Source: Takakia lepidozioides
Lineage: Eukaryota; Plantae; Bryophyta
DNA length: 64,000 nt
Direction of reading: 5' to 3'
NCBI GenBank assembly: GCA_030704615.1
Contig: CM060731.1
Location: forward strand, 37,138,001 to 37,202,000
Both the position numbers and the translations under genes were made by a program. Below are positions 1 through 64,000 of the stretch, piece after piece. The notes below the pieces were generated by a model. The model did no database searches and had not been told where the DNA came from. It saw only the letters and a program-made list of their open reading frames with translations. The stretch's first letter is position 1. Every line of letters begins with the position of its first letter.

Positions 1-899
1 AGAGCTTGTCCTCGTCTCTGTTATCTGTGATAAAGGTTCTACATGTAGGATCTCCGTCTGATCGCTGTGTGAAACCTCTTCGCGCTCAAGGACGCGGGGG
101 CATTGTCAACCAATCCCCACGCACATCTCTCCCGGTTATTTTCTGGTTACTTTTGGGCAGCCCGGGCAGATTCCAAAGAAATTGACGACGATGATGTGGC
201 TACGATTCCTGCTCTACGCCAAACTAGCTTCCGACCTTCAGTCGTCGCTAGAACTAGGGCTTGGCGTTGCTCCGCACTACTAGCGACGAATTCTGAGAAC
301 TATGTTCAATTTTAACAAAAAAAGGGGTGGGTCATCCCCTCGGTGTTACAAGCAGAGATCCCTTGTTTTGTTCTTTTTTGGGAAAAAAATGGCGGATCTG
401 CATTTCAATGTTCAATTTTCACAAGCCGCATCAATCAATAACAACATACCCATATACCCTTACATTCACTATATGAACTTTCAAGCATCCACCATGGGAT
501 TGGATGTTGGTGGGTTCAGGCTACCTTTTGACATATTCATGCATGTTCGTCAAGGGCTCCATCCAAAGCCACACCACGAGAAACAAACAAACATGTCCAA
601 ATTTAAGATGCTGAACAAACTTCTGCCCCTCTCATCAAGCTCATTAAAATTCGTATTCATTTCCATCTTCAAGCTTTGGAGAAGCTCCACCACCCAAACC
701 CAGACTAGGACAGCACTCTAATTTCCATCCACTGTCACCAGAATCAGTAAAAAATCACCCCTTCAGGCAAGTGCAATTGTGGGCTGACTTCCCACCTATG
801 TCGGGTAGACCCCACTATCAGGAAATGGTGGATGGTCTGAGTAGCTACACAGATCAATGAATGAAGCAAGACACTAGCATCTTTCCAAGAAACATCCTT

Positions 900-3800
900 T
901 CACCAGTAATCAGCACAAGAACAAATCCCATCTTCAAAGTGGTGGAAAGTAGTCAGCGTCCATACAACAATTGCTCGGCCAACAATCACACACTCGAAGA
1001 TTCTTGATGAGTCGTGCTGATCAGCCCAAACCAACGGCTAGCTTCTCACTGTGGTGGCAAAGAGAAAATTCCTTTCCTCCACATCATGCAATAAAAAGCG
1101 TGTGTACATACCCCGCCTCCTTCATCTGCCCAGACAATCTTCTCAGCTCAGCATCGATTTCCTTAATTCTGGGATGCAACTTGTCATCTGGCTCCTTTCT
1201 AACCCCTCTGACCTTCATCATTCTTCTCACCTTTGCAGTATCATCCCACCTGCCAGCTGCAGCATAGATGTTTGATATAGCAACACATAAGTCGCGGCAT
1301 CCTGTTCATCCCACTTGAGGATAGATGTTGCCACACATTCAGCCATCTCCACATTGCCATGGATTCTGCAGGCACCAAGCAAGGCCTTCCACACCACAAC
1401 ATCTGGATTGATTGGCATTTTATTAATCAGGGCCACTGCCTCATGTAGTTGTCTCGCACGCCAGAAGGTCCACCATGCAGCCAAAGTGCTTTACTGGCGG
1501 GGTGACACCATGATCTTGACTCAGGGAATCGAAGTAGCGTCTTCCTCATTCAGTAGGACAGTGTGGCTGCACGCAGAGAGAACACATATAAAGGTGATAC
1601 TGTCCGGCTTCAAGCCGTTCTTTTGCATTCCTTCAAATAGTTGCAGGACCTCCCTATGACAACCATGCTGGGCATATCCTGCGATCATCGCATTCCACGA
1701 CACCACATTTTATTCAGCCACATTGTCAAATACTCCCTTTGCATCCTCAACGCACCCACATTTCGCATACATGTCCACCAGGGCAGTGTCCAGAATGACA
1801 TTTGGTACAATTCCAGCTTTGATGATGTCACCATGCACCCTTTGCCCATTTCCAGGGCTGCCAGGCTTGCACAAGCATTGCAAATGCACACAAACGTGAT
1901 GTGGTTGGGCTTCACCCCTTCCCCCATCATTCCAAGGCCTCCATCCCACGCCCTTGCTGTGCATATCCTACAAGCATGGCGTTCCATGACACCAAATCTC
2001 GTTCAGCCATACTGTTGAACACTCCCTCCGCATCCTCAATGCTCCCACATTTGGTATACATGTCCACGAGGGTATTGTTCAAAATCACATCTGGTACAAT
2101 TCCAACTTTGGCGATGCAACCATGCACCTCTTTGCCCTTTTCCAGGGCTGCCAGGCCTGCACACGCACTGCAAACGCACACAAACGTGATGTGGTTGGGC
2201 TTCACCCCTTCCCCCATCATTTGCTCATAGGTCTCCAAAGCCTCCATCCCACGCCCATAGTGTTGAAATTAACTCCTTTCGCATCCTTAATGCACCCACA
2301 TTTGGCATACATGTCCACCAGGGAAGTGTTCACAATGACATCTGGTACAATTCCAGCTTTGACGATGTCACCATGGACCTCTTTCCCCTTTTCCAGAGCT
2401 TCCAGGCTTGCACACGCATTGCAAACACAAACAAATGTGATGTGGTTGGTTTTCACCCCTTTGCACATCATTTCCTCATAGGTCTCCAAAGCCTCCATCC
2501 CGCACGCTTGCTGTGCATACCTTGCAATCATCACACTCGACGACACCACATCACATTCGGCTATACTGTCAAACACTCCATTTGCATCCTTGATGCACCC
2601 ACATTTGACATACATGTCCACCAGGGCAGTGTTCAGAATGACATCGGGTACAATTCCAGATTTGATAATGTCACCTTGGACCTCTTTGCACTTTTCCAGG
2701 GCTGCCAGGCTTGCACACGCATTGCAAATGCAAACAAACGTCATGTGGTTGGGCTTCACCCCCTCCACACATCATTTGCTCATAGGTCTCCAAAGTCTCC
2801 ATCCCGCGCCCTTGCTGTGCATATCTTGCAATCATCGCACTCCACCACATCTCGTTCAGCCATACTGTTGAACACTCCCTTCATACATGTCCACGAGGGT
2901 ATTGTTCAGAATGACATTTGGTACAACTGCAGCTCTGACCATGTCGCCATGGACCTCTTTGCCCTTTTCCAGAGCTTCCAGGCTTGCACACGCATTGCAA
3001 ATGCACAGAAACGTGATGTGGTCGGGCTTCACCCTTTCCCCCATCATTTGATCATAGGTCTCCAAAGCCTCCCTACCACGTCCCTGCCGTGGATACCCTG
3101 CAAGCATCGTGTTCCATGACACCACATCTCGTTCAGCCATAGTGTTGAAAACTCCCTTCGCATCCTTAATGCACCCACATTTGGCATACATGTCCACCAG
3201 GGTAGTGTTCCCAATGACATCTGGTACAATTCCAGCTTTGACGATGTCATCATGGACCTCTTTCCCCTTTTCCAGGGCTCCCAGGCTTGCACACGCATTG
3301 CAAACACAAATGAACGTGATGTGGTTGGGCTTCACCCCTTCGCGCATCATTTGCTCACCACATCAAGGTGCCCTCACCAGATTGTCCTTGACAATTCAGT
3401 ATGCATCTCAGGGCCGAGTCTGATGAGAGGGTAAAACAGGCTGAAATAGGTCGAAGAAGAAGGTGCCCTCACCACATTGGCCTTGACCTTGTGGCACCAC
3501 CCATGGAGGATTTGACCACCCATGCTTGGTAAATCCTGCCAACATTATATTCCACGTGATCAAAGATCGTTGAGGCATTCTGTTGAACACTTGGTGAGCA
3601 TCCATGATGCTCCCGCACTTAACATACATGTTGACAAGGGTGTTGAGTAGAAAAACATTTTGCATGAATCCACTTTGGATAATGTGAGTGTGCACCTGCT
3701 TTCCAACTGCCTTTCATCTTGATGCACTTATGCAAGAGACAGACATACGTATCTGAATCTGCTGAAATGCCTCCTTGGTTTAAAGTCTGTAGAGCCTCTT

Positions 3801-3954
3801 TCAGTCTGCCTGCCTCACAAAGCATCTTCACATGCCCAGAAGTGCCAGAAGAGGCAATGTGGACTCCCTCTCTTGATCCTCTTCCAGAAGCTGTGGTCAT
3901 GGTTGAGGTGCCTGATTTTATCAACTGTGCCGCTGCAGCTGACCATCTACGCAT
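900..3954 (-). pseudogene. PLS-class PPR protein with E and DYW domains (organellar C-to-U RNA-editing factor type), frameshifted/disrupted
   Basis: Repeated P-L-S triplets (e.g. LVDMYAKCG.../RDVVSWN.M.AGY/GVKPNHITF.CVCNACASL) split over several ORFs. E-domain text MPINPDVVVWKALLGACRIHGN at ~1300-1420. CHHSEKL at ~1040-1060. C-terminal FHHFEDGICSCADYW* ending at 900-902. The PG box region appears deleted and there are many frameshifts. Confidence 0.9.
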
Positions 3955-4329
3955 GCAGGTTTCTTGTAGCTATTGATCCACAGGGAATCATACGTAATCT
4001 TAGTGCTTGAAATCTGGCCCTCTTGGATCAATCTGGACCCACACTCTATCCCTTCTCCTTCAGCTATCCATGCCTCTGCACAAATTCACTGTCATCTAAC
4101 AGGGATTCAACTTTTTGCCTCAGTTGTCCCACCATTGACTGGGGTCAACATTGTATTCATTCCACACCTTCTCCTCATCTCTGTTACATGTTTTTGGATA
4201 CTTTCCTGTTATCACATTGGCAGTATCATGTCAAAGTCACTCCAAACCAGATTCACTCAACCAGCTAACTTGCAGAATTCAACATCGAAATTTAGGGCCG
4301 ATTCTGACAAGAGGGAAAAACAGGGTGAA

Positions 4330-5105
4330 ATGTGTTGAAGAAGGTGCCTTCATTAGCAGTGCCTTGTTCTATCATTGTGCAGCTGCCGCTGCTGTTTCCA
4401 GTTGACCATCTACCCAACGACCTAACTTACAGAATTCAATATGCGTCTCAGGGCATTCGTTGGTGCGTCTGCTACTCTCTGTAATCTAACAGGTATTCAC
4501 CTTTTTGCCTCGATTGCACCTGACTATAGACCTCTATGCAGCACCGCCAGGCTCCTTCCTGACACCTCTGCCTCACATCATCCTCCTCACCTTTGCGGCA
4601 TCGTCCCACCTGCCAGCTGCAGCATAGACGTTGGATAGAAGCACATACGTTGCCGTATCCTGCGGATCCCACTCAAGAAGGTATTTTGCTGCACGTTCTG
4701 CCACCTCCAGATTCCCATGAATTCTGCAAGCACCAAGCAAAGTCCCCCAGACTGTAGCAGCTGGTTCGCTTGGCATTTTCTTGATGAAGTCCTCTGCCTC
4801 ATCCACATGCCCTGCACGGCCTAGAAGGTCCACCATGCAGCCAAAATACTTTGAGCTTGACTCATAGAATCAAAGTAATGACTGCCTTCATCTACTAGTC
4901 CCACATACACCCAACTCAGCTTATCACACAGTTCCTATGCTCAATTGCGTCTGCTACTCCCTGTAATCTAACAGGCATTCACCTTTTTGCCTCGATTGCA
5001 CCTGACTATAGACCTCTATGCAGCACCGACCAGGTTCCCTCCTGACACCTCTGTCCCACATCCTCCTCCTCACCTTTGCAGATTCGTCCCACCTGCCAGC
5101 TGCCA
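4330..5105 (-). pseudogene. Duplicated PPR fragments (last S motif + E domain at 4573-4836; partial copy 4946-5105; copy of the PPR N-terminus near 4340-4415)
   Basis: ORF MVDLLGRAGHVDEAEDFIKKMPSEPAATVWGTLLGACRIHGN...YVLLSNVYAAAGRWDDAAKVR. 4460-4625 is repeated at ~4950-5105. Confidence 0.8.
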
Positions 5106-5387
5106 GCTTCTTGGGTGGTCTGCAAATGCTGGTCTGTGGTCTCCCCCAAGAATCTTGTAAACATCAGGAAGAAAACCAAATCATGGTACTAACAGGAGCC
5201 AAGAGCCCACCTTTGCAGGATGGACAAACTTCTTCACATCGTGCATTAAGAAAAAGCACCTTGCGATTGCGGTTGTCCCACCATCGTGCAAATTCTAGGT
5301 GAGAGCTCCTGCGGTGTACTCATAATCTGCAAATGAGCAATAGAGCTGGGATCAACTGACTGACGGTCGCAGTATGCATGCATGAGC

Positions 5388-5633
5388 TTTCGAAGTGTGG
5401 CTGTGCTCTTAATCCTGAAAAAACCCTCCCCTCCATCCTACACATTGCAGCATCTTCGGCCATTCGTTACTAGACCCATACAAATTCTCCTTCACAACAC
5501 CTTCTCCAACCTTCGAAGTGTGGCTGTACTCTTAATCCTGAAAAAACCCTCCCCGCCATCCTACACATTGCAGCATCTTCGGCCATTCGTTACTAGACCC
5601 ATACAAATTCTCCTTCACAACACCTTCTCCAAC
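5388..5633. repeat. Tandem direct duplication, ~122-bp unit x2
   Basis: ttcgaagtgtggctgt...acaacaccttctccaacc occurs twice back to back. Confidence 0.9.
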
Positions 5634-5953
5634 CACCCGAAATTACCACAATTCTCGCAGCTTTCTTCACGTCACCCCCCCCCCCCCCACCCTTTCCAAC
5701 TCAAACTCTCTTTATGTTCAAAATATTCGTAAAGAGTTTCGCACACGTCTTTTCAAGACGAATGTACTTCTTTCTCTCTGAGTTGACATCCACATTCCTT
5801 TGAAGTTTCAGGAAACAGAAACTTTCCCGGCTTCAAGCCAAAACCCTGAAGACGACGAAGACTACATCCCTACGTAAACCATTCTCTACGATCCTAACGA
5901 TTTCAAGCCCAACAGGGAAACAACCCATACAAAAATGCCACGGGCTTCCATAC

Positions 5954-6061
5954 CTGACCCTTCACTTGCATATTAATGTGACCTCCCCCCTCCAAAGGCT
6001 TCTTCTCCTCCTCGTTGTGAATTTCTCCTGCATAGTTGGTGCTATCCTCCACACCAGCCAT
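5954..6061 (-). CDS. SUMO-like first coding exon (downstream exons not found in window)
   Basis: ATG at 6061 gives MAGVEDSTNYAGEIHNEEEKKPLEGGGHINMQVKGQ followed by a CAG|GTATGG donor. This matches the plant SUMO N-terminus (EEDKKP...HINLKVKGQ) and its usual first-intron position. Confidence 0.75.
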
Positions 6062-7753
6062 AATTCCAACAACCACTCGAAGCGCACACAGGCAGACGCG
6101 CACAGAGACACGCAAGACAGCGAGCGAGAAAGAAGCGGCAGCGCATGAGTGACAAGCTCGGTGATTTCGGTGATTTCGGGCAGGGTCCAAGAAAATGTGG
6201 CGACGATGACGTGGCACTATGGCACCCTATTCCTGCTCTAGCTTCCGACCTTCGGTCTTCGCTAGAATATTGTTAGAGGATAAATCAGAAAAAAATGAAT
6301 GTGAAGGTCTTTTTCCTCGTCAGACCTAGATCTATAGGCCATCTATTACACACCCAGAATGACCATTTTGAAATATAGAAATGAGCATACCAAGCACAAA
6401 TTTTTATATATCATTTAATGTACTTTGGGTATGTAAAAGGTTAACTATTTATCTATATATATATATTTTAAGAAAACAATGGGAGCCTTCTTACTAAATC
6501 ATACTGAGGAAAAAATTCATTTATCTTTACTCTAAGAGTAATACTCTTATGTATATAATTTTTATCCTAGGATAAATGAATTGTTAAATTTTTATTATCC
6601 ATTCCATAGACAAAATAAGTGGACCTATAAATAATCTTGCCTGGTTAAACCAAAATCTATTTATCCACAACACCGGTCATAACATTATTCAATTTTTTTG
6701 TAGTTTTGTGTGAATCTTTAGCTAGTAGGTTATGGGTGTTATATCTATATTTTTAAATTAGAAAATAAAAACCAACCAAGTTAGTACTGAAAAGGTTGAA
6801 ATTATAATTCACCATTCACATGATTACTTTTTGGAATGAAACTTCCGGTGAGTCATGTGTCACTCCAAAAAATGAAAAATCAATCAAAAATTCATGGAAG
6901 TGTACAATTCATCATTCGCATGATTAATTCTTTGGGATAAAACTTTCAATGAGTCAGAGGGTTGTTCTTTTTCATATTTTCAAAATCGCCTCAGGGGCCA
7001 CATGTAAATTCTACCCAGCACACATGTGACGAGAATAACGTGATGGCAGGGTTATAAATGTGGCTATATAGCATGTTACATAATTTAAACAGGTCCACGT
7101 AGGCAAAATCAGGTTCATGATATTCAATTGAAGATGCTATTTGGCAAATGTTTTGATGTTTGCCCCTCATAATGCTTTCGTACAAGTGGCCGACCCATTT
7201 TCCAGATCAAAATCTGGCGACTTTTTGCCACAAAAAGAGCACTGTTGAACCACAAGTATATATATTCATTTGTCATCCCAAAAAAGGAATATCATGTGTT
7301 TCCCAAAAAATTTGAAAATCAGTTCATTGAAGTGTTGATCTTACAGTTCACCATTCACATGATTTATTTTTAGAATGGAACTTTCGGTGAGACATGAGTA
7401 AATATATATGTCATCCCAAAAAACAAAGAACAAAAAAAAACCAACCAAACTCATGGAAAGGCCAAACCTACCCATCACCATTCATATTTGATGTTTTTTA
7501 ATTTTTAATTTGTTTTTAAGGAGGATGTATCACAAACTCAGATTATGAACGCAGCAGTGAGAATCGCAACTGATCCTTCCCTGCAAAGACTACTAACTGG
7601 CAGATACCCACCAACACCATGTCCCAAACCCAGTTGATGGACGCCCGCCACTGAGCCTATGATCCAAGTAAATTGGCAAAGAAGTCACCACAAAGCGCAG
7701 CTGTGATGAGACATTATAATACGATGCATGTTCGCTAATCCTTCTGCAGATTT

Positions 7754-10700
7754 CTAGTCACTGTCGCCGTCATGAGTTCCAAGTCACCATCGTAAGTGTA
7801 TAACTGAGGGCCAAACAAGGTCTGTGGCAAAGCTACAACCTTTTCCCTGTAGTACAACTTTCTGGGGGTGGAGAATTTCTTTAATACCTGCACCCAGGTT
7901 TAGTTGTGTTAGAAATTATAACATCATCAGTTTCTGGTGTGCCTTGGGAGGCTAAAGGGTAGAGGGAGACCAGGGAACAAGGGTAGGTTTGGAGAGGAGC
8001 TTCGTCATTCAGTCAGCTGCTATCTAAGACATGCCCCTTCTTGTTTACAAATTAAGAGACAACCAAGCATGTACTTCACAAAGACAAAGAGAAGTACTTA
8101 CTTCAACAGTGGCCTCTACAAGTGCTCCTCTCTCCCATCGGACGCTTACAGTAAGTGCCCCCCTTCCCCGTAATCCTGTCACAGAGCCGTACGGCCATTT
8201 GTTGGTAGGCAAGGCTGGAAGCAAATACAAATTGCTTTCATCACTTTGAACCAACATTTCTGCTATTGCTGCGGCAAACCTGCAATCACACCAAAGCCAA
8301 TATATTAGCATCTCCATTTGTCGGTCAGAAGCTCTATTACAAACCACAGAGAATCAAATTCATAGTGACAAAAGAACCCTTTCATGCCAGTCTAAGGTTC
8401 ATGCCAAAAACTGATGGGGCCTGTCTATCCATTTCTCACCAATGGGCCTTCACGTTTATTACCCCTCCATCAACATCTGAGGGAACAATTAACAGATGCA
8501 CTCCACATGAATTGGAAAGAGCCAAATGTTTGATATCCTCACCTACCCAAAATTTCCATCAATTTGGAATGGGGGATGCGCATTGAAAAGATTTGCATAG
8601 ACGCCCCCACCATCAAAGCCTTCCCCAGTCTCAGTAGCGGCAATGAGAGTGAACATGCGCTTTACCATGGAATAGGCATGCCCACTATCCCAAAGACGTG
8701 CCCAAAGTGCTGTCGTCCAGGCCATTGACCACCCAGGCCCCATTTCCCCTGAGTGACCAGCAATGATATAGAGTTAAAAAGGCAATAGGAGAGGTGCCAT
8801 GCTGCAGATAGGAAAATAATTGACATTCTTTGTGCAGGTGGTAGATCTGAACATTCTTCCTCATTCAGGTTGCACTTGGGTGCTTCTATACCCTATGCCT
8901 GGTCAGCATTTCTTGGCTTAGAAAGGTTTTCATGGATGTGTTGGTTATGAACTTTGTTCTGGAACATTTCCCCTTGACCTCCCAAAAGAATTAAAGTTCA
9001 ACTCGGTATCCAGACTTGACTAACTTGAACTTGAACAAGTTAGATCTTAAGGAAAAGAGAGGTTTTGGTTCGTTTAGACAAGTTTTAAAAAAATTGCTGC
9101 TAATCTTTGAAGAATACACGATCCCCCATTATAAAGCCTGCATATACATCACCTTCAAAGACCTGCAGATATTTCCTCATCCCTGTGGAGAGAATCCCAA
9201 TGCCAGAGGCACAACAGCAGGATAAATCTGTTTATGCTGTCTCCAGGGATATAAGCAGTAAAGGGCTGAAAAAGATACCTCTCTTCAACATGCTTTTGAC
9301 AGCGGCCTGGCAGAGCTCAGGGGTAGTATAAACTGTGAGGGAGTGGCCCGGGTAGAGACCAAACAGATGTGACATGTGTCGATGCTGCTCCTCTGGGTCT
9401 CTGAATTCCTTGACCTATTACATTAAAGATCTGAAGGTTGATCCAATGCTGGGGGCATTTGCCAATGAAAACATCCACTGAAAATACAGCAGAATAGCGA
9501 AATTGGGACTATACTCAACTAGGACAAGGTGCAACAATGGATAAGGGGGGAAATGATTTACCTTACACCAATTCTCGAAGATGGACTCAGAGCAAGGTAT
9601 TCAATAAAGAGGTGGTGCTGTAAGCTATGAATTATATCTCTGGCCCAGCAATAGGTTTCCAAAAGCAAGGAGAAGGGGTTCCATATACTCACCCATTCCA
9701 TTAAGAGGCCATCACTCCCAATCTTTGGAGGGAGCAAGTGATCGAGTGCCTTCGTTATTTTTGGCAGAAACTCCTCTTCAACCTCTCCTAGGACCTACGC
9801 ACACATGCAACCTCTCCTTGAGCAGCTCTTCATCCATTGCCTGAGCTGTGTTCTCTACGTGATCCAACCTATAATACCCAAACCTACGGTTTACAAGTCT
9901 CCAATGTGTAGAAGAGTTTCGAAATGAATCCTCACTATCTCCAACCGAAAGTAACAAAGGGATCTACAGGACTAAAAAATAGACTTTTCCTTCTAACGAA
10001 GTTCAGATCTGATACCACCATGTAAAACATGCCATGTCTGTGGCAACAAATTTCCAGTGCACATTTTATTTGATCTACAATGATATACATGCCAATACCT
10101 GTCACTGACCTTGGAAGCTAAAATAATGGCAGAGAAGAGACTGTGGATTATGGCCATGTCCATGGTGGTTCCATAGCTCACGCTCGCTGTCTCGCCTTCT
10201 GGAGCTATGAAGTGGTGTTCAGGTGAGGTTGAGGGATTTGTCACCAGGTATCCATTACCATCATCCACTAACCAGTCAACCAAAAACGCCATGCACCCTT
10301 TCAGCAATGGGACAGTTTTGTCCCTTAAAAAAATCTGCCAAACAGTTGCCAGCTAGTTAAAACTTAGTTTTAAGATGCATATCTTTGTGGGATGCAAGTT
10401 TACTTGCTGTTCATTTCAGAGTGGTCTTGATTCAACGTCAGAAATCAGGAAAGATCTGATTTCTATCTCAGAACAGGAACCTAAGCCCAGACATTTCAGG
10501 GAGTTCCTCCATATTGTATCCGCTGCTTTAATAGTAATGCAGAGAGCCAAATTGACAAATCATAAGTAATTTTAGATATTCTGTAGTCATCCAAATGATA
10601 GAACAAATGATACGAGTGTTTTCACCATTTGGTTTTGTCAATTTAAGTGCATCGAGATGATGTTCCACCCCAATAACCCACAACAGGTTAGCTAAAGCTT

Positions 10701-13700
10701 CATCCTGATGAGAAACTGTGTTTCCTTGCTTGAAGGTGAAACTTGCAGCAGCTGCAACTTACCCTCTCTGTATAGGAATTGTGGTCTAGCCTCACTGCCC
10801 AAACTCTGCAAGTATATATGCATTACCTCATCCAAAGAGAACGTGTAGTGCTCCCACAAATGCAGGGAGAGCCAAGCTCCGCCCATTGGCCACAGTGCCC
10901 AGACAGGGTCACCACTAACAGGTGCTGTCTGCGCCCAGATGTCAGCATTATGGTGGCAAACCCAACCCCCCAGACCATATTGTACCTGCCATTCAGATAA
11001 ATATGTGCACAGAGATCAGGACCAGGTAAAACCTGTACAAAAGTAAACCACCAACAAATGAAAGAAGCCCCTGTCCCACTTTCAGGACATCTCTGCAAAG
11101 ATTAAGAATCAGCCAAAGCAGAAAGTACATATATCTATTCGTACCAACATGGTACTTCTCAGCTAAACTCTTACAAACTTGCTGCTGTTCAGAGCATCTT
11201 GGGGTAAACCACTGGAACTTGCTTGTAAACAGTCTCAGCACCATCAGAGAAAGTCCAAGATACTATGGCTTATACGGGGAACCTCTACTTCCTGAGAAAC
11301 TTCCCAAACCTTCAAAACTCACTAATATGGAGGTTGAAAGAATAAGGTAATCCTTCTAACAATAGCTTGCAACCGTCTTGCTTGAATGCCAGGAGTTTAA
11401 AAGGGTGGTAGATAGATTCATGAAGAAAACTGCAGTGAAGATTCTTTAAGATGACAAAGGAGCAAAGCATTTAACCAATGCTAACCAATTTGAAGAAGCT
11501 TAAGTCCAGACATACTCTCGCTGTCGTAGTGCCGGCAACAGCCAGAGCTGCAAGGAAGTCAAAGAGAGGTTGATGGCATTCAGGAAGGTTGCATGTCTCA
11601 GCAGGCCAGTAGTTCATTTCCAGATTTATGTTAAGTGTGGGGCAGCACCTGCATTCCCTTCCCTGATCAGAGTTCAAAACTTAGGTGTTTTGTTCCTTTG
11701 CCTCTGCTTCCCTTGACACCCTTCCCTCTGAAGCATCCATGAACATCACATGTCCAATGCTAGCTCTACAAAGTTTCAGCCACGAAGGCAACAGAAGAGA
11801 AATGCAAATTTATAGAATAGAAGACAAAAAACAAAGTTTCTTACGTCCACAGATGCCCTCTCTGCCTATGGATAAGGTGGAATACCAGGAGGAAACAAAA
11901 GAAATGGTACTCATTGAGTGCACTGTAAATACTGGCTGTTACTTAACTGCGGAATAACCTTGCATGGATACTAAATTCCCATGAGCCAGTTGAGAGAGAA
12001 AGAAAGAAATTTACTAGATATCTGCCAGGAACACAAGAACAACAGCACAGTAACAAGGAGCCCCGAGGGCTCGTAGGAGAAAGTAAAACAACAAGAAGCC
12101 ACTTTAGAAAACACCAGATGACATGGGGAGGCGAGGTGCCTCACGCATGTAGGCTGCCAAGCACTTTGGCTCCTTAAAGCTGAAAGCTTCTGCCAAAGAC
12201 CGGGAATCCCAAAAGAGACGATCGTATCCTCCTTGGATCTCATAGTATGCAGGACAGGAGAAGAAGAGATGGTACTGTGTCTCTACTTCCTGGGTGGTAC
12301 AGACAGGACAGAGTCTTGCCACATGTCAAGAGCGAAGAGATTGACCTCCAAGCTGGATGTAGCTTATTGCTCCACAGCCCTTGCAAATTTGACACAAAAG
12401 TTCCTGGTCGGGACGATGCAATGAGCAAGTAGCGCCCAAACTGATACAGCAAGACCACCATTGCTGGATCTTCATTTTCCTTAAACCTCAGCACCCTCTC
12501 CTTTGTTGATAGTCTCTTCTCTACCTTCTTGAACAGTTGAGGGGATTCTGCAGCCTCAGATATACACACTCTGCCCATGTCTTTGTCCAAAGGGGTTGAT
12601 TTATCAGAGGGTTTCACATCCTGGGCAACAGTGAGAGAGCAAGCGATTTCTCCCCTAGAGTCAGAAATTTTGATTGTATCCTGAGTAATATTTCTGTTGA
12701 CTTCTCCCTTTCCAAGGTCCTGCCACTCCCCAAGGCTCGACTCGACTTGTGGTGCTGCTCTCTTCTCTTTATAACTTTCTTCCACTCTCTCTTGCCACCA
12801 AGATGAAAAGACACCCGCTGGAAAAGAGGCTGGTAATCAGCCAAGTGGGCACCAAGAAGCTCCTCAAATGAAAGACCCCCGAGAGCTTTAAGGGTATCCA
12901 AGGCTATTGATGTCGGATCCCTCGCTGAATCATTGGGATCTTTGAACGGGCCGTCAAAAGAAGAGCATGCTGCTATATACAACACAGCCCAGTCTGCTCC
13001 TTCCACTCTCAGCATCTGCTTATTCAGTACTTCTATAGTTCCTGACCCAGCACTGACCTGCACTTTCAAGACTGCTGCAAATGACATTCCCGCCCTCTGC
13101 CCTGTGTCATTTTGGTTCATGGTAGATCCACCATCACCAGGACAATGGCCCTTCAAACTGATGTACTTTGAGCCAGTAATCTCTGTTTTCTGGAGCAATT
13201 GGCTGTCCAGTTTCACTGAGAAAGAGACTGCGCCTGCCTTGCTGGCACCAACCCGCATGGCAATGACGTGGTGAGGGTAAGAACAAAAAACCTCCCGAAG
13301 GTAGGCCGTGTTGTCTACTGTGTAATTCACAGACACCAGGGCGGTGTCCAGATCAAGCTGTCGATGGTAGCTCTGGGTATCATAGGCCCGATGTGCCTTC
13401 CCAAAGTCAAGCTTCATATCCCCCAATGGTTGGTACACCTACGCTCCAGAGGATTACAGTTTAGCCTGGAGATTTTAGGGTTCATCTGGGGTCCTTACCC
13501 AAGAGCGGGTATAATTCACCAGGGGGCAGATGTTTTTGGCCCTCATAGGGCTGACACTGTGCACGAACTTTGTGAAAATAGACAATCAATATGCTCCCTT
13601 GTGAATTGTCACCAGTTACTGTCAAGACTAGAGACTAGAGCACGATGATGCAAAAAAACCATTCTCCTTCTTGTCATTGGAACAGATTTTTTCTCTTTTT

Positions 13701-14550
13701 TCTCTTTTTTCTCTTTTCCAAGGTCCCTCCCCTGTAATTTCATACGATTACTGTACAGACGAAATCTGTACATAACATAGAAGTAGTTCCGCACCTGTTG
13801 TTCACAAGTTGACGACTGATATCTGCTTCAGTTTAGGTCCATTGAAAGAACCCACCTGTGTGTCAGGCCCCAGCATCTGCTCAGCCAGTGAGGAAGCTTT
13901 GGCAAATTGACCTGCCCACACAAGCTCCCTGACTTGAGGGAGTAGCGCCATGGCCAGCCGATTGTTCCAATCTTTAGGTGCTCCAGACCATAATGTTTCT
14001 TCTACAAATGCAACAAAAGGTTTCTTTCAGTAGCTAGACAAATCATGGTAAAAAACGCAATATACGAAACGACCCAATTTGCCCCCAACAGAAAGGTTCC
14101 AACTGAATTCGATTATTGGGTATGTCGGGTTGTGCTTGTTCTTGCTGTGTGAGGAAGAGAGAAGAGAGGGAGAGAAGGGCCCCATCGCTTTTCGATTTCT
14201 TGATAGAAAACTATCTTTTGGTGCACATTCTTGAAGTTTGTCAATAAGCCAAAATTTGCACGAATACTTCAGTCCAACATGAAACTGAACATTTCAGTAC
14301 AAAATGGAAAAGGAAATGTGAGATTACGACAATGTGTCCAAACCTAACACGTTAACCTTCAAAGAAATGGCCAAAATTTGACGGTTTGGATCCCACCGTT
14401 AAGTTGCACAAGCTCGGACTCCACACCACCAAAGACCATAGCTCCAAGACGCCCGCTTCCCAGGGGCAGAGCTTCAAGCCAAAGCTCAGCAGGCTAAAAA
14501 AACTCCACCTTCATCTGATCTTTCACATGTGATCTCCCAGGGCTGTCCAT
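7754..14550 (-). CDS. GH95 alpha-1,2-L-fucosidase (FUC95A/AXY8-like), ~11 exons; contains an in-frame TAG in exon 1 and a frameshift near 12785, so possibly a pseudogene
   Basis: Approximate exons: 14397-14550 (EALPLGSGRLGAMVFGG), 13857-14000 (ETLWSG), 12346-13439 (YQPLGD...YQFGRYLLIASSRPG..SNLQGLW), 11515-11650 (NINLEMNYWPAE), 10828-10985 (HHNADIW, GGAWLSLHLWEHY), 10110-10335 (TNPSTSPEH), 9693-9795, 9281-9415 (HRHMSHLFGLYPG), 8543-8748 (GWSMAW, NLFNAHPPFQIDGNFG), 8092-8280 (AEMLVQS..LLPALP), ~7754-7890. Confidence 0.9.
11975..12330 (-). mobile_element. 3' fragment of a LINE inside a fucosidase intron
   Basis: RLCPVCTTQEVETQYHLFFSCPAY matches the C-terminal CCHC (CxxC...E...H.F..C) motif of LINE ORF2. 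Confidence 0.6.
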
Positions 14551-16095
14551 GATGCCGCCCTAACTCCTCTCTTTTCCCTTCGCCTATCAAACCAGGTCTG
14601 GGAATTGACAAGCTAACAGTACTAATTCTGTCCACTTCTGCACCATTTTCTACCCTGCAAGATCCTTGATTCTAATGCAAACTACCCAACTCACATCTCC
14701 ACATCTCTTGTCTCAACGCTCCATCAATCTGTCTTTTTGCAGAAAGGATTCTGCAAATGCGTAGTCTATACTTCAATTTCCTCTTACTCCCACCAAGGTA
14801 AGAAACAGTAGTTATTGAATCGTCGTTTGTTACCCGTGAAAGATGTCGGTGAATCACTAACGGGGAAAAGCTTGAAAAAATCTGTTAACAACCTCCGCGG
14901 TTACCCCAGTTTATTGAGGTTTCCAAATGAGAAAGATGATGTCAGAACTGATGATTGGAATACTATAAATGCCATTGAATGCATGAGAACTGCCATGCAG
15001 CAAAATATGTACGCGTGCAGCAGCCCTTCTCTGCAATTACTTCTGTCACCTTTACTTCCACAATTGGCGGACTTGAGAAGAAAGAATGTCGCATGCTCTT
15101 ATTACGGGTTGTTGGGTGTAGGATAGAGATGCCCTTCCAAGTCATTTATGTAATAGAATGGTCTGTACTCGAGATGAGTTGTTGGTCAAAAGAAGGTGTA
15201 GGAGCTTGTGCTACAGTGTTAACCTGTGATGATTCGTGAGCTGCGTTGTACTGTGCACTTCAATTCAGACAGCTTATGCAGGAAGCAAAATTACCTGAGT
15301 AGCATGTCTCAAGCATCCTGCACAAAGCATCGAAGTGACGGAGGTTCTCTCTCATCAGGACTCCAAGCAACACAAAGAAAACATACGTTTTGGAGGAAGT
15401 AAAATGGAGTGGGATTCATGATCTCTCGAACCGTGCAGAGAATAGTTATCCAAAGTGACAACCGCATAAACTGACAAATCTGATGGTGTTGCTGGTAGAG
15501 AGATATACATGTCGGAGAGCCAGGGCTCTGAGTACGTCTTATTGCCTGATAAACCCTTATTGGCAACTATCACTTTAGCTGACGCCAGCGTCCTCAGGAT
15601 CTAAAGACTGCAGTGAAACGATTCCATCTTTTCCTCAACAGCCAGAGTGTCGTGCATGTTCACACACTTTATGGAACCAACAAGAATCTACCAGTAGATG
15701 AACCTGTCAACTTACATAGGGGAAAAAAACAGATCCCTTCCTCCGAGTATAGCGAGCTAGTGGTGAGCTACAAGGACAGCCAGCTGATGGATGCAAATTT
15801 GCAGCCAACTGACGTACAAGCGTCCAACCTCGAAATAGGTGCGTGCACAGAACCATGAATAGAGAGAACTACTACTTGGACAACATTCAGCAAACTATAG
15901 GAGTACTCGTAACTAAATTGCCCTACTAGTCCCGGCCTCTAAACAGCTTTTAATTGTTGCACGGCCCGGGCTAGAATCAGCATTCTTGCGATCCCAGTTC
16001 ATATGGATACATTCTGAAACATTGGTCAATCTCCATACAAGATCCACACTAAAGAACAATATGGGACATGATCTTACGGAGTCGCCAGGTTTGAA

Positions 16096-17852
16096 TTACA
16101 TTTTCAGGTTCGTGGCATACACTGGCATGGGGTATTTGTCAATGAAATCAGACCAGGGATTTGAGGAAGGACCCTTCTGGGATCTGCTCAGGGACTTCCA
16201 GATTGCACTGTTGCACTTTAGACCTGAACCGAGTGCAATTTGCCACACCCGATCCCCTCTTCGCACACGTCCTTTAGCTTCCATGTATGCCAACACATAC
16301 CACAGTGCACTGCTGGACGTGTTCCCAAATCTGTGAAGGGTCATGCGTGAAGGCTCCATGTGCCACTTTGTCAGCTGCAGGTTTTCCTCTATGCCGTCCA
16401 GAACCGCCTTACCGCCGGGGTGAATACAAAAGTGATTAAAAGCCTTCTTGAAGTCGGGAGTGTATGACTTGTATTTCAAGTTGAGAAATTTCCGAGCCAC
16501 GAAATTGGCAGCAAATTTGACCTGTTCGGAAATGGGTAGAATGAGAGGGGCGAGTTTGGTGATGTTTATCTTGAGAGCAACGGCTGCAGCAGGCATAAGA
16601 TCCTTGGAGAGAGAAACGCCAACGATACCATCCTCGTCTTCCTCTTGATTGACACACTTAAAGCTCTTATCATCGGCACCTCTGTGAGTGCGCACGACAT
16701 GAAGCAGCTCGTACTTGGCTCTTTTTCGATCTCCTGGACAAGTTCAACAAGACCACACAAAGAAATGTCAGTTACGAGAGCGCACTTGGGTAGCAGCCCG
16801 CAAGTTGTGCGGCACAAGACAGCGCAGAGGACATGAGAATAAAACCATATGTAGCTAATGGATACTTTAAAATGTCCATGCACACAGTGATCAACCTGGA
16901 AATTCCTGTGAAGAAACTAACCCCTTTTGTTGGACAAGAGGACTGCGGAGCCGCCCCATCGGAAAATGCAGTTGGAAACCATCATTGAACGGTTGTTTCC
17001 TGTGTATCCTTGTAGGCCACTGATAACTTCCAGGCTCACTGCAACAGCATACGTATTCTTACGCACTTTCAGGAGATCCCGGCATAGGTTAATGGCAATG
17101 ACACCGGCACTGCAACCCATTCCTCCAAGACTGTAAGCCTCGATGTCTTCTCTCAGCTTGTACCTGTTTACTATAATGGCAGACAGAGAAGGCGTCGGAC
17201 AGAAGACGCTACAATTCACTACTAGTATGCCTATATCTTCAGGCCTCACCATCCCCGTGGAAAAAAGCCCGTCGAGGACACCAAACATCACTGTTTCAGC
17301 CTCCAAGCGAGCCGCCGTGAAGCTACGATCAGGTGGCACGCTCGTCGTTGAAGGTGCTACATAAGTCTCGTCGCCTATCCCCGAGCTGGCCAGAATTTTA
17401 TCCTGGAATGTCATACTTTTCTCTACGAAGAACCCCGACTTCCTCACCAGATACGCATACTTCTCCTTCGTTATCTTTTGAGAGTCGTCGGCTTTGAAGC
17501 AGCAGAAGTCCAGAAGGTAGGTGGGCCGGCGCTGGAACCAGTAGTACTGTAGAACAACACAAACCAGAAGGGCAAGCAAGCCAACTATAACATTCGCTAA
17601 ATCGAAATGGGGCAACGCTTCTTCCCATTGCGGCACAGATACCTTGAGGGGGAATTTCCTCCAAAGAAAAGAACCTGTCTGGGCGCCAGCTACCACCAGC
17701 AGGGGCAGCAAAGCTCGAGACCTCACCTCCTTAGAGCTTAGAGATCTGAAGCTAACCAACTTAGAAAGGGAACGTTGCAAAACGGCACCATCTTTCCCAG
17801 TCTGCACCGCCATCTTCTCACTAGACAGGCTACTCTCCAACTTCACTCCCAT
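16096..17852 (-). CDS. 3-ketoacyl-CoA synthase (KCS/FAE1 family), 2 exons (17852-16922, 16733-16096)
   Basis: TM segments, [22 protein letters not shown], catalytic [47 protein letters not shown]. The GT-AG intron splices in frame (NKR G|GD RKRAKY). Confidence 0.95.
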
Positions 17853-18124
17853 CGTGACTTGACAAGGCAACAAACCAAGACTGAGTGAGGAGGGACGAGG
17901 AGCTGCCCTCAAGCAGCTGGACTCGCTCGCAGCTCAGCGAATGCTCCCAAGCGACTGCTCATCTGCTCTTATTGCGGTCTCCCGCCGAGTGCATTATCAG
18001 CTCTTCAAAGCCATCTCGCCCACTCAGCAGTACTGCGAGCTTCAAATCTAGACAACCAGCTTCCCCAATAAAATCAATGTCTTGGGTACTCCTCCCGCAA
18101 GTCATTCCATTCGGCACTAATCAC

Positions 18125-18830
18125 ATCTCCCTGCGCCGCTGCCGTGTAATACCACAATCAACGCTAACCACATGCATTACCGACGACCGTTCCCTCTCAC
18201 ACTCCTCCCTGTAACGGTTCACCGGACCCGTCACTCCGGCCTTCCTTCTCCTTTCCGGTCCTGCCCCCCCCGAAATGTATCTGATCCTGAAGCTCAATTG
18301 CTTGTATTCCCATATCATTTTTTATTTATTTTTTTACTTTAATTGTTTTTGTTTCAGCCCCGGCAACTGGGCCTTGAAGGATTGTGGCTGCATGAAATGA
18401 TATTAATTTTCTTAGGGCCATTAGAATGCATTAAAAAATGTGCAAGGAAACATAACCTTGCGAAGGAGCCATGAAGGCTAACAAAGGAGGCATCTGCCCC
18501 ATAACCACCCCCTATCAAATAACATTAAGCTGGCTTCGGCCTGTTTTAAAATATAACATAATAAAAATAAAAAATTATCGCAAATTATGATATGGGAATA
18601 CAATTGCTGCAGTGTTTCCTTGGAAGAAAAATAACAAAATAATAAAAACACAAAGCAATTGAACCAAGGACCAGATATGTTTCAGGGGGGCAGCAGGGCG
18701 GGCACCGCCGGGAAGGAGATTCAAGGCCGGAGTGGCTGTTCTGTCGGTTACCGGCGACTAAATGCTAATTATATGATTATCAGCGGTAATTAGGTTGATA
18801 TTGATTAGTGGCGCAATCAACGCGGTGCGA
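18125..18830. mobile_element. Fold-back / long-TIR (Mutator-like) non-autonomous element just upstream of KCS
   Basis: ~18130-18325 is a degenerate inverted copy of ~18585-18830 (e.g. ttgtattcccatatcat vs atgatatgggaatacaa; cactccggcctt vs aaggccggagtg). Confidence 0.6.
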
Positions 18831-18939
18831 CTGGATGCCACTGTTTCTGTCCCCCTCCGCCACCTTTCCTGCCCTCCATAGAAGCGTCAATTTATGGTGC
18901 CCCAAGGGTAGGAAGGTTGGACACCTTTGCGACACCGAT

Positions 18940-18999
18940 TGGAGGATTGAACCCACACCCAGTTGCGAGGTGGTATGTGCCCATTACCGCTGGGCCACA
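18940..18999 (-). mobile_element. tRNA-derived SINE head / tRNA-like relic
   Basis: Minus strand shows A box TGGCCCAGCGG and B box GGTTCAATCC. A related copy lies at ~49135-49190. Confidence 0.55.
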
Positions 19000-19284
19000 A
19001 CAGGTGGGCAGCAAAAATTTTAACGTGTTATTTTGCTACAGGATCACTCCCTTGAATTTCTTGATGACTTGGAACTGGGTGGAGTATATTATGTGAGGAA
19101 ATCTTCCACTGTTATGCACGTAATGGATGACATATGTCCTGCCCAGGATTTTTCATTCAGGTCTCCAGTCTTGCTGCATTCATGCAATGGACAGGCTCGG
19201 GCCGACTGGACAGGCTCGGGCCATGGCTGCCTGTGCTCAGGGAGCCTGGACTAACCAGGGTTTGTGAGGGGGCAGCCCGAACTC

Positions 19285-19623
19285 CAGTGTTTTCATTTCT
19301 GGCGAAATTTCGCACTTTTTCGACCTGAAAAAATAAAATGGAATATTCTCTCTAAATTCCCTGGTTTTTCATGGATGAAATCGCTAAATAGAAAATAATA
19401 AATAGAAATTCTGGACAATTTCGCCAAAAATGGATGATATCAATGGATGAAAGTACATAAGGGGATGATTCTATCCAAATTCCAGCGGACTAACAGAAAA
19501 TATGGCTATTTCCTGCAAAACTCAGTGCTATTTTCCAAATTTGGAAAAAAAAGGGGCCTGATTTGTGAGCCGTCGCTCTCCCAGGTGTTTCCCTTTAAAA
19601 ACAAATTTTTAAAACAAACACTG
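19285..19623. mobile_element. MITE with CAGTG...CACTG termini (family also at 25561-25937, 27533-27799, partial at ~6985-7244 and ~21000-21170)
   Basis: Shared termini cagtgtttt..ggcg / aaaa..cactg and shared internal blocks (atggatgaaatcgc; gttgaatatcagaagcctgatt). Confidence 0.65.
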
Positions 19624-19784
19624 GCCCAAAGTTGGCATATTTGGAGTCAACGTTTTCTTTTTCTTTTTTCTTTTTCCAAGGAAATATTAGCACCGGCCCC
19701 AACAACCAGTGGGGCGAGGGGGAAAATTAACCCCCTTTCTGAGCCATGGAGGCATTACTTACAGGGGGCAGAGAGACAGATGAC

Positions 19785-19846
19785 AGGGGATTGAACCCCG
19801 GACCCACAGGGAAATACACAAGTGGCTTACCACCAGGCCACAGCCC
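19785..19846 (-). mobile_element. tRNA-derived SINE head / tRNA-like relic
   Basis: Minus strand reads GGGCTGTGGCCTGGTGGTAAG...GGGGTTCAATCCCC, i.e. Pol III A and B boxes, but no complete cloverleaf. Confidence 0.55.
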
Positions 19847-22379
19847 TTGTTGTGTTCATTTTTCTTCTTCAATAGTGGACCAGTGACCTTTTCTACAGGC
19901 CTGGCAAGCGCAATATTACATAATTGGGAATCCGATTTTTCATTGCCTTTTACAGATGACTGTGGGCTGACGTGAGGCCTGAGAGTCTCTCATCTTTTAC
20001 CCACTAGAGTAGTATAAATGACAGGGATTGGAGAATGTGTGAAGAATTTCCAGGGACATACAAGAATGTGTCAAAGGAAATTACTGCCATACTCCTGGAA
20101 AGAAGCTAAGTACCTCTAGTTACTAAGGGTAACCCTATCTTTTATGGCAGGGTTGTGACAGGCAACAGGATTATTGCACCCATTTCAAGGCAACCCAAGC
20201 ATGTACTGTATTCTTCACGTTCACTCATGATGATTGCAAAGAGCAAAAGATGATACTATGGTTCCTGTCAGATGCTCAGTGTCTCACAGTCTGGACAGGT
20301 GCTTTCATAAACCAGGTTGGTTTTTATTGATTTTTCAATCGTTTCCTAGCTCATAGGTAACATGGGTATTAGGTTCCGATGCGACACTGTCCCACTGCCA
20401 CACTGCATAGTGCACACCCTGAGGAAGTTTCAGTTCAGATGGCCATTACTACACATGTATTTTGTATTCATTGTCTAACAGAAATGAGCAGCATAAATAG
20501 TAACTTTGGTTTTTTTGGTGATTTTGAGTTATAACAGACGGCGGCAGGCTTTATATGGATGTTTTCATTCTTATGTTCAAAATGTATTCAGGATGAGAGA
20601 TTGTGCCGTGATTTATGCTGACTGGCTTAGGTCTTGGAAAAAAGTATAGAAATATGGATCTCCCATGCAATTAGCTGACTCCAGCGCTGCAATTTGAGAG
20701 CTTCAATGGGTTTTAAGCTAAAATTATTCTAAAGGAGTGTCCACCCAGATGCTCCTAGATTCAAATTCTTGGATAGAGCGTTGTACAGGGGTTCCTTAAC
20801 TCTTAACCTCTGTCATGGCCGGAATTGAGCAGCTACAAGTAGATGAAGCACGGCTTAACAAGAGCAACTACATCACTGCAAATTGGGCGTTGCTTTACTC
20901 TATTTGATCTTTTCATGAAAATGGGCTGAGGCTGAAGCAGCGAGGGTAGTGAGTCCCTTGGAACAGGGAGGCAGAATAAGAAACAATACGAGGCCCAGGT
21001 TTCGATTCGACCTGGAAAATGGGTGAGCTACTTCAACAAAGGAACTGTGGGTGGTAAAAATCGAAAAAATCGCCATAAAGCGCCAGTAGTTGAATATCAG
21101 AAGCCTGATTCTGCCTACGTGGACCTGTTAAAAGCCTGTTAATTAGCCACCTTTCTAACCCTGCCACTGAAATGTATGTACTAAGTTTTCCTCAGGCTTT
21201 GCCTGGGCTTCTTAAAAATGTTGTCTTTAACGGGATATGTTGTTTTGAGCCTCAGTAGTAGCTGTCCGGCTCCAGAGTCAGCTTTAGCCGATCCGAGTAA
21301 TATATGAGTTACAAATTCCTAGAAAATAGTTCAGGTTTACGGTGTGGTTTGGGCACCAACAACACAACAGTGAGTAGGTACTGGACGTTGCGACTCGGTT
21401 TGGAGTGCTCCCATGATTGGGATATGGGACCCACTCACACTATTTTATGTCGGATATTTGTTGATCAAGGTGTTGAAAATGAGCTCTACCCAGGAGCATG
21501 CTATCAGTTCCGTTGCAGCGAATTCCCTTCATTTATATTATACCAACACGATCTCTACGGGAATAGGATAACATTGGATCTTGAAACATCTCAGTGTGAT
21601 GTCATTTCACTTCAGTTTGACCTGGAGCGCCATCGTATCAGTATTGTCGTAGACTTACATTTGTGTATCATGGTGAGAATTTCGTGCTCATCTACTGTTG
21701 CAAAATTTGAGAAAAGATCCGGCTGGTTAGCTCTCAAGATCGGAAGCTAAAATTGCGCTCAAGCTTCAGTTTTGCAGAATATGCTCTGGCATAAAGCAGT
21801 CTTATATTCTACAAGCAAAACCCATCTGCAGTTTTTATAGGATCTGTCTCAACATGCTTTCAACACATTTCCTGACAGCGCCTGATGGGAAAACGATGAG
21901 CAATCAGCAAATACGCTACCTCAACGTCCGGGGAGAACCGGCAGCCAGTTACATGCTAGCCGACTGACCGGGTGCCCTACTTTTAAGAAGGATATTTGCC
22001 TTTCCATTTCATTACAGACTGGAAATCTGCCTTAGTTGGCAAGGCCTGGACGGATTCCGGCCCTTCTTATATTACAAAAAACGGAAATGGCCGTCGAAGT
22101 CTGCCACATGGCAGAAATCCAACGTGCTAGGCCGGGTTACATCCGAGGAAGGGCGTTTACGTGAAAATATATTGAACTCAAGAGGGCGGGCCCGCTGGCA
22201 AACCCTACTAAGTCTGGACGTTGCTCTCGCAGCCCCCAGCCCCACGCCTGCTTGCACTCGCTGCCTGCTATCACAGCTCACCTGTCCACGCGGGTTCAAC
22301 TCTTGGCCTCCATGTGGTTTGAAGGCATTGACAGGTCCAACTTCTATAAGGATACAATTCACTTGTTTGAATTGCTTAA

Positions 22380-23201
22380 CCCTTAAGTTCCCAAGCCCTT
22401 TTTTGACTTTTTACCAATTTTGGGTACCCAGCTGCGGTAAATTGCCCCTAGAAACCTACCAAAAATCATCCAGAGATTCCAGCCTTATAGTACTGGGCGC
22501 AGCTCATTTATGCATGACATACTAAAAAAGGAGCCAAGTCCACCGTGGAAATTGTGAGATTATAGCGTCGGCCCGGACCTCAAATATCAGGTCCCAAAGA
22601 AAAAGTGAGAAAGAAATTGGTTTGACCAAATCAAAACGTAGCTTTATCCAATTTTACTTGCCCCAAGACCCACCATTTCCAAATCAATAGTGGAGTGGCT
22701 ATGACCCCACTAAATTGCAGGTCCAACTGATTTTTTCACCTATGGTTGCTATGCATGCAATTACATGGGGGTTGAAATCTCAAAATTGACGAGAGAAAAT
22801 GTGCCTTCAAATGAAGTACTTTTTTTTCTACAAATTTTTTGAAAGCCAATGGTGGATGTGTGTATGCTCACACACCAGATGGTGAAGTGCTTTTTCCAAA
22901 ATTGCTAATTTTTATGCCAAAAATGGCCTTTGGAGTGCAATCTGTTTTGGGCTTGTTTTACTGCCACGTCAGCGGTCAACAAGCCCTTTTCAGGCCCAAA
23001 ACGTAAAAATGAGATCTAAGATATTTTTCGTAGGTCGCAGCTTTTGTTTTTTTTTTTTTTTTTTTTTTTTTGCATCATACTCGAGACAAATCCCTTATCA
23101 TTAAAGCTTCAGGAGTGGGCCCCATCAGATTAGATCTGCAAAAATTAGGTCCAACCTCAAATTCAAAGTGACCCGATTCAGGTCGCTTGGGAACTTAAGG
23201 G
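22380..23201. mobile_element. Non-autonomous TTAA-specific (piggyBac-type) DNA transposon
   Basis: Perfect 17-bp TIR CCCTTAAGTTCCCAAGC / GCTTGGGAACTTAAGGG flanked by TTAA on both sides (22376-22379, 23202-23205). Confidence 0.8.
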
Positions 23202-24199
23202 TTAAAAACTGGTTGTGATTATTTCTTATTATTATTATTTACTTATTGTTGTGCATTTGTCACTTGTGTTGTCAACCAGTTGATATTTATAAGGGCCGGA
23301 TTTATAGCTGAACACAAAATAAATCATTAGGAATATTACCGGTTGTAAAGAATTTATCCCGGAAATTCACCGGGTATAGTTACCACTAAGGGGCAGCAAC
23401 CGACTGCCCAACCCACTTAGCCGATTGCTGCTGGGAATGAGCGGCTACTGGCTGGTTCAACTGAAATTATTTCCCGGACGCTGCGCTACCTATACCAGTA
23501 CAACTCGATTGGTCTACGTCTACCTCTCTTCCGGCACCGCTCTTCTGTGCTTGTCTGCAGTTGCACTCATTAGAGTGGATGACTTACATTCTTTAACCGT
23601 GGACCGCACGGCCACACTCCCTTCGCAGAGAGCACTCTCAACTGATACTACCACAGTCCACTTTTGTCAACGTTTTAATGTGCCCTAGGGCGGCAACAAT
23701 CCAACACAACTTTTCCTTGAGGTTTTAATGCAAGAAAGAACAGATCGTGGTGTAAACTTGGACAGGTCAGTGTGTACAGACTGGTAGACACTGATGAGTG
23801 CAGACCGTCAATAATGCTCCACAGGATTGAATGCAAGCTGTAGTGTAGTGCTGGATGATGACGGCCGAGCCCAAATAGCACCGAGAATCATGCTAAAAAC
23901 ATGAGATTAGCAGACTACATTTACTGCCCTCATGGGCCTACTACCTTCTTCTCCCTTCCCGCCTGTGCCCTCCACATAACCCCAACCTCATCCCGGGCTG
24001 AATCCTTCAACACCTTCAACCTTGCATCTGTTTCATGTTTCATCTCTATATATAATGTCTCATGTTTCATCTCTTATACATTGTTTGGGAATGACGTTTA
24101 TATGTCGATTGACTTACTTATATAACTAAAGTTCTTCACACAAATATATACTCGCCGAACACCGCCCAAGGGAAGGGGGAGAAGATCATATCACACAAG

Positions 24200-24262
24200 A
24201 AGGTTGCAAGATTTGAGCCCAGATAGGCCCTGAGTGTACTATCCAACTGAGCTACGGACTAG
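24200..24262 (-). mobile_element. tRNA-derived SINE head / degenerate tRNA
   Basis: Minus strand reads GTCCGTAGCTCAGTTGGATAG (strong A box) followed by a degenerate B box GGCTCAAATC. Confidence 0.5.
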
Positions 24263-25560
24263 TTGTGACGATCTCAGTAAGTCATATATCTTAAAAACAT
24301 ACTGTACATCGATATTATAAATACAGTAGACGTATACATTATAGTTTTTAGAGGATTCAACCCTACATAGTGTCGTCTAGGTAGGTGTCTCCCTGGCCAG
24401 TTACTAAGTCTGATCTGGTCGAAGCTCCCTGAAGCAAAACTAAACAAAATTAAATTTTCAATTCACAGTGGGCATTCTGTTTTCTGTCTATTTTCTAGGC
24501 CTGCAAGAAAATACTGTTGACTCTGGGTTCCTCAGTAACACTGGTTGGCCAATGGACACACAGGCCCGGCGCCGGATCGCCTTGGCTCGCAGCCATGGAC
24601 CGAGCCTGCCATTGCACTCCCGGCATTGGAGCACTTTGCTGCATGCAGGAGAAGTGGGTCCCTGGGCAGAGTGCATTGAATGGAAATTGCAGTGTTAGAC
24701 GATGATACCACTGCTCCACGTAATGAGAAGTAGGAAGAAACGCATTGGGATCACTCGTCCGCTATCTCGAACTGGCGTTTGTTGGCATATTGGTAGGGCA
24801 CTTTATGCACGGCCACAGGATGGATCTTGGATCCCTTCCGATATTGAAGCTCGGAATGTTGTTTGCGAGGCAGTCATTGAATGGGTTGGTACAAAAGCTG
24901 ACGAGGTGCTACCCGCTCTCAGCTCCTTCTCAAGCGGCTACGAGTGACTAGCATTGTGTTCATAAATATGAAGTGAATCATTTGAGTAAAAGCTGCGAAA
25001 AGCTCACGATTGCTCTTCATATTCCAATACCGGATTGGGGTGGCCCAGTTCAAAAAGAAGAAGTGGGTCTGATAATTAAATTCTCCACTCTCCGGGACGG
25101 TACTGTACTTGTGTGAGCATTTGAAGAGAAGAAACAACCCGCTGGGTGGATGTACTAAATGGATTGAAAGGATGTCGTGTTGCGTGATTAGTGGAAATTA
25201 TTGGATTCAATGTCTCAAAATATGCATTGATACAATGGTTTTAGACTGACTTGTGGGTCAGTTCCATGTGTGCCAACTTTGCATACTCCGACGTCTCAGG
25301 AGTATGCAAGGGATATGAATCATGTCAGTACTACGGTACTCTGCAACTCCGCTAATTGTTGACTGTCCAAGTGGATTCCTGGTGATACTGGATTCCATCG
25401 GCCAGTTAGAGTGTGGTAGTAAGTATCTTCTCCCGCTTTAGGCTAGCACTGTACTCGTCTCCTCTTGGCGAGATCTTCTAAAGAGGTTCGAAGTTCTTTC
25501 TTTCTTTCCCTTTGCAATTTTTTTTCTTTAAGTTCGAAGTACACACTACAAACGGACCTC

Positions 25561-25937
25561 CAGTGTTTTTCTTCTGGCGGGAAAGTCGCCAGATTTCGAC
25601 CTGGAGACTTGTACAAAGGAATTATGGGGGTTAAAAATCAAAAAATTCGCCACAAAGCGACAGTAGTTGAATATCAGAAGCCTGATTTTGCCTATGTGGA
25701 CCTGTATAAACGTGCCACCTGTTATTTATCCTCTCTTCTAACCCTGCCACTCCTAATTCTCGCCACATGGGCACTGGGTAGAATTTACTTGTCCCCTGTG
25801 GCGATTTTTTTTCATTTATTTTTCCTTTTTGTTTTTTGGAAACATGAAAAACAAATCCCCATAATCCAAACAGAGTTCCACAGGGCCATGCCCCTCTTTA
25901 ATAATTTATTTTTAAAATTTAAAAAAAAAACACACTG
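25561..25937. mobile_element. CAGTG-terminated MITE
   Basis: cagtgttttttc...aaaaacacactg termini; internal similarity to ~21000-21170 and, inverted, to ~6985-7244. Confidence 0.6.
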
Positions 25938-27532
25938 AAACCCAGGAGCCTATATCTTCTTCCTTGGTACGAGCCAGGATTAATGTCTCCAGTTATGCGT
26001 CTGAATGTAGGCCGTGTACCCCCAAGAAGTGGGTAATTAAGTCACATAAAAATGTACTAAAAGCAATCAACAGGATAGTAGGGTACTGGTCTTTGCTATT
26101 ATCCATTGGGCGGCAAAAATATTGGATGAATTATCTAACATGCATTCATCACCCTTTCCGAAGGTCCAGCGATATCATTGACAGCATGCCATTCATCATG
26201 GGGTGCATTATTTATTTTATTTTATTTTTAATATTTCGAGTTTCTGTTGGGCCCCATCCACACTGAGTTGGCATATCTGTTCAGCCAATCAAAAGTATTT
26301 TATCATGACAGTTAAAATACTAGTAAAACATTATCCAATCTATCATTTTTGCACTGTCGTTGAGTCCTAACCAATCAGAAACATGTAAGATTTCGGATAT
26401 ATACCTATTTAGTAACTAACCATTTAAAATCTATCCATCCTCCAAAAAAAGCCCAAAAAAAGGAATAAATAAGGAAGCCTGGTGAAATTGTTTGTTGAGT
26501 TGTCACTTCTATAAATAGGTAAATAAATGAATGGTTGAACAGGAAAAGGTCTACAACACTCTCATTCTAAAAATGGATGACAATGTGGTAGCAGGCTTGA
26601 ACGTTAAAGACATGAAATCATCACCCATTGCGAGGGTACATCCATTCATTGGCTGCTAGGTCCATGCATGAGTGACAAGTGATGGAGTACATGCACTGAG
26701 AAAATTTCAGTTCGTCAATAAGTTGTATCGCACCTGCAGTTCAACGTGACTTTAGTTCTTGAATGTGCGCAGAGGTCATTGATTCCTGACGATTGCATGG
26801 ACTTGCGACTTCATTTCGTTTGGATTGTGGTGAAGCGTGACAGCTGACCGTACCTGCGAGTAATAAAGTACGCCCATTTTCGGTGTATGTACTCCACCAA
26901 CTTCAGTGGAGAACACTAGCAGACGGTAGCGTGCATGCACTCTGCGCCAAGCAGAGGTGATAAGCTTAATTTCAGTCTGGGCACGAATCCTGCTTCCAGT
27001 TTGGGTGGAATTATATTCTCCCTCTTACCCGGGCTGTGCCCTTGATCCTTCTTTGTGCTTGGCGCTCATGCATGCGAGCTTGTTTGGAAAGAGAGGTAAG
27101 TAGGTAGTTTGCCTCTAGCACCGGGCCTGATTTGTGTCGCTCCCAGCCTCCTCCCAGGTGTTTCTCTTTAAAACAAGAGAAGAAAAAGTTTAGAAACCTC
27201 TGTGGCGCTGCTTGGACTAATAACAAAGGCAGTGGATGGTGGCCAATGTTTGGCCACTCGTGTGCCATCTCATGTTTGTGGGACAATGTTACCGTCAATA
27301 CACTATGAATTCAGTTTGTAGATTGGGATTGCGCCGTAAAATACTTGAGTTAAAAATATCTTGATTTAATTCTGAATACATTCCATGATCAGACTTAGGA
27401 AAGCATGGCACATCATAATTATACGAGAGCCTACAACCAAACTTGAATAATATTTGTGCATAGTAACTTATAAATAAACATTCAAGACAACAGCCAAAAT
27501 AATATTCCAGGACAAACTCTTCATTCCATCAA

Positions 27533-27799
27533 CAGTGTTTTTTTTCTTGGCGAAAAATCGACCTCAAAACATTAAAATAGAATATTCTGTCGTAAATTCC
27601 CCATTTTTTCATGGATGAAATCGCCAAACTTCTACAAGGAAAAAAAAACAATAGATGAATTCGCCAAATGTGGATGATATAAATGGATGAAAGTACATAG
27701 GAGGATGATTCTATCCAAATTTTCAATGCATGAACAGAATATATAGCTATTTCTTGTAGCCACTCGTGCTATTTTTCAAATTTAAGAAAAAAATCACTG
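27533..27799. mobile_element. CAGTG-terminated MITE
   Basis: Colinear with 19285-19560; the flanks share ccatcaa (possible degenerate TSD). Confidence 0.6.
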
Positions 27800-28678
27800 C
27801 CCCATCAACACTGCCTAAATCCTTGAGCCAATTATGTCCTTGTACAATTGCCTGACGACCATGAATTGAATATGTTTTACATAGGGTAACTCTACCTATC
27901 ATTGCACAAACCCCTATCATCGTGCACCCCAGCCCCTATCATCGCGCACCCGTCGACCATGCTTAGGAGTTTGATTAAGCATTGAATCGGTGTGTACACA
28001 AATCAAGCCCCAGTTAGTGCTATTGATGCATCAAGAAGAAGATTGATTCACAATATCGGGAACTGTCGCAAACATTGCACGTTACTATGTATCCGTAAAT
28101 CTATAACTACCGAAGTGTGTGGTGATGTACAAATGTTTGAAATTGTGATGCATCCACATTGCTATGGATTTTGCACAATTTCGAGACCTTATCTTGGTCT
28201 TATTGTAGATTGACAATGGAGTGTCGCTTGTAAAAGCTCTTGGTATGCACGATGTGTGGTTGGAGGAGCACAATGTGATGAGCAGACAAGCGGTGCCAAC
28301 GTGGTCAGACTAGGATTGCAAGGTGATGCCCGAGTCTGAGTGCAAGTATCAAAAGCCTCCATACTTGAACATGTATTAGACTGATGCATTGGCATCTGAA
28401 ACTCCGATGCAACCTTTAGCTACTCTCAAAGTTTTACAATGAAAAGTACTCTAAGATGTCCTCCGGTAAAGACGTCTAAGAGGAAATTCTTGTTTCTTGA
28501 ATTTTGTAGTTGATTAGGTGTCGGCAGTTAGGTTGTCCCTAGGTTTTGCCCTGTGTAGTGTTGGGCGAGTAACTAAGTGGACCATTTCCGGTATGTGGCT
28601 ATACTGTAGATTATGTATTAATTTGTATTAGTTTACACTAATTCTACAAATGCGCAATGATAGGTGCAATGGTGGGCA

Positions 28679-31600
28679 TGAGGCAATGCCCATCACTTCT
28701 TCTAGAATTTTGGATGTGCTATCTTAGTAGATTGCAGAGAGAGGAGGAGGAGAAGTCCAGCATCTATTTTTTTAAGTTTTTTTCTTTTGCAGTAAGGAGC
28801 ATTCTTGTTAAGACTGACACTTACTCTTTGGTTGGTTTAGGCTGTCAGTTTTTGTACTGCTGCTCATACTAGAAGCTATCTGCCAATATCTCTAGGAGGT
28901 AGAGGACAGGTCTAGTTTCCAACAGGTTATGGGCCCACAAGACGTTACAACTACTTGGACAGTTCAGTCACTGGATGGCAACAACTATAAGAGTTGGATC
29001 TACACGATGCAACTCCTGCTCTCTTCAAAGGGCCTGTGGTCAGTAGTGACTAAAAAGCTGTCAGAGGATAACCTGAAGGAGAAGAGATGGATCCAAAAGA
29101 ATGAGCTTGCAATGGCAGCTCTGGTCACAAACATGAAATCAAAGCTGGTAGTTTTGGTAAGGAATCTTACAACTGCTCATGAGGTCAGGCAGACCTTAAG
29201 TGAGGTGTATGAGATAGATGCAATGGGGAAAGCATATGTCCTATGGAAACAGCTCATGGACTTGAGAATGAGAGAAGGTGAGAGTGTAGCCATTCACATT
29301 GCCACTGTTAAAGCCATGTGTCTGGAGATAATTGATGCGGGAGAACCCATGACTGAATCACTTGAGATCATGACCTTGTTTGGCACCTTGCCAAAGAGTT
29401 ATGACATGGTGGAAACCGCATTGGCTACTCATGGTAAGAGTAGACTGAGTTGGAAGTATGTCACTTCACAACTCATCATGGAAGAAAGCAAGCTGACTAG
29501 GGGTAGCTCAAGTATGGACAATGCCCTGACGGCTACTTCCATCAAGAAAGATGGAGCATGTTTCTAATGCGGCAAATTTGGGCATTTCCAGAAGGACTGC
29601 AAGGTGAAGATTGACAAGTCCAAGAAAGACAAGTGGAGACCAAGGAAAGGGAAGTCTGTACATGCACATGTCGCTGACATGGGCAACGACGGTGAAATTC
29701 ACCTGTTTATGGCAAATGCAGCTTACAGTTGTGATGAAGACTACCTACTGACTACTGAAGGAGAACATTGTGGAGATGAGTGGTATTTGGACTCTGGAGC
29801 TACTAACCACATGTGTGGGAGGAAGGAGTTGTTTCACAACTTGAAACCCATTCAGCCTAGAAGCGTAAAGATGGGCAACAAGACATTTTTTGTAAGTACG
29901 ATGATGGGAGAAATCCCTATCAACTTTATCAGAAAAGAGAGTAAGATTACCCGTTGTACCCTTCAGAAAGTCCTATATATGCCAGACTTGGCAAAGAATC
30001 TGATCTCTGTTAGTACCTTGGATGAGCTTGGGTATGATGTCATTTTCAGAAACAATGCTTGCAGCATCTAGAAGGGCAACGAGGAACTCTGCTATGGAGT
30101 GAAGGAGCAAAGACTCTACAAGCTTTTGAGTACATCTGGAACTCAGGAGGAGGCCAATGTTGGGGACACAATGGACACTGCACCATTGTGGCATAGAAGG
30201 TTGGGTCACTTGGGGACACAAGCGATCAAGGATCTTCAAAAGTTGGCGTTGGGGCTGAATGTGGACTGGTCACATGAGCTACAGTTATGTGAAGGATGTG
30301 CTAAAGGGAAACAGCACAAGTCATCAATGCCCAAGGAATCTGCCACAAGAGCCAAGGAGAGGCTGGAGTTGATACACACAGATGTGTGTGGCCCCATGAA
30401 GACAACATCGCTGGGATGATCTAGGTACTTTGTCACCTTCACTGATGACATGAGTAGAAAGACTTTCTTATCCCTTGAGAGAGAAAGGTCAAGTGCAGCA
30501 GGTTTTTAAGCAATTTGTGCATGAAGTAGAAAACCAGCTGGACCTCAAAGTCAAGGTTCTAAGGAGCGATGGTGGGGGGGAATTCCTAAATCAGGAATTC
30601 AAAAGTTATCTTGTTGAGAAAGGCATAAAGAGCCAAGTAACAGCGAGGGACAGTCCAGCCCAGAATGGAGTGGCAGAGATATTAAACAGAACACTGGTTG
30701 AGAAGGCTAGATGTATGCTACAGACCTCAGGCCTTCGACCAGAGTTTTGGGGAGAGGCGATCAGCACTGCCACGAAAAATTTGAGTCCCACGCGAGCTTT
30801 GAAAGACATGACTCCAGAGGAGACATGGAGTGGGAAGAAGCCAAACCTGAAGCATCTAAGAGTTTTTGGTTGTGCTACTTATGCATTGATACCTGACGAG
30901 CAAAGGAGCAAGTTGGATGCCAAGTCAGAAAGATGTATCTTCATTGGGTATGATCTGGGATGCAAGGGGTACAAGGTCTACAATCCTAGAACCAAGAGGT
31001 CAATCAGGAGTAGAGATGTCATGTTTGATGAGGATAGTTTTGGGAAGGAGACAAAGCCCAAGGATCTGTTCGTTCCTGTGACAATCCCTGATGTGGGAGA
31101 AAAAGAAAGGGAACAACCAGTACTAAAGGTTTACACTCGAAGGGAGAAGGTGGCGAAGAAACCAGAAGAGGATGAAGATTCTGAAGATCGGGATCTTGTT
31201 GACAAGGATGGGGGGCCTAAAAGGTCAGGAAGGATCAGTAAACCCCCAGAAAGGTTTTGGAGCTAATGTGGCAAAAGGACTGACTGGTCTGACTATGGAT
31301 GACATAGGGCAGATAGAAAGTTGTTTCCATGCCCTTAATGATGCAGAGGAGCCAGCCACCCTCAATGACGCTTTGGCAAGGGATGATACCAATGAGTGGG
31401 AGGGAGCTGTACTAGAGGAGATGAAATCTCTGAAAAAAAACCAGACTTGGGAGCTGGTAACAATGCCTGGAGGTAGAAAGGCGGTAGATTGCAAGTGGGT
31501 TTTCAAAGTGAAAAGAGGACCCAACAATGAGATAGTGAAGTACAAGGCCAGACTTGTGGCCAGAGGCTTCACACAGACTTCATGGCTTGACTACAATGAA

Positions 31601-33293
31601 ACTTTTGCCCCGGTGGCAAAGTTCACCTCCATCCGATGTTTACTGGCATTGGCAGCGAAGCATGACTGGGAGATAGAACACATGGACGTGAAGACTGCAT
31701 TCTTGAATGGGGATCTCCAGGAGGAGATCTACATGAAACAACCAGAAGGCTTCCAAGAAGGTGATAAGGTGTGTCGGCTCAAGAAATCGTTATATGGACT
31801 CAAACAAACATCGAGGACATGGTATGAGAAGATCAATAGCTACTTGACAGGCCAAGGTTTTGTAAGGAGTACAGCTGATCAGAGCATTTACTACATGACA
31901 TCAGGTGTCATGATAATAGCACTCTATGTGGATGACCTGCTACTGATCAGCGGCAACAAGGACACCATGCGCAGATAGAAACATGATTTGAGTGAAACCT
32001 TTGAGATGGTTGATCTTGGAGCCGTGAACTACCTACTTGGAATTCAGATTCGGAGGGACAGGAAGGCGAGAACTATAAAGTTGAGCCAAGAGAGGTATAT
32101 CAAGAATGTTGTTGCGAAGTTTGGTATGAGGACTGCAAACCAGCACCAACGCCATTGGAAACCGGCTGCAAGCTGAGTAAGGAAATGGCGCCAAAATTTC
32201 CAAGTGAGATTGAGGAAATGACTAAGGTTCCATATCAGCAAGCCATGGGATCTCTGATGTATGAAATGATTGGCACCAAGCCAGACATTGCCTATGCAGT
32301 GGGAGTGCTCAGTAAGTTCATGCACAACCCAGGACCTCAGCATTGGAAAGCACTCAAGAGGGTGATTAGATATTTGAAAGGGACTGCGGATACATGTCTA
32401 ACTTACAACAAGCAGGACACTGGAGCATCACTAGAAGGATACAGTGATGCAGATTGGGCAGGAGACACAGATGAGAGGAGATCCATATCTGCCTATTGCT
32501 TTGTAATGAGTGGAGGTGCTGTGAGCTGGAGCAGCAAAAGATAGCAGACCACTACTCTATCCTCGACTGAGTCAGAGTATATGGCTCTGACTCATGCAGC
32601 TAAAGAAGCCATTTGGATTCGAAGGCTTCTTGGTGAACTTGGCTTTAGTCAAGAACAGCCAACGAAAGTGCAGCATTGAGCTGAGCAAGAATCCTGTTCA
32701 TCATGCCCAGATCAAGCACATAGATATCAAACCTCATTTCATTAGAGAAATGATTGGTTTGGAGATTGACTTGGTTTTCTGTAGGATTGAGGACATGGCA
32801 GCTGATGCATTCACAAAGGCTATCCAAAGAAAAGCATTCTAGATACATGGAACTGATCGGGTTAAGCCTCAATCCTCGCTGAGTGGGAGTGTTAGAAATG
32901 AGCTCAAATTTAGTTAGCTAGGGTTTTGTTAGGGTTTTTTGACGGCTAGGGATAGTTCAACCAGAAGGTTCCAGCCCAAGTTTCCACTAGAAGTTTCTAG
33001 AGAACCCATGTAGGATTTAAGGGAAAGGCTGAGGCAATGCCCAGCACTTCTTCTAGCATTTTGGATGTGCTATCCTAGTAGATTGCAGAAAGAGGAGGAG
33101 GAGAAGTCCAGCATCTACTTTTGTAAGTTTTTTTCTTTTGCAGTAAGGAGCATTCTTGTTAGGATTGACACTTTTTGTTAGTACTAACTCTTTGGTTGGT
33201 TTAGGTTGTCAGTTTTTGTACTGCTGCTTGTGCTAGAAGCTATATGTCAATATCTCTAGGAGGTAGAGATATTGACAGGACTAGTTTCCAACA
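28679..33293 (+). mobile_element. Ty1/copia LTR retrotransposon, decayed; 5' LTR 5'-truncated (28679-28924), 3' LTR 32890-33293
   Basis: LTR copies align (tgaggcaatgccc...ctagtttccaaca). PBS GGTTATGGGCCCAC at 28925. PPT-like GAGTGGGAG before TGTTAG at 32890. Domain order gag-PR-IN-RT-RH. Confidence 0.95.
28929..32842 (+). pseudogene. copia gag-pol polyprotein (stops/frameshifts)
   Basis: UBN2-type gag; zinc knuckle CF*CGKFGHFQKDC; WYLDSGATNHM (protease); LWHRRLGH...CEGC, IHTDVCGP, LRSDGGGEF, QNGVAE (integrase); YKARLVARG, MDVKTAFL, LYVDDLL (RT); YSDADWAG, ADAFTK (RNase H). Confidence 0.93.
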
Positions 33294-34677
33294 GTGCCCA
33301 ACACTTCAATGCAGTGTATTGGGTTTTGTAAATTTCATAACTTGGGTTTTGAAGCCAACTTGCCAACCTCCCCCTAGGTCCAAATTTTGCACCGCATATG
33401 TTTCTTTGTTGATTTTTGACTCATCGCCTATTTTCAAGCTCCATAAGTAGTATGACTCTATGCTCAAAATATTTCTACATAGAAATCTGAAGTAGATGCC
33501 GTTGAGGCTAAATCAAAATTGACTAAAAGGACAATGAATAGAATCAAGTAGATCATTCGTGGAATTGCACAGAAGAAGTGTAGGTTGCCTCGGATGCCAC
33601 GGCTGTTTGGGATCATCACATTATTTGCAACAACCACTTGGCCATCGAGTTTGGCAATCAACCGAGTAGAAATAGGTCCTTGGAGTCGAACCCAGTAGGA
33701 ACCCAATGAGGTTTGTGGATGGGAGCATTGTATCATGTAGGGCGAACGAGCTTGAACTGTTGGAAAGAGGTTAAGAATTCGAACTTGAATTGAGGATCTT
33801 TTGTTAATTTGTTACTGTTTTCCATTGTTCAACACGACACATACAGCTCGGTTGAAAAACACATATTTGTAGTGTCATTTCTCGGTTAAGGACACCCATT
33901 CAGCAGACTCCTGGCCACTGAGGTGGTGACAGAGGGTTTCCTTGTGACATAGCTCATGGCCAAGCTGCTGCACCCTAGAGCCCCTAGGGAGTTCATGTGT
34001 GAATTGATTATTCTTAAGGAAAATCATAACCGTCTAAATTTGAAGAATTTTGTAGAATAGATAACCAAAAAAATTATCCTTATACATAACCATGGAGTGT
34101 GTCCGTCCCAAAAATATTGAAGTAACCTTAACCGGCGGATATGTAAAATTCTTATAACCTGCCGACACTGGTTCAAACCCAAAATCTGTGGCATATGATC
34201 CACTACTTCAGAGTACTAGATTCATTGAGTACCAAACCGTCCGAGGTTTGTCACAAATGAATAGAAGATGTTAACGAGAAAAAGGTCCTTCAAATTCATC
34301 TCTTCGTGTGTTAGACCTCCTCTTTTGGACATTGCTTCATAGTTTCAAGGGTGAAAACATGCCTACTTTCACTAAACGAAGGTGGAAAAGGGACGTGAGC
34401 GAGTCCATGAAAGCCACGCAATGTTCACAGGTTTGTTGCATTACAGTGCTTTTGCCCAAGCTGTTCAAACCAGTGTTGGGCGGTTAATTGGACTGACCCT
34501 GGTTAACCGGCGGGTCAGGTTCCGGTTATTAAGAACCTAACCAGAACCGGAACCAGTTGGGAGAACCGGAACCAGTTGGGAGACCCGGAACCGGAACTGG
34601 GCCCCAGATTTTGGCTTTGATGGAACCGGAACCGGCGGTTCCTAGTGGGGTCAGGAACCGCCACTAACCGTACATAC

Positions 34678-35166
34678 TAGTGTTGTACTGGTATGTCCAT
34701 TTTGGCATACCCGACTGGTCTTGGTATGTCCAACTTGGCTGTCGGGTCAAACTGGTAGGGCCCGGGGTAGATAGGACTGGCCAGGGTAGGTTATAGAATG
34801 GGTATGGGTATTTTGAATTTTGAGATACCCTAGTCCTAGGCATGGGTATGACAAAAACTCAAATGACATACTGGGTCAGTATGTACAATGGTATGGTTAT
34901 ATTTTTAATGGATGGTATCTTCGTATCTTCAACAATTACATTATATATTATGGTATTTTAAGGTTAACTTCATGTTATTTTTACATGTCTTTTATATTTG
35001 TACCCACAAACCCCTGTTGTTATTTATAAATTTATATTTTTGGTACATGTCCAGGGTATAGCCGGGGTATACGCCGCAAGACATACCCAATTGGTATGTT
35101 CTACAATATCCTTACTCATACCAGTACACATACCGCAACCGACTGGCACATACCAATACAACACTG
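34678..35166. mobile_element. hAT-type MITE with 8-bp TSD
   Basis: TIRs tagtgttgtactggtatg / cataccaatacaacactg; TSD GTACATAC at 34670-34677 and 35167-35174. It sits next to another CAGTGTTG-starting element with AACCGG repeats (34472-34670). Confidence 0.8.
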
Positions 35167-35479
35167 GTACATACTAAGCATTGGATCCTCCTTTACTCAG
35201 GTTGGCAAGCCACTTATATCCTCAACCTTGGGTCGAGCTTATCAACATGGAGGCTATTATTCAGTTCTCATTTAGATTAAAGGATCTAATTATGGGAAAA
35301 ACACTCAAACACCCACAAAGTACAGCTATGTCACGATCTTCTGATCCCAATACAGATACAAATGAACTATCACCACCTATGTATCTTTTTCAAGTCGTCT
35401 ATTCCAATCTCATTTCCAAATCTCTCCTATTCCACTCTTCTAATGACGCAGGATATCCATAAAATGGCCTATATCATAC

Positions 35480-35935
35480 CTCTTTCAAGCCTGGATTTGG
35501 TGTGGAATGGAGCATAGTGAGGATTTAGTTGCAAAACCTGGCAAGCTCTACTGGACCTCTGCCAGAGATTATTTGCCTTATTTTGCCATCAGACCAGCCA
35601 CTTGCAATGTATGATTTTTTATTTTATTTTGGCCAAGTGGGCTTGGTCTCGGACACTCAAAGTGTATGTGTGTCCATATCTTGAAGCTGTAACATGGCAG
35701 GCCTTTCTTCCATGCCAAAATGCCTTACATGATGCATGTCTTGGGGCAATGGTGAAGAATGAAGTTGCAGTCTGTCTTGTCTTGCCCAAGTGGGTCACTT
35801 GGTTGCATGTTTGGAATGTGATAAACTGCAGGCTGGTCCATCAAGATGCTTGTGTATACATGTCTTGAATCTGTAGTATGGCAGGTTGTTCTTACCTACC
35901 CAAGAGGCCGTGCATGATACATGTCTTGGGAGACT
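35480..35935 (-). repeat. Inverted copy of the ~190-bp repeat family and its flank (matches ~61330-61805)
   Basis: catgatgcatgtcttgggg, caggctggtccatcaagatgcttgtgta etc. are reverse complements of the units at 47940-48385 and 61119-61540. Confidence 0.8.
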
Positions 35936-36249
35936 TACAAATGGCAAAGAATGAGATGTCGCTCCCAGGTGTTCAAACTTTGGAATTGTCCTAACTACTT
36001 CACTTCGTTTAGCCGAACAACCCAATTCTCTAACTCCCCTCTGCCTTCCAATTTATCAGTTGTTCTATGCATCATGTAGATATCCCGTTCATTTATCATA
36101 TTACCCCGATTTTACATCCAATTCGATGATTTTGCGATTTTACTCAATCAAAGTCCAAAATAGCCCCATAATTCTACATTCTAAGTTCGATCTTCTCAAC
36201 TTTAGCGTCTAAACCTCCTTCTAACCAGACAAAATAACTATTATTCTAC

Positions 36250-38200
36250 ATAACCCCACTCCTAATTGTGCAACGTCCCCGCAAACACTTTAAAATCTAA
36301 TGCGTATCCTCTTATTTGGGGGTTCATCTGACGCCTGCTCTCATCGTATAAGGTCTCATCCACTCCCTCAATGAATCGAGTCCAATATGGCAATATTCTG
36401 ATAATATTTCTCTGATGGTAATGAACATGTGCCAGTAATTGCAACTCCCACTTGTTCAAAGCCCTCACATAGACATCAAATGCCACTTTGTACTTCGTAC
36501 ACCAATGTGCAAGCACCTCTACAAATAAAGAAGCTTGAAAATAAATTAGATCGGTGTGGGACGTAGAATGAATTGTCTGAACTGCTGAATAGGCAGTATA
36601 TGAACTCTCTGCCTATATGAACTCTCTGGAGTCTAATTCCCTACTATCGACAGCCAAGTATAGAGCATGGTCTCTCCTTCTCTCCATAGGCCTCTTCTTG
36701 GACACCTGCAATATGTCAATTCCTGAAGAATAGATATTGAAGCTCTTCTCTCTCCTCAACGTTCTCCCTCTTTCCCAACGAGGTTAATTCTTCTTTCTTC
36801 ATCGTATGGTGGTAATCCCTTCCCATCCAAAGAATTACCTCCCACTTTGGATATGACATTCCTCCTTGGAATCAAAATATAAATTGTACTGTTCCACAAA
36901 CAAAATGATAGACCCAATTGAGTGGCATTCTAATTATATCTTTAGCCAATAAGTTGCCTACAACCATCTCTGCATCCTCTGCACCAATTGATTGTAGAAG
37001 AATTGTATAAGCCACCACAGACAAATCAATTGTACCCTCTTCCGAATCCCTGAACCATTATTCTGGATCATGCCCTACAATAATGAGGAATTGCAATATC
37101 TGCTTTAGGGACTTCTTCCATCTTCTGCTGACGAAAACATTCGGAACAATAGAAGAATACAAATTTGAAAATGGTACTTCCAACCTTGTCAAAATATCGT
37201 GATTTTGGGAAATGATTTTCCTCAAAATATTTTCATCTTAAGTACATCGACCGACATCGTCTTGTGCTAACGGAGTGCAGCCCTCATTCTAGAAGTTGAT
37301 ACTCTCATTGACATTTACGTTACTTGTATTGGTCCATGTCACATGAGGCGAGACTTACTCAAATTGACGTGGTTCTGAAATAAAACCTGGTTGTTTATCA
37401 TCAATGTCTCCCCATTGTCTTTCATTTCATTTCATGGTATTATGTCATTGTACCAAGGCTCGACTAGAAGCAAACGAGCCTGCCTACGTCTCACGTGGAG
37501 ATAACTTCTCCACATCCCAAGTGAGGTTCGCCACCTCACTTGGCACATGGAACCAAATGAAGTCCCAATGCCAACAAAATACAAATATAAATGTATAAAA
37601 TCCTATTTAGTTAGAAATAACTATTTCTAACTAACCACAATCAAAACCAGGATCCTCTCTTGCCGCCATAGCTCTAGTGCCTGAGATGGAGTGTGGGTGA
37701 GGTCTGTATGGTGGAGTCATTTAGCAAAGGTGCCATTGGCTTGACTGATATAACGTGGGGTTCACATCTTTTCACCATTTCTGTATCAATTGTGGCATAG
37801 CTTTCTAGGACTATATGCTAGGAAGTATGGTTCACGATGCTTAGGTGCACGACATATCTTACATCAATTGAAGTTATTGAACCACAATCACCTTCCATTC
37901 TTTTCTCATCTCTTCCTTTAGTTGTACCATCTCCACAATTCCATGCGTGCCTATATGATGAACCCAATCCCATTCAGGTTTGTCCATTCTTACCGCCAAA
38001 TGACGCTCCAGCTCTTTGTAGTAAAATAAATCATGTTTCAAAACGATCTCTAGAAAACCTTGTTGAAGTATTCCACAATAATCTCTCATCTCATTAACAG
38101 TAAATTCTCCAACCCCAGAGCAACACATTGGTGCCAAATTGCTTGGAAATCAATGGGACTTTGATCCACCATTTTCTTGAATATAGCTCTCAATAAACAT
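36250..38200 (-). mobile_element. Highly degenerate L1-type LINE ORF2 relic
   Basis: Fragmentary, W-rich residual frames and a C..C..H..L zf-RVT-like stretch near 36650-36715; no intact ORF. Confidence 0.4.
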
Positions 38201-38209
38201 TCATCAAAA

Positions 38210-40350
38210 TCGTAAGATGGCTAACCAGGGTAGCTGAAAGTCCCAATCTCCCAGATGTCTTTTCTACAAACCATACCTGCGCAAACCTCTCTTAACCGTC
38301 TGCACAACTATCTTTGTCAAGCCATCGGCATTAAGATGGTTCCGAGAAGTGGTGCGGTGGTCTATCAAGGCTTTGTCGCACACGCCTGAAACTCCCCCAG
38401 GAACTCTCTCCCTTGGTCCATGAGTACTTTAGTCGCTAGAACACCGAATCGGCTAAGCACACGATCGAAGAATGCATATGCAACCCCCTCGGGCCTCACT
38501 AACCTTGTCAAAGAATGGAATCAACTTGATCCACTTGGAGAAGTGCTCCACCATCACCAACACGTATTTATGGTGGCGCATCGTCAATGACAACGGTCCT
38601 ACAAAGTCAAGATTCCATCGGTAGCTTAATCTTATGATGGGCAAAGGATGCAGCTTTGATGTAGGGGTGTTGAATGAAGAGCCCACCCTGTCATATACCA
38701 TGCACCTAGCTACAAATTGTTGCACCTCTGTATGCATACCACGCTACCAATACTGACATTGCAGTAGACTAGGAATGCGTCATATCCCAAAATGCCCCAA
38801 CTCCTCATGGGCATGCCGTACCAACCGTGCACACTGTATTGGGCGAGGCACAATCCTCACTCGACCATCTTCCCACACTCAGAGCAGATGTGTCATCATC
38901 CATTTGAACCGTTTGGCTCATCGTAGGATCCAATCTATCTCATTGACAGTCATTGTGGCTGTCGTATCTCAAGTGTGGAGATAGCTAGTCCAACACAATT
39001 GAATCCTTATGTGTATCTCTGGAGCCCACTGGCTCATCGTTGGTCTTAGGGTCCTCACACATTCTATCTACAGGATGAATGCAGGGTTGACTGGACCAAA
39101 ATGGACGTTACTGGCACAGTTTTAGATGACTGCAATTGATGGTGTCATCAATTGAATTTGAATTAACTCATTAAAACCAGAAAATATATATGTCATTGGA
39201 TTCCTAGCTTCAATACGCACCCATAGCAACTCTCCAATCATGAATCCGATAAGAAATGACTCTGCTATGGACTTTTGAACACCGTCATTGTGGACTGTTA
39301 CCGCAGTGAATGGAATTACAATGGACTCAAGTTCTCATATGCACCATTGGTGAATTCCATTGAAATTTGGACTTAAGGTGGCCATTTTGGTCCACATCAT
39401 AGGTTTGGATTTGAAGTGGCAAAATCATTTGTCATTTGACTCATATGAACTAATATATGTCAAAAAATTAGGCGTTTTTTGAAAAGTCCATAGCTCATCA
39501 TGTTTTTTGGATTTTGGGTGTCATTTGTTTTCTAGAAGTATAAAACCTATAATCTTCAATGGCTAGGTGGCATATTGAAAGTTTTTGTAAACTCTAATTT
39601 TTAGTTTTTCATAAATTTCCTAAATAATAGACTAAAATGTTTAATGAATTATATCTTTAATATTTGGGGTAGGACTCTTTACTAAATATGTTTAGTATAC
39701 CATTATCTATCACTAAAATGTTTTTTGGATAGTATCATCAATGTTTTTGTTTTTGGTCATGGACTTTCATGGAGCAAGATCTGCTGCCTTTGGTCCACTC
39801 AACCCTGCAACTGCCCCACAATCATCCATGTTATTGGTCCAACCTAGCCTTCCACTGACAAGATGCACAAAAATGCAGATGCGTGCCATTCCCGCACCAT
39901 CTCCTCGTCCATCTCACCGTGCCACTGAGTTCCAGGGTCATCTGTTAACTGATGCATGGATTGCGACTCAACCCATCCGCATCCCAATTGACTACACCGG
40001 ATCGATGTACCACTTGAAAGTCCTACTCATGGAATATAAGTGTCTATTATGCAAGCTTCTTCGTAAGCTTGTTTGACTCCATCTTGAATCATAACAATGG
40101 TGAAGAGGTTGTCGTACAGATAGCACCTGAAGTGTACCACGGCCCACACTGCACCTAAGAACTCTCTCTCTCGTATGAGCTATATTTAGCATCTGCAAAG
40201 TTGTTCGAGCGTTGTTTGAGCCACTACAAACTTTCTCCCCTCATCATCCACTTGCATGAGCACCGCTCCAAGTCCCAACATGCTTCAATTCGTATACAGC
40301 CGAAAGGGATGTCCCCTGATAGGTCGTCTCAAGATGGGCGTCTAGATCTG
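38210..40350 (-). mobile_element. Degenerate older copy of the pol (RNase H-integrase) region of the 49782-61118 gypsy family, interrupted by a TIR element
   Basis: MHTEVQQFVARCMVYDRV...LDFVGPL..YVLVMVEHFSKW is colinear with 51400-52230; 39860-40345 is colinear with 52270-52770. Confidence 0.85.
39084..39805. mobile_element. Non-autonomous TIR element
   Basis: TIRs GGGTTGACTGGACCAAA / TTTGGTCCACTCAACCC (16/17 match) flanked by TGCA on both sides. A related end lies at ~44035-44335. Confidence 0.7.
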
Positions 40351-40889
40351 ATCCATTGCTTTGCAATTTTATGTAAAGGGGACAATTTAGAGATAAGTTC
40401 AAGAAAGTTTTTACAATGACAAAATGGTTTGTTATTTAGGACTTATGGACGTGCTCTGCCGGCACGTGTGACGCGCCAAGGGCGTCTCACGGTTTACCAG
40501 CCCCGTCGACAGCCCCAGGCGGAGGGCTCGTCTGCCCCCCGAGGCCAGTTTCCCCCCTCTTGTCCACATCTTGGATGTGCCAGGGGCCGGCTCAGCCAGC
40601 TCTCCTATTCAGGAGGTTTGATGTTCAGCCGGATGCTCAGTTGAGCACACCCCCGGCCACCAAGACAGGTGAAATGTACCTTGGCAAGCACATCACTCGT
40701 TCGGGGGCCCGGTATGGGCAACTTTTGGATGTCACCCCCATAGCGACCCCTTCCTCCGCAGCAAAGGCTGCACTTGCCAAGGCCCAACGCCAGGTTCAAG
40801 GGCCTTTGAAAGTGGTCATTGCTAGCCCAATGTTGTCGATGAGGGGAGGAGGAGACGAGGAGGGCCAATGAAGTGGCCAAGCCCGGGCA

Positions 40890-43278
40890 TGGGTTTGCGC
40901 GACGCTCTGGAGTCGTTTTTTTAAAAATATTTAATCAAAAAAATAAAAGACGTGGCGCAGGCAGGGTGGCAGGCTCCGCGACGCCATTGCGTTGCAGCTT
41001 GCGACCCCCGAACCAAAAAAAACACGTCACAGGAGGTGTCTTAATTTACGACGCCCGGCCATCGCGGCTTGCGACCCCCGCCCAAAAAACATGTCGCAAG
41101 GGGTGTCTTAATTTACGACGCCCGGCCGTCGCGGCTTGCGACCCCTGCCCAAAATACACGTCGCCAATTACGACGTCCTGTAGTCGCGAGACCAGCTTGG
41201 TGGGGGGGGGGGATTGGGGTTGATTTTGGGGGTGAGTTGGGGGTGGTTTTTGTTTTTTGCTTGGTTTTGTTTTTGGGGATGGGAGACCTTACAACTTCCA
41301 TTTCTCTAATCTAGCAGGTGCACAATTGAGCAAGCATGAATCGAGGGTGAGGACGGTGCGACACATGAATAAGATGGAAGATGGAAAAATGGAAATATAT
41401 TTATAGGAAATGAGCTGAAAAGCTCACAAAGGTTCAGTAGGCTGACCCTGGGACCTACATGGACTAGGACTAGTCATCCTCATCCTCATCCTCAGTGGAG
41501 GACTCAGAGCTATCCGATGAGCGTGATGACTCCGCGCCCTTTGCCAGAGCACCTAAAGGAGGCGGCGTTCCCCAAAGTCCCACAGAGCTCTCATCCAATC
41601 CCTGGCCATGACCCCCGACCTCATCCATACTAGCGCCCTGTAGTGCACTCATTCCCTCCGTGTTGGCCAAGTTTTTCATGAGGGATTGCCAAATATGCTC
41701 CTTGGCGTAGTTGTACTCTACTGGAGATGGCTTCCTCTCAAACGCGCATTGTTACACATGCCACAAATTAAAGTCAGTTCTTCATGATGATGGAGCCAGA
41801 AAGAAAACATAACAAAATCCATAGGGAAATACGACTTACAAATCGCAAGATAAAACCCTTGTATCCGCCAACGTCCCACTTGTGTGTGGATTCGTGCTTG
41901 TCAAGACGGACTGTTGTTGCTTCGCGTGCCCGCTCAAATTTGGCCTTGTTTGCCGCATCATTCTCTCCCGCAATGAGTGCATCCCACGATACCTACCCCC
42001 CCCAACAATTAGTGAATTACACACATACGTTGCATCGAATCCACCTCATTAATGCACATGCGACAAATGGAAGGTGAAATGATTCAGGATTTGCCAACCT
42101 GTGTAATTCCATTAGGTGGTTTGGGTATGGCCCCCTTTTCCATTGCCTCCCGAATGATCTATCTGGCACGGTACCTCTTGTCCTTCAAGTTTCGCCCCAC
42201 CATCTCCATCACCCCTGTGTCACTCCAATTGCCCGGAAACCGGCGGTCTAACTCACGGGCATACGCCCGCTTCGCGCCAAAGTGCTGATCAGCCCACTCA
42301 ATGTGCAAAGGGAACCACCTCATTGCGAGTTCGAAGGCTGGCTTCTTCATAGCCTCCCAGAACGCACTGCAGGGGTCACCATGGCGATTCTCCTCCACCG
42401 GTGGCACCACGATCTTTGCCAACTCCACGTCCTCTATCGCCAAGGCAATGTTCTTCTTCCCACCCTCTCCCTTCTTTGTAGCCTCCTTCCCTTGCTCCTT
42501 TGTTACCCCACTCCTCCCCCACATGCACTCTCACCCCTTCCTCTCCATGGGACTTCTTCTTCTTATTCTTCTTTTCCTTCCCCTTCTCCACCACCATCTC
42601 CTTCCCCTTCCCCACTACTTCCTCTCTCTCCTTCTCCCTCTCCCTTCTCTCTCTCTCCTCGGCAGCCCTTTCATTGATTGTAAAAGGGATCTCGGGAGGT
42701 TGAGGCCTCTTCTTCTTACCTTTGGTGTTCGGGTCCTTCATGAACACCATGTGCTCTCCCTCATTGGCAATTCCAACGGACTACACCAATGAGACCAGCC
42801 ATGTTGTTGTCTCCTGAAGACAAATAACCCCTCGAAATTTAAAAAAAAAACAAACAACATGCTGTTTTTTTTTGCCACGCCCAATAGTCGCTTGCAGCGA
42901 CGCATTGTTTGGCGTACCACCCGGCTTACGCCACGTGTTTTTGGGTTTTAGGATGGGACTCCCGGGCAGGTTAGGAAAAAAAAATGGATGCGACGCCGCG
43001 CCACCAATGTCGTCGGCTGGAGGGCAGCGACGGCGAGATGTCGCTCGCACGAGGCCCCTGCCATCGGCGCGGATGGCCCGAAAAATGACGTCCGGCAGTC
43101 GCGGGAGTTGGGGCGGGGGCTCACGACCCCCATACGTCACATTTTTGCGACGCCCATGCGACTGTCGGGTGACGGCCAGGCGTTGCAAATTTTGGCAACG
43201 GCCCGGGCCCGAAATGGTCGTTTTCCCGACGCAGCGGCGTGGTCCGGGCGTCGTGAAGGCCCCCCTTTTCTTGTAGTG
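40890..43278 (-). mobile_element. CACTA (En/Spm)-like element remnant with a spliced accessory ORF
   Basis: Minus strand begins CACTACAAGAAAAGGGG at 43278, followed by dense CGACGC subterminal repeats (42880-43260, also 40900-41190). Internal K/E-rich ORF pieces at 42776-42098, 41998-41839 and 41735-41470. The other terminus was not found. Confidence 0.65.
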
Positions 43279-43924
43279 CACGGCATTCTTCATTGCTGCT
43301 CTTTTCTTCTTTATAGCGGCTGTTTGCTCATTATAAATGGTCTCTGCTGGTCGTCTTTAAGATGTAAGAGTTAGAATTGACATTTAAAAAAGTTGACTCA
43401 TGAAAAATCCTAGGTGCATGTAAGAACCGTGAGCAAATAGAAACATACATCCTACCATTGTCACTACCACTTCCTCCACAATTGAGAACACGCTATGGTG
43501 GCATGTTTGTCCTCGCACTTTGAGTGCTTGCAACAATATTGTCGAGGTCAACTACATTTGGATTCTCACGAGACGCATTGTTTTGTAATTCCATGGTACT
43601 CTAGTACGGGAGACAGGGAGCGACGAGAAAAAGATCGAGCTAGGGGTGAACGAACAGATGAACTCGATGGTGAGAATGAGCAGATCACAACAAAGAAACT
43701 CCCTAACATTTCGGATTTCCAGGCGGTAGTCCCTGGAAATCCGACTTCCGCAGGGAAGCTTCACATACGCACCACGTCACATTTCTTTTCATTGTCTGTT
43801 CCTCCCGTGCGGTAGGTGAAGGGTATCAATTTGTGATGGGTGAGGGGTGTCCGTTTGTGATGCATCCACCAATCATCTAATCCTCCTAAAGGTACTAGAG
43901 GCCATAATTTGCTTAAATTCCACG

Positions 43925-44025
43925 CCCAACGGACGTGAGCAGAGTTCGGGCTTTCATGGAGTTGACAAACTACTATCGACGGTTTGTCAAGGGATTTAGT
44001 GTTATTGCAAAGGCTCTAACCAAGG
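43925..44025 (+). mobile_element. Short inverted fragment of the gypsy RT-RNase H connection
   Basis: Encodes DVSRVRAFM.LTNYYRRFVKGFSVIAKALTK, matching 52855-52950. Confidence 0.75.
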
Positions 44026-44469
44026 GTAGTTGCAAGGTAAGGTGGACCTAAAGCGGCGGATGCTTGTTTCCATGGAAGTCCATGACCGTCCATAAAATTG
44101 ACAATATTTCCCCAAATAATTTTAAAAGATGATAGACAATGGTTTATTTAACATTTTAAGTAAATGATCTTATCCCAAACATCAAAGGTAAGTTTTACTA
44201 TAAATTTTAGTATAAAATTTGAATAAGATTTGATATATCAAAAATTAGAATTTAGATTGATTTGTCCATATACCACCAAGCCATTGTAGATTATATTTTT
44301 ATATATTTTTACAATAAAGTATGACACTCCTGCAGAGGACTTCTTCTCTTTCCCCATAAGCTGGCACCTGTCATGCAAACCCACAAGTTGGCCTCATTAG
44401 GAAACAACCTCTACATTCCAGATCAAAAACAAAAAAAACCAAGCATGTCGGGGGCTGAGAGCAGCAAGT

Positions 44470-44610
44470 GCTCGGGGTCTCGAGAGGGGGCAACAAAGAG
44501 AAAATAAAAAGGTGTGGGGGAGTGACTGAGCAACAGCAGCAGCAGCTGCTGAGCACCACGGGCTCAGTCACTCCCCCCCCCCCCCCCCCCCCCCCCCATT
44601 TTTTTATTTT

Positions 44611-44641
<31 letters not shown>

Positions 44642-45245
44642 CCTCTCCCTCCCTCTGGAAACTGGGTTTATGGAATTGTTGTCCCGACTTCCATTTTTGA
44701 AAAAAAAAAAAAAAAAAATTTGAAAAATTGGGTTGTAGGGAATTTTAGATGTTTTTCATCCAGAATACATTTCTTTTTCCCTAGTGAAACATTTCTTCAC
44801 TAATACCTATGAGGTTTTGCTTCATCTGGACATCAACCCGGAATATACTGAGTGCAAAACTCCCGTCAGTACTTATTTTTTCAATCCAACCTGGATGAAA
44901 AAAAGACTTCATCTGACATGACCTAAATACGGGACAAGACGGGTATAGTGAATCTTCCCTCATCTCTAAGCCACCGCCATCGCCTTAAAGAGCCGCATAG
45001 GCGGCGCTCACAGGAGCCATAAACACTCATGGATTGGCAGCTCATGGTATCTGCAGCACGAGCACCATCGCTCTTTCCAAGCCGCCATCGCGCGCACTCT
45101 CGCAGCGCAAAAAGAAAGACATTAGGGTTGCGCAGGGTTTTCCTCTGTCTGGCTCGTCATTCATCCTTTTTAGGATGAAAAACATCCACCAGCATGTACG
45201 CCCGACGGACGTTGTCCGTTTCTCATTCGCGGAAGATGGAAAACA
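44470..45245. repeat. Repeat family with CATCC/GGATG motifs (matches 63400-64000, partly inverted)
   Basis: 44560-44940 matches 63440-63775 directly; 45095-45240 matches 63845-63995 in inverted orientation. Confidence 0.8.
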
Positions 45246-46927
45246 TCTTATGAAGTTTCCCTAGGAGCCCTCCTCTGGATCTTTGATGAATGGCGGCGTC
45301 TTGGTAGAACAAAGAAGTCTCTCTCTCCCTCCCTTTATAAACCCTACCTTTTGAGACCAAGCTATTTTTTCTTGTGCTTGGCAAGACTTTGCTTTGGTTA
45401 AGGTAGCAGTGTTGTGGTGTTGGCGGAGACCTCCCTGCACGGTTAGCTTGTGGAGAGATGGCGACTCTCCCCCAAACAGTACAAAAAAGGTTCTTTTTCT
45501 GTTTGTCTTGCTTCCCTGCTTTCTTTGGCATTCTCTGCGCTTAGATTCAAGTGTATTTGACCTCAATAGCAAGTGTGGAAGCCTGCTACTCACCTCGTGC
45601 ATCCTCACTAACTCACAATGCGTTGCGCAGGTGAGGGCTTCCACTTGATATACTGATGTCTAGCACAATAATGTGTTCATGTCAGTATTATTCATAACCC
45701 AAAGAGTATGCCACTGATGCTGATTGACCATCATTCATGATCATGATACACATTCAGAGGTCTGGGTGGGATGGCAGGTACTTGGCCATATTTTGGCCTT
45801 GATGTGGTGCAGGTCAAATGGTCATACAGACTTACTGTCAAGCTGGCAAGCTGTAATCCAAGCATACTTACTCAAACCCCATGGGTGTCATGGAGGGTTT
45901 TTAAAAAAAAAACTAAGCAAAAAGAGCACTTGGATATCACAGATTTTAAATACCTTGCCCTGCCAGTATTGGTTTAGACTGGTCTGCAGCACAACTTGCC
46001 CCCACAAGGGAGGTGGATATGTCTGGTAAGTTTTCCAGATTACCCCTATACCTTTATTTCTTGCTAGAGCTTAAAATCAAAGTTCATGACACAACAAGGT
46101 AAAGATAAAGGACTGCATACACATCCTGTGACAGTATATGATACTGTCAGTACACCTTTCACATCATTCCACATTTGACCATGTCATTACACCATGTCCA
46201 TGGGGTATTTCCACTTGACCACCCTGGCTGCCTCAAAAACCAGTTACCAATTATATATTGCTGCCATATTTCATTGTAAGCCGACTATCCACAGGCAGAA
46301 TCTTCACCATACCTTGGCCTAAGCATCTAGCTAACAAAGCCATCCGGGTTGGACCATAACAGGGGCCAACATGGGTACCGAAAGCTGCAACAAACAGTTC
46401 CTTGCAGCCTCTCAAATTGTTTCCAACTCCCATAAGGTAAGCAAAGCAAACTATGCCTGGAAAGCAGATGGTGTCTCTCACACAAGCCATCATAAACCCG
46501 GCTTGTCACAACAAAGCAGAGGTCGTCCACTGGCCAGGCCGAAAATAGCCCATCGTAGAAAGAAGCATTTACATTGTTCTTCATAAATAAATAAATAAAG
46601 GAAAGAGGTAGGATTAAGAAAAACCATAGAGTAGTTTAGTTTTTCAACATCTTAAGATGAGTCCATGGCAACCGATTCCTTCCCCAGCTCTGCAATCCCA
46701 CTTGGCATCCAGCAGCATGTAATTCTGGATTTTCTAAGCTTGATGATTGATGGATGGTGCCACTGTTAAGTGGCTGATATGTCTGATTATTCTTTCATGA
46801 CAACGACCCTAGGGGTCTTGTCTTTGTCTTGACATGACAAAAAGTATCTTCCCTCTCTTTTTGCTGCTCACAAAAATAAACAAACACCAAAGGAAAGAGG
46901 GTGCAGAAAAAATTAAAAAGATTGTAC

Positions 46928-47645
46928 TCATAAGACGTGCCGTAGCCTTGTGGCCATTGACCCCGCGCCAGTTTGAGCGGAAACAAAAAAGACAGAACCT
47001 ACCTCTGTCAGGGGCTGACATTGGTAGTAAGACTTGCCTTCATATATAGAATTAATCCGGGTTTTCCAGATATCCTTTAGAAATTCCTTCACACAAACAT
47101 CAATCTGTTGTGTGTGATTTGCCCAATAACTAGGCCTCAAGAGGGCCTGGGCTTTTGGCTCAGCCTCGAGACTTTCAAAGTTGGTAAACAGAGGTACAGG
47201 CACAATTCCCTTGATAGATTTGAAGAGAGAGTCTCTTTGGCGAGAGAACCCCGGACATTGTATCAAAAAATGAGTATTGTCTTCAAATTGCCCAGACAAC
47301 GGGTAATTGCACTCTCCCTTTCCTCTCTGCTTCTGTTTATTGTTCAAAGGTAGGCTTCATGCCCTGAGTTTAAGTTTCAGTCTAGTGCCGAGAGTGGGTA
47401 GACCCTTGAGGTCATCCAAGATGTCCTCCCCCATGTCACTAACTAGAAACAAGTTCAGGGAAGTTTTCTGCCTAACTTCATTTTCATCAGACAATCTCAT
47501 GGCAACACATGGCTTTGGACACTACACAGCCTCTAAGTCAGATTTATCAACCCATATTGCAGATCCGTACTCCAAGGCAGGTCTAATAATACGACAAAGC
47601 ATGGTTTTCTTAACCTCAGAGTTGATCCCTCTGCAGAAGAAGTTA
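46928..47645 (-). mobile_element. LINE ORF2 3' fragment
   Basis: LCRIIRPALEYGSAIW (post-RT thumb motif) near 47550-47600 and CNYPLSGQFEDNTHFLIQC (CCHC-like) near 47260-47310. Confidence 0.65.
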
Positions 47646-47939
47646 AAAAGAGAGAGGGAGAGGGAAGATACTATGTCATGTCAAGACATGGACAAGACCC
47701 ACAAGGGTCATTGTCAATTAAAGACATAAACAGCCCATAAACAGGGCACCATCTAACACTTCCATTCTTGTCATGACTTCCCAATTGATTTCACCCAATC
47801 ATTCATGATCAAACAGGGTGGGAGGGCGGGGTTTGTTTATGTACAGGTCATGACAACAAGACAAGCATATAAGCAAACATCTTGTGTACTGAAAAATCAG
47901 ATTGCTACAGCCTGTCATACCCTTTCCTGGCACCATAAT

Positions 47940-48385
47940 TACAACAAGACATGCATAAAACAAAACATCTTGGGTATGTGAAACTAGCCTGCAATATTAC
48001 ATATTCAAGACATGCCCTTCCAACAAACATCTTGGGTATGACAAAATAATTTGCAGCCTACCTTATCAGTATTACCCCAAGACATGCATCATGCAAGGCA
48101 TCTTGGGCAAGTAAGAACAGCCTGTCATATTACCGATTCAAGATATGTACACACAAGCATCTTGATGGACCAGCCTGCAGTTTATCAGATTCCAAGCATG
48201 CAACCAAGTAACCCTCTTGGGCATGACAAAGCATATTGCAGCCTCATTCTTTACCATTTGTCATTACCCCAAGACATGCATCATGCAAGGCTCCTCGGGT
48301 AGGTAAGAACAGCCTGCCATACGACAGATTCAAGACATGTATACACAAGCATCTTGATGGACCAGCCTGCAGTTTATTAGATTCA
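47940..48385 (+). repeat. ~185-195-bp tandem repeat array (continues at 49680-49781 and 61119-61540)
   Basis: Recurring unit ccccaagacatgcatcatgcaagg...gtaagaacagcctg...cagattcaag...catgcaaccaagta. Confidence 0.85.
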
Positions 48386-49010
48386 TTTTTCATCCGTGCA
48401 GGATGAGTAATCAACACCACATTTTTCGAAACCCGACGGATGTCATCCGTTAGTTAGGTTTAAACAGTAGGTTATAGGGTAGGGGTTAGGGTTTCACTCC
48501 TTGATTAACCATAATTAAGAGTAATTAATCATCAGTCCAAGGCCATCATAGGTTGTACATTTCATCCGGTTCGGATGAAAAAGTCATTGAGTTCATCAGT
48601 TGGAGAAAGTTCGTCAGTAGGATTGAAAAACAGTAAATAACATCCAAAGCATCGGTTTTACATCATAACATGTAATTCAACATCCCCAAAAGAATTTTTT
48701 TGTGCCTCATCCAATACGGAAAAAAAAACAATAAAAGAGGAATGAACGAATTAGTATCATGGTATTTTTCATCCGGTATGGATGGAAAAAATAGGATGCC
48801 AGTGGCAACCCCTACAGAGGTAATTCCTCATTCTCTGGTGACTCATCCGGTATGGGTGAAAGTCAATAAAAGAAGAATGAAAAAATCATAAACTCAGCTT
48901 AGAGGTAATTTAATGTCCACCCTGGTAGTTCATCCGGTATGGATGAAAAATTGTTATAGGGCGGGTGAAAAAACTGTCACAATCCATCCGGTATAGATGG
49001 AAAAACAGGA
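48384..49010 (+). repeat. Interspersed repeat, near-identical copy at ~62725-63345
   Basis: ttttcatccgtgca.gatgagtaatcaacaccac ... gtcacaatccatccgg is shared over ~620 bp. Confidence 0.9.
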
Positions 49011-49971
49011 AACTAACACTCCCTCTCTCTCTCTCCTCTCTTTTGTGCTCCTCACAAACCCTAGGGTGTCTCTTGACCCAAAATAACTATTGCCTTCTGG
49101 TAGAAAAGTGGATACCTTTGTGACACTAATCGGTGGAGTGAACCCATAACCACTTCCGAGGAGGTATGTGCCCATTACCACTGGGCTTGGTTGTCTCTGA
49201 TGCATGAACAACTACCACATAGGCGATCATATCTCTAAAAAACAACCCCCATCTCAAGAAATACTAATGCTCAACATATGTCTTGTTATATTGTATAGAA
49301 ACCATGTACTCCCAAAATATCTGATGCAGGTAATAATAATATGTGACGTCTCCCGAAAGAAGCGTAAATTATGGTAAAAACCACTGAGGGAAAGAGGGGG
49401 TAGAAAAAGTTAATAAGAGAGAGGTCGAGAGTGGGAAGATATTCATGTCATGTCAAGACATGGACAAGACCCTACTAGTGTCATTGTCAATTAAAGACAT
49501 AAACAACCCATAAACAGGGCACCATCTAACATTTCCATTCTAGTCATGACTTCCCAATTGATTTCACCCAATCATTCATGATAAAACAGGGTGGGAGGGC
49601 GGGGTTTGTTTATGTATAGGTCATGACAACAAGACAAGCATATAAGCAAATATCTTGTGTACTGAAAAATCAGATTGATGGACCATCTTGATGGACTAGC
49701 CTGCAATTTATCAGATTTCAAGCATGCAACCAAGTAATCTTCTTGGGCATGACAAAACATATTGCAACTCACTCTTTGCCATGTCGTGCGCATACATATC
49801 GCTACACAACTACATCGTTGTCCAAAAACCACACAACACATGTGCACACCACACACTAGTATACCACTAGTCTACCACTAGTCCAGCCACTAGTCCAACC
49901 ACTAGGCTACAACTAGTCAGTCACTAGGCTGCCACTACGCTGCCCACTATGGCAGTCACTAGTCCACACAA

Positions 49972-50477
49972 TGATAAAGAAGAAGAATACAAGCACAAGC
50001 TCATGCGAGCTCACAAAGCTGAAGCATAAACTCATGCATATATAACCTCATCACTCAAATACAAGTCAAGCCAAGTGCACCCCACGCCATGGGGAATCCA
50101 CACTACGGCGCCATAGCTAGGCGCGGTGAGGCTCAACTCGAGAAAGATGAGCCTCCCGCGCTTGCCGTGAAGATAACCACTCCAGGGCCTAAATCTGCCT
50201 TGACCCCTGGATTGACACTTGGGCCAATCCCAAATGTCAATATGTAAAAGCTAGCTATTTCCTAGCTAGTTTCACACTAGTGGTAAATAACTTGACAGCT
50301 GTCGTGCGCATACATATCGCTACACAACTACATCGCTGTCCAAAACCACACAACACATGTGCACACCACACACTAGTATATCTACCACTAGTCCCACTAG
50401 TCCAACCACTAGGCTACAACTAGTCAGTCACTAGGCTGCCACTACGCTGCCCACTATGGCAGTCACTAGTCCACACA
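49972..50477 (-). repeat. Complete LTR-like unit Y-GC-X (TG...CA, 506 bp); partial copies Y at 49782-49970 and X at 60792-61118
   Basis: Minus strand begins TGTGTGG just after a purine tract and ends TTATCA. 50300-50477 matches 49782-49970, and 49972-50297 matches 60792-61118 with about 5 differences. Confidence 0.9.
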
Positions 50478-50478
50478 A

Positions 50479-50488
50479 TCGCCCCCCT
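50479..50488 (-). promoter_or_regulatory. Polypurine-tract-like sequence
   Basis: AGGGGGGCGA lies 1 nt upstream of the TG that starts the complete LTR unit. Confidence 0.7.
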
Positions 50489-50744
50489 AGCTGGTGCTTA
50501 GGTCCCTCTAAGTCCAGGTAGCCACAAGATGTGATAGTGACCATAGCCTCACTAAGTCCTCCACCACTATCCCTACTACACTCAAACTCGATAGATCAAG
50601 AGGCCGGGTGCAAGAGTTGCCCCATCGTTAGTCGCCGTCTTGCAACCTGTGAACTTGAGCTTGGGATCTCATGTATTGACTCCTATGAGCTTGGCCTCCC
50701 ATGTCTTGTTAGCTGCCTCCAGTCATGTCCACTGCCACTATCCC

Positions 50745-50885
50745 AAGCAGTGTGGACACAACCAATCTCCGTCAGGAACCTTCTCAAGAGGGTGTCAAGC
50801 ATCCCATATGCCAACCCCTTGAGCATCGATCACACACCAGCATGGTGGCTGCCCCTTGGCAGACCCACAGAGCATGCACCTCAAA
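50745..50885 (-). CDS. PHD finger (C4HC3) at the integrase C-terminus (frameshifted)
   Basis: Reconstructed across small indels: CMLC...AATMLVCDRCSRGWHMGCLTP-LEKVPDGDWLCPHC. Confidence 0.85.
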
Positions 50886-50959
50886 CCTGCAGGTACCACT
50901 GCCAAGTTTTGGGTCAACTCTGCCATCGACATTGGGAAGGTGACATGGCGCACAATTAC

Positions 50960-52042
50960 GCACATGGTCCTTCCAAGTCATGCCATCCCGACCCTCCAAG
51001 ATCAGGACCCCTGAGGGCAACACCTCTCGAACCCTCAGAACACGCCCTGCAGTACATCCAGAGTCGTAGGAGCAGTCTGCTGCAAATAAACATAGTCACC
51101 AGGGCTAAACCTCCGAACCCCAGGACGATATCCTCCACCACGTATAGTGGCATACCTCAACGTATCACGGTGCTGTGCAATGGCAAGGTTCTCAAAAGCC
51201 ATGGGCATGACTTTCTTGAACAACTCTGCACGCTGATCACATGCACGTACCCACACGTCCGGATCGTCAAGGTTAAGGACTTGAGCAGTGTCCCTACGAA
51301 TGGCTGCAGGCAAATCCGGCTCTCGGCCAAAGAGAAGGAAATATGGTGAGAAGGAGGCAAGTGATGCTTGTTTGCTGAACCTGTAGCCCATGGCTAACCA
51401 AGGAACCTGAAGATCCCAATCTCCTAGGTGTCCCTTCTGCAAGCCATACTTGCGCAAACCCCTCTTCACCGTCTGAACAACTCTCTCTGCTAAGCCATCG
51501 GCCTCAGGATGATCCCGAGAAGTGGTGCGGTGGTCTATCAAGGCTTTATCACACAAAGCCTGAAACTCCCCCAAGAACTCTCTCCCTTGGTCCGTGAGTA
51601 CCTCAGCTGGAGCACCAAATCGGCTAAGCACACGATCCAAGAATGCATACGCAGCCCCCTCACTAGCCTTGTCAGGCAATGGAACCAACTCAATCCACTT
51701 GGAGAAGTGCTCCACCATCACCAACACATATCTGTGGTGGCGCATAGTCAGTGGCAACGGTCCTGCGAAGTCAAGACTCCACCTGTAGCCCAATCCCATG
51801 ATAGGTAAAGGATGCAACTGTGGTGTAGGGGCGTTGAATGAAGCACGCACCCTGTCACACACCATGCACCTAGCCACAAACTGTTGCACCTCTGTATGCA
51901 TACCACGCCACCAATACTGCCCCTGCAGTAAACTGTGAGTGCGTCGCACTCCAAAATGCCCCAACTCCTCATGGGCATGCCGCACTAACCGTGCACGCTG
52001 TGTGGGGTGAGGCACAATCCTCACCCGACCATCCTCCCACAC
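50960..52042 (-). CDS. Gypsy integrase (HHCC + DDE core + SH3-like tail)
   Basis: HEELGHFG...CMVC; WSLDFAGPL; VLTDQGREF; HPEADGLAERVVQ; FSPGDYVYL. Confidence 0.95.
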
Positions 52043-52049
52043 TCGAAGT

Positions 52050-53700
52050 AGGTGTATCCCCTCCCTTGAACCTCTTGGCTCGTTGCAGGATCCGATCCCT
52101 CTCCCTGGCAGTCACAATGGCTGCCGTGTCTCCCGTGCGGAGGTAGTCCAACACAGCCGAATCCTCATGTATATCTCTGGCACCACCTAGCTCATCACTA
52201 GCCTCAGGGTCCTCAGACACTCCGTCTACAGTCATCCCTGTTGTAGGTCCAATCTGACCTCCCGATGCCAAGATACACAAAAATGCAGATGCGTGCCATC
52301 CCGGCACCATCTCCTCGTCCGTCTCACCATGCCACCGAGCTCCAGTGTCATCCTGCTGGCTCATGCATGGATTGCGACTCAATCCATCCGCATCCCGATT
52401 GACCAAACCCGGTCGATGCACAACCTGAAAGTCATACTCCTGGAGTATAAGTGCCCACCGTGCAAGCTTCCCCGTAAGCTTGTCTGACTCCATCAACCAC
52501 TTGAGTGGCTGGTGATCCGTGACAAGGGTGAAAAGATTGCCGTATAGATAGCACCTGAAGTGTGCCACGGCCCACACTGCAGCTAAGCACTCTCCCTCAT
52601 ATGAGCTGTACTTAGCCTCTGCAGCGTTGTTCGAGCGGCTAGCGTAAGCCACTACGAACTCTCTTCCCTCATCATCCACCTGTGTGAGCACCGCTCCAAG
52701 CCCCAGCATGCTCCAATCCGTATGCAGCTGAAAGGGACGCCCCCTGATAGGTCGTCTCAAGATAGGCGCCGAGGTCAACCTCGCCTTGAGCTCTTGAAAA
52801 GCTCGTTCCTGCTCATCTTCCCACTGCCACTCCTGGTCCACCTTGGTCAGCTTGGTTAGAGCCTTTGCAATGGTACTAAATCCCTTGACAAACCGTCTAT
52901 AATAGTTTGCCAACCCCATGAAAGCTCGAACTCGGCTCACATCCGTGGGGCCCAATGGCCTCTACCTTAGTCTGCTGTACCCCCAATCCTCCAGGATATA
53001 TCATGTGACCCAGATACTCAATCTGGTTGTGGAAAAACTTGCACTTCCCCGGATGCAACTTCAATCCGTGCGCTCTCAAGCGCTCCAATACCACCTGAAG
53101 GTGTCTCTCATGCTCCTCCATCGTAACACTAAAGATGATGATGTCATCTATGTAGCACCGAGCAAAGTCCACCCCTGCTAGAATCCTATCCATGACTCTC
53201 TGAAACTCTGCAGGAGCATTCTTAAGCCCAAATGGTAAGAACCGCCACTGATATAGGCAATCCTTGCCGTGCTCATTGATCCCCCAGAATGCCGTCTTCT
53301 GCTTGTCCGCCTCCTTGATTGGCAACTGGTGATATCCGGATCGTAAATCCAAAGTGCTAAAGGCCTTAGCATGCCCGATGGCATCAAAGATCTCCTCTGG
53401 TGTTGGCATGGCATACTTATCGGACTTGGTCTGACGATTTACAGGCCGGTAATCACCGCACATACGTCTCTCCGTCCAATTGCCATAGACATCCTTCTTG
53501 GCTGGCATCACTGTGGCTGAAGCATACTCTCCACCAGAGAGCTCCACCAAACCTGCCTCCCAGAGATCTTGAGTCCTCATCTGAATCAAAGACCTCTCCA
53601 TGTCACTGTATCTATAGGGTCTCCGAAAGATTGGCGTGTCAGTGGCCAACTCAATACGGATCTCTTGACCCTTCAGTGCTCCCAAGTCCTTCAAACTGAA
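52050..53700 (-). CDS. Reverse transcriptase and RNase H (frameshift ~52950)
   Basis: RMCGDYR, LDLRSGYHQ, PFGLKNAPAEFQ, YIDDIII, YLGH; FMGLANYYRRF, LHTDWS, YEGECLA, VTDHQPL, ADGLSR. Confidence 0.95.
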
Positions 53701-54129
53701 GGCAAAGCAATTCCTGTAAGCCCTCAGGAACCGCCGTATACGTCGTCTCTCTCCTCCGGTGACAATGGGTCCAATGTCAGGCTCCCAATTGTCCTCCGTA
53801 ACTACAACCTTAAGTCCAGTGGGCTTAGAGGTAGAGGACGCGTCCCGTGGTTGCTATGTTGCAACCTCTTGAGCAGTACTCTCCCTGCCTGCTCAGTCAA
53901 TGACAAGGCCTCATCCTGCCCCATCATCTCATCCTTGAGGACCTCCTCAACCCGAGAAGAATCCCCAACCTCATCCATCACAGCCGCCTTGGCTGCCAAC
54001 TCCCTCTGAACCTCGAGCACCTCCCACGTGTGCCATGGATGCATGCACCCCGTGGTCCTCACATGCTCGCCCCCTCACTGCCTGTACCGTCTCGGTAGGC
54101 AGAGAGACCATTGAGGGAAGTGTACTCCG

Positions 54130-55110
54130 CACTCTGCGTTGCTCAGCCAGAGCCAAGCTGATAATCCAGGTCAAGCAATTGAGATCCATTGCTTGCCCCA
54201 ACACTTGACGACGTGATGCCTCAGAAAGAGACGACACCGCCGTGGTACCAGTGGTAAAACCCATTGCCCGCTCACGCTCGTCAGCATTAGGCTCCACTAA
54301 CTGCTGCAACTGAGCATCCCACAGGAGGCCAGGTCCACTATCCCGGAAAGCATGCGATCCTGGGAAGCTGAGCAGTGTAGGTAATGCTGCTCGTGGTTGA
54401 CCCACCTTGTTGACCACTGCCAAAGGCGAACGGTCATCGTGTCTCACACGCTGAGACTGCCTCCCTGTGTCCAGAATGTTATCCACTGTGAGATGTGCTG
54501 GCCGCTGCACCCCATCAAATGCACGCTTGAGCAGTGCGGGTGGCATCAAGTTAGTCCACCATAGCCGTGGACGATGAGCCCGTGACCCCACTGTAGCTGC
54601 ATCTAGCAACACTGCTGACCCAAGCCACGACCGGACTTGATGCACACTGGCCATCACCCTGGCCCGAGAATCGCCCATCAGTGGCACATTCTCCAAGATG
54701 TATGCTGGAGATACAGCTTGATGAAGCTGCAAGTGGCGCAAAACCCGCACCATCTCCCAAAACAGACCCGACCTCGAGTCTCGCAATCCATTGCCATGCC
54801 CGGCTGATGAATGCCCTTGGCAGGGCCAACCTGCCACTACCAGATCAATGGAGCCAACCCGCTCCAAATCCTGCGCCCCCAGCAACGAAATGTCTGCTGG
54901 CAAGGCCTGCTGATATCCACGAATTGCAGACACCGACAACAACTCAGGGTACCGCTGCACCAAACTGAGCAACATGGCGAAGTGAAACGCGTCGTGCAGT
55001 CTCATCCCTCTCCACATACAGGTAACGCCGAACTCGTACACCTGCCTGTAACACAGCAGCCAATCCGGTGCTGATCCCGCCAAACAAGTCCAGAAGACAA
55101 ATGCCTTCAT
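54130..55110 (-). CDS. C5 cytosine DNA methyltransferase, DNMT3-like catalytic domain, embedded in pol (one frameshift ~54975)
   Basis: Motif I LLDLFGGISTG, II YLYVE, IV DLVVAGWPCQGHS (catalytic PC), VI LENV, VIII RPRLWWTN, IX ERERAMGF, X RRQVLGQAMD, in canonical unpermuted order. Confidence 0.92.
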
Positions 55111-55383
55111 CCGGATACTGCCACACAATAGGTGTGGTGTCCAATGGAGACAATTGAGGTGGTCCTGGTGCAATCCCCACACTCTCCTCCTCTCTCTGAC
55201 GGTACAAAAGCCTCCACCCAGGCTTGTTGCACCCGTCGATCAGCATCCCGCTGCAAATCCTTGCTCGTGCCCCACAATGGAGTCTGAGCAACCATGGTAG
55301 GCAACTCCGCCATACCATACATGTCATCCTGCTCTCCCGGAGGTGGTACATCCTCTGAATGAGCATTGCCCTCAAGCAACTCT

Positions 55384-55830
55384 CTAGGCCAACTCACTGC
55401 CTGTGAATGCTGCTAGTGTCGGCATCTTGCCTCGCTGGGCAACCGCAACTCCTCCTATGAACGTCACAGGGAGCTGCACACGCCGGCCCTCCCCTGACTG
55501 CCATGCAGGCCTATAGGAAGCTGACTCCTCCCAAAAATCCAGGGTGAAGCCCATGGGGTACAACACTGCCCCACCAACCAGGACATCGTATGAGACTGCG
55601 TCTGTCACAATGGCCTTGGCTCGCATCACTGAGCCATCTGTAGGGTGATCCGGCCGTAGTCTGATAGCCAACTCACGCCGTGTCATGCCCCGAGCCTGCT
55701 CCGATCCTCCCAGAGACGTCTGTATCTGGAAAGGACAAGGCTCCATATCCGCCTCCGTGAGGCCCAAGCCTGCAATAGCAGCTCTGCCCAGCATCAATGG
55801 CTGAGCTCCCGAGTCCAACAAGACCGCAGT
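55384..55830 (-). CDS. Retroviral-type aspartic protease
   Basis: LDSGA active site and the C-terminal YDVLVG..VL motif. Confidence 0.85.
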   Translation of the reverse strand, partial: TAVLLDSGAQPLMLGRAAIAGLGLTEADMEPCPFQIQTSLGGSEQARGMTRRELAIRLRPDHPTDGSVMRAKAIVTDAVSYDVLVGGAVLYPMGFTLDFWEESASYRPAWQSGEGRRVQLPVTFIGGVAVAQRGKMPTLAAFTGSELA

Positions 55831-56339
55831 GGCCGGTACCTCTTGCCTGCCGGTCCACTCAAACAGAAAATGCCATCCTGGTTGTCTAACATGACAACTC
55901 CAGGTGTCACCATGGCGCGCTCAATGGCTGGCCTAGCTGGCAGCTCCATCAACCTGGCAGCTGCAGCTTGCCATGGCGCCGCCGTGGCAGTCTTGACCCT
56001 CAAATCCGAGGATCCCTCCGGCACTACACCTCCCACTATCTCCGCAGAAGATGAAGTAACCTCCCCACTCTCACAGAGTGTAGCTGCCAGCCTGAACACC
56101 TCAGCTGGTCTTACCCCCGGCGTCGCAATCATGGTAGCCGAGAACAATGGAGCCTGGCACACAGATGTGGCCGCTCCTAGCAGCACACTAGCTGCCGTAG
56201 CCTTGGCAACACTAGGTAGTGGTGCTACCCGTGTAGCTCTCCCCAATGGCATAGTAACCTCCGCCTCGGTAACAGTCGGGCGAGAACTAGGTGCCATGGA
56301 TGGCGTCGACACTGTCTCCGCCAATGTGAATGACTGAGG

Positions 56340-57972
56340 AAGCCTAGCCTGACGGCTTGCCTCCCCACGCTGGATCCAACTCCACCTCTGCACCTCGTGG
56401 CTCAGGAACTCGTGCTGCTCCTCGAGTCACGGCTGCAGCAGACTCCACCTGCACTAGTGGTAGTGCTGCTCCACATGAATCCCATGCCTCCCATATCTCC
56501 TCCCTCAGGAGCAGGAGGTGGACCATCCGGCCTTAGAGTACCACCTGAGCTGTAGCCATGGCAGCGAGCCTCTGCTCTAGCTGCTGAAGCCGGTTGGCCA
56601 TGCCTTGGTCAACACCCTGACCTCCGCGTCCTTGGCCACGTTTGAGCTTGCCCTTGGCCTCGTGGCTGGCCACCTCGTCCTCTCTGGGCTGCTCCACCTC
56701 GCCCCCGGCCACCATTGTTCCCTTGGAACTGGCCTGGGCGCAACTCAGGATGCAAACCATAACACTGGGCCTCTCCATGCCCGTGCTTGCCACAATGCCC
56801 ACACTGCAACTGTGCAGGCTGTGCATGTGCCGGCCCTTTGCCTCCCTCTGGGCAATCCTTCTTGACATGGGGTCCTCCACATGTCCAGCACACCACATCC
56901 GCCCGTTGTTGGCCAGCAAATGAAGGGAGAGACCCCTGCATCTGAGGTCCTCTCTGCCCTTCCCTGAGCTTCACCTGAGCCCCCTTGTTGCCTTGAGCAC
57001 GTTGAGGTAGTGGTTGGCTAGGAGCACCACTACCCCGTGGTGTCTCCTTAGCAAATCCCACCATGACCACTCGTTCCTCCACCATGTGAGCTCTATCCGC
57101 TCTGCCAGCAAAAACACATTTGCTAAGGTGGGTTGGGCCGCTTGTAGGAGAGTTGCATCCCGCACCCTTCTCCTCAGCTCCTTGTCCAATATCCCATACC
57201 AGAATTGGACTGCCTGAGCTTCCGTAACCCCTTGGGTTACATTTAAGCGCCTCATGCGAGTGAAAGCCTCCCTCAAGCTCTCGGTCGGCTTCCGTTGGAA
57301 CTCTTGCAAGCTCCGCAACTTCTCTGTCCTCACCCCTTGGTAGTTCCCTCTCAACTCTTCGAAGAACTCCACACAGGGTTGAAGGCAGGCACGGGTGCTA
57401 GTGCTGGTGCGGTAGTGGCTTGGGTGGACGTCGTAGCTACTGTACCACCAGTCCCACTGAGCTGCAAGCTGCCGGTGCAGCGGCAGGTGTAGCCACTGCC
57501 CTCGTGGCTCTAGTGCCCCTAGTGATGGAGACATAGTCGGGTGACCAGTACATCCTCCACTCCTCGATCTCAACCTCATGCCCCCGCCTGAACTCATGGT
57601 AATCATCCATAGGCGGCCCCTCAAGGTGCTGAAACAGCCCTTCCATGCCATGAAAGGCGTAAATAGTTGTGGATTGCGCATTTGCTGCAAATCACACCAA
57701 CTATCAAACTCTTGGATAAAATCATCCAACTCGATGGTGCCCACCGCCCCAGAGTACCTTCGTGGCCCCTTGGTAGCTCCATACATCTCCTCCATTGTGT
57801 CCCACAACAATGGCAAAGAAACAACTTGCACCGCCGGTATGAGTCCTCCTGATTCACAATCCGAATCAGAACCTTCCGTAGAAGACACAGGAGGTGAAGG
57901 TGGCCTAAACCGCACCTCGTCTCGTGTACCCACTAGTATCGCTAGTGCTCGAACCGGCACTGTCCCCAGCAA
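56340..57972 (-). CDS. gag (frameshifted) with two CCHC zinc knuckles
   Basis: FQRKPTESLREAFTR (capsid-like); CWTCGGPHVKKDC and CGHCGKHGHGEAQC; RGG-rich tract. Confidence 0.85.
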
Positions 57973-58689
57973 CTAGTGGCACCTCCGTGTTGACACTCAA
58001 CCGGTCATGAACATGTCCCTAACCCCCTCTCCACAAGGTAACCGGGTAGAGAACCTGTTGCGGCTTATGGTTTGGAATACTAAGTTCCTAACATAGCCTA
58101 CACCTGTACCTGCATCCACCGCAAGCTCCTATGGTTGGCTGGTCATCACCTCCAACCTCACCACAGGAGAAACAATGATGGTCTGGCTGGTCATCACCCC
58201 AGCCTCACCATCGACAGCATGCTCTAGGACTGGCCGGTGATCAAATCCGGACCAATCACCTAAAAAACAAGCGCCCACACAAAACTAGCATGGCGCACAG
58301 TCAAGCATGCAGGTATGGAGGGGATCCAAACACAAAATCAGAACGACAACTCCCCCACACCAAAAACAACTCCACGGTGTTGCTCCTGCAAGGACACCCC
58401 AGCCCAAACCCGGACTGACTCTTGCCTCCACCTACGGAAAGGTCTTGGCCTAATGAGAGGGTGGAAACTACGAGGAAGAGAAGCTAAAGCAATGCCTAAC
58501 CCCAGCATGCCTCATCCCAACACTCTTCTCCTCTCTTCCCTCACTTGCATGACCATGGGAAATATCATGAAGATACTCCTCAAACCGCCCTCCACGAGCT
58601 TCAAAATTCGGCCTTCCAGACCACATGCCAGTCCTTAGGCAGTCCACCAGTGCCTCCACGAGTCAGCACAGGCCGTCCACAGGTCAACA

Positions 58690-59345
58690 CGGGCCACCAC
58701 AGACCAGCACAGGCCCACACAGCTCACTGGTCACAGCCGTCACAGTCCCACAGGCCACTGGGCCCCTCACACAGCCTTCACAGCCTGTCACAGCCCGTCA
58801 CAGCCTCATTCACGGCCTGTCACAGCCCTCACTCACAAATTTTCACAGCCTTCAGTCACAGCCCCTCACAGCCCCTCACAGGCCCCACGGGCACGGCCTG
58901 TCACAGCCCGCCCGTCACAGTAAACAGCCCCAAAGGCCACAAGGGCCTGTCACAGCCCGTCACAGCCTCAACAGCCCCTCACACAGCCCGGACACAGGGG
59001 CCCACGGCCTGTCACAGCACAGCCCGTCACAGCCCCAAAGGCCTCAGGCACAGCCCACAGCCTCACAGCCCCAAAGGCCATGGGCACGGCCTGTCACAGC
59101 CCCTTCACAGCCGCCACAGCCGTTGGTCACAGGATGTCACAGCCTCACAGCCTTCAGGCACACAGCCCCTCACAGCCCCTACATGCCTTCACAGCCCCAC
59201 AGCCCTGCCTCACAGGGGCCTGTCACAGCCCCTCTCACAGCCCCAAAGGCACACAGCCCACATCACAGCCCACAGGCCTTTCACATGCCTGTCACAGACA
59301 GCCCGTTGGGCTCACAGTGGGCAGGCCCCAGCCCGTCACAGTGAC
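58690..59345. repeat. Degenerate TCACAGCC(C) minisatellite in the retroelement 5' leader
   Basis: Dozens of (t/g)cacagccc units over ~650 bp. Confidence 0.9.
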
Positions 59346-60779
59346 ATACAGGGCCGCTCTGGCAGTTTAGCCATTTCTCCAAGGGGTTTAGCCACGCCAA
59401 GCTAGGGTTTGTGTCTCTTGGACTCTAGGCTTCTTTCCACCGAGCTATGGTGGCTGTGAGGAAATCAGCAAGGTATCCTTGCTCTTTCGGCTCCCACACA
59501 CCACCATAGTAGCCCTAAGCCATGAGGTGGTTGCCACAAACCAAGCCTTCTTTCTCACTTAGCCTCCCCAAACACGCCACTAAACTCAATGGCAAACAAC
59601 CAAGCCCTGCTGGTTCCCAGCCCTGTGAGCACTCATTCAAGCACTCTCATTGCCATAGCATCTGTCTTAGAGCCTATTCCAGCCCCTACACCTGTTGCTT
59701 CAAGAGTTGCGCTCCCTTCAAGCTTGAAGTTGAAACCCCAACTCACATAGGCCCTACAAGTGCTTTCTTTCACTCCAAGTGGAAACCAGCCTAGACCTTC
59801 CGTTCTAGCTCTCTAAGCTTGAAAACAAGAGCCTCAATGGGCTGAAGGCATGCTCCACACATGCCCCACTCTCACCATAAAGAGCTCAGTTGGCAAACAC
59901 CCCTGAAAACAGCCCAGGCGCCCCATTAACAGGCTGGAAATTCAACCTCAGCAGGCACAATTAGCATGCTACATTGCCCTCACATAAGGGAAGTCAGCCC
60001 TTCCCTCTTCCTTGCTTGCCCTCCAAGCTTGAAGATGGAAGCTTCAATGAGCTGAATACATGCTCCACACATGCAACCTCTTCACACAAGAGATATCAGC
60101 CCCCTATCTTGGCTCCTTGGCTCCTTGATGCTCTCTAAGACAAGACTAAGCACTCCATAGCCTTATTGCCAAGCTCCTGAAACCCAAGGCTTACATTTCC
60201 AGCCACAAGACACTTCTCTTGTGGTGCAAGAACTCTTCTTCCAAGCTCTGAAACCCTAGGTGCAACATTCCATGGCCTTGCCGCACCTCTTAGCTCCTAT
60301 TCCAGCCCTGCTCTTGCCATGACAAGAGCCCTCTCAATGCTGAAGCTCGAGATTGAAACCCAATCTCACCATACTCCACAAAGTGCACTGATTTGCCCCA
60401 AGCAAAATCAGCCCTTTCGCTTGGTCTTGCAATCCTTCACACAATGAAAGCTCGCATTCCTAAGTCCAGTTCTCAGCTTTGCCACCAAAGCCACTATAAC
60501 CTGCTCTTGACTGGTCCTCTTCCCAATCGTGCTTGCTCATGCATGTACACAATCTGGAACCATCAAGGTGCTCTGGAATTACCTGCAGCATGGGCTTTCA
60601 TCTCTGAAGCTGAAGATCGAATGCCAAGGTCTACCACCTCGTAAACCCACATCGCCTCCGCTTCTAACAACTAAGAGCTCCACGGTGCTCCTTGCATAAC
60701 AACTTGGTTTCTCTCATTCTCAAGCAAAAACCACAAGTGCTACAACTAACTCGTATCTGGCACTCACAGATACGAGCTG

Positions 60780-60791
60780 ATCTTTCTCGAG
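60780..60791 (-). promoter_or_regulatory. Putative self-priming PBS
   Basis: CTCGAGAAAGAT directly follows the 5' repeat X and is the exact complement of ATCTTTCTCGAG inside X (60968-60957). No TGG tRNA-type PBS is present. Confidence 0.7.
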
Positions 60792-61118
60792 TAATAAAGA
60801 AGAAGAATACAAGCACAAGCTCATGCGAGCTCACAAAGCTGAAGCATAAACTCATGCATATATAACCTCATCACTCAAATACAAGTCAAGCCAAGTGCCA
60901 CCCACGCCATGGGGAATCCACACTACGGCGCCATAGCTAGGCGCGGTGAGGCTCAACTCGAGAAAGATGAGCCTCCAGCGCTTGCCGTGAAGATAACCAC
61001 TCCAGGGCCTAAATCTGCCTTGACCCCTGGATTGACACTTGGGCCAATCCCAAATGTCAATATGTAAAAGATAGCTATTTCCTAGCTAGTTTCACACTAG
61101 TGGTAAAATAACTTGACA

Positions 61119-61805
61119 GCCATTTGTAAGTACCCCAAGACATGCATCATGCAAGGCCCCTTGGGTAGGTAAGAACAGCCTGCCATACTACAGATTCATG
61201 ATATGTTCATACAAGTACCTTGAAGGACCAACCTGCAATTAATCAGATTTCAAGCATGCAACCAAGTAAACTTCTTGGGCATGACAAAACATATTGCAGC
61301 TTCACTCTTTGCCATTTGTAAGTACCCCAAGACATGCATCATGCAAGGCCCATTGGGTAGGTAAGAACAGCCTGCCATACGACAGATTCAAGACATGTAT
61401 ACACAAGCATCTGATGGACCAGCCTGCAGTTTATTAGATTCCAAACATGCAACCAAATGACCCTCTTGGGCATGATAAGACAGACTGCAACTTCATTCTA
61501 CACCATGTATAATTGCCCCAAGACATGCATCATGTAAGGCATTTTGGCATGGAAGAAGGGTCTACCATATTACAGATTCAAGATATGGACACACAAAAAC
61601 TTTGAGTGCCCGAGACCAAGCCCACTTGGTCAAAAAAATAATAAATCATACATTGCAGGTGCCTGGTCTGATGGCAAAATCAGGCAAATAATCTCTGGCA
61701 GAGGTCCAGTAGAGCTTACCAACACTGTTTTCCAAGAGGTTTATGCCAAGTTTTGCAAATAAACCTCAATATGCTCCATTCCACATCAAATCTAGGCCTG
61801 AAAGA
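61119..61805 (+). repeat. ~190-bp repeat array and flank (target of the gypsy insertion)
   Basis: Units are continuous with 49680-49781 once the element is removed. Confidence 0.85.
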
Positions 61806-62724
61806 GGCTTGTCATTGCCTTATCAGGCTGCCATCTTTAAAGACGGGGCCTCCTCTTCCTTAGAACCTAACAACCATTGATGCCTTACCCATTAAACCAT
61901 AACTCCTCTTTAAGGCCAAAACAGTACCTAGCTTAATAATCCACAGGCAATGCTGTCAAAGATTCAAGACAAGGTAAGGTCCAGATGTTGGGCTTCAAGA
62001 GACAAGCCTGTCAGGCTGAGGTGCATCAAAGGCAGCAAATCATAAGTCAAAAGTAAGAAACCAGGAGCAAGCGGGCCGAAATCGGGGCTGCCGGCAGCAG
62101 CCAAGTAAAGACGCCATACACACTAGGTTCCCGTTGCCCACATCCTTATCTGCAAGCTCAAGAGAATTCAAAGCAAGTAGGATCCTCACCTAGTCCCATC
62201 ACAAACCCCCACAAAAACCAACAGGTTAGTGAGGATTGTGGAACCCTAGGTGAATCACAGACCCCTACACTTGTCATCGATGTCAACTAAGAACCTCAAA
62301 ATCAAGAGAGAAAGACATAAAGCAAAAGGAACCCTAATCACCAAAAGCACCTTGAGCGATTGGGGAAGATAACCATGCGCCATCGCCACCAACAAGTCAC
62401 CTCTAGCAAAGCAAAGGAGAAGTGAAGCATACAAGCACTCTTGCTACGTTTAAGAAGGGAGAGAGAGATACTTCCCAACACAAGCGCCGCTGCGAAAATT
62501 AAAAGCCAGAGGAGGGAAAGAGACGATGCATTCAGAGCATAGTCTCCCGCCTATGAGAAGAGACAAAGCGCCGCCATTGCGCATCCCCAGGAGATCGTCC
62601 AGCATGGGTACGATGCAACAAACAGGGTAGCAGCAAAATGTAGACGCCATAACGCTCATCCCGCGAGCTCAAAAGCACGAGCAGTGCTTCTGACGGCGGG
62701 AGAGACACCCTAGGGCTCTTGCCC

Positions 62725-64000
62725 GATTTTTCATCCGTGCAAGATGAGTAATCAACACCACATGTTTCGAAACCCGACGGATGTCATCCGTTAGCTAGGT
62801 TTAAACAGTAGGTTATAGGGTAGGGGATACGGTTTCACTCCTTAATTAACCATAATTAAGAGTAATTAATCATCAGTCCAAGGCCATCATAGGCTGTACA
62901 TTTCATCCGGTTCAGATGAAAAAGTCATTGAGTTCATCCGTTGGAGAAAGTTCGTCAATAGAATGGAAAAACAGTAAATAACATCCAAAGCATCGGTTTT
63001 ACATCCTAACAGGTAATTCAACATCCCCAAAAGAATTTTTTTGTGCCTCATCCAGTACGGAAAAAAAGCTATAAAAGAGGAATGAACGAATTAGTATCAT
63101 GGTATTTTTCATCCGGTATGGATGGAAAAATAGGATGCCAGTGGCAACCCCTACAGAGGTAATTCCTCATTCTCTGGTGACTCATCCGGTATGGGTGAAA
63201 GTCAATAAAAGAAGAATGAAAAAATCATAAACTCAGCTTAGAGGTAATTTAATGTCCACCCTGGTAATTCATCCGGTATGGATGAAAAAATGTTATAGGG
63301 CGGGTGAAAAAATTGTCACAATCCATCCGGAAAAATAGGAAATTAACACTGATAAAACCGGCCAATTCCAAGGAGGGAGGGAGACAGAGGGAGAGGCAAC
63401 AAAGGAAAAAAAAAAATGGGGGGGGTGTGACCAGTTGCTTAGTCACACACCCCCCCCCCCCCCCCCCCATTTTTTTATTTTATTTTTTGGTTTCCCTCTC
63501 TCTCCCTCTCTCTCCCTCTCTCTCCCTCTGGAAACTGGGCTTATGGAATTGTTGTCCCGACTTCCATCTTTGAGGAAATTGAAAAAAATTGAAAAATTGG
63601 GTTGCAGGGAATTTTGGATGTTTTTCATCCAAAATACTAATTTTTCCCTAGTGAAATATTTCTTCACTAAATACCTGTGAGTTGCAAAACTCCCGTCAGT
63701 TTCTACTTTTTCAATCCAACCTGGATGAAAAAAGGACTTCATCTGACAGGACCTAAATACGGGACAAGACAAGTATAAACCCCTGATGTTTTTCATCTAA
63801 CCTAGATGAAATACGGACTACATCCGTTGAGTACACGATGTCTTTCATCTTCCGCGAATGAGAAACGGACAACGTCCGTCAGGCTTACAGGCTGACGGAT
63901 GTTTTTCATCCTGAGAAGGATGAATGATGGGCCAGACAAGGGAAAACCCTGCGCAACCCTAATGTCTTTCTTTTTGCGCTGCGAGAGAGCGCGCGCGCTT
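62725..64000. repeat. Composite CATCC-motif repeat (copies at 48384-49010 and 44470-45245)
   Basis: Direct sequence identity with the listed copies. Confidence 0.8.

Follow-up and report, generated by a model that had tools for sequence, protein, structure and literature searches.

The window, that is the whole stretch of 64,000 nucleotides analysed, contains a Ty3/gypsy element of 11.3 kb on the minus strand (49782-61118), flanked by a 4-bp target duplication and carrying a domain with the motifs of a C5 cytosine methyltransferase (DNMT). Its features, in the order in which the element is read, are as follows.

61119..61122, no strand: right copy of the target-site duplication GCCA, the target being a unit of a ~190-bp satellite
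60792..61118, minus strand: repeat A1, the 5' terminal repeat, which starts TGTC
60956..60968, minus strand: predicted self-primer, complementary to the primer-binding site and the likely 5' end of the RNA
60780..60792, minus strand: primer-binding site (PBS) right after A1, whose last base it includes
57800..60779, minus strand: long 5' leader that contains a tandem array of short units at ~58600-59350
56500..57795, minus strand: gag with zinc knuckles, frameshifted (Retrotrans_gag weak, E=0.006; 51% to Marchantia P0124)
55450..55880, minus strand: aspartic-protease-like (PR) domain (LLDSG), frameshifted near 55823
54118..55120, minus strand: DNMT3-like C5 cytosine methyltransferase domain, broken in frame near 54962, with its motifs I-X in the usual order
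53848..53856, minus strand: conserved in-frame stop TAG CAA CCA ending the Gag-PR-DNMT open reading frame (ORF), in a CAR-YYA-type context
52950..53700, minus strand: reverse transcriptase (RT; RVT_1, E=8e-34)
52350..52940, minus strand: RNase H (RH; E=2e-36)
51100..52010, minus strand: integrase (IN), zinc finger and DDE core (E=9e-17 and 5e-14)
50750..50960, minus strand: PHD finger downstream of integrase, split near 50907 (many relatives have PF00628)
50480..50490, minus strand: polypurine tract (PPT) immediately before B1, conserved in related loci
50300..50479, minus strand: repeat B1, which ends GACA
50294..50303, no strand: palindromic B1-A2 junction GACA-GC-TGTC, the proposed integrase attachment site
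49972..50297, minus strand: repeat A2
49782..49971, minus strand: repeat B2, the 3' terminus, which ends GACA
49778..49781, no strand: left copy of the target-site duplication GCCA

The element starts with TGTC at 61118 and ends with GACA at 49782. The 5' boundary is supported by contigs from other sites, which part from the element at 61118, and an empty satellite unit near 61290-61345 has one GCCA copy. The domain order gag-PR-RT-RH-IN with a DDE integrase is that of Ty3/gypsy elements, as are TG...CA termini with a 4-5 bp target duplication. The ordinary LTR layout, with identical terminal LTRs, a PBS after the first and a PPT before the second, was not found, the termini A and B being different in sequence; nor was there a match to a tyrosine recombinase among the 10 element ORFs scanned, which hold a DDE integrase instead. 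The protease-like DSG stretch (~55450-55880) is a frameshifted piece without a Pfam match, and PF13650, representing the protease, is present in the relatives P0139, P0155 and P0211. The PHD finger, part of the original prediction, is indeed present after the integrase, its split fragment scoring 21.9 bits against a Pfam cut-off of 24. Within the 5' leader the tandem array at 58600-59350 creates spurious long plus-strand ORFs.

The surroundings are rich in repeats. The ~190-bp satellite occupies 35479-35954, 47936-48384, 49684-49781 and 61119-61605, one of its units being the insertion target of the element, and it is also interrupted by a 636-bp repeat (48385-49020, found again at 62726-63350 with 95% identity). 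A second, decayed member of the family lies at 38217-40348 (81% DNA identity), where RH and IN are split by an insertion and no trace of DNMT, RT or gag was found, and a short inverted RH fragment of the family lies at 43924-44024. A Ty1/copia element is present in pieces on the plus strand (28679-33294) with LTRs at 28679-28925 and 33030-33294 that are 88% identical. Host genes are represented by a PPR gene on the minus strand (1190-5100) in several frames, with a repeat spacing of ~290-300 bp, which we take to be that of PLS-class triplets, and by a GH95-type glycosidase (12240-13438) and an FAE1/KCS gene (16096-17933), each spread over two frames. The frames of these three genes suggest pseudogenes or uncorrected assembly indels.

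The C5 methyltransferase motifs named in the original prediction, including PC, ENV and RxR, were all found where they had been claimed on the minus strand: motif I at 55096-55064, II at 55024-55004, IV (WPCQG) at 54828-54814, VI (ENV) at 54696-54682, VIII (RAHRPR) at 54582-54550, IX at 54279-54256 and X at 54210-54184. The set that defines the enzyme class (I, IV with PC, VI with ENV, VIII with RxR, and X, together with PF00145) is therein complete, the Pfam DNA_methylase profile passing its cut-off at E=5e-13. The DNMT lies between the protease-like stretch and RT on the same strand, as had been proposed, and the Marchantia protein P0124, which is a single ORF, aligns collinearly with the window from gag through DNMT, so the region is also without introns. 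The claim of intact catalytic motifs held, all of them being present. The reading frame is broken: a break near 54962 puts motifs I-II in one frame and IV-X in another, and the element as a whole has at least 10 frame changes relative to P0124 and P0211. The window copy, as assembled, cannot make the enzyme. At most of these breaks, that at 54962 among them, contigs of the organism itself read differently, so the breaks are not features of the family. A1 and A2 differ by 5 substitutions and 1 indel over 327 bp, and because the A repeats are near-identical and the host genes of the window are broken too, some of the frame breaks may be assembly errors. CG depletion was considered as a clue to the sequence context of the enzyme and rejected, the element (0.47) being no different from the rest of the window (0.50).

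Homologs numbered 258, 88 and 99 in three protein searches. Those named with 56-75% identity to the window piece belong to Marchantia, Calypogeia, Riccia and Sphagnum, and more distant homologs come from Klebsormidium nitens (P0230, 46%), Closterium and Chromochloris. Two gene models of Marchantia polymorpha, Mp_4g09160 and Mp_8g17980, are unbroken Gag-PR-DNMT genes. Of 159 confirmed metagenome loci related to the element 80 were covered, most with the same neighbouring domains; they are called moss-like here because one of them, L004, shares 85% identity with a Sphagnum protein. Contigs from three DNA runs of the host species span all 30 bins of the element, DNMT included, and one such run gave 113,759 contig records on the element, a figure that indicates a large family and is not a copy number. 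A DNMT confined to a single copy, the outcome that the original prediction had named as fatal to it, is thus not what was found, the homologs and loci showing its presence throughout the family. The many frame breaks of this copy and the broken look of other genes in the window could be taken to mean that the DNMT was captured by this copy alone, came in with a nested insertion or is a chimera of the assembly. A one-off capture is refuted by the homologs, and with the related loci, mostly with the same neighbours, and the coverage of the DNMT in three DNA runs also against it, this reading has practically no chance of being right.

A DNMT tree was built from 81 of 132 near-full domains and five loci, by a quick search of element-borne sequences with no outgroup and with the group in which the DNMT lies between RH and IN thinned to every fifth row. 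The 19 rows among which the window was placed (SH-aLRT 96) include Marchantia, Calypogeia and two moss-like loci; K. nitens lies far from them. These neighbours, together with the PPR and KCS genes, make a non-seed land plant the likely host; a search with the PPR fragment gave no finer placement than Streptophyta. In 76 of the 148 long homologs (P0182-P0270) the DNMT stands before the integrase, following RNase H where that is present, and not after the protease. These proteins include P0245 of the chlorophyte Chromochloris, and the 14 that were sampled form one tree group (SH-aLRT 86). To judge from these sequences, the domain has moved within the polyprotein and the family extends beyond the streptophytes; no description of a DNMT relocated to before the integrase was found in the literature examined.

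The type of the enzyme was examined in L004, an unbroken relative 68% identical to the window. A phmmer search of solved sequences gave 32 matches, the top 29 being DNMT3A/B/C (E 9e-10 to 3e-6), followed by 4onj at E=0.0015 (named 'DNA methyltransferase', and presumably plant DRM), a tRNA C38 methyltransferase and M.HaeIII. A structure model of L004 had a mean pLDDT of 83 and a pTM of 0.85, and in a fold search with it all 34 of the matches listed were DNMT3 chains (best E=5e-18, ~21% identity). The domain is unpermuted, with motif I before IV-X, and has no chromodomain insert; the circular permutation of the DRM type (VI-X before I-V) was looked for in the motif order and not found. By sequence ranking, modelled fold and motif order alike the domain is DNMT3-like and neither DRM- nor CMT-like, in line with what had been predicted. 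It shares fold and motif order with host DNMT3 (human DNMT3A/B/C, and the moss DNMT3 described in PMC10952607) but is only ~21% identical, lies within a retrotransposon ORF, and PWWP and ADD domains were not seen with it.

Conservation of the active site is high. The catalytic Cys is retained in 145/151 aligned homologs, the E and N of ENV in 173/185 and 178/185 respectively, and the two arginines of motif VIII in 170/200 and 183/200. Between the window and the loci pN/pS was 0.26 for DNMT (38 loci), 0.22 for RT (29), 0.17 for RH (28), 0.21 for IN (12) and 0.39 for PR (31), all values being upper bounds since pS is saturated, as is Jukes-Cantor dS. Among the decaying loci themselves the median dN/dS of the DNMT was 0.53, with ~3 premature stops per DNMT. 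These ratios indicate that the DNMT is under purifying selection like RT and IN; neutral evolution, which the original prediction had listed with a dN/dS check as a further ground for abandoning it, is not the pattern observed.

A stop codon at 53856-53854 divides DNMT from RT, with TAG CAA CCA at 53856-53848. The motif TAG/TAA followed by CAA C(C/T) occurs in 44 of the 49 related loci that hold both domains, the other five comprising one with GAG and four with no match (three of these a deletion or distant copies). The spacer around it is scarcely alignable between window and loci, whereas the stop and its 3' context do align, and in 34/49 loci the distance from DNMT to RT is a multiple of three, i.e. 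one frame. No variants at >=10% were listed at 53847-53858 in four sequencing runs, though neighbouring positions vary. The long homologs of the clade likewise run gag-knuckle-protease-DNMT and then stop; 34 proteins with a near-full DNMT match terminate 8-180 residues past the DNMT, 29 of them at 50-180 and without RT, and P0137 is a spliced model that continues into RH and IN. In K. nitens, Closterium and several other relatives a single predicted ORF spans DNMT, a spacer of full length and RT, so the stop is a feature of a subgroup (47 rows, SH-aLRT 95).

The sequence CAR YYA after UAG is the readthrough signal of TMV, which functions in plant cells (PMC2754532). The window fits this context exactly, while the related loci, with CAA CCC, agree at 5/6 positions. 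On the evidence of the sequences the DNMT is a product of the Gag ORF (ORF1) and not of the RT ORF, which does not support the single gag-PR-DNMT-RT-RH-IN-PHD frame or the status as a pol product that had been proposed for it. RT-RH-IN-PHD is then likely a readthrough product and DNMT likely made one-to-one with Gag, a level of expression that follows from its place at the end of the Gag-protease ORF before the conserved stop. Splicing around the stop, or reinitiation after it, would also give RT-RH-IN-PHD and would leave the DNMT an ORF1 product. In the related loci an in-frame ATG stands two codons past the stop and could serve reinitiation, but the window is without it and its first in-frame ATG after the stop lies only inside the RT region. 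Splicing finds some encouragement in four Marchantia gene models, which link DNMT and RT via spacers of 31-68 residues against ~118-139 codons of DNA and whose shortening looks like predicted splicing, although the models disagree on which part of the spacer is kept. The conservation of stop, CAA and frame despite the divergence of the spacer also weighs against splicing and reinitiation, which are given a rather low probability, and readthrough is retained as the preferred route.

Priming of reverse transcription appears to rely on the element's own RNA. The 13 bases of the PBS at the end of A1 pair at 13/13 positions with A positions 151-163, and 0/2000 shuffles reached even 12. The same A position pairs best with a different PBS in six of 13 loci (11-12.5 of 13; L071 12/13), five positions having changed on both sides relative to the window, i.e. 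in a compensatory manner, whereas in the other seven the pairing has decayed or lies elsewhere. In the loci the predicted self-primer lies ~30 nt past a TATA-like motif. In the moss-like loci L003-L080 the self-primer can also pair without mismatch with the bases immediately preceding it, forming a short hairpin close behind the TATA-like motif. The pattern of pairing matches that described for the self-priming elements Tf1 and Tj1 (PMC4600332), and taken together points to self-priming on the element's own 5' RNA. A PBS complementary to the own 5' RNA is likewise reported for Tf1, Tj1 and the plant Tcn1 clade, and Tj1 also requires a stop codon within its polyprotein gene (PMC4600332, PMC6317226). 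As described there these elements have ordinary LTR pairs and no DNMT, unlike the split repeats and DNMT found here, and the stop of Tj1 follows gag, whereas that of the window element follows PR and DNMT and a PHD is present after IN.

The terminal repeats are arranged as A1 - PBS - body - PPT - B1 - GC - A2 - B2, and the B1-A2 junction consists of both termini of the element joined by 2 bp. The B repeat was found in element orientation in 19 loci, of which seven (six insertions) read B-NN-A, ten (nine insertions) end at B1 and two could not be placed; a B upstream of the 5' A repeat was seen at none of the 17 5' ends in the loci. A 4-bp duplication beside TGTC and GACA termini was present in each of the five insertions for which both ends were visible, two of them with one mutated base. 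Of the terminal parts, similarity between window and loci is detectable only in the PPT and in the final 40 bases of B. The A2-B2 junction is precise in the window and in L009, L013, L055 and L058, mutated in one locus, and has ~19 extra bases in L049 (L049:10837-10857). Short A...B copies had been considered as proof of insertion of a 1-LTR circle, but L034, of the short form, and L050, of the full form, share their 3' flank, so the short form can arise by recombination and provides no test of the integration route; this argument was dropped. A symmetric 2-LTR circle with two equal sites is disfavoured, as it predicts A-B-A...B, which was absent from all 17 5' ends.

In LTR elements the left end of the cDNA is determined by the PPT and the right end by the PBS, and by the textbook rule these ends, as reverse transcription makes them, are what integrase joins. 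In this element the PPT stands ahead of B and the PBS behind A, so that the repeat defined by reverse transcription would be B-gc-A; the TGTC and GACA ends would therefore lie inside the LTR so defined, and B2 would have to be added by joining of the right end to the left. The arrangement suggests that the element inserts via a site inside its own repeat and not by the usual DNA ends. A different route is offered by the tyrosine-recombinase elements PAT and Ngaro, in which the RNA would run into B2, B1-A2 would template a circle junction, and the integrase would open the circle there. The same repeat layout is described for such elements (PMC5890265, legend to Fig. 4c; PMC7192593), the B1-A2 junction contains nothing but the two termini and 2 bp between them, and cleavage of palindromic circle junctions is reported for retroviral integrases (PMC1905944, PMC1180852, PMC4372172). 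The conserved PPT before B1 and the self-priming PBS after A1, however, argue for ordinary LTR-type priming, and the imprecise A2-B2 junction of L049 would be expected if that junction is remade in each cycle. The PAT/Ngaro-like route is accordingly held to be unlikely, and insertion via an internal site, after LTR-type reverse transcription, is preferred.

Retrotransposon-borne DNMTs were already known from algae and dinoflagellates, as the original prediction noted, in the form of KnitGypsy-Dnmt3 and SymbioDIRS-Dnmt3 (PMC5890265). KnitGypsy-Dnmt3 of Klebsormidium nitens is described as a gypsy element with a Dnmt3 domain under purifying selection and with DIRS-like repeats (PMC5890265). It shares with the window element the gypsy domain set, an intronless and unpermuted Dnmt3-like domain, split repeats of the form A...B-A-B and purifying selection. 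In the protein KFL_009030040 (P0230) of K. nitens the order is PR-DNMT-RT-RH-IN, with the DNMT 46% identical, in the same position between PR and RT and matched at a profile E=7e-81. The two differ in that DNMT and RT are described as lying in one ORF in KnitGypsy-Dnmt3, through a 136-residue spacer in P0230, whereas a single DNMT-RT/RNase H ORF was not found in the window family, which has the conserved stop; further, the host is an alga in the one case and land plants in the other. For KnitGypsy-Dnmt3 no account of priming, target duplication or the integration route was found in the literature searched. By its sequence, then, the window element is a land-plant variant of KnitGypsy-Dnmt3 with a different layout. 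The Klebsormidium domain gave no methylation in yeast, where DNMT3B also failed, for which reason the authors draw no conclusion from the test (PMC5890265). SymbioDIRS-Dnmt3 is also a retrotransposon with a Dnmt3 domain and split repeats, for which de novo CG methylation was shown in yeast, but it is a tyrosine-recombinase element of dinoflagellates and an independent capture according to that paper (PMC5890265). EpiLTR and DAM-LTR (bioRxiv 10.64898/2026.05.21.726589) are likewise LTR retrotransposons with DNA methyltransferases and a chromatin reader; there, however, the DNMT is sister to DNMT4 and is accompanied by DAM and a chromodomain, and the preprint treats the streptophyte Gypsy-DNMT3 as a separate, known capture, citing KnitGypsy-Dnmt3. 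The idea that Selgy elements carry a PHD finds no support in PMC6317226, whose main text has 0 occurrences of either 'methyltransferase' or 'PHD'. No description of the land-plant copies, the stop, the self-priming or the internal ends was found in the literature searched, including PMC6317226, PMC9516144 and PMC10952607; the supplements of PMC5890265 and of the preprint may list land-plant copies. What the present element would add to KnitGypsy-Dnmt3 is a Gag-PR-DNMT ORF ended by a stop, a putative self-priming PBS, and inserted ends that appear to lie inside the LTR defined by reverse transcription.

These observations can be assembled into a candidate life cycle. The RNA would start inside repeat A and prime itself on the PBS in the manner of Tf1, which is considered very probable, as is the step by which ribosomes would sometimes read through TAG-CAA-CC to give RT-RH-IN-PHD. 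Reverse transcription would yield DNA with the repeat B-gc-A, whose right end would be joined to, or extended onto, the left. The integrase would then use the internal palindrome GACA-GC-TGTC and drop the 2-bp spacer, giving A...B-A-B with a 4-bp duplication; that the ends are internal in this way is thought probable, with somewhat less assurance than the two preceding steps. The DNMT might enter the particle in Gag-PR-DNMT, be released by the protease and, ahead of insertion, mark the cDNA, probably in a CG or CHH context; this step, proposed from the position of the DNMT and by analogy with SymbioDIRS-Dnmt3 and its CG methylation in yeast, is regarded as an even chance. PHD fingers in general read histone H3, and by that analogy the PHD may steer insertion. 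The overall reading, to which a little more than even weight is given, is that the window holds a frameshifted copy of the KnitGypsy-Dnmt3 kind from a high-copy family whose Gag-level DNMT would be packaged and would methylate cytosines of the new cDNA.

Two other roles for the enzyme were weighed. An active DNMT might instead act on chromatin, with or without guidance from the PHD, methylating the insertion site or copies already integrated, and so damp copy number or set the local chromatin state. Expression at the level of Gag would supply far more enzyme than one cDNA requires, the moss DNMT of host type makes CHH marks on chromatin (PMC10952607), and self-limitation is raised as a possibility in PMC5890265. 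Yet the DNMT is tied to Gag or pol in every layout seen, even between RH and IN, which fits delivery in the particle or integration complex, and a role on chromatin is judged improbable. Still less credence is given to retention of the domain for nucleic-acid binding, structure or RNA methylation instead of DNA methylation. The inactivity of the Klebsormidium domain in yeast would be consistent with such a role, but the DIRS-borne Dnmt3 domains were active (both PMC5890265), and the SAM-binding and catalytic motifs are conserved in homologs down to ~35% identity. Methylation of the new cDNA by packaged enzyme remains the preferred reading.

A broader proposal can be made more tentatively, at rather less than even weight. 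There would be an old gypsy lineage of green plants, abundant in non-seed land plants, with an active DNMT3-like enzyme made 1:1 with Gag above a leaky stop, priming by its own RNA, and integration at a palindrome inside the LTR such that live copies come only from end-joined products; the packaged enzyme would pre-mark the cDNA, and in algal relatives the domain would have moved to between RNase H and integrase.

Among retrotransposons that carry an enzyme of the silencing class, the sole gypsy example so far was algal and gave no activity in yeast. Marchantia polymorpha is a genetic model, in which activity, sequence context and the marking of cDNA become directly testable. Element-borne DNMT genes could be mistaken for host DNMT3 genes when these are counted. 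If the inserted ends do lie inside the LTR, a retrotransposon with a DDE integrase would depart from the textbook rule of end joining, and software that finds LTRs would be likely to misplace the bounds of such copies.
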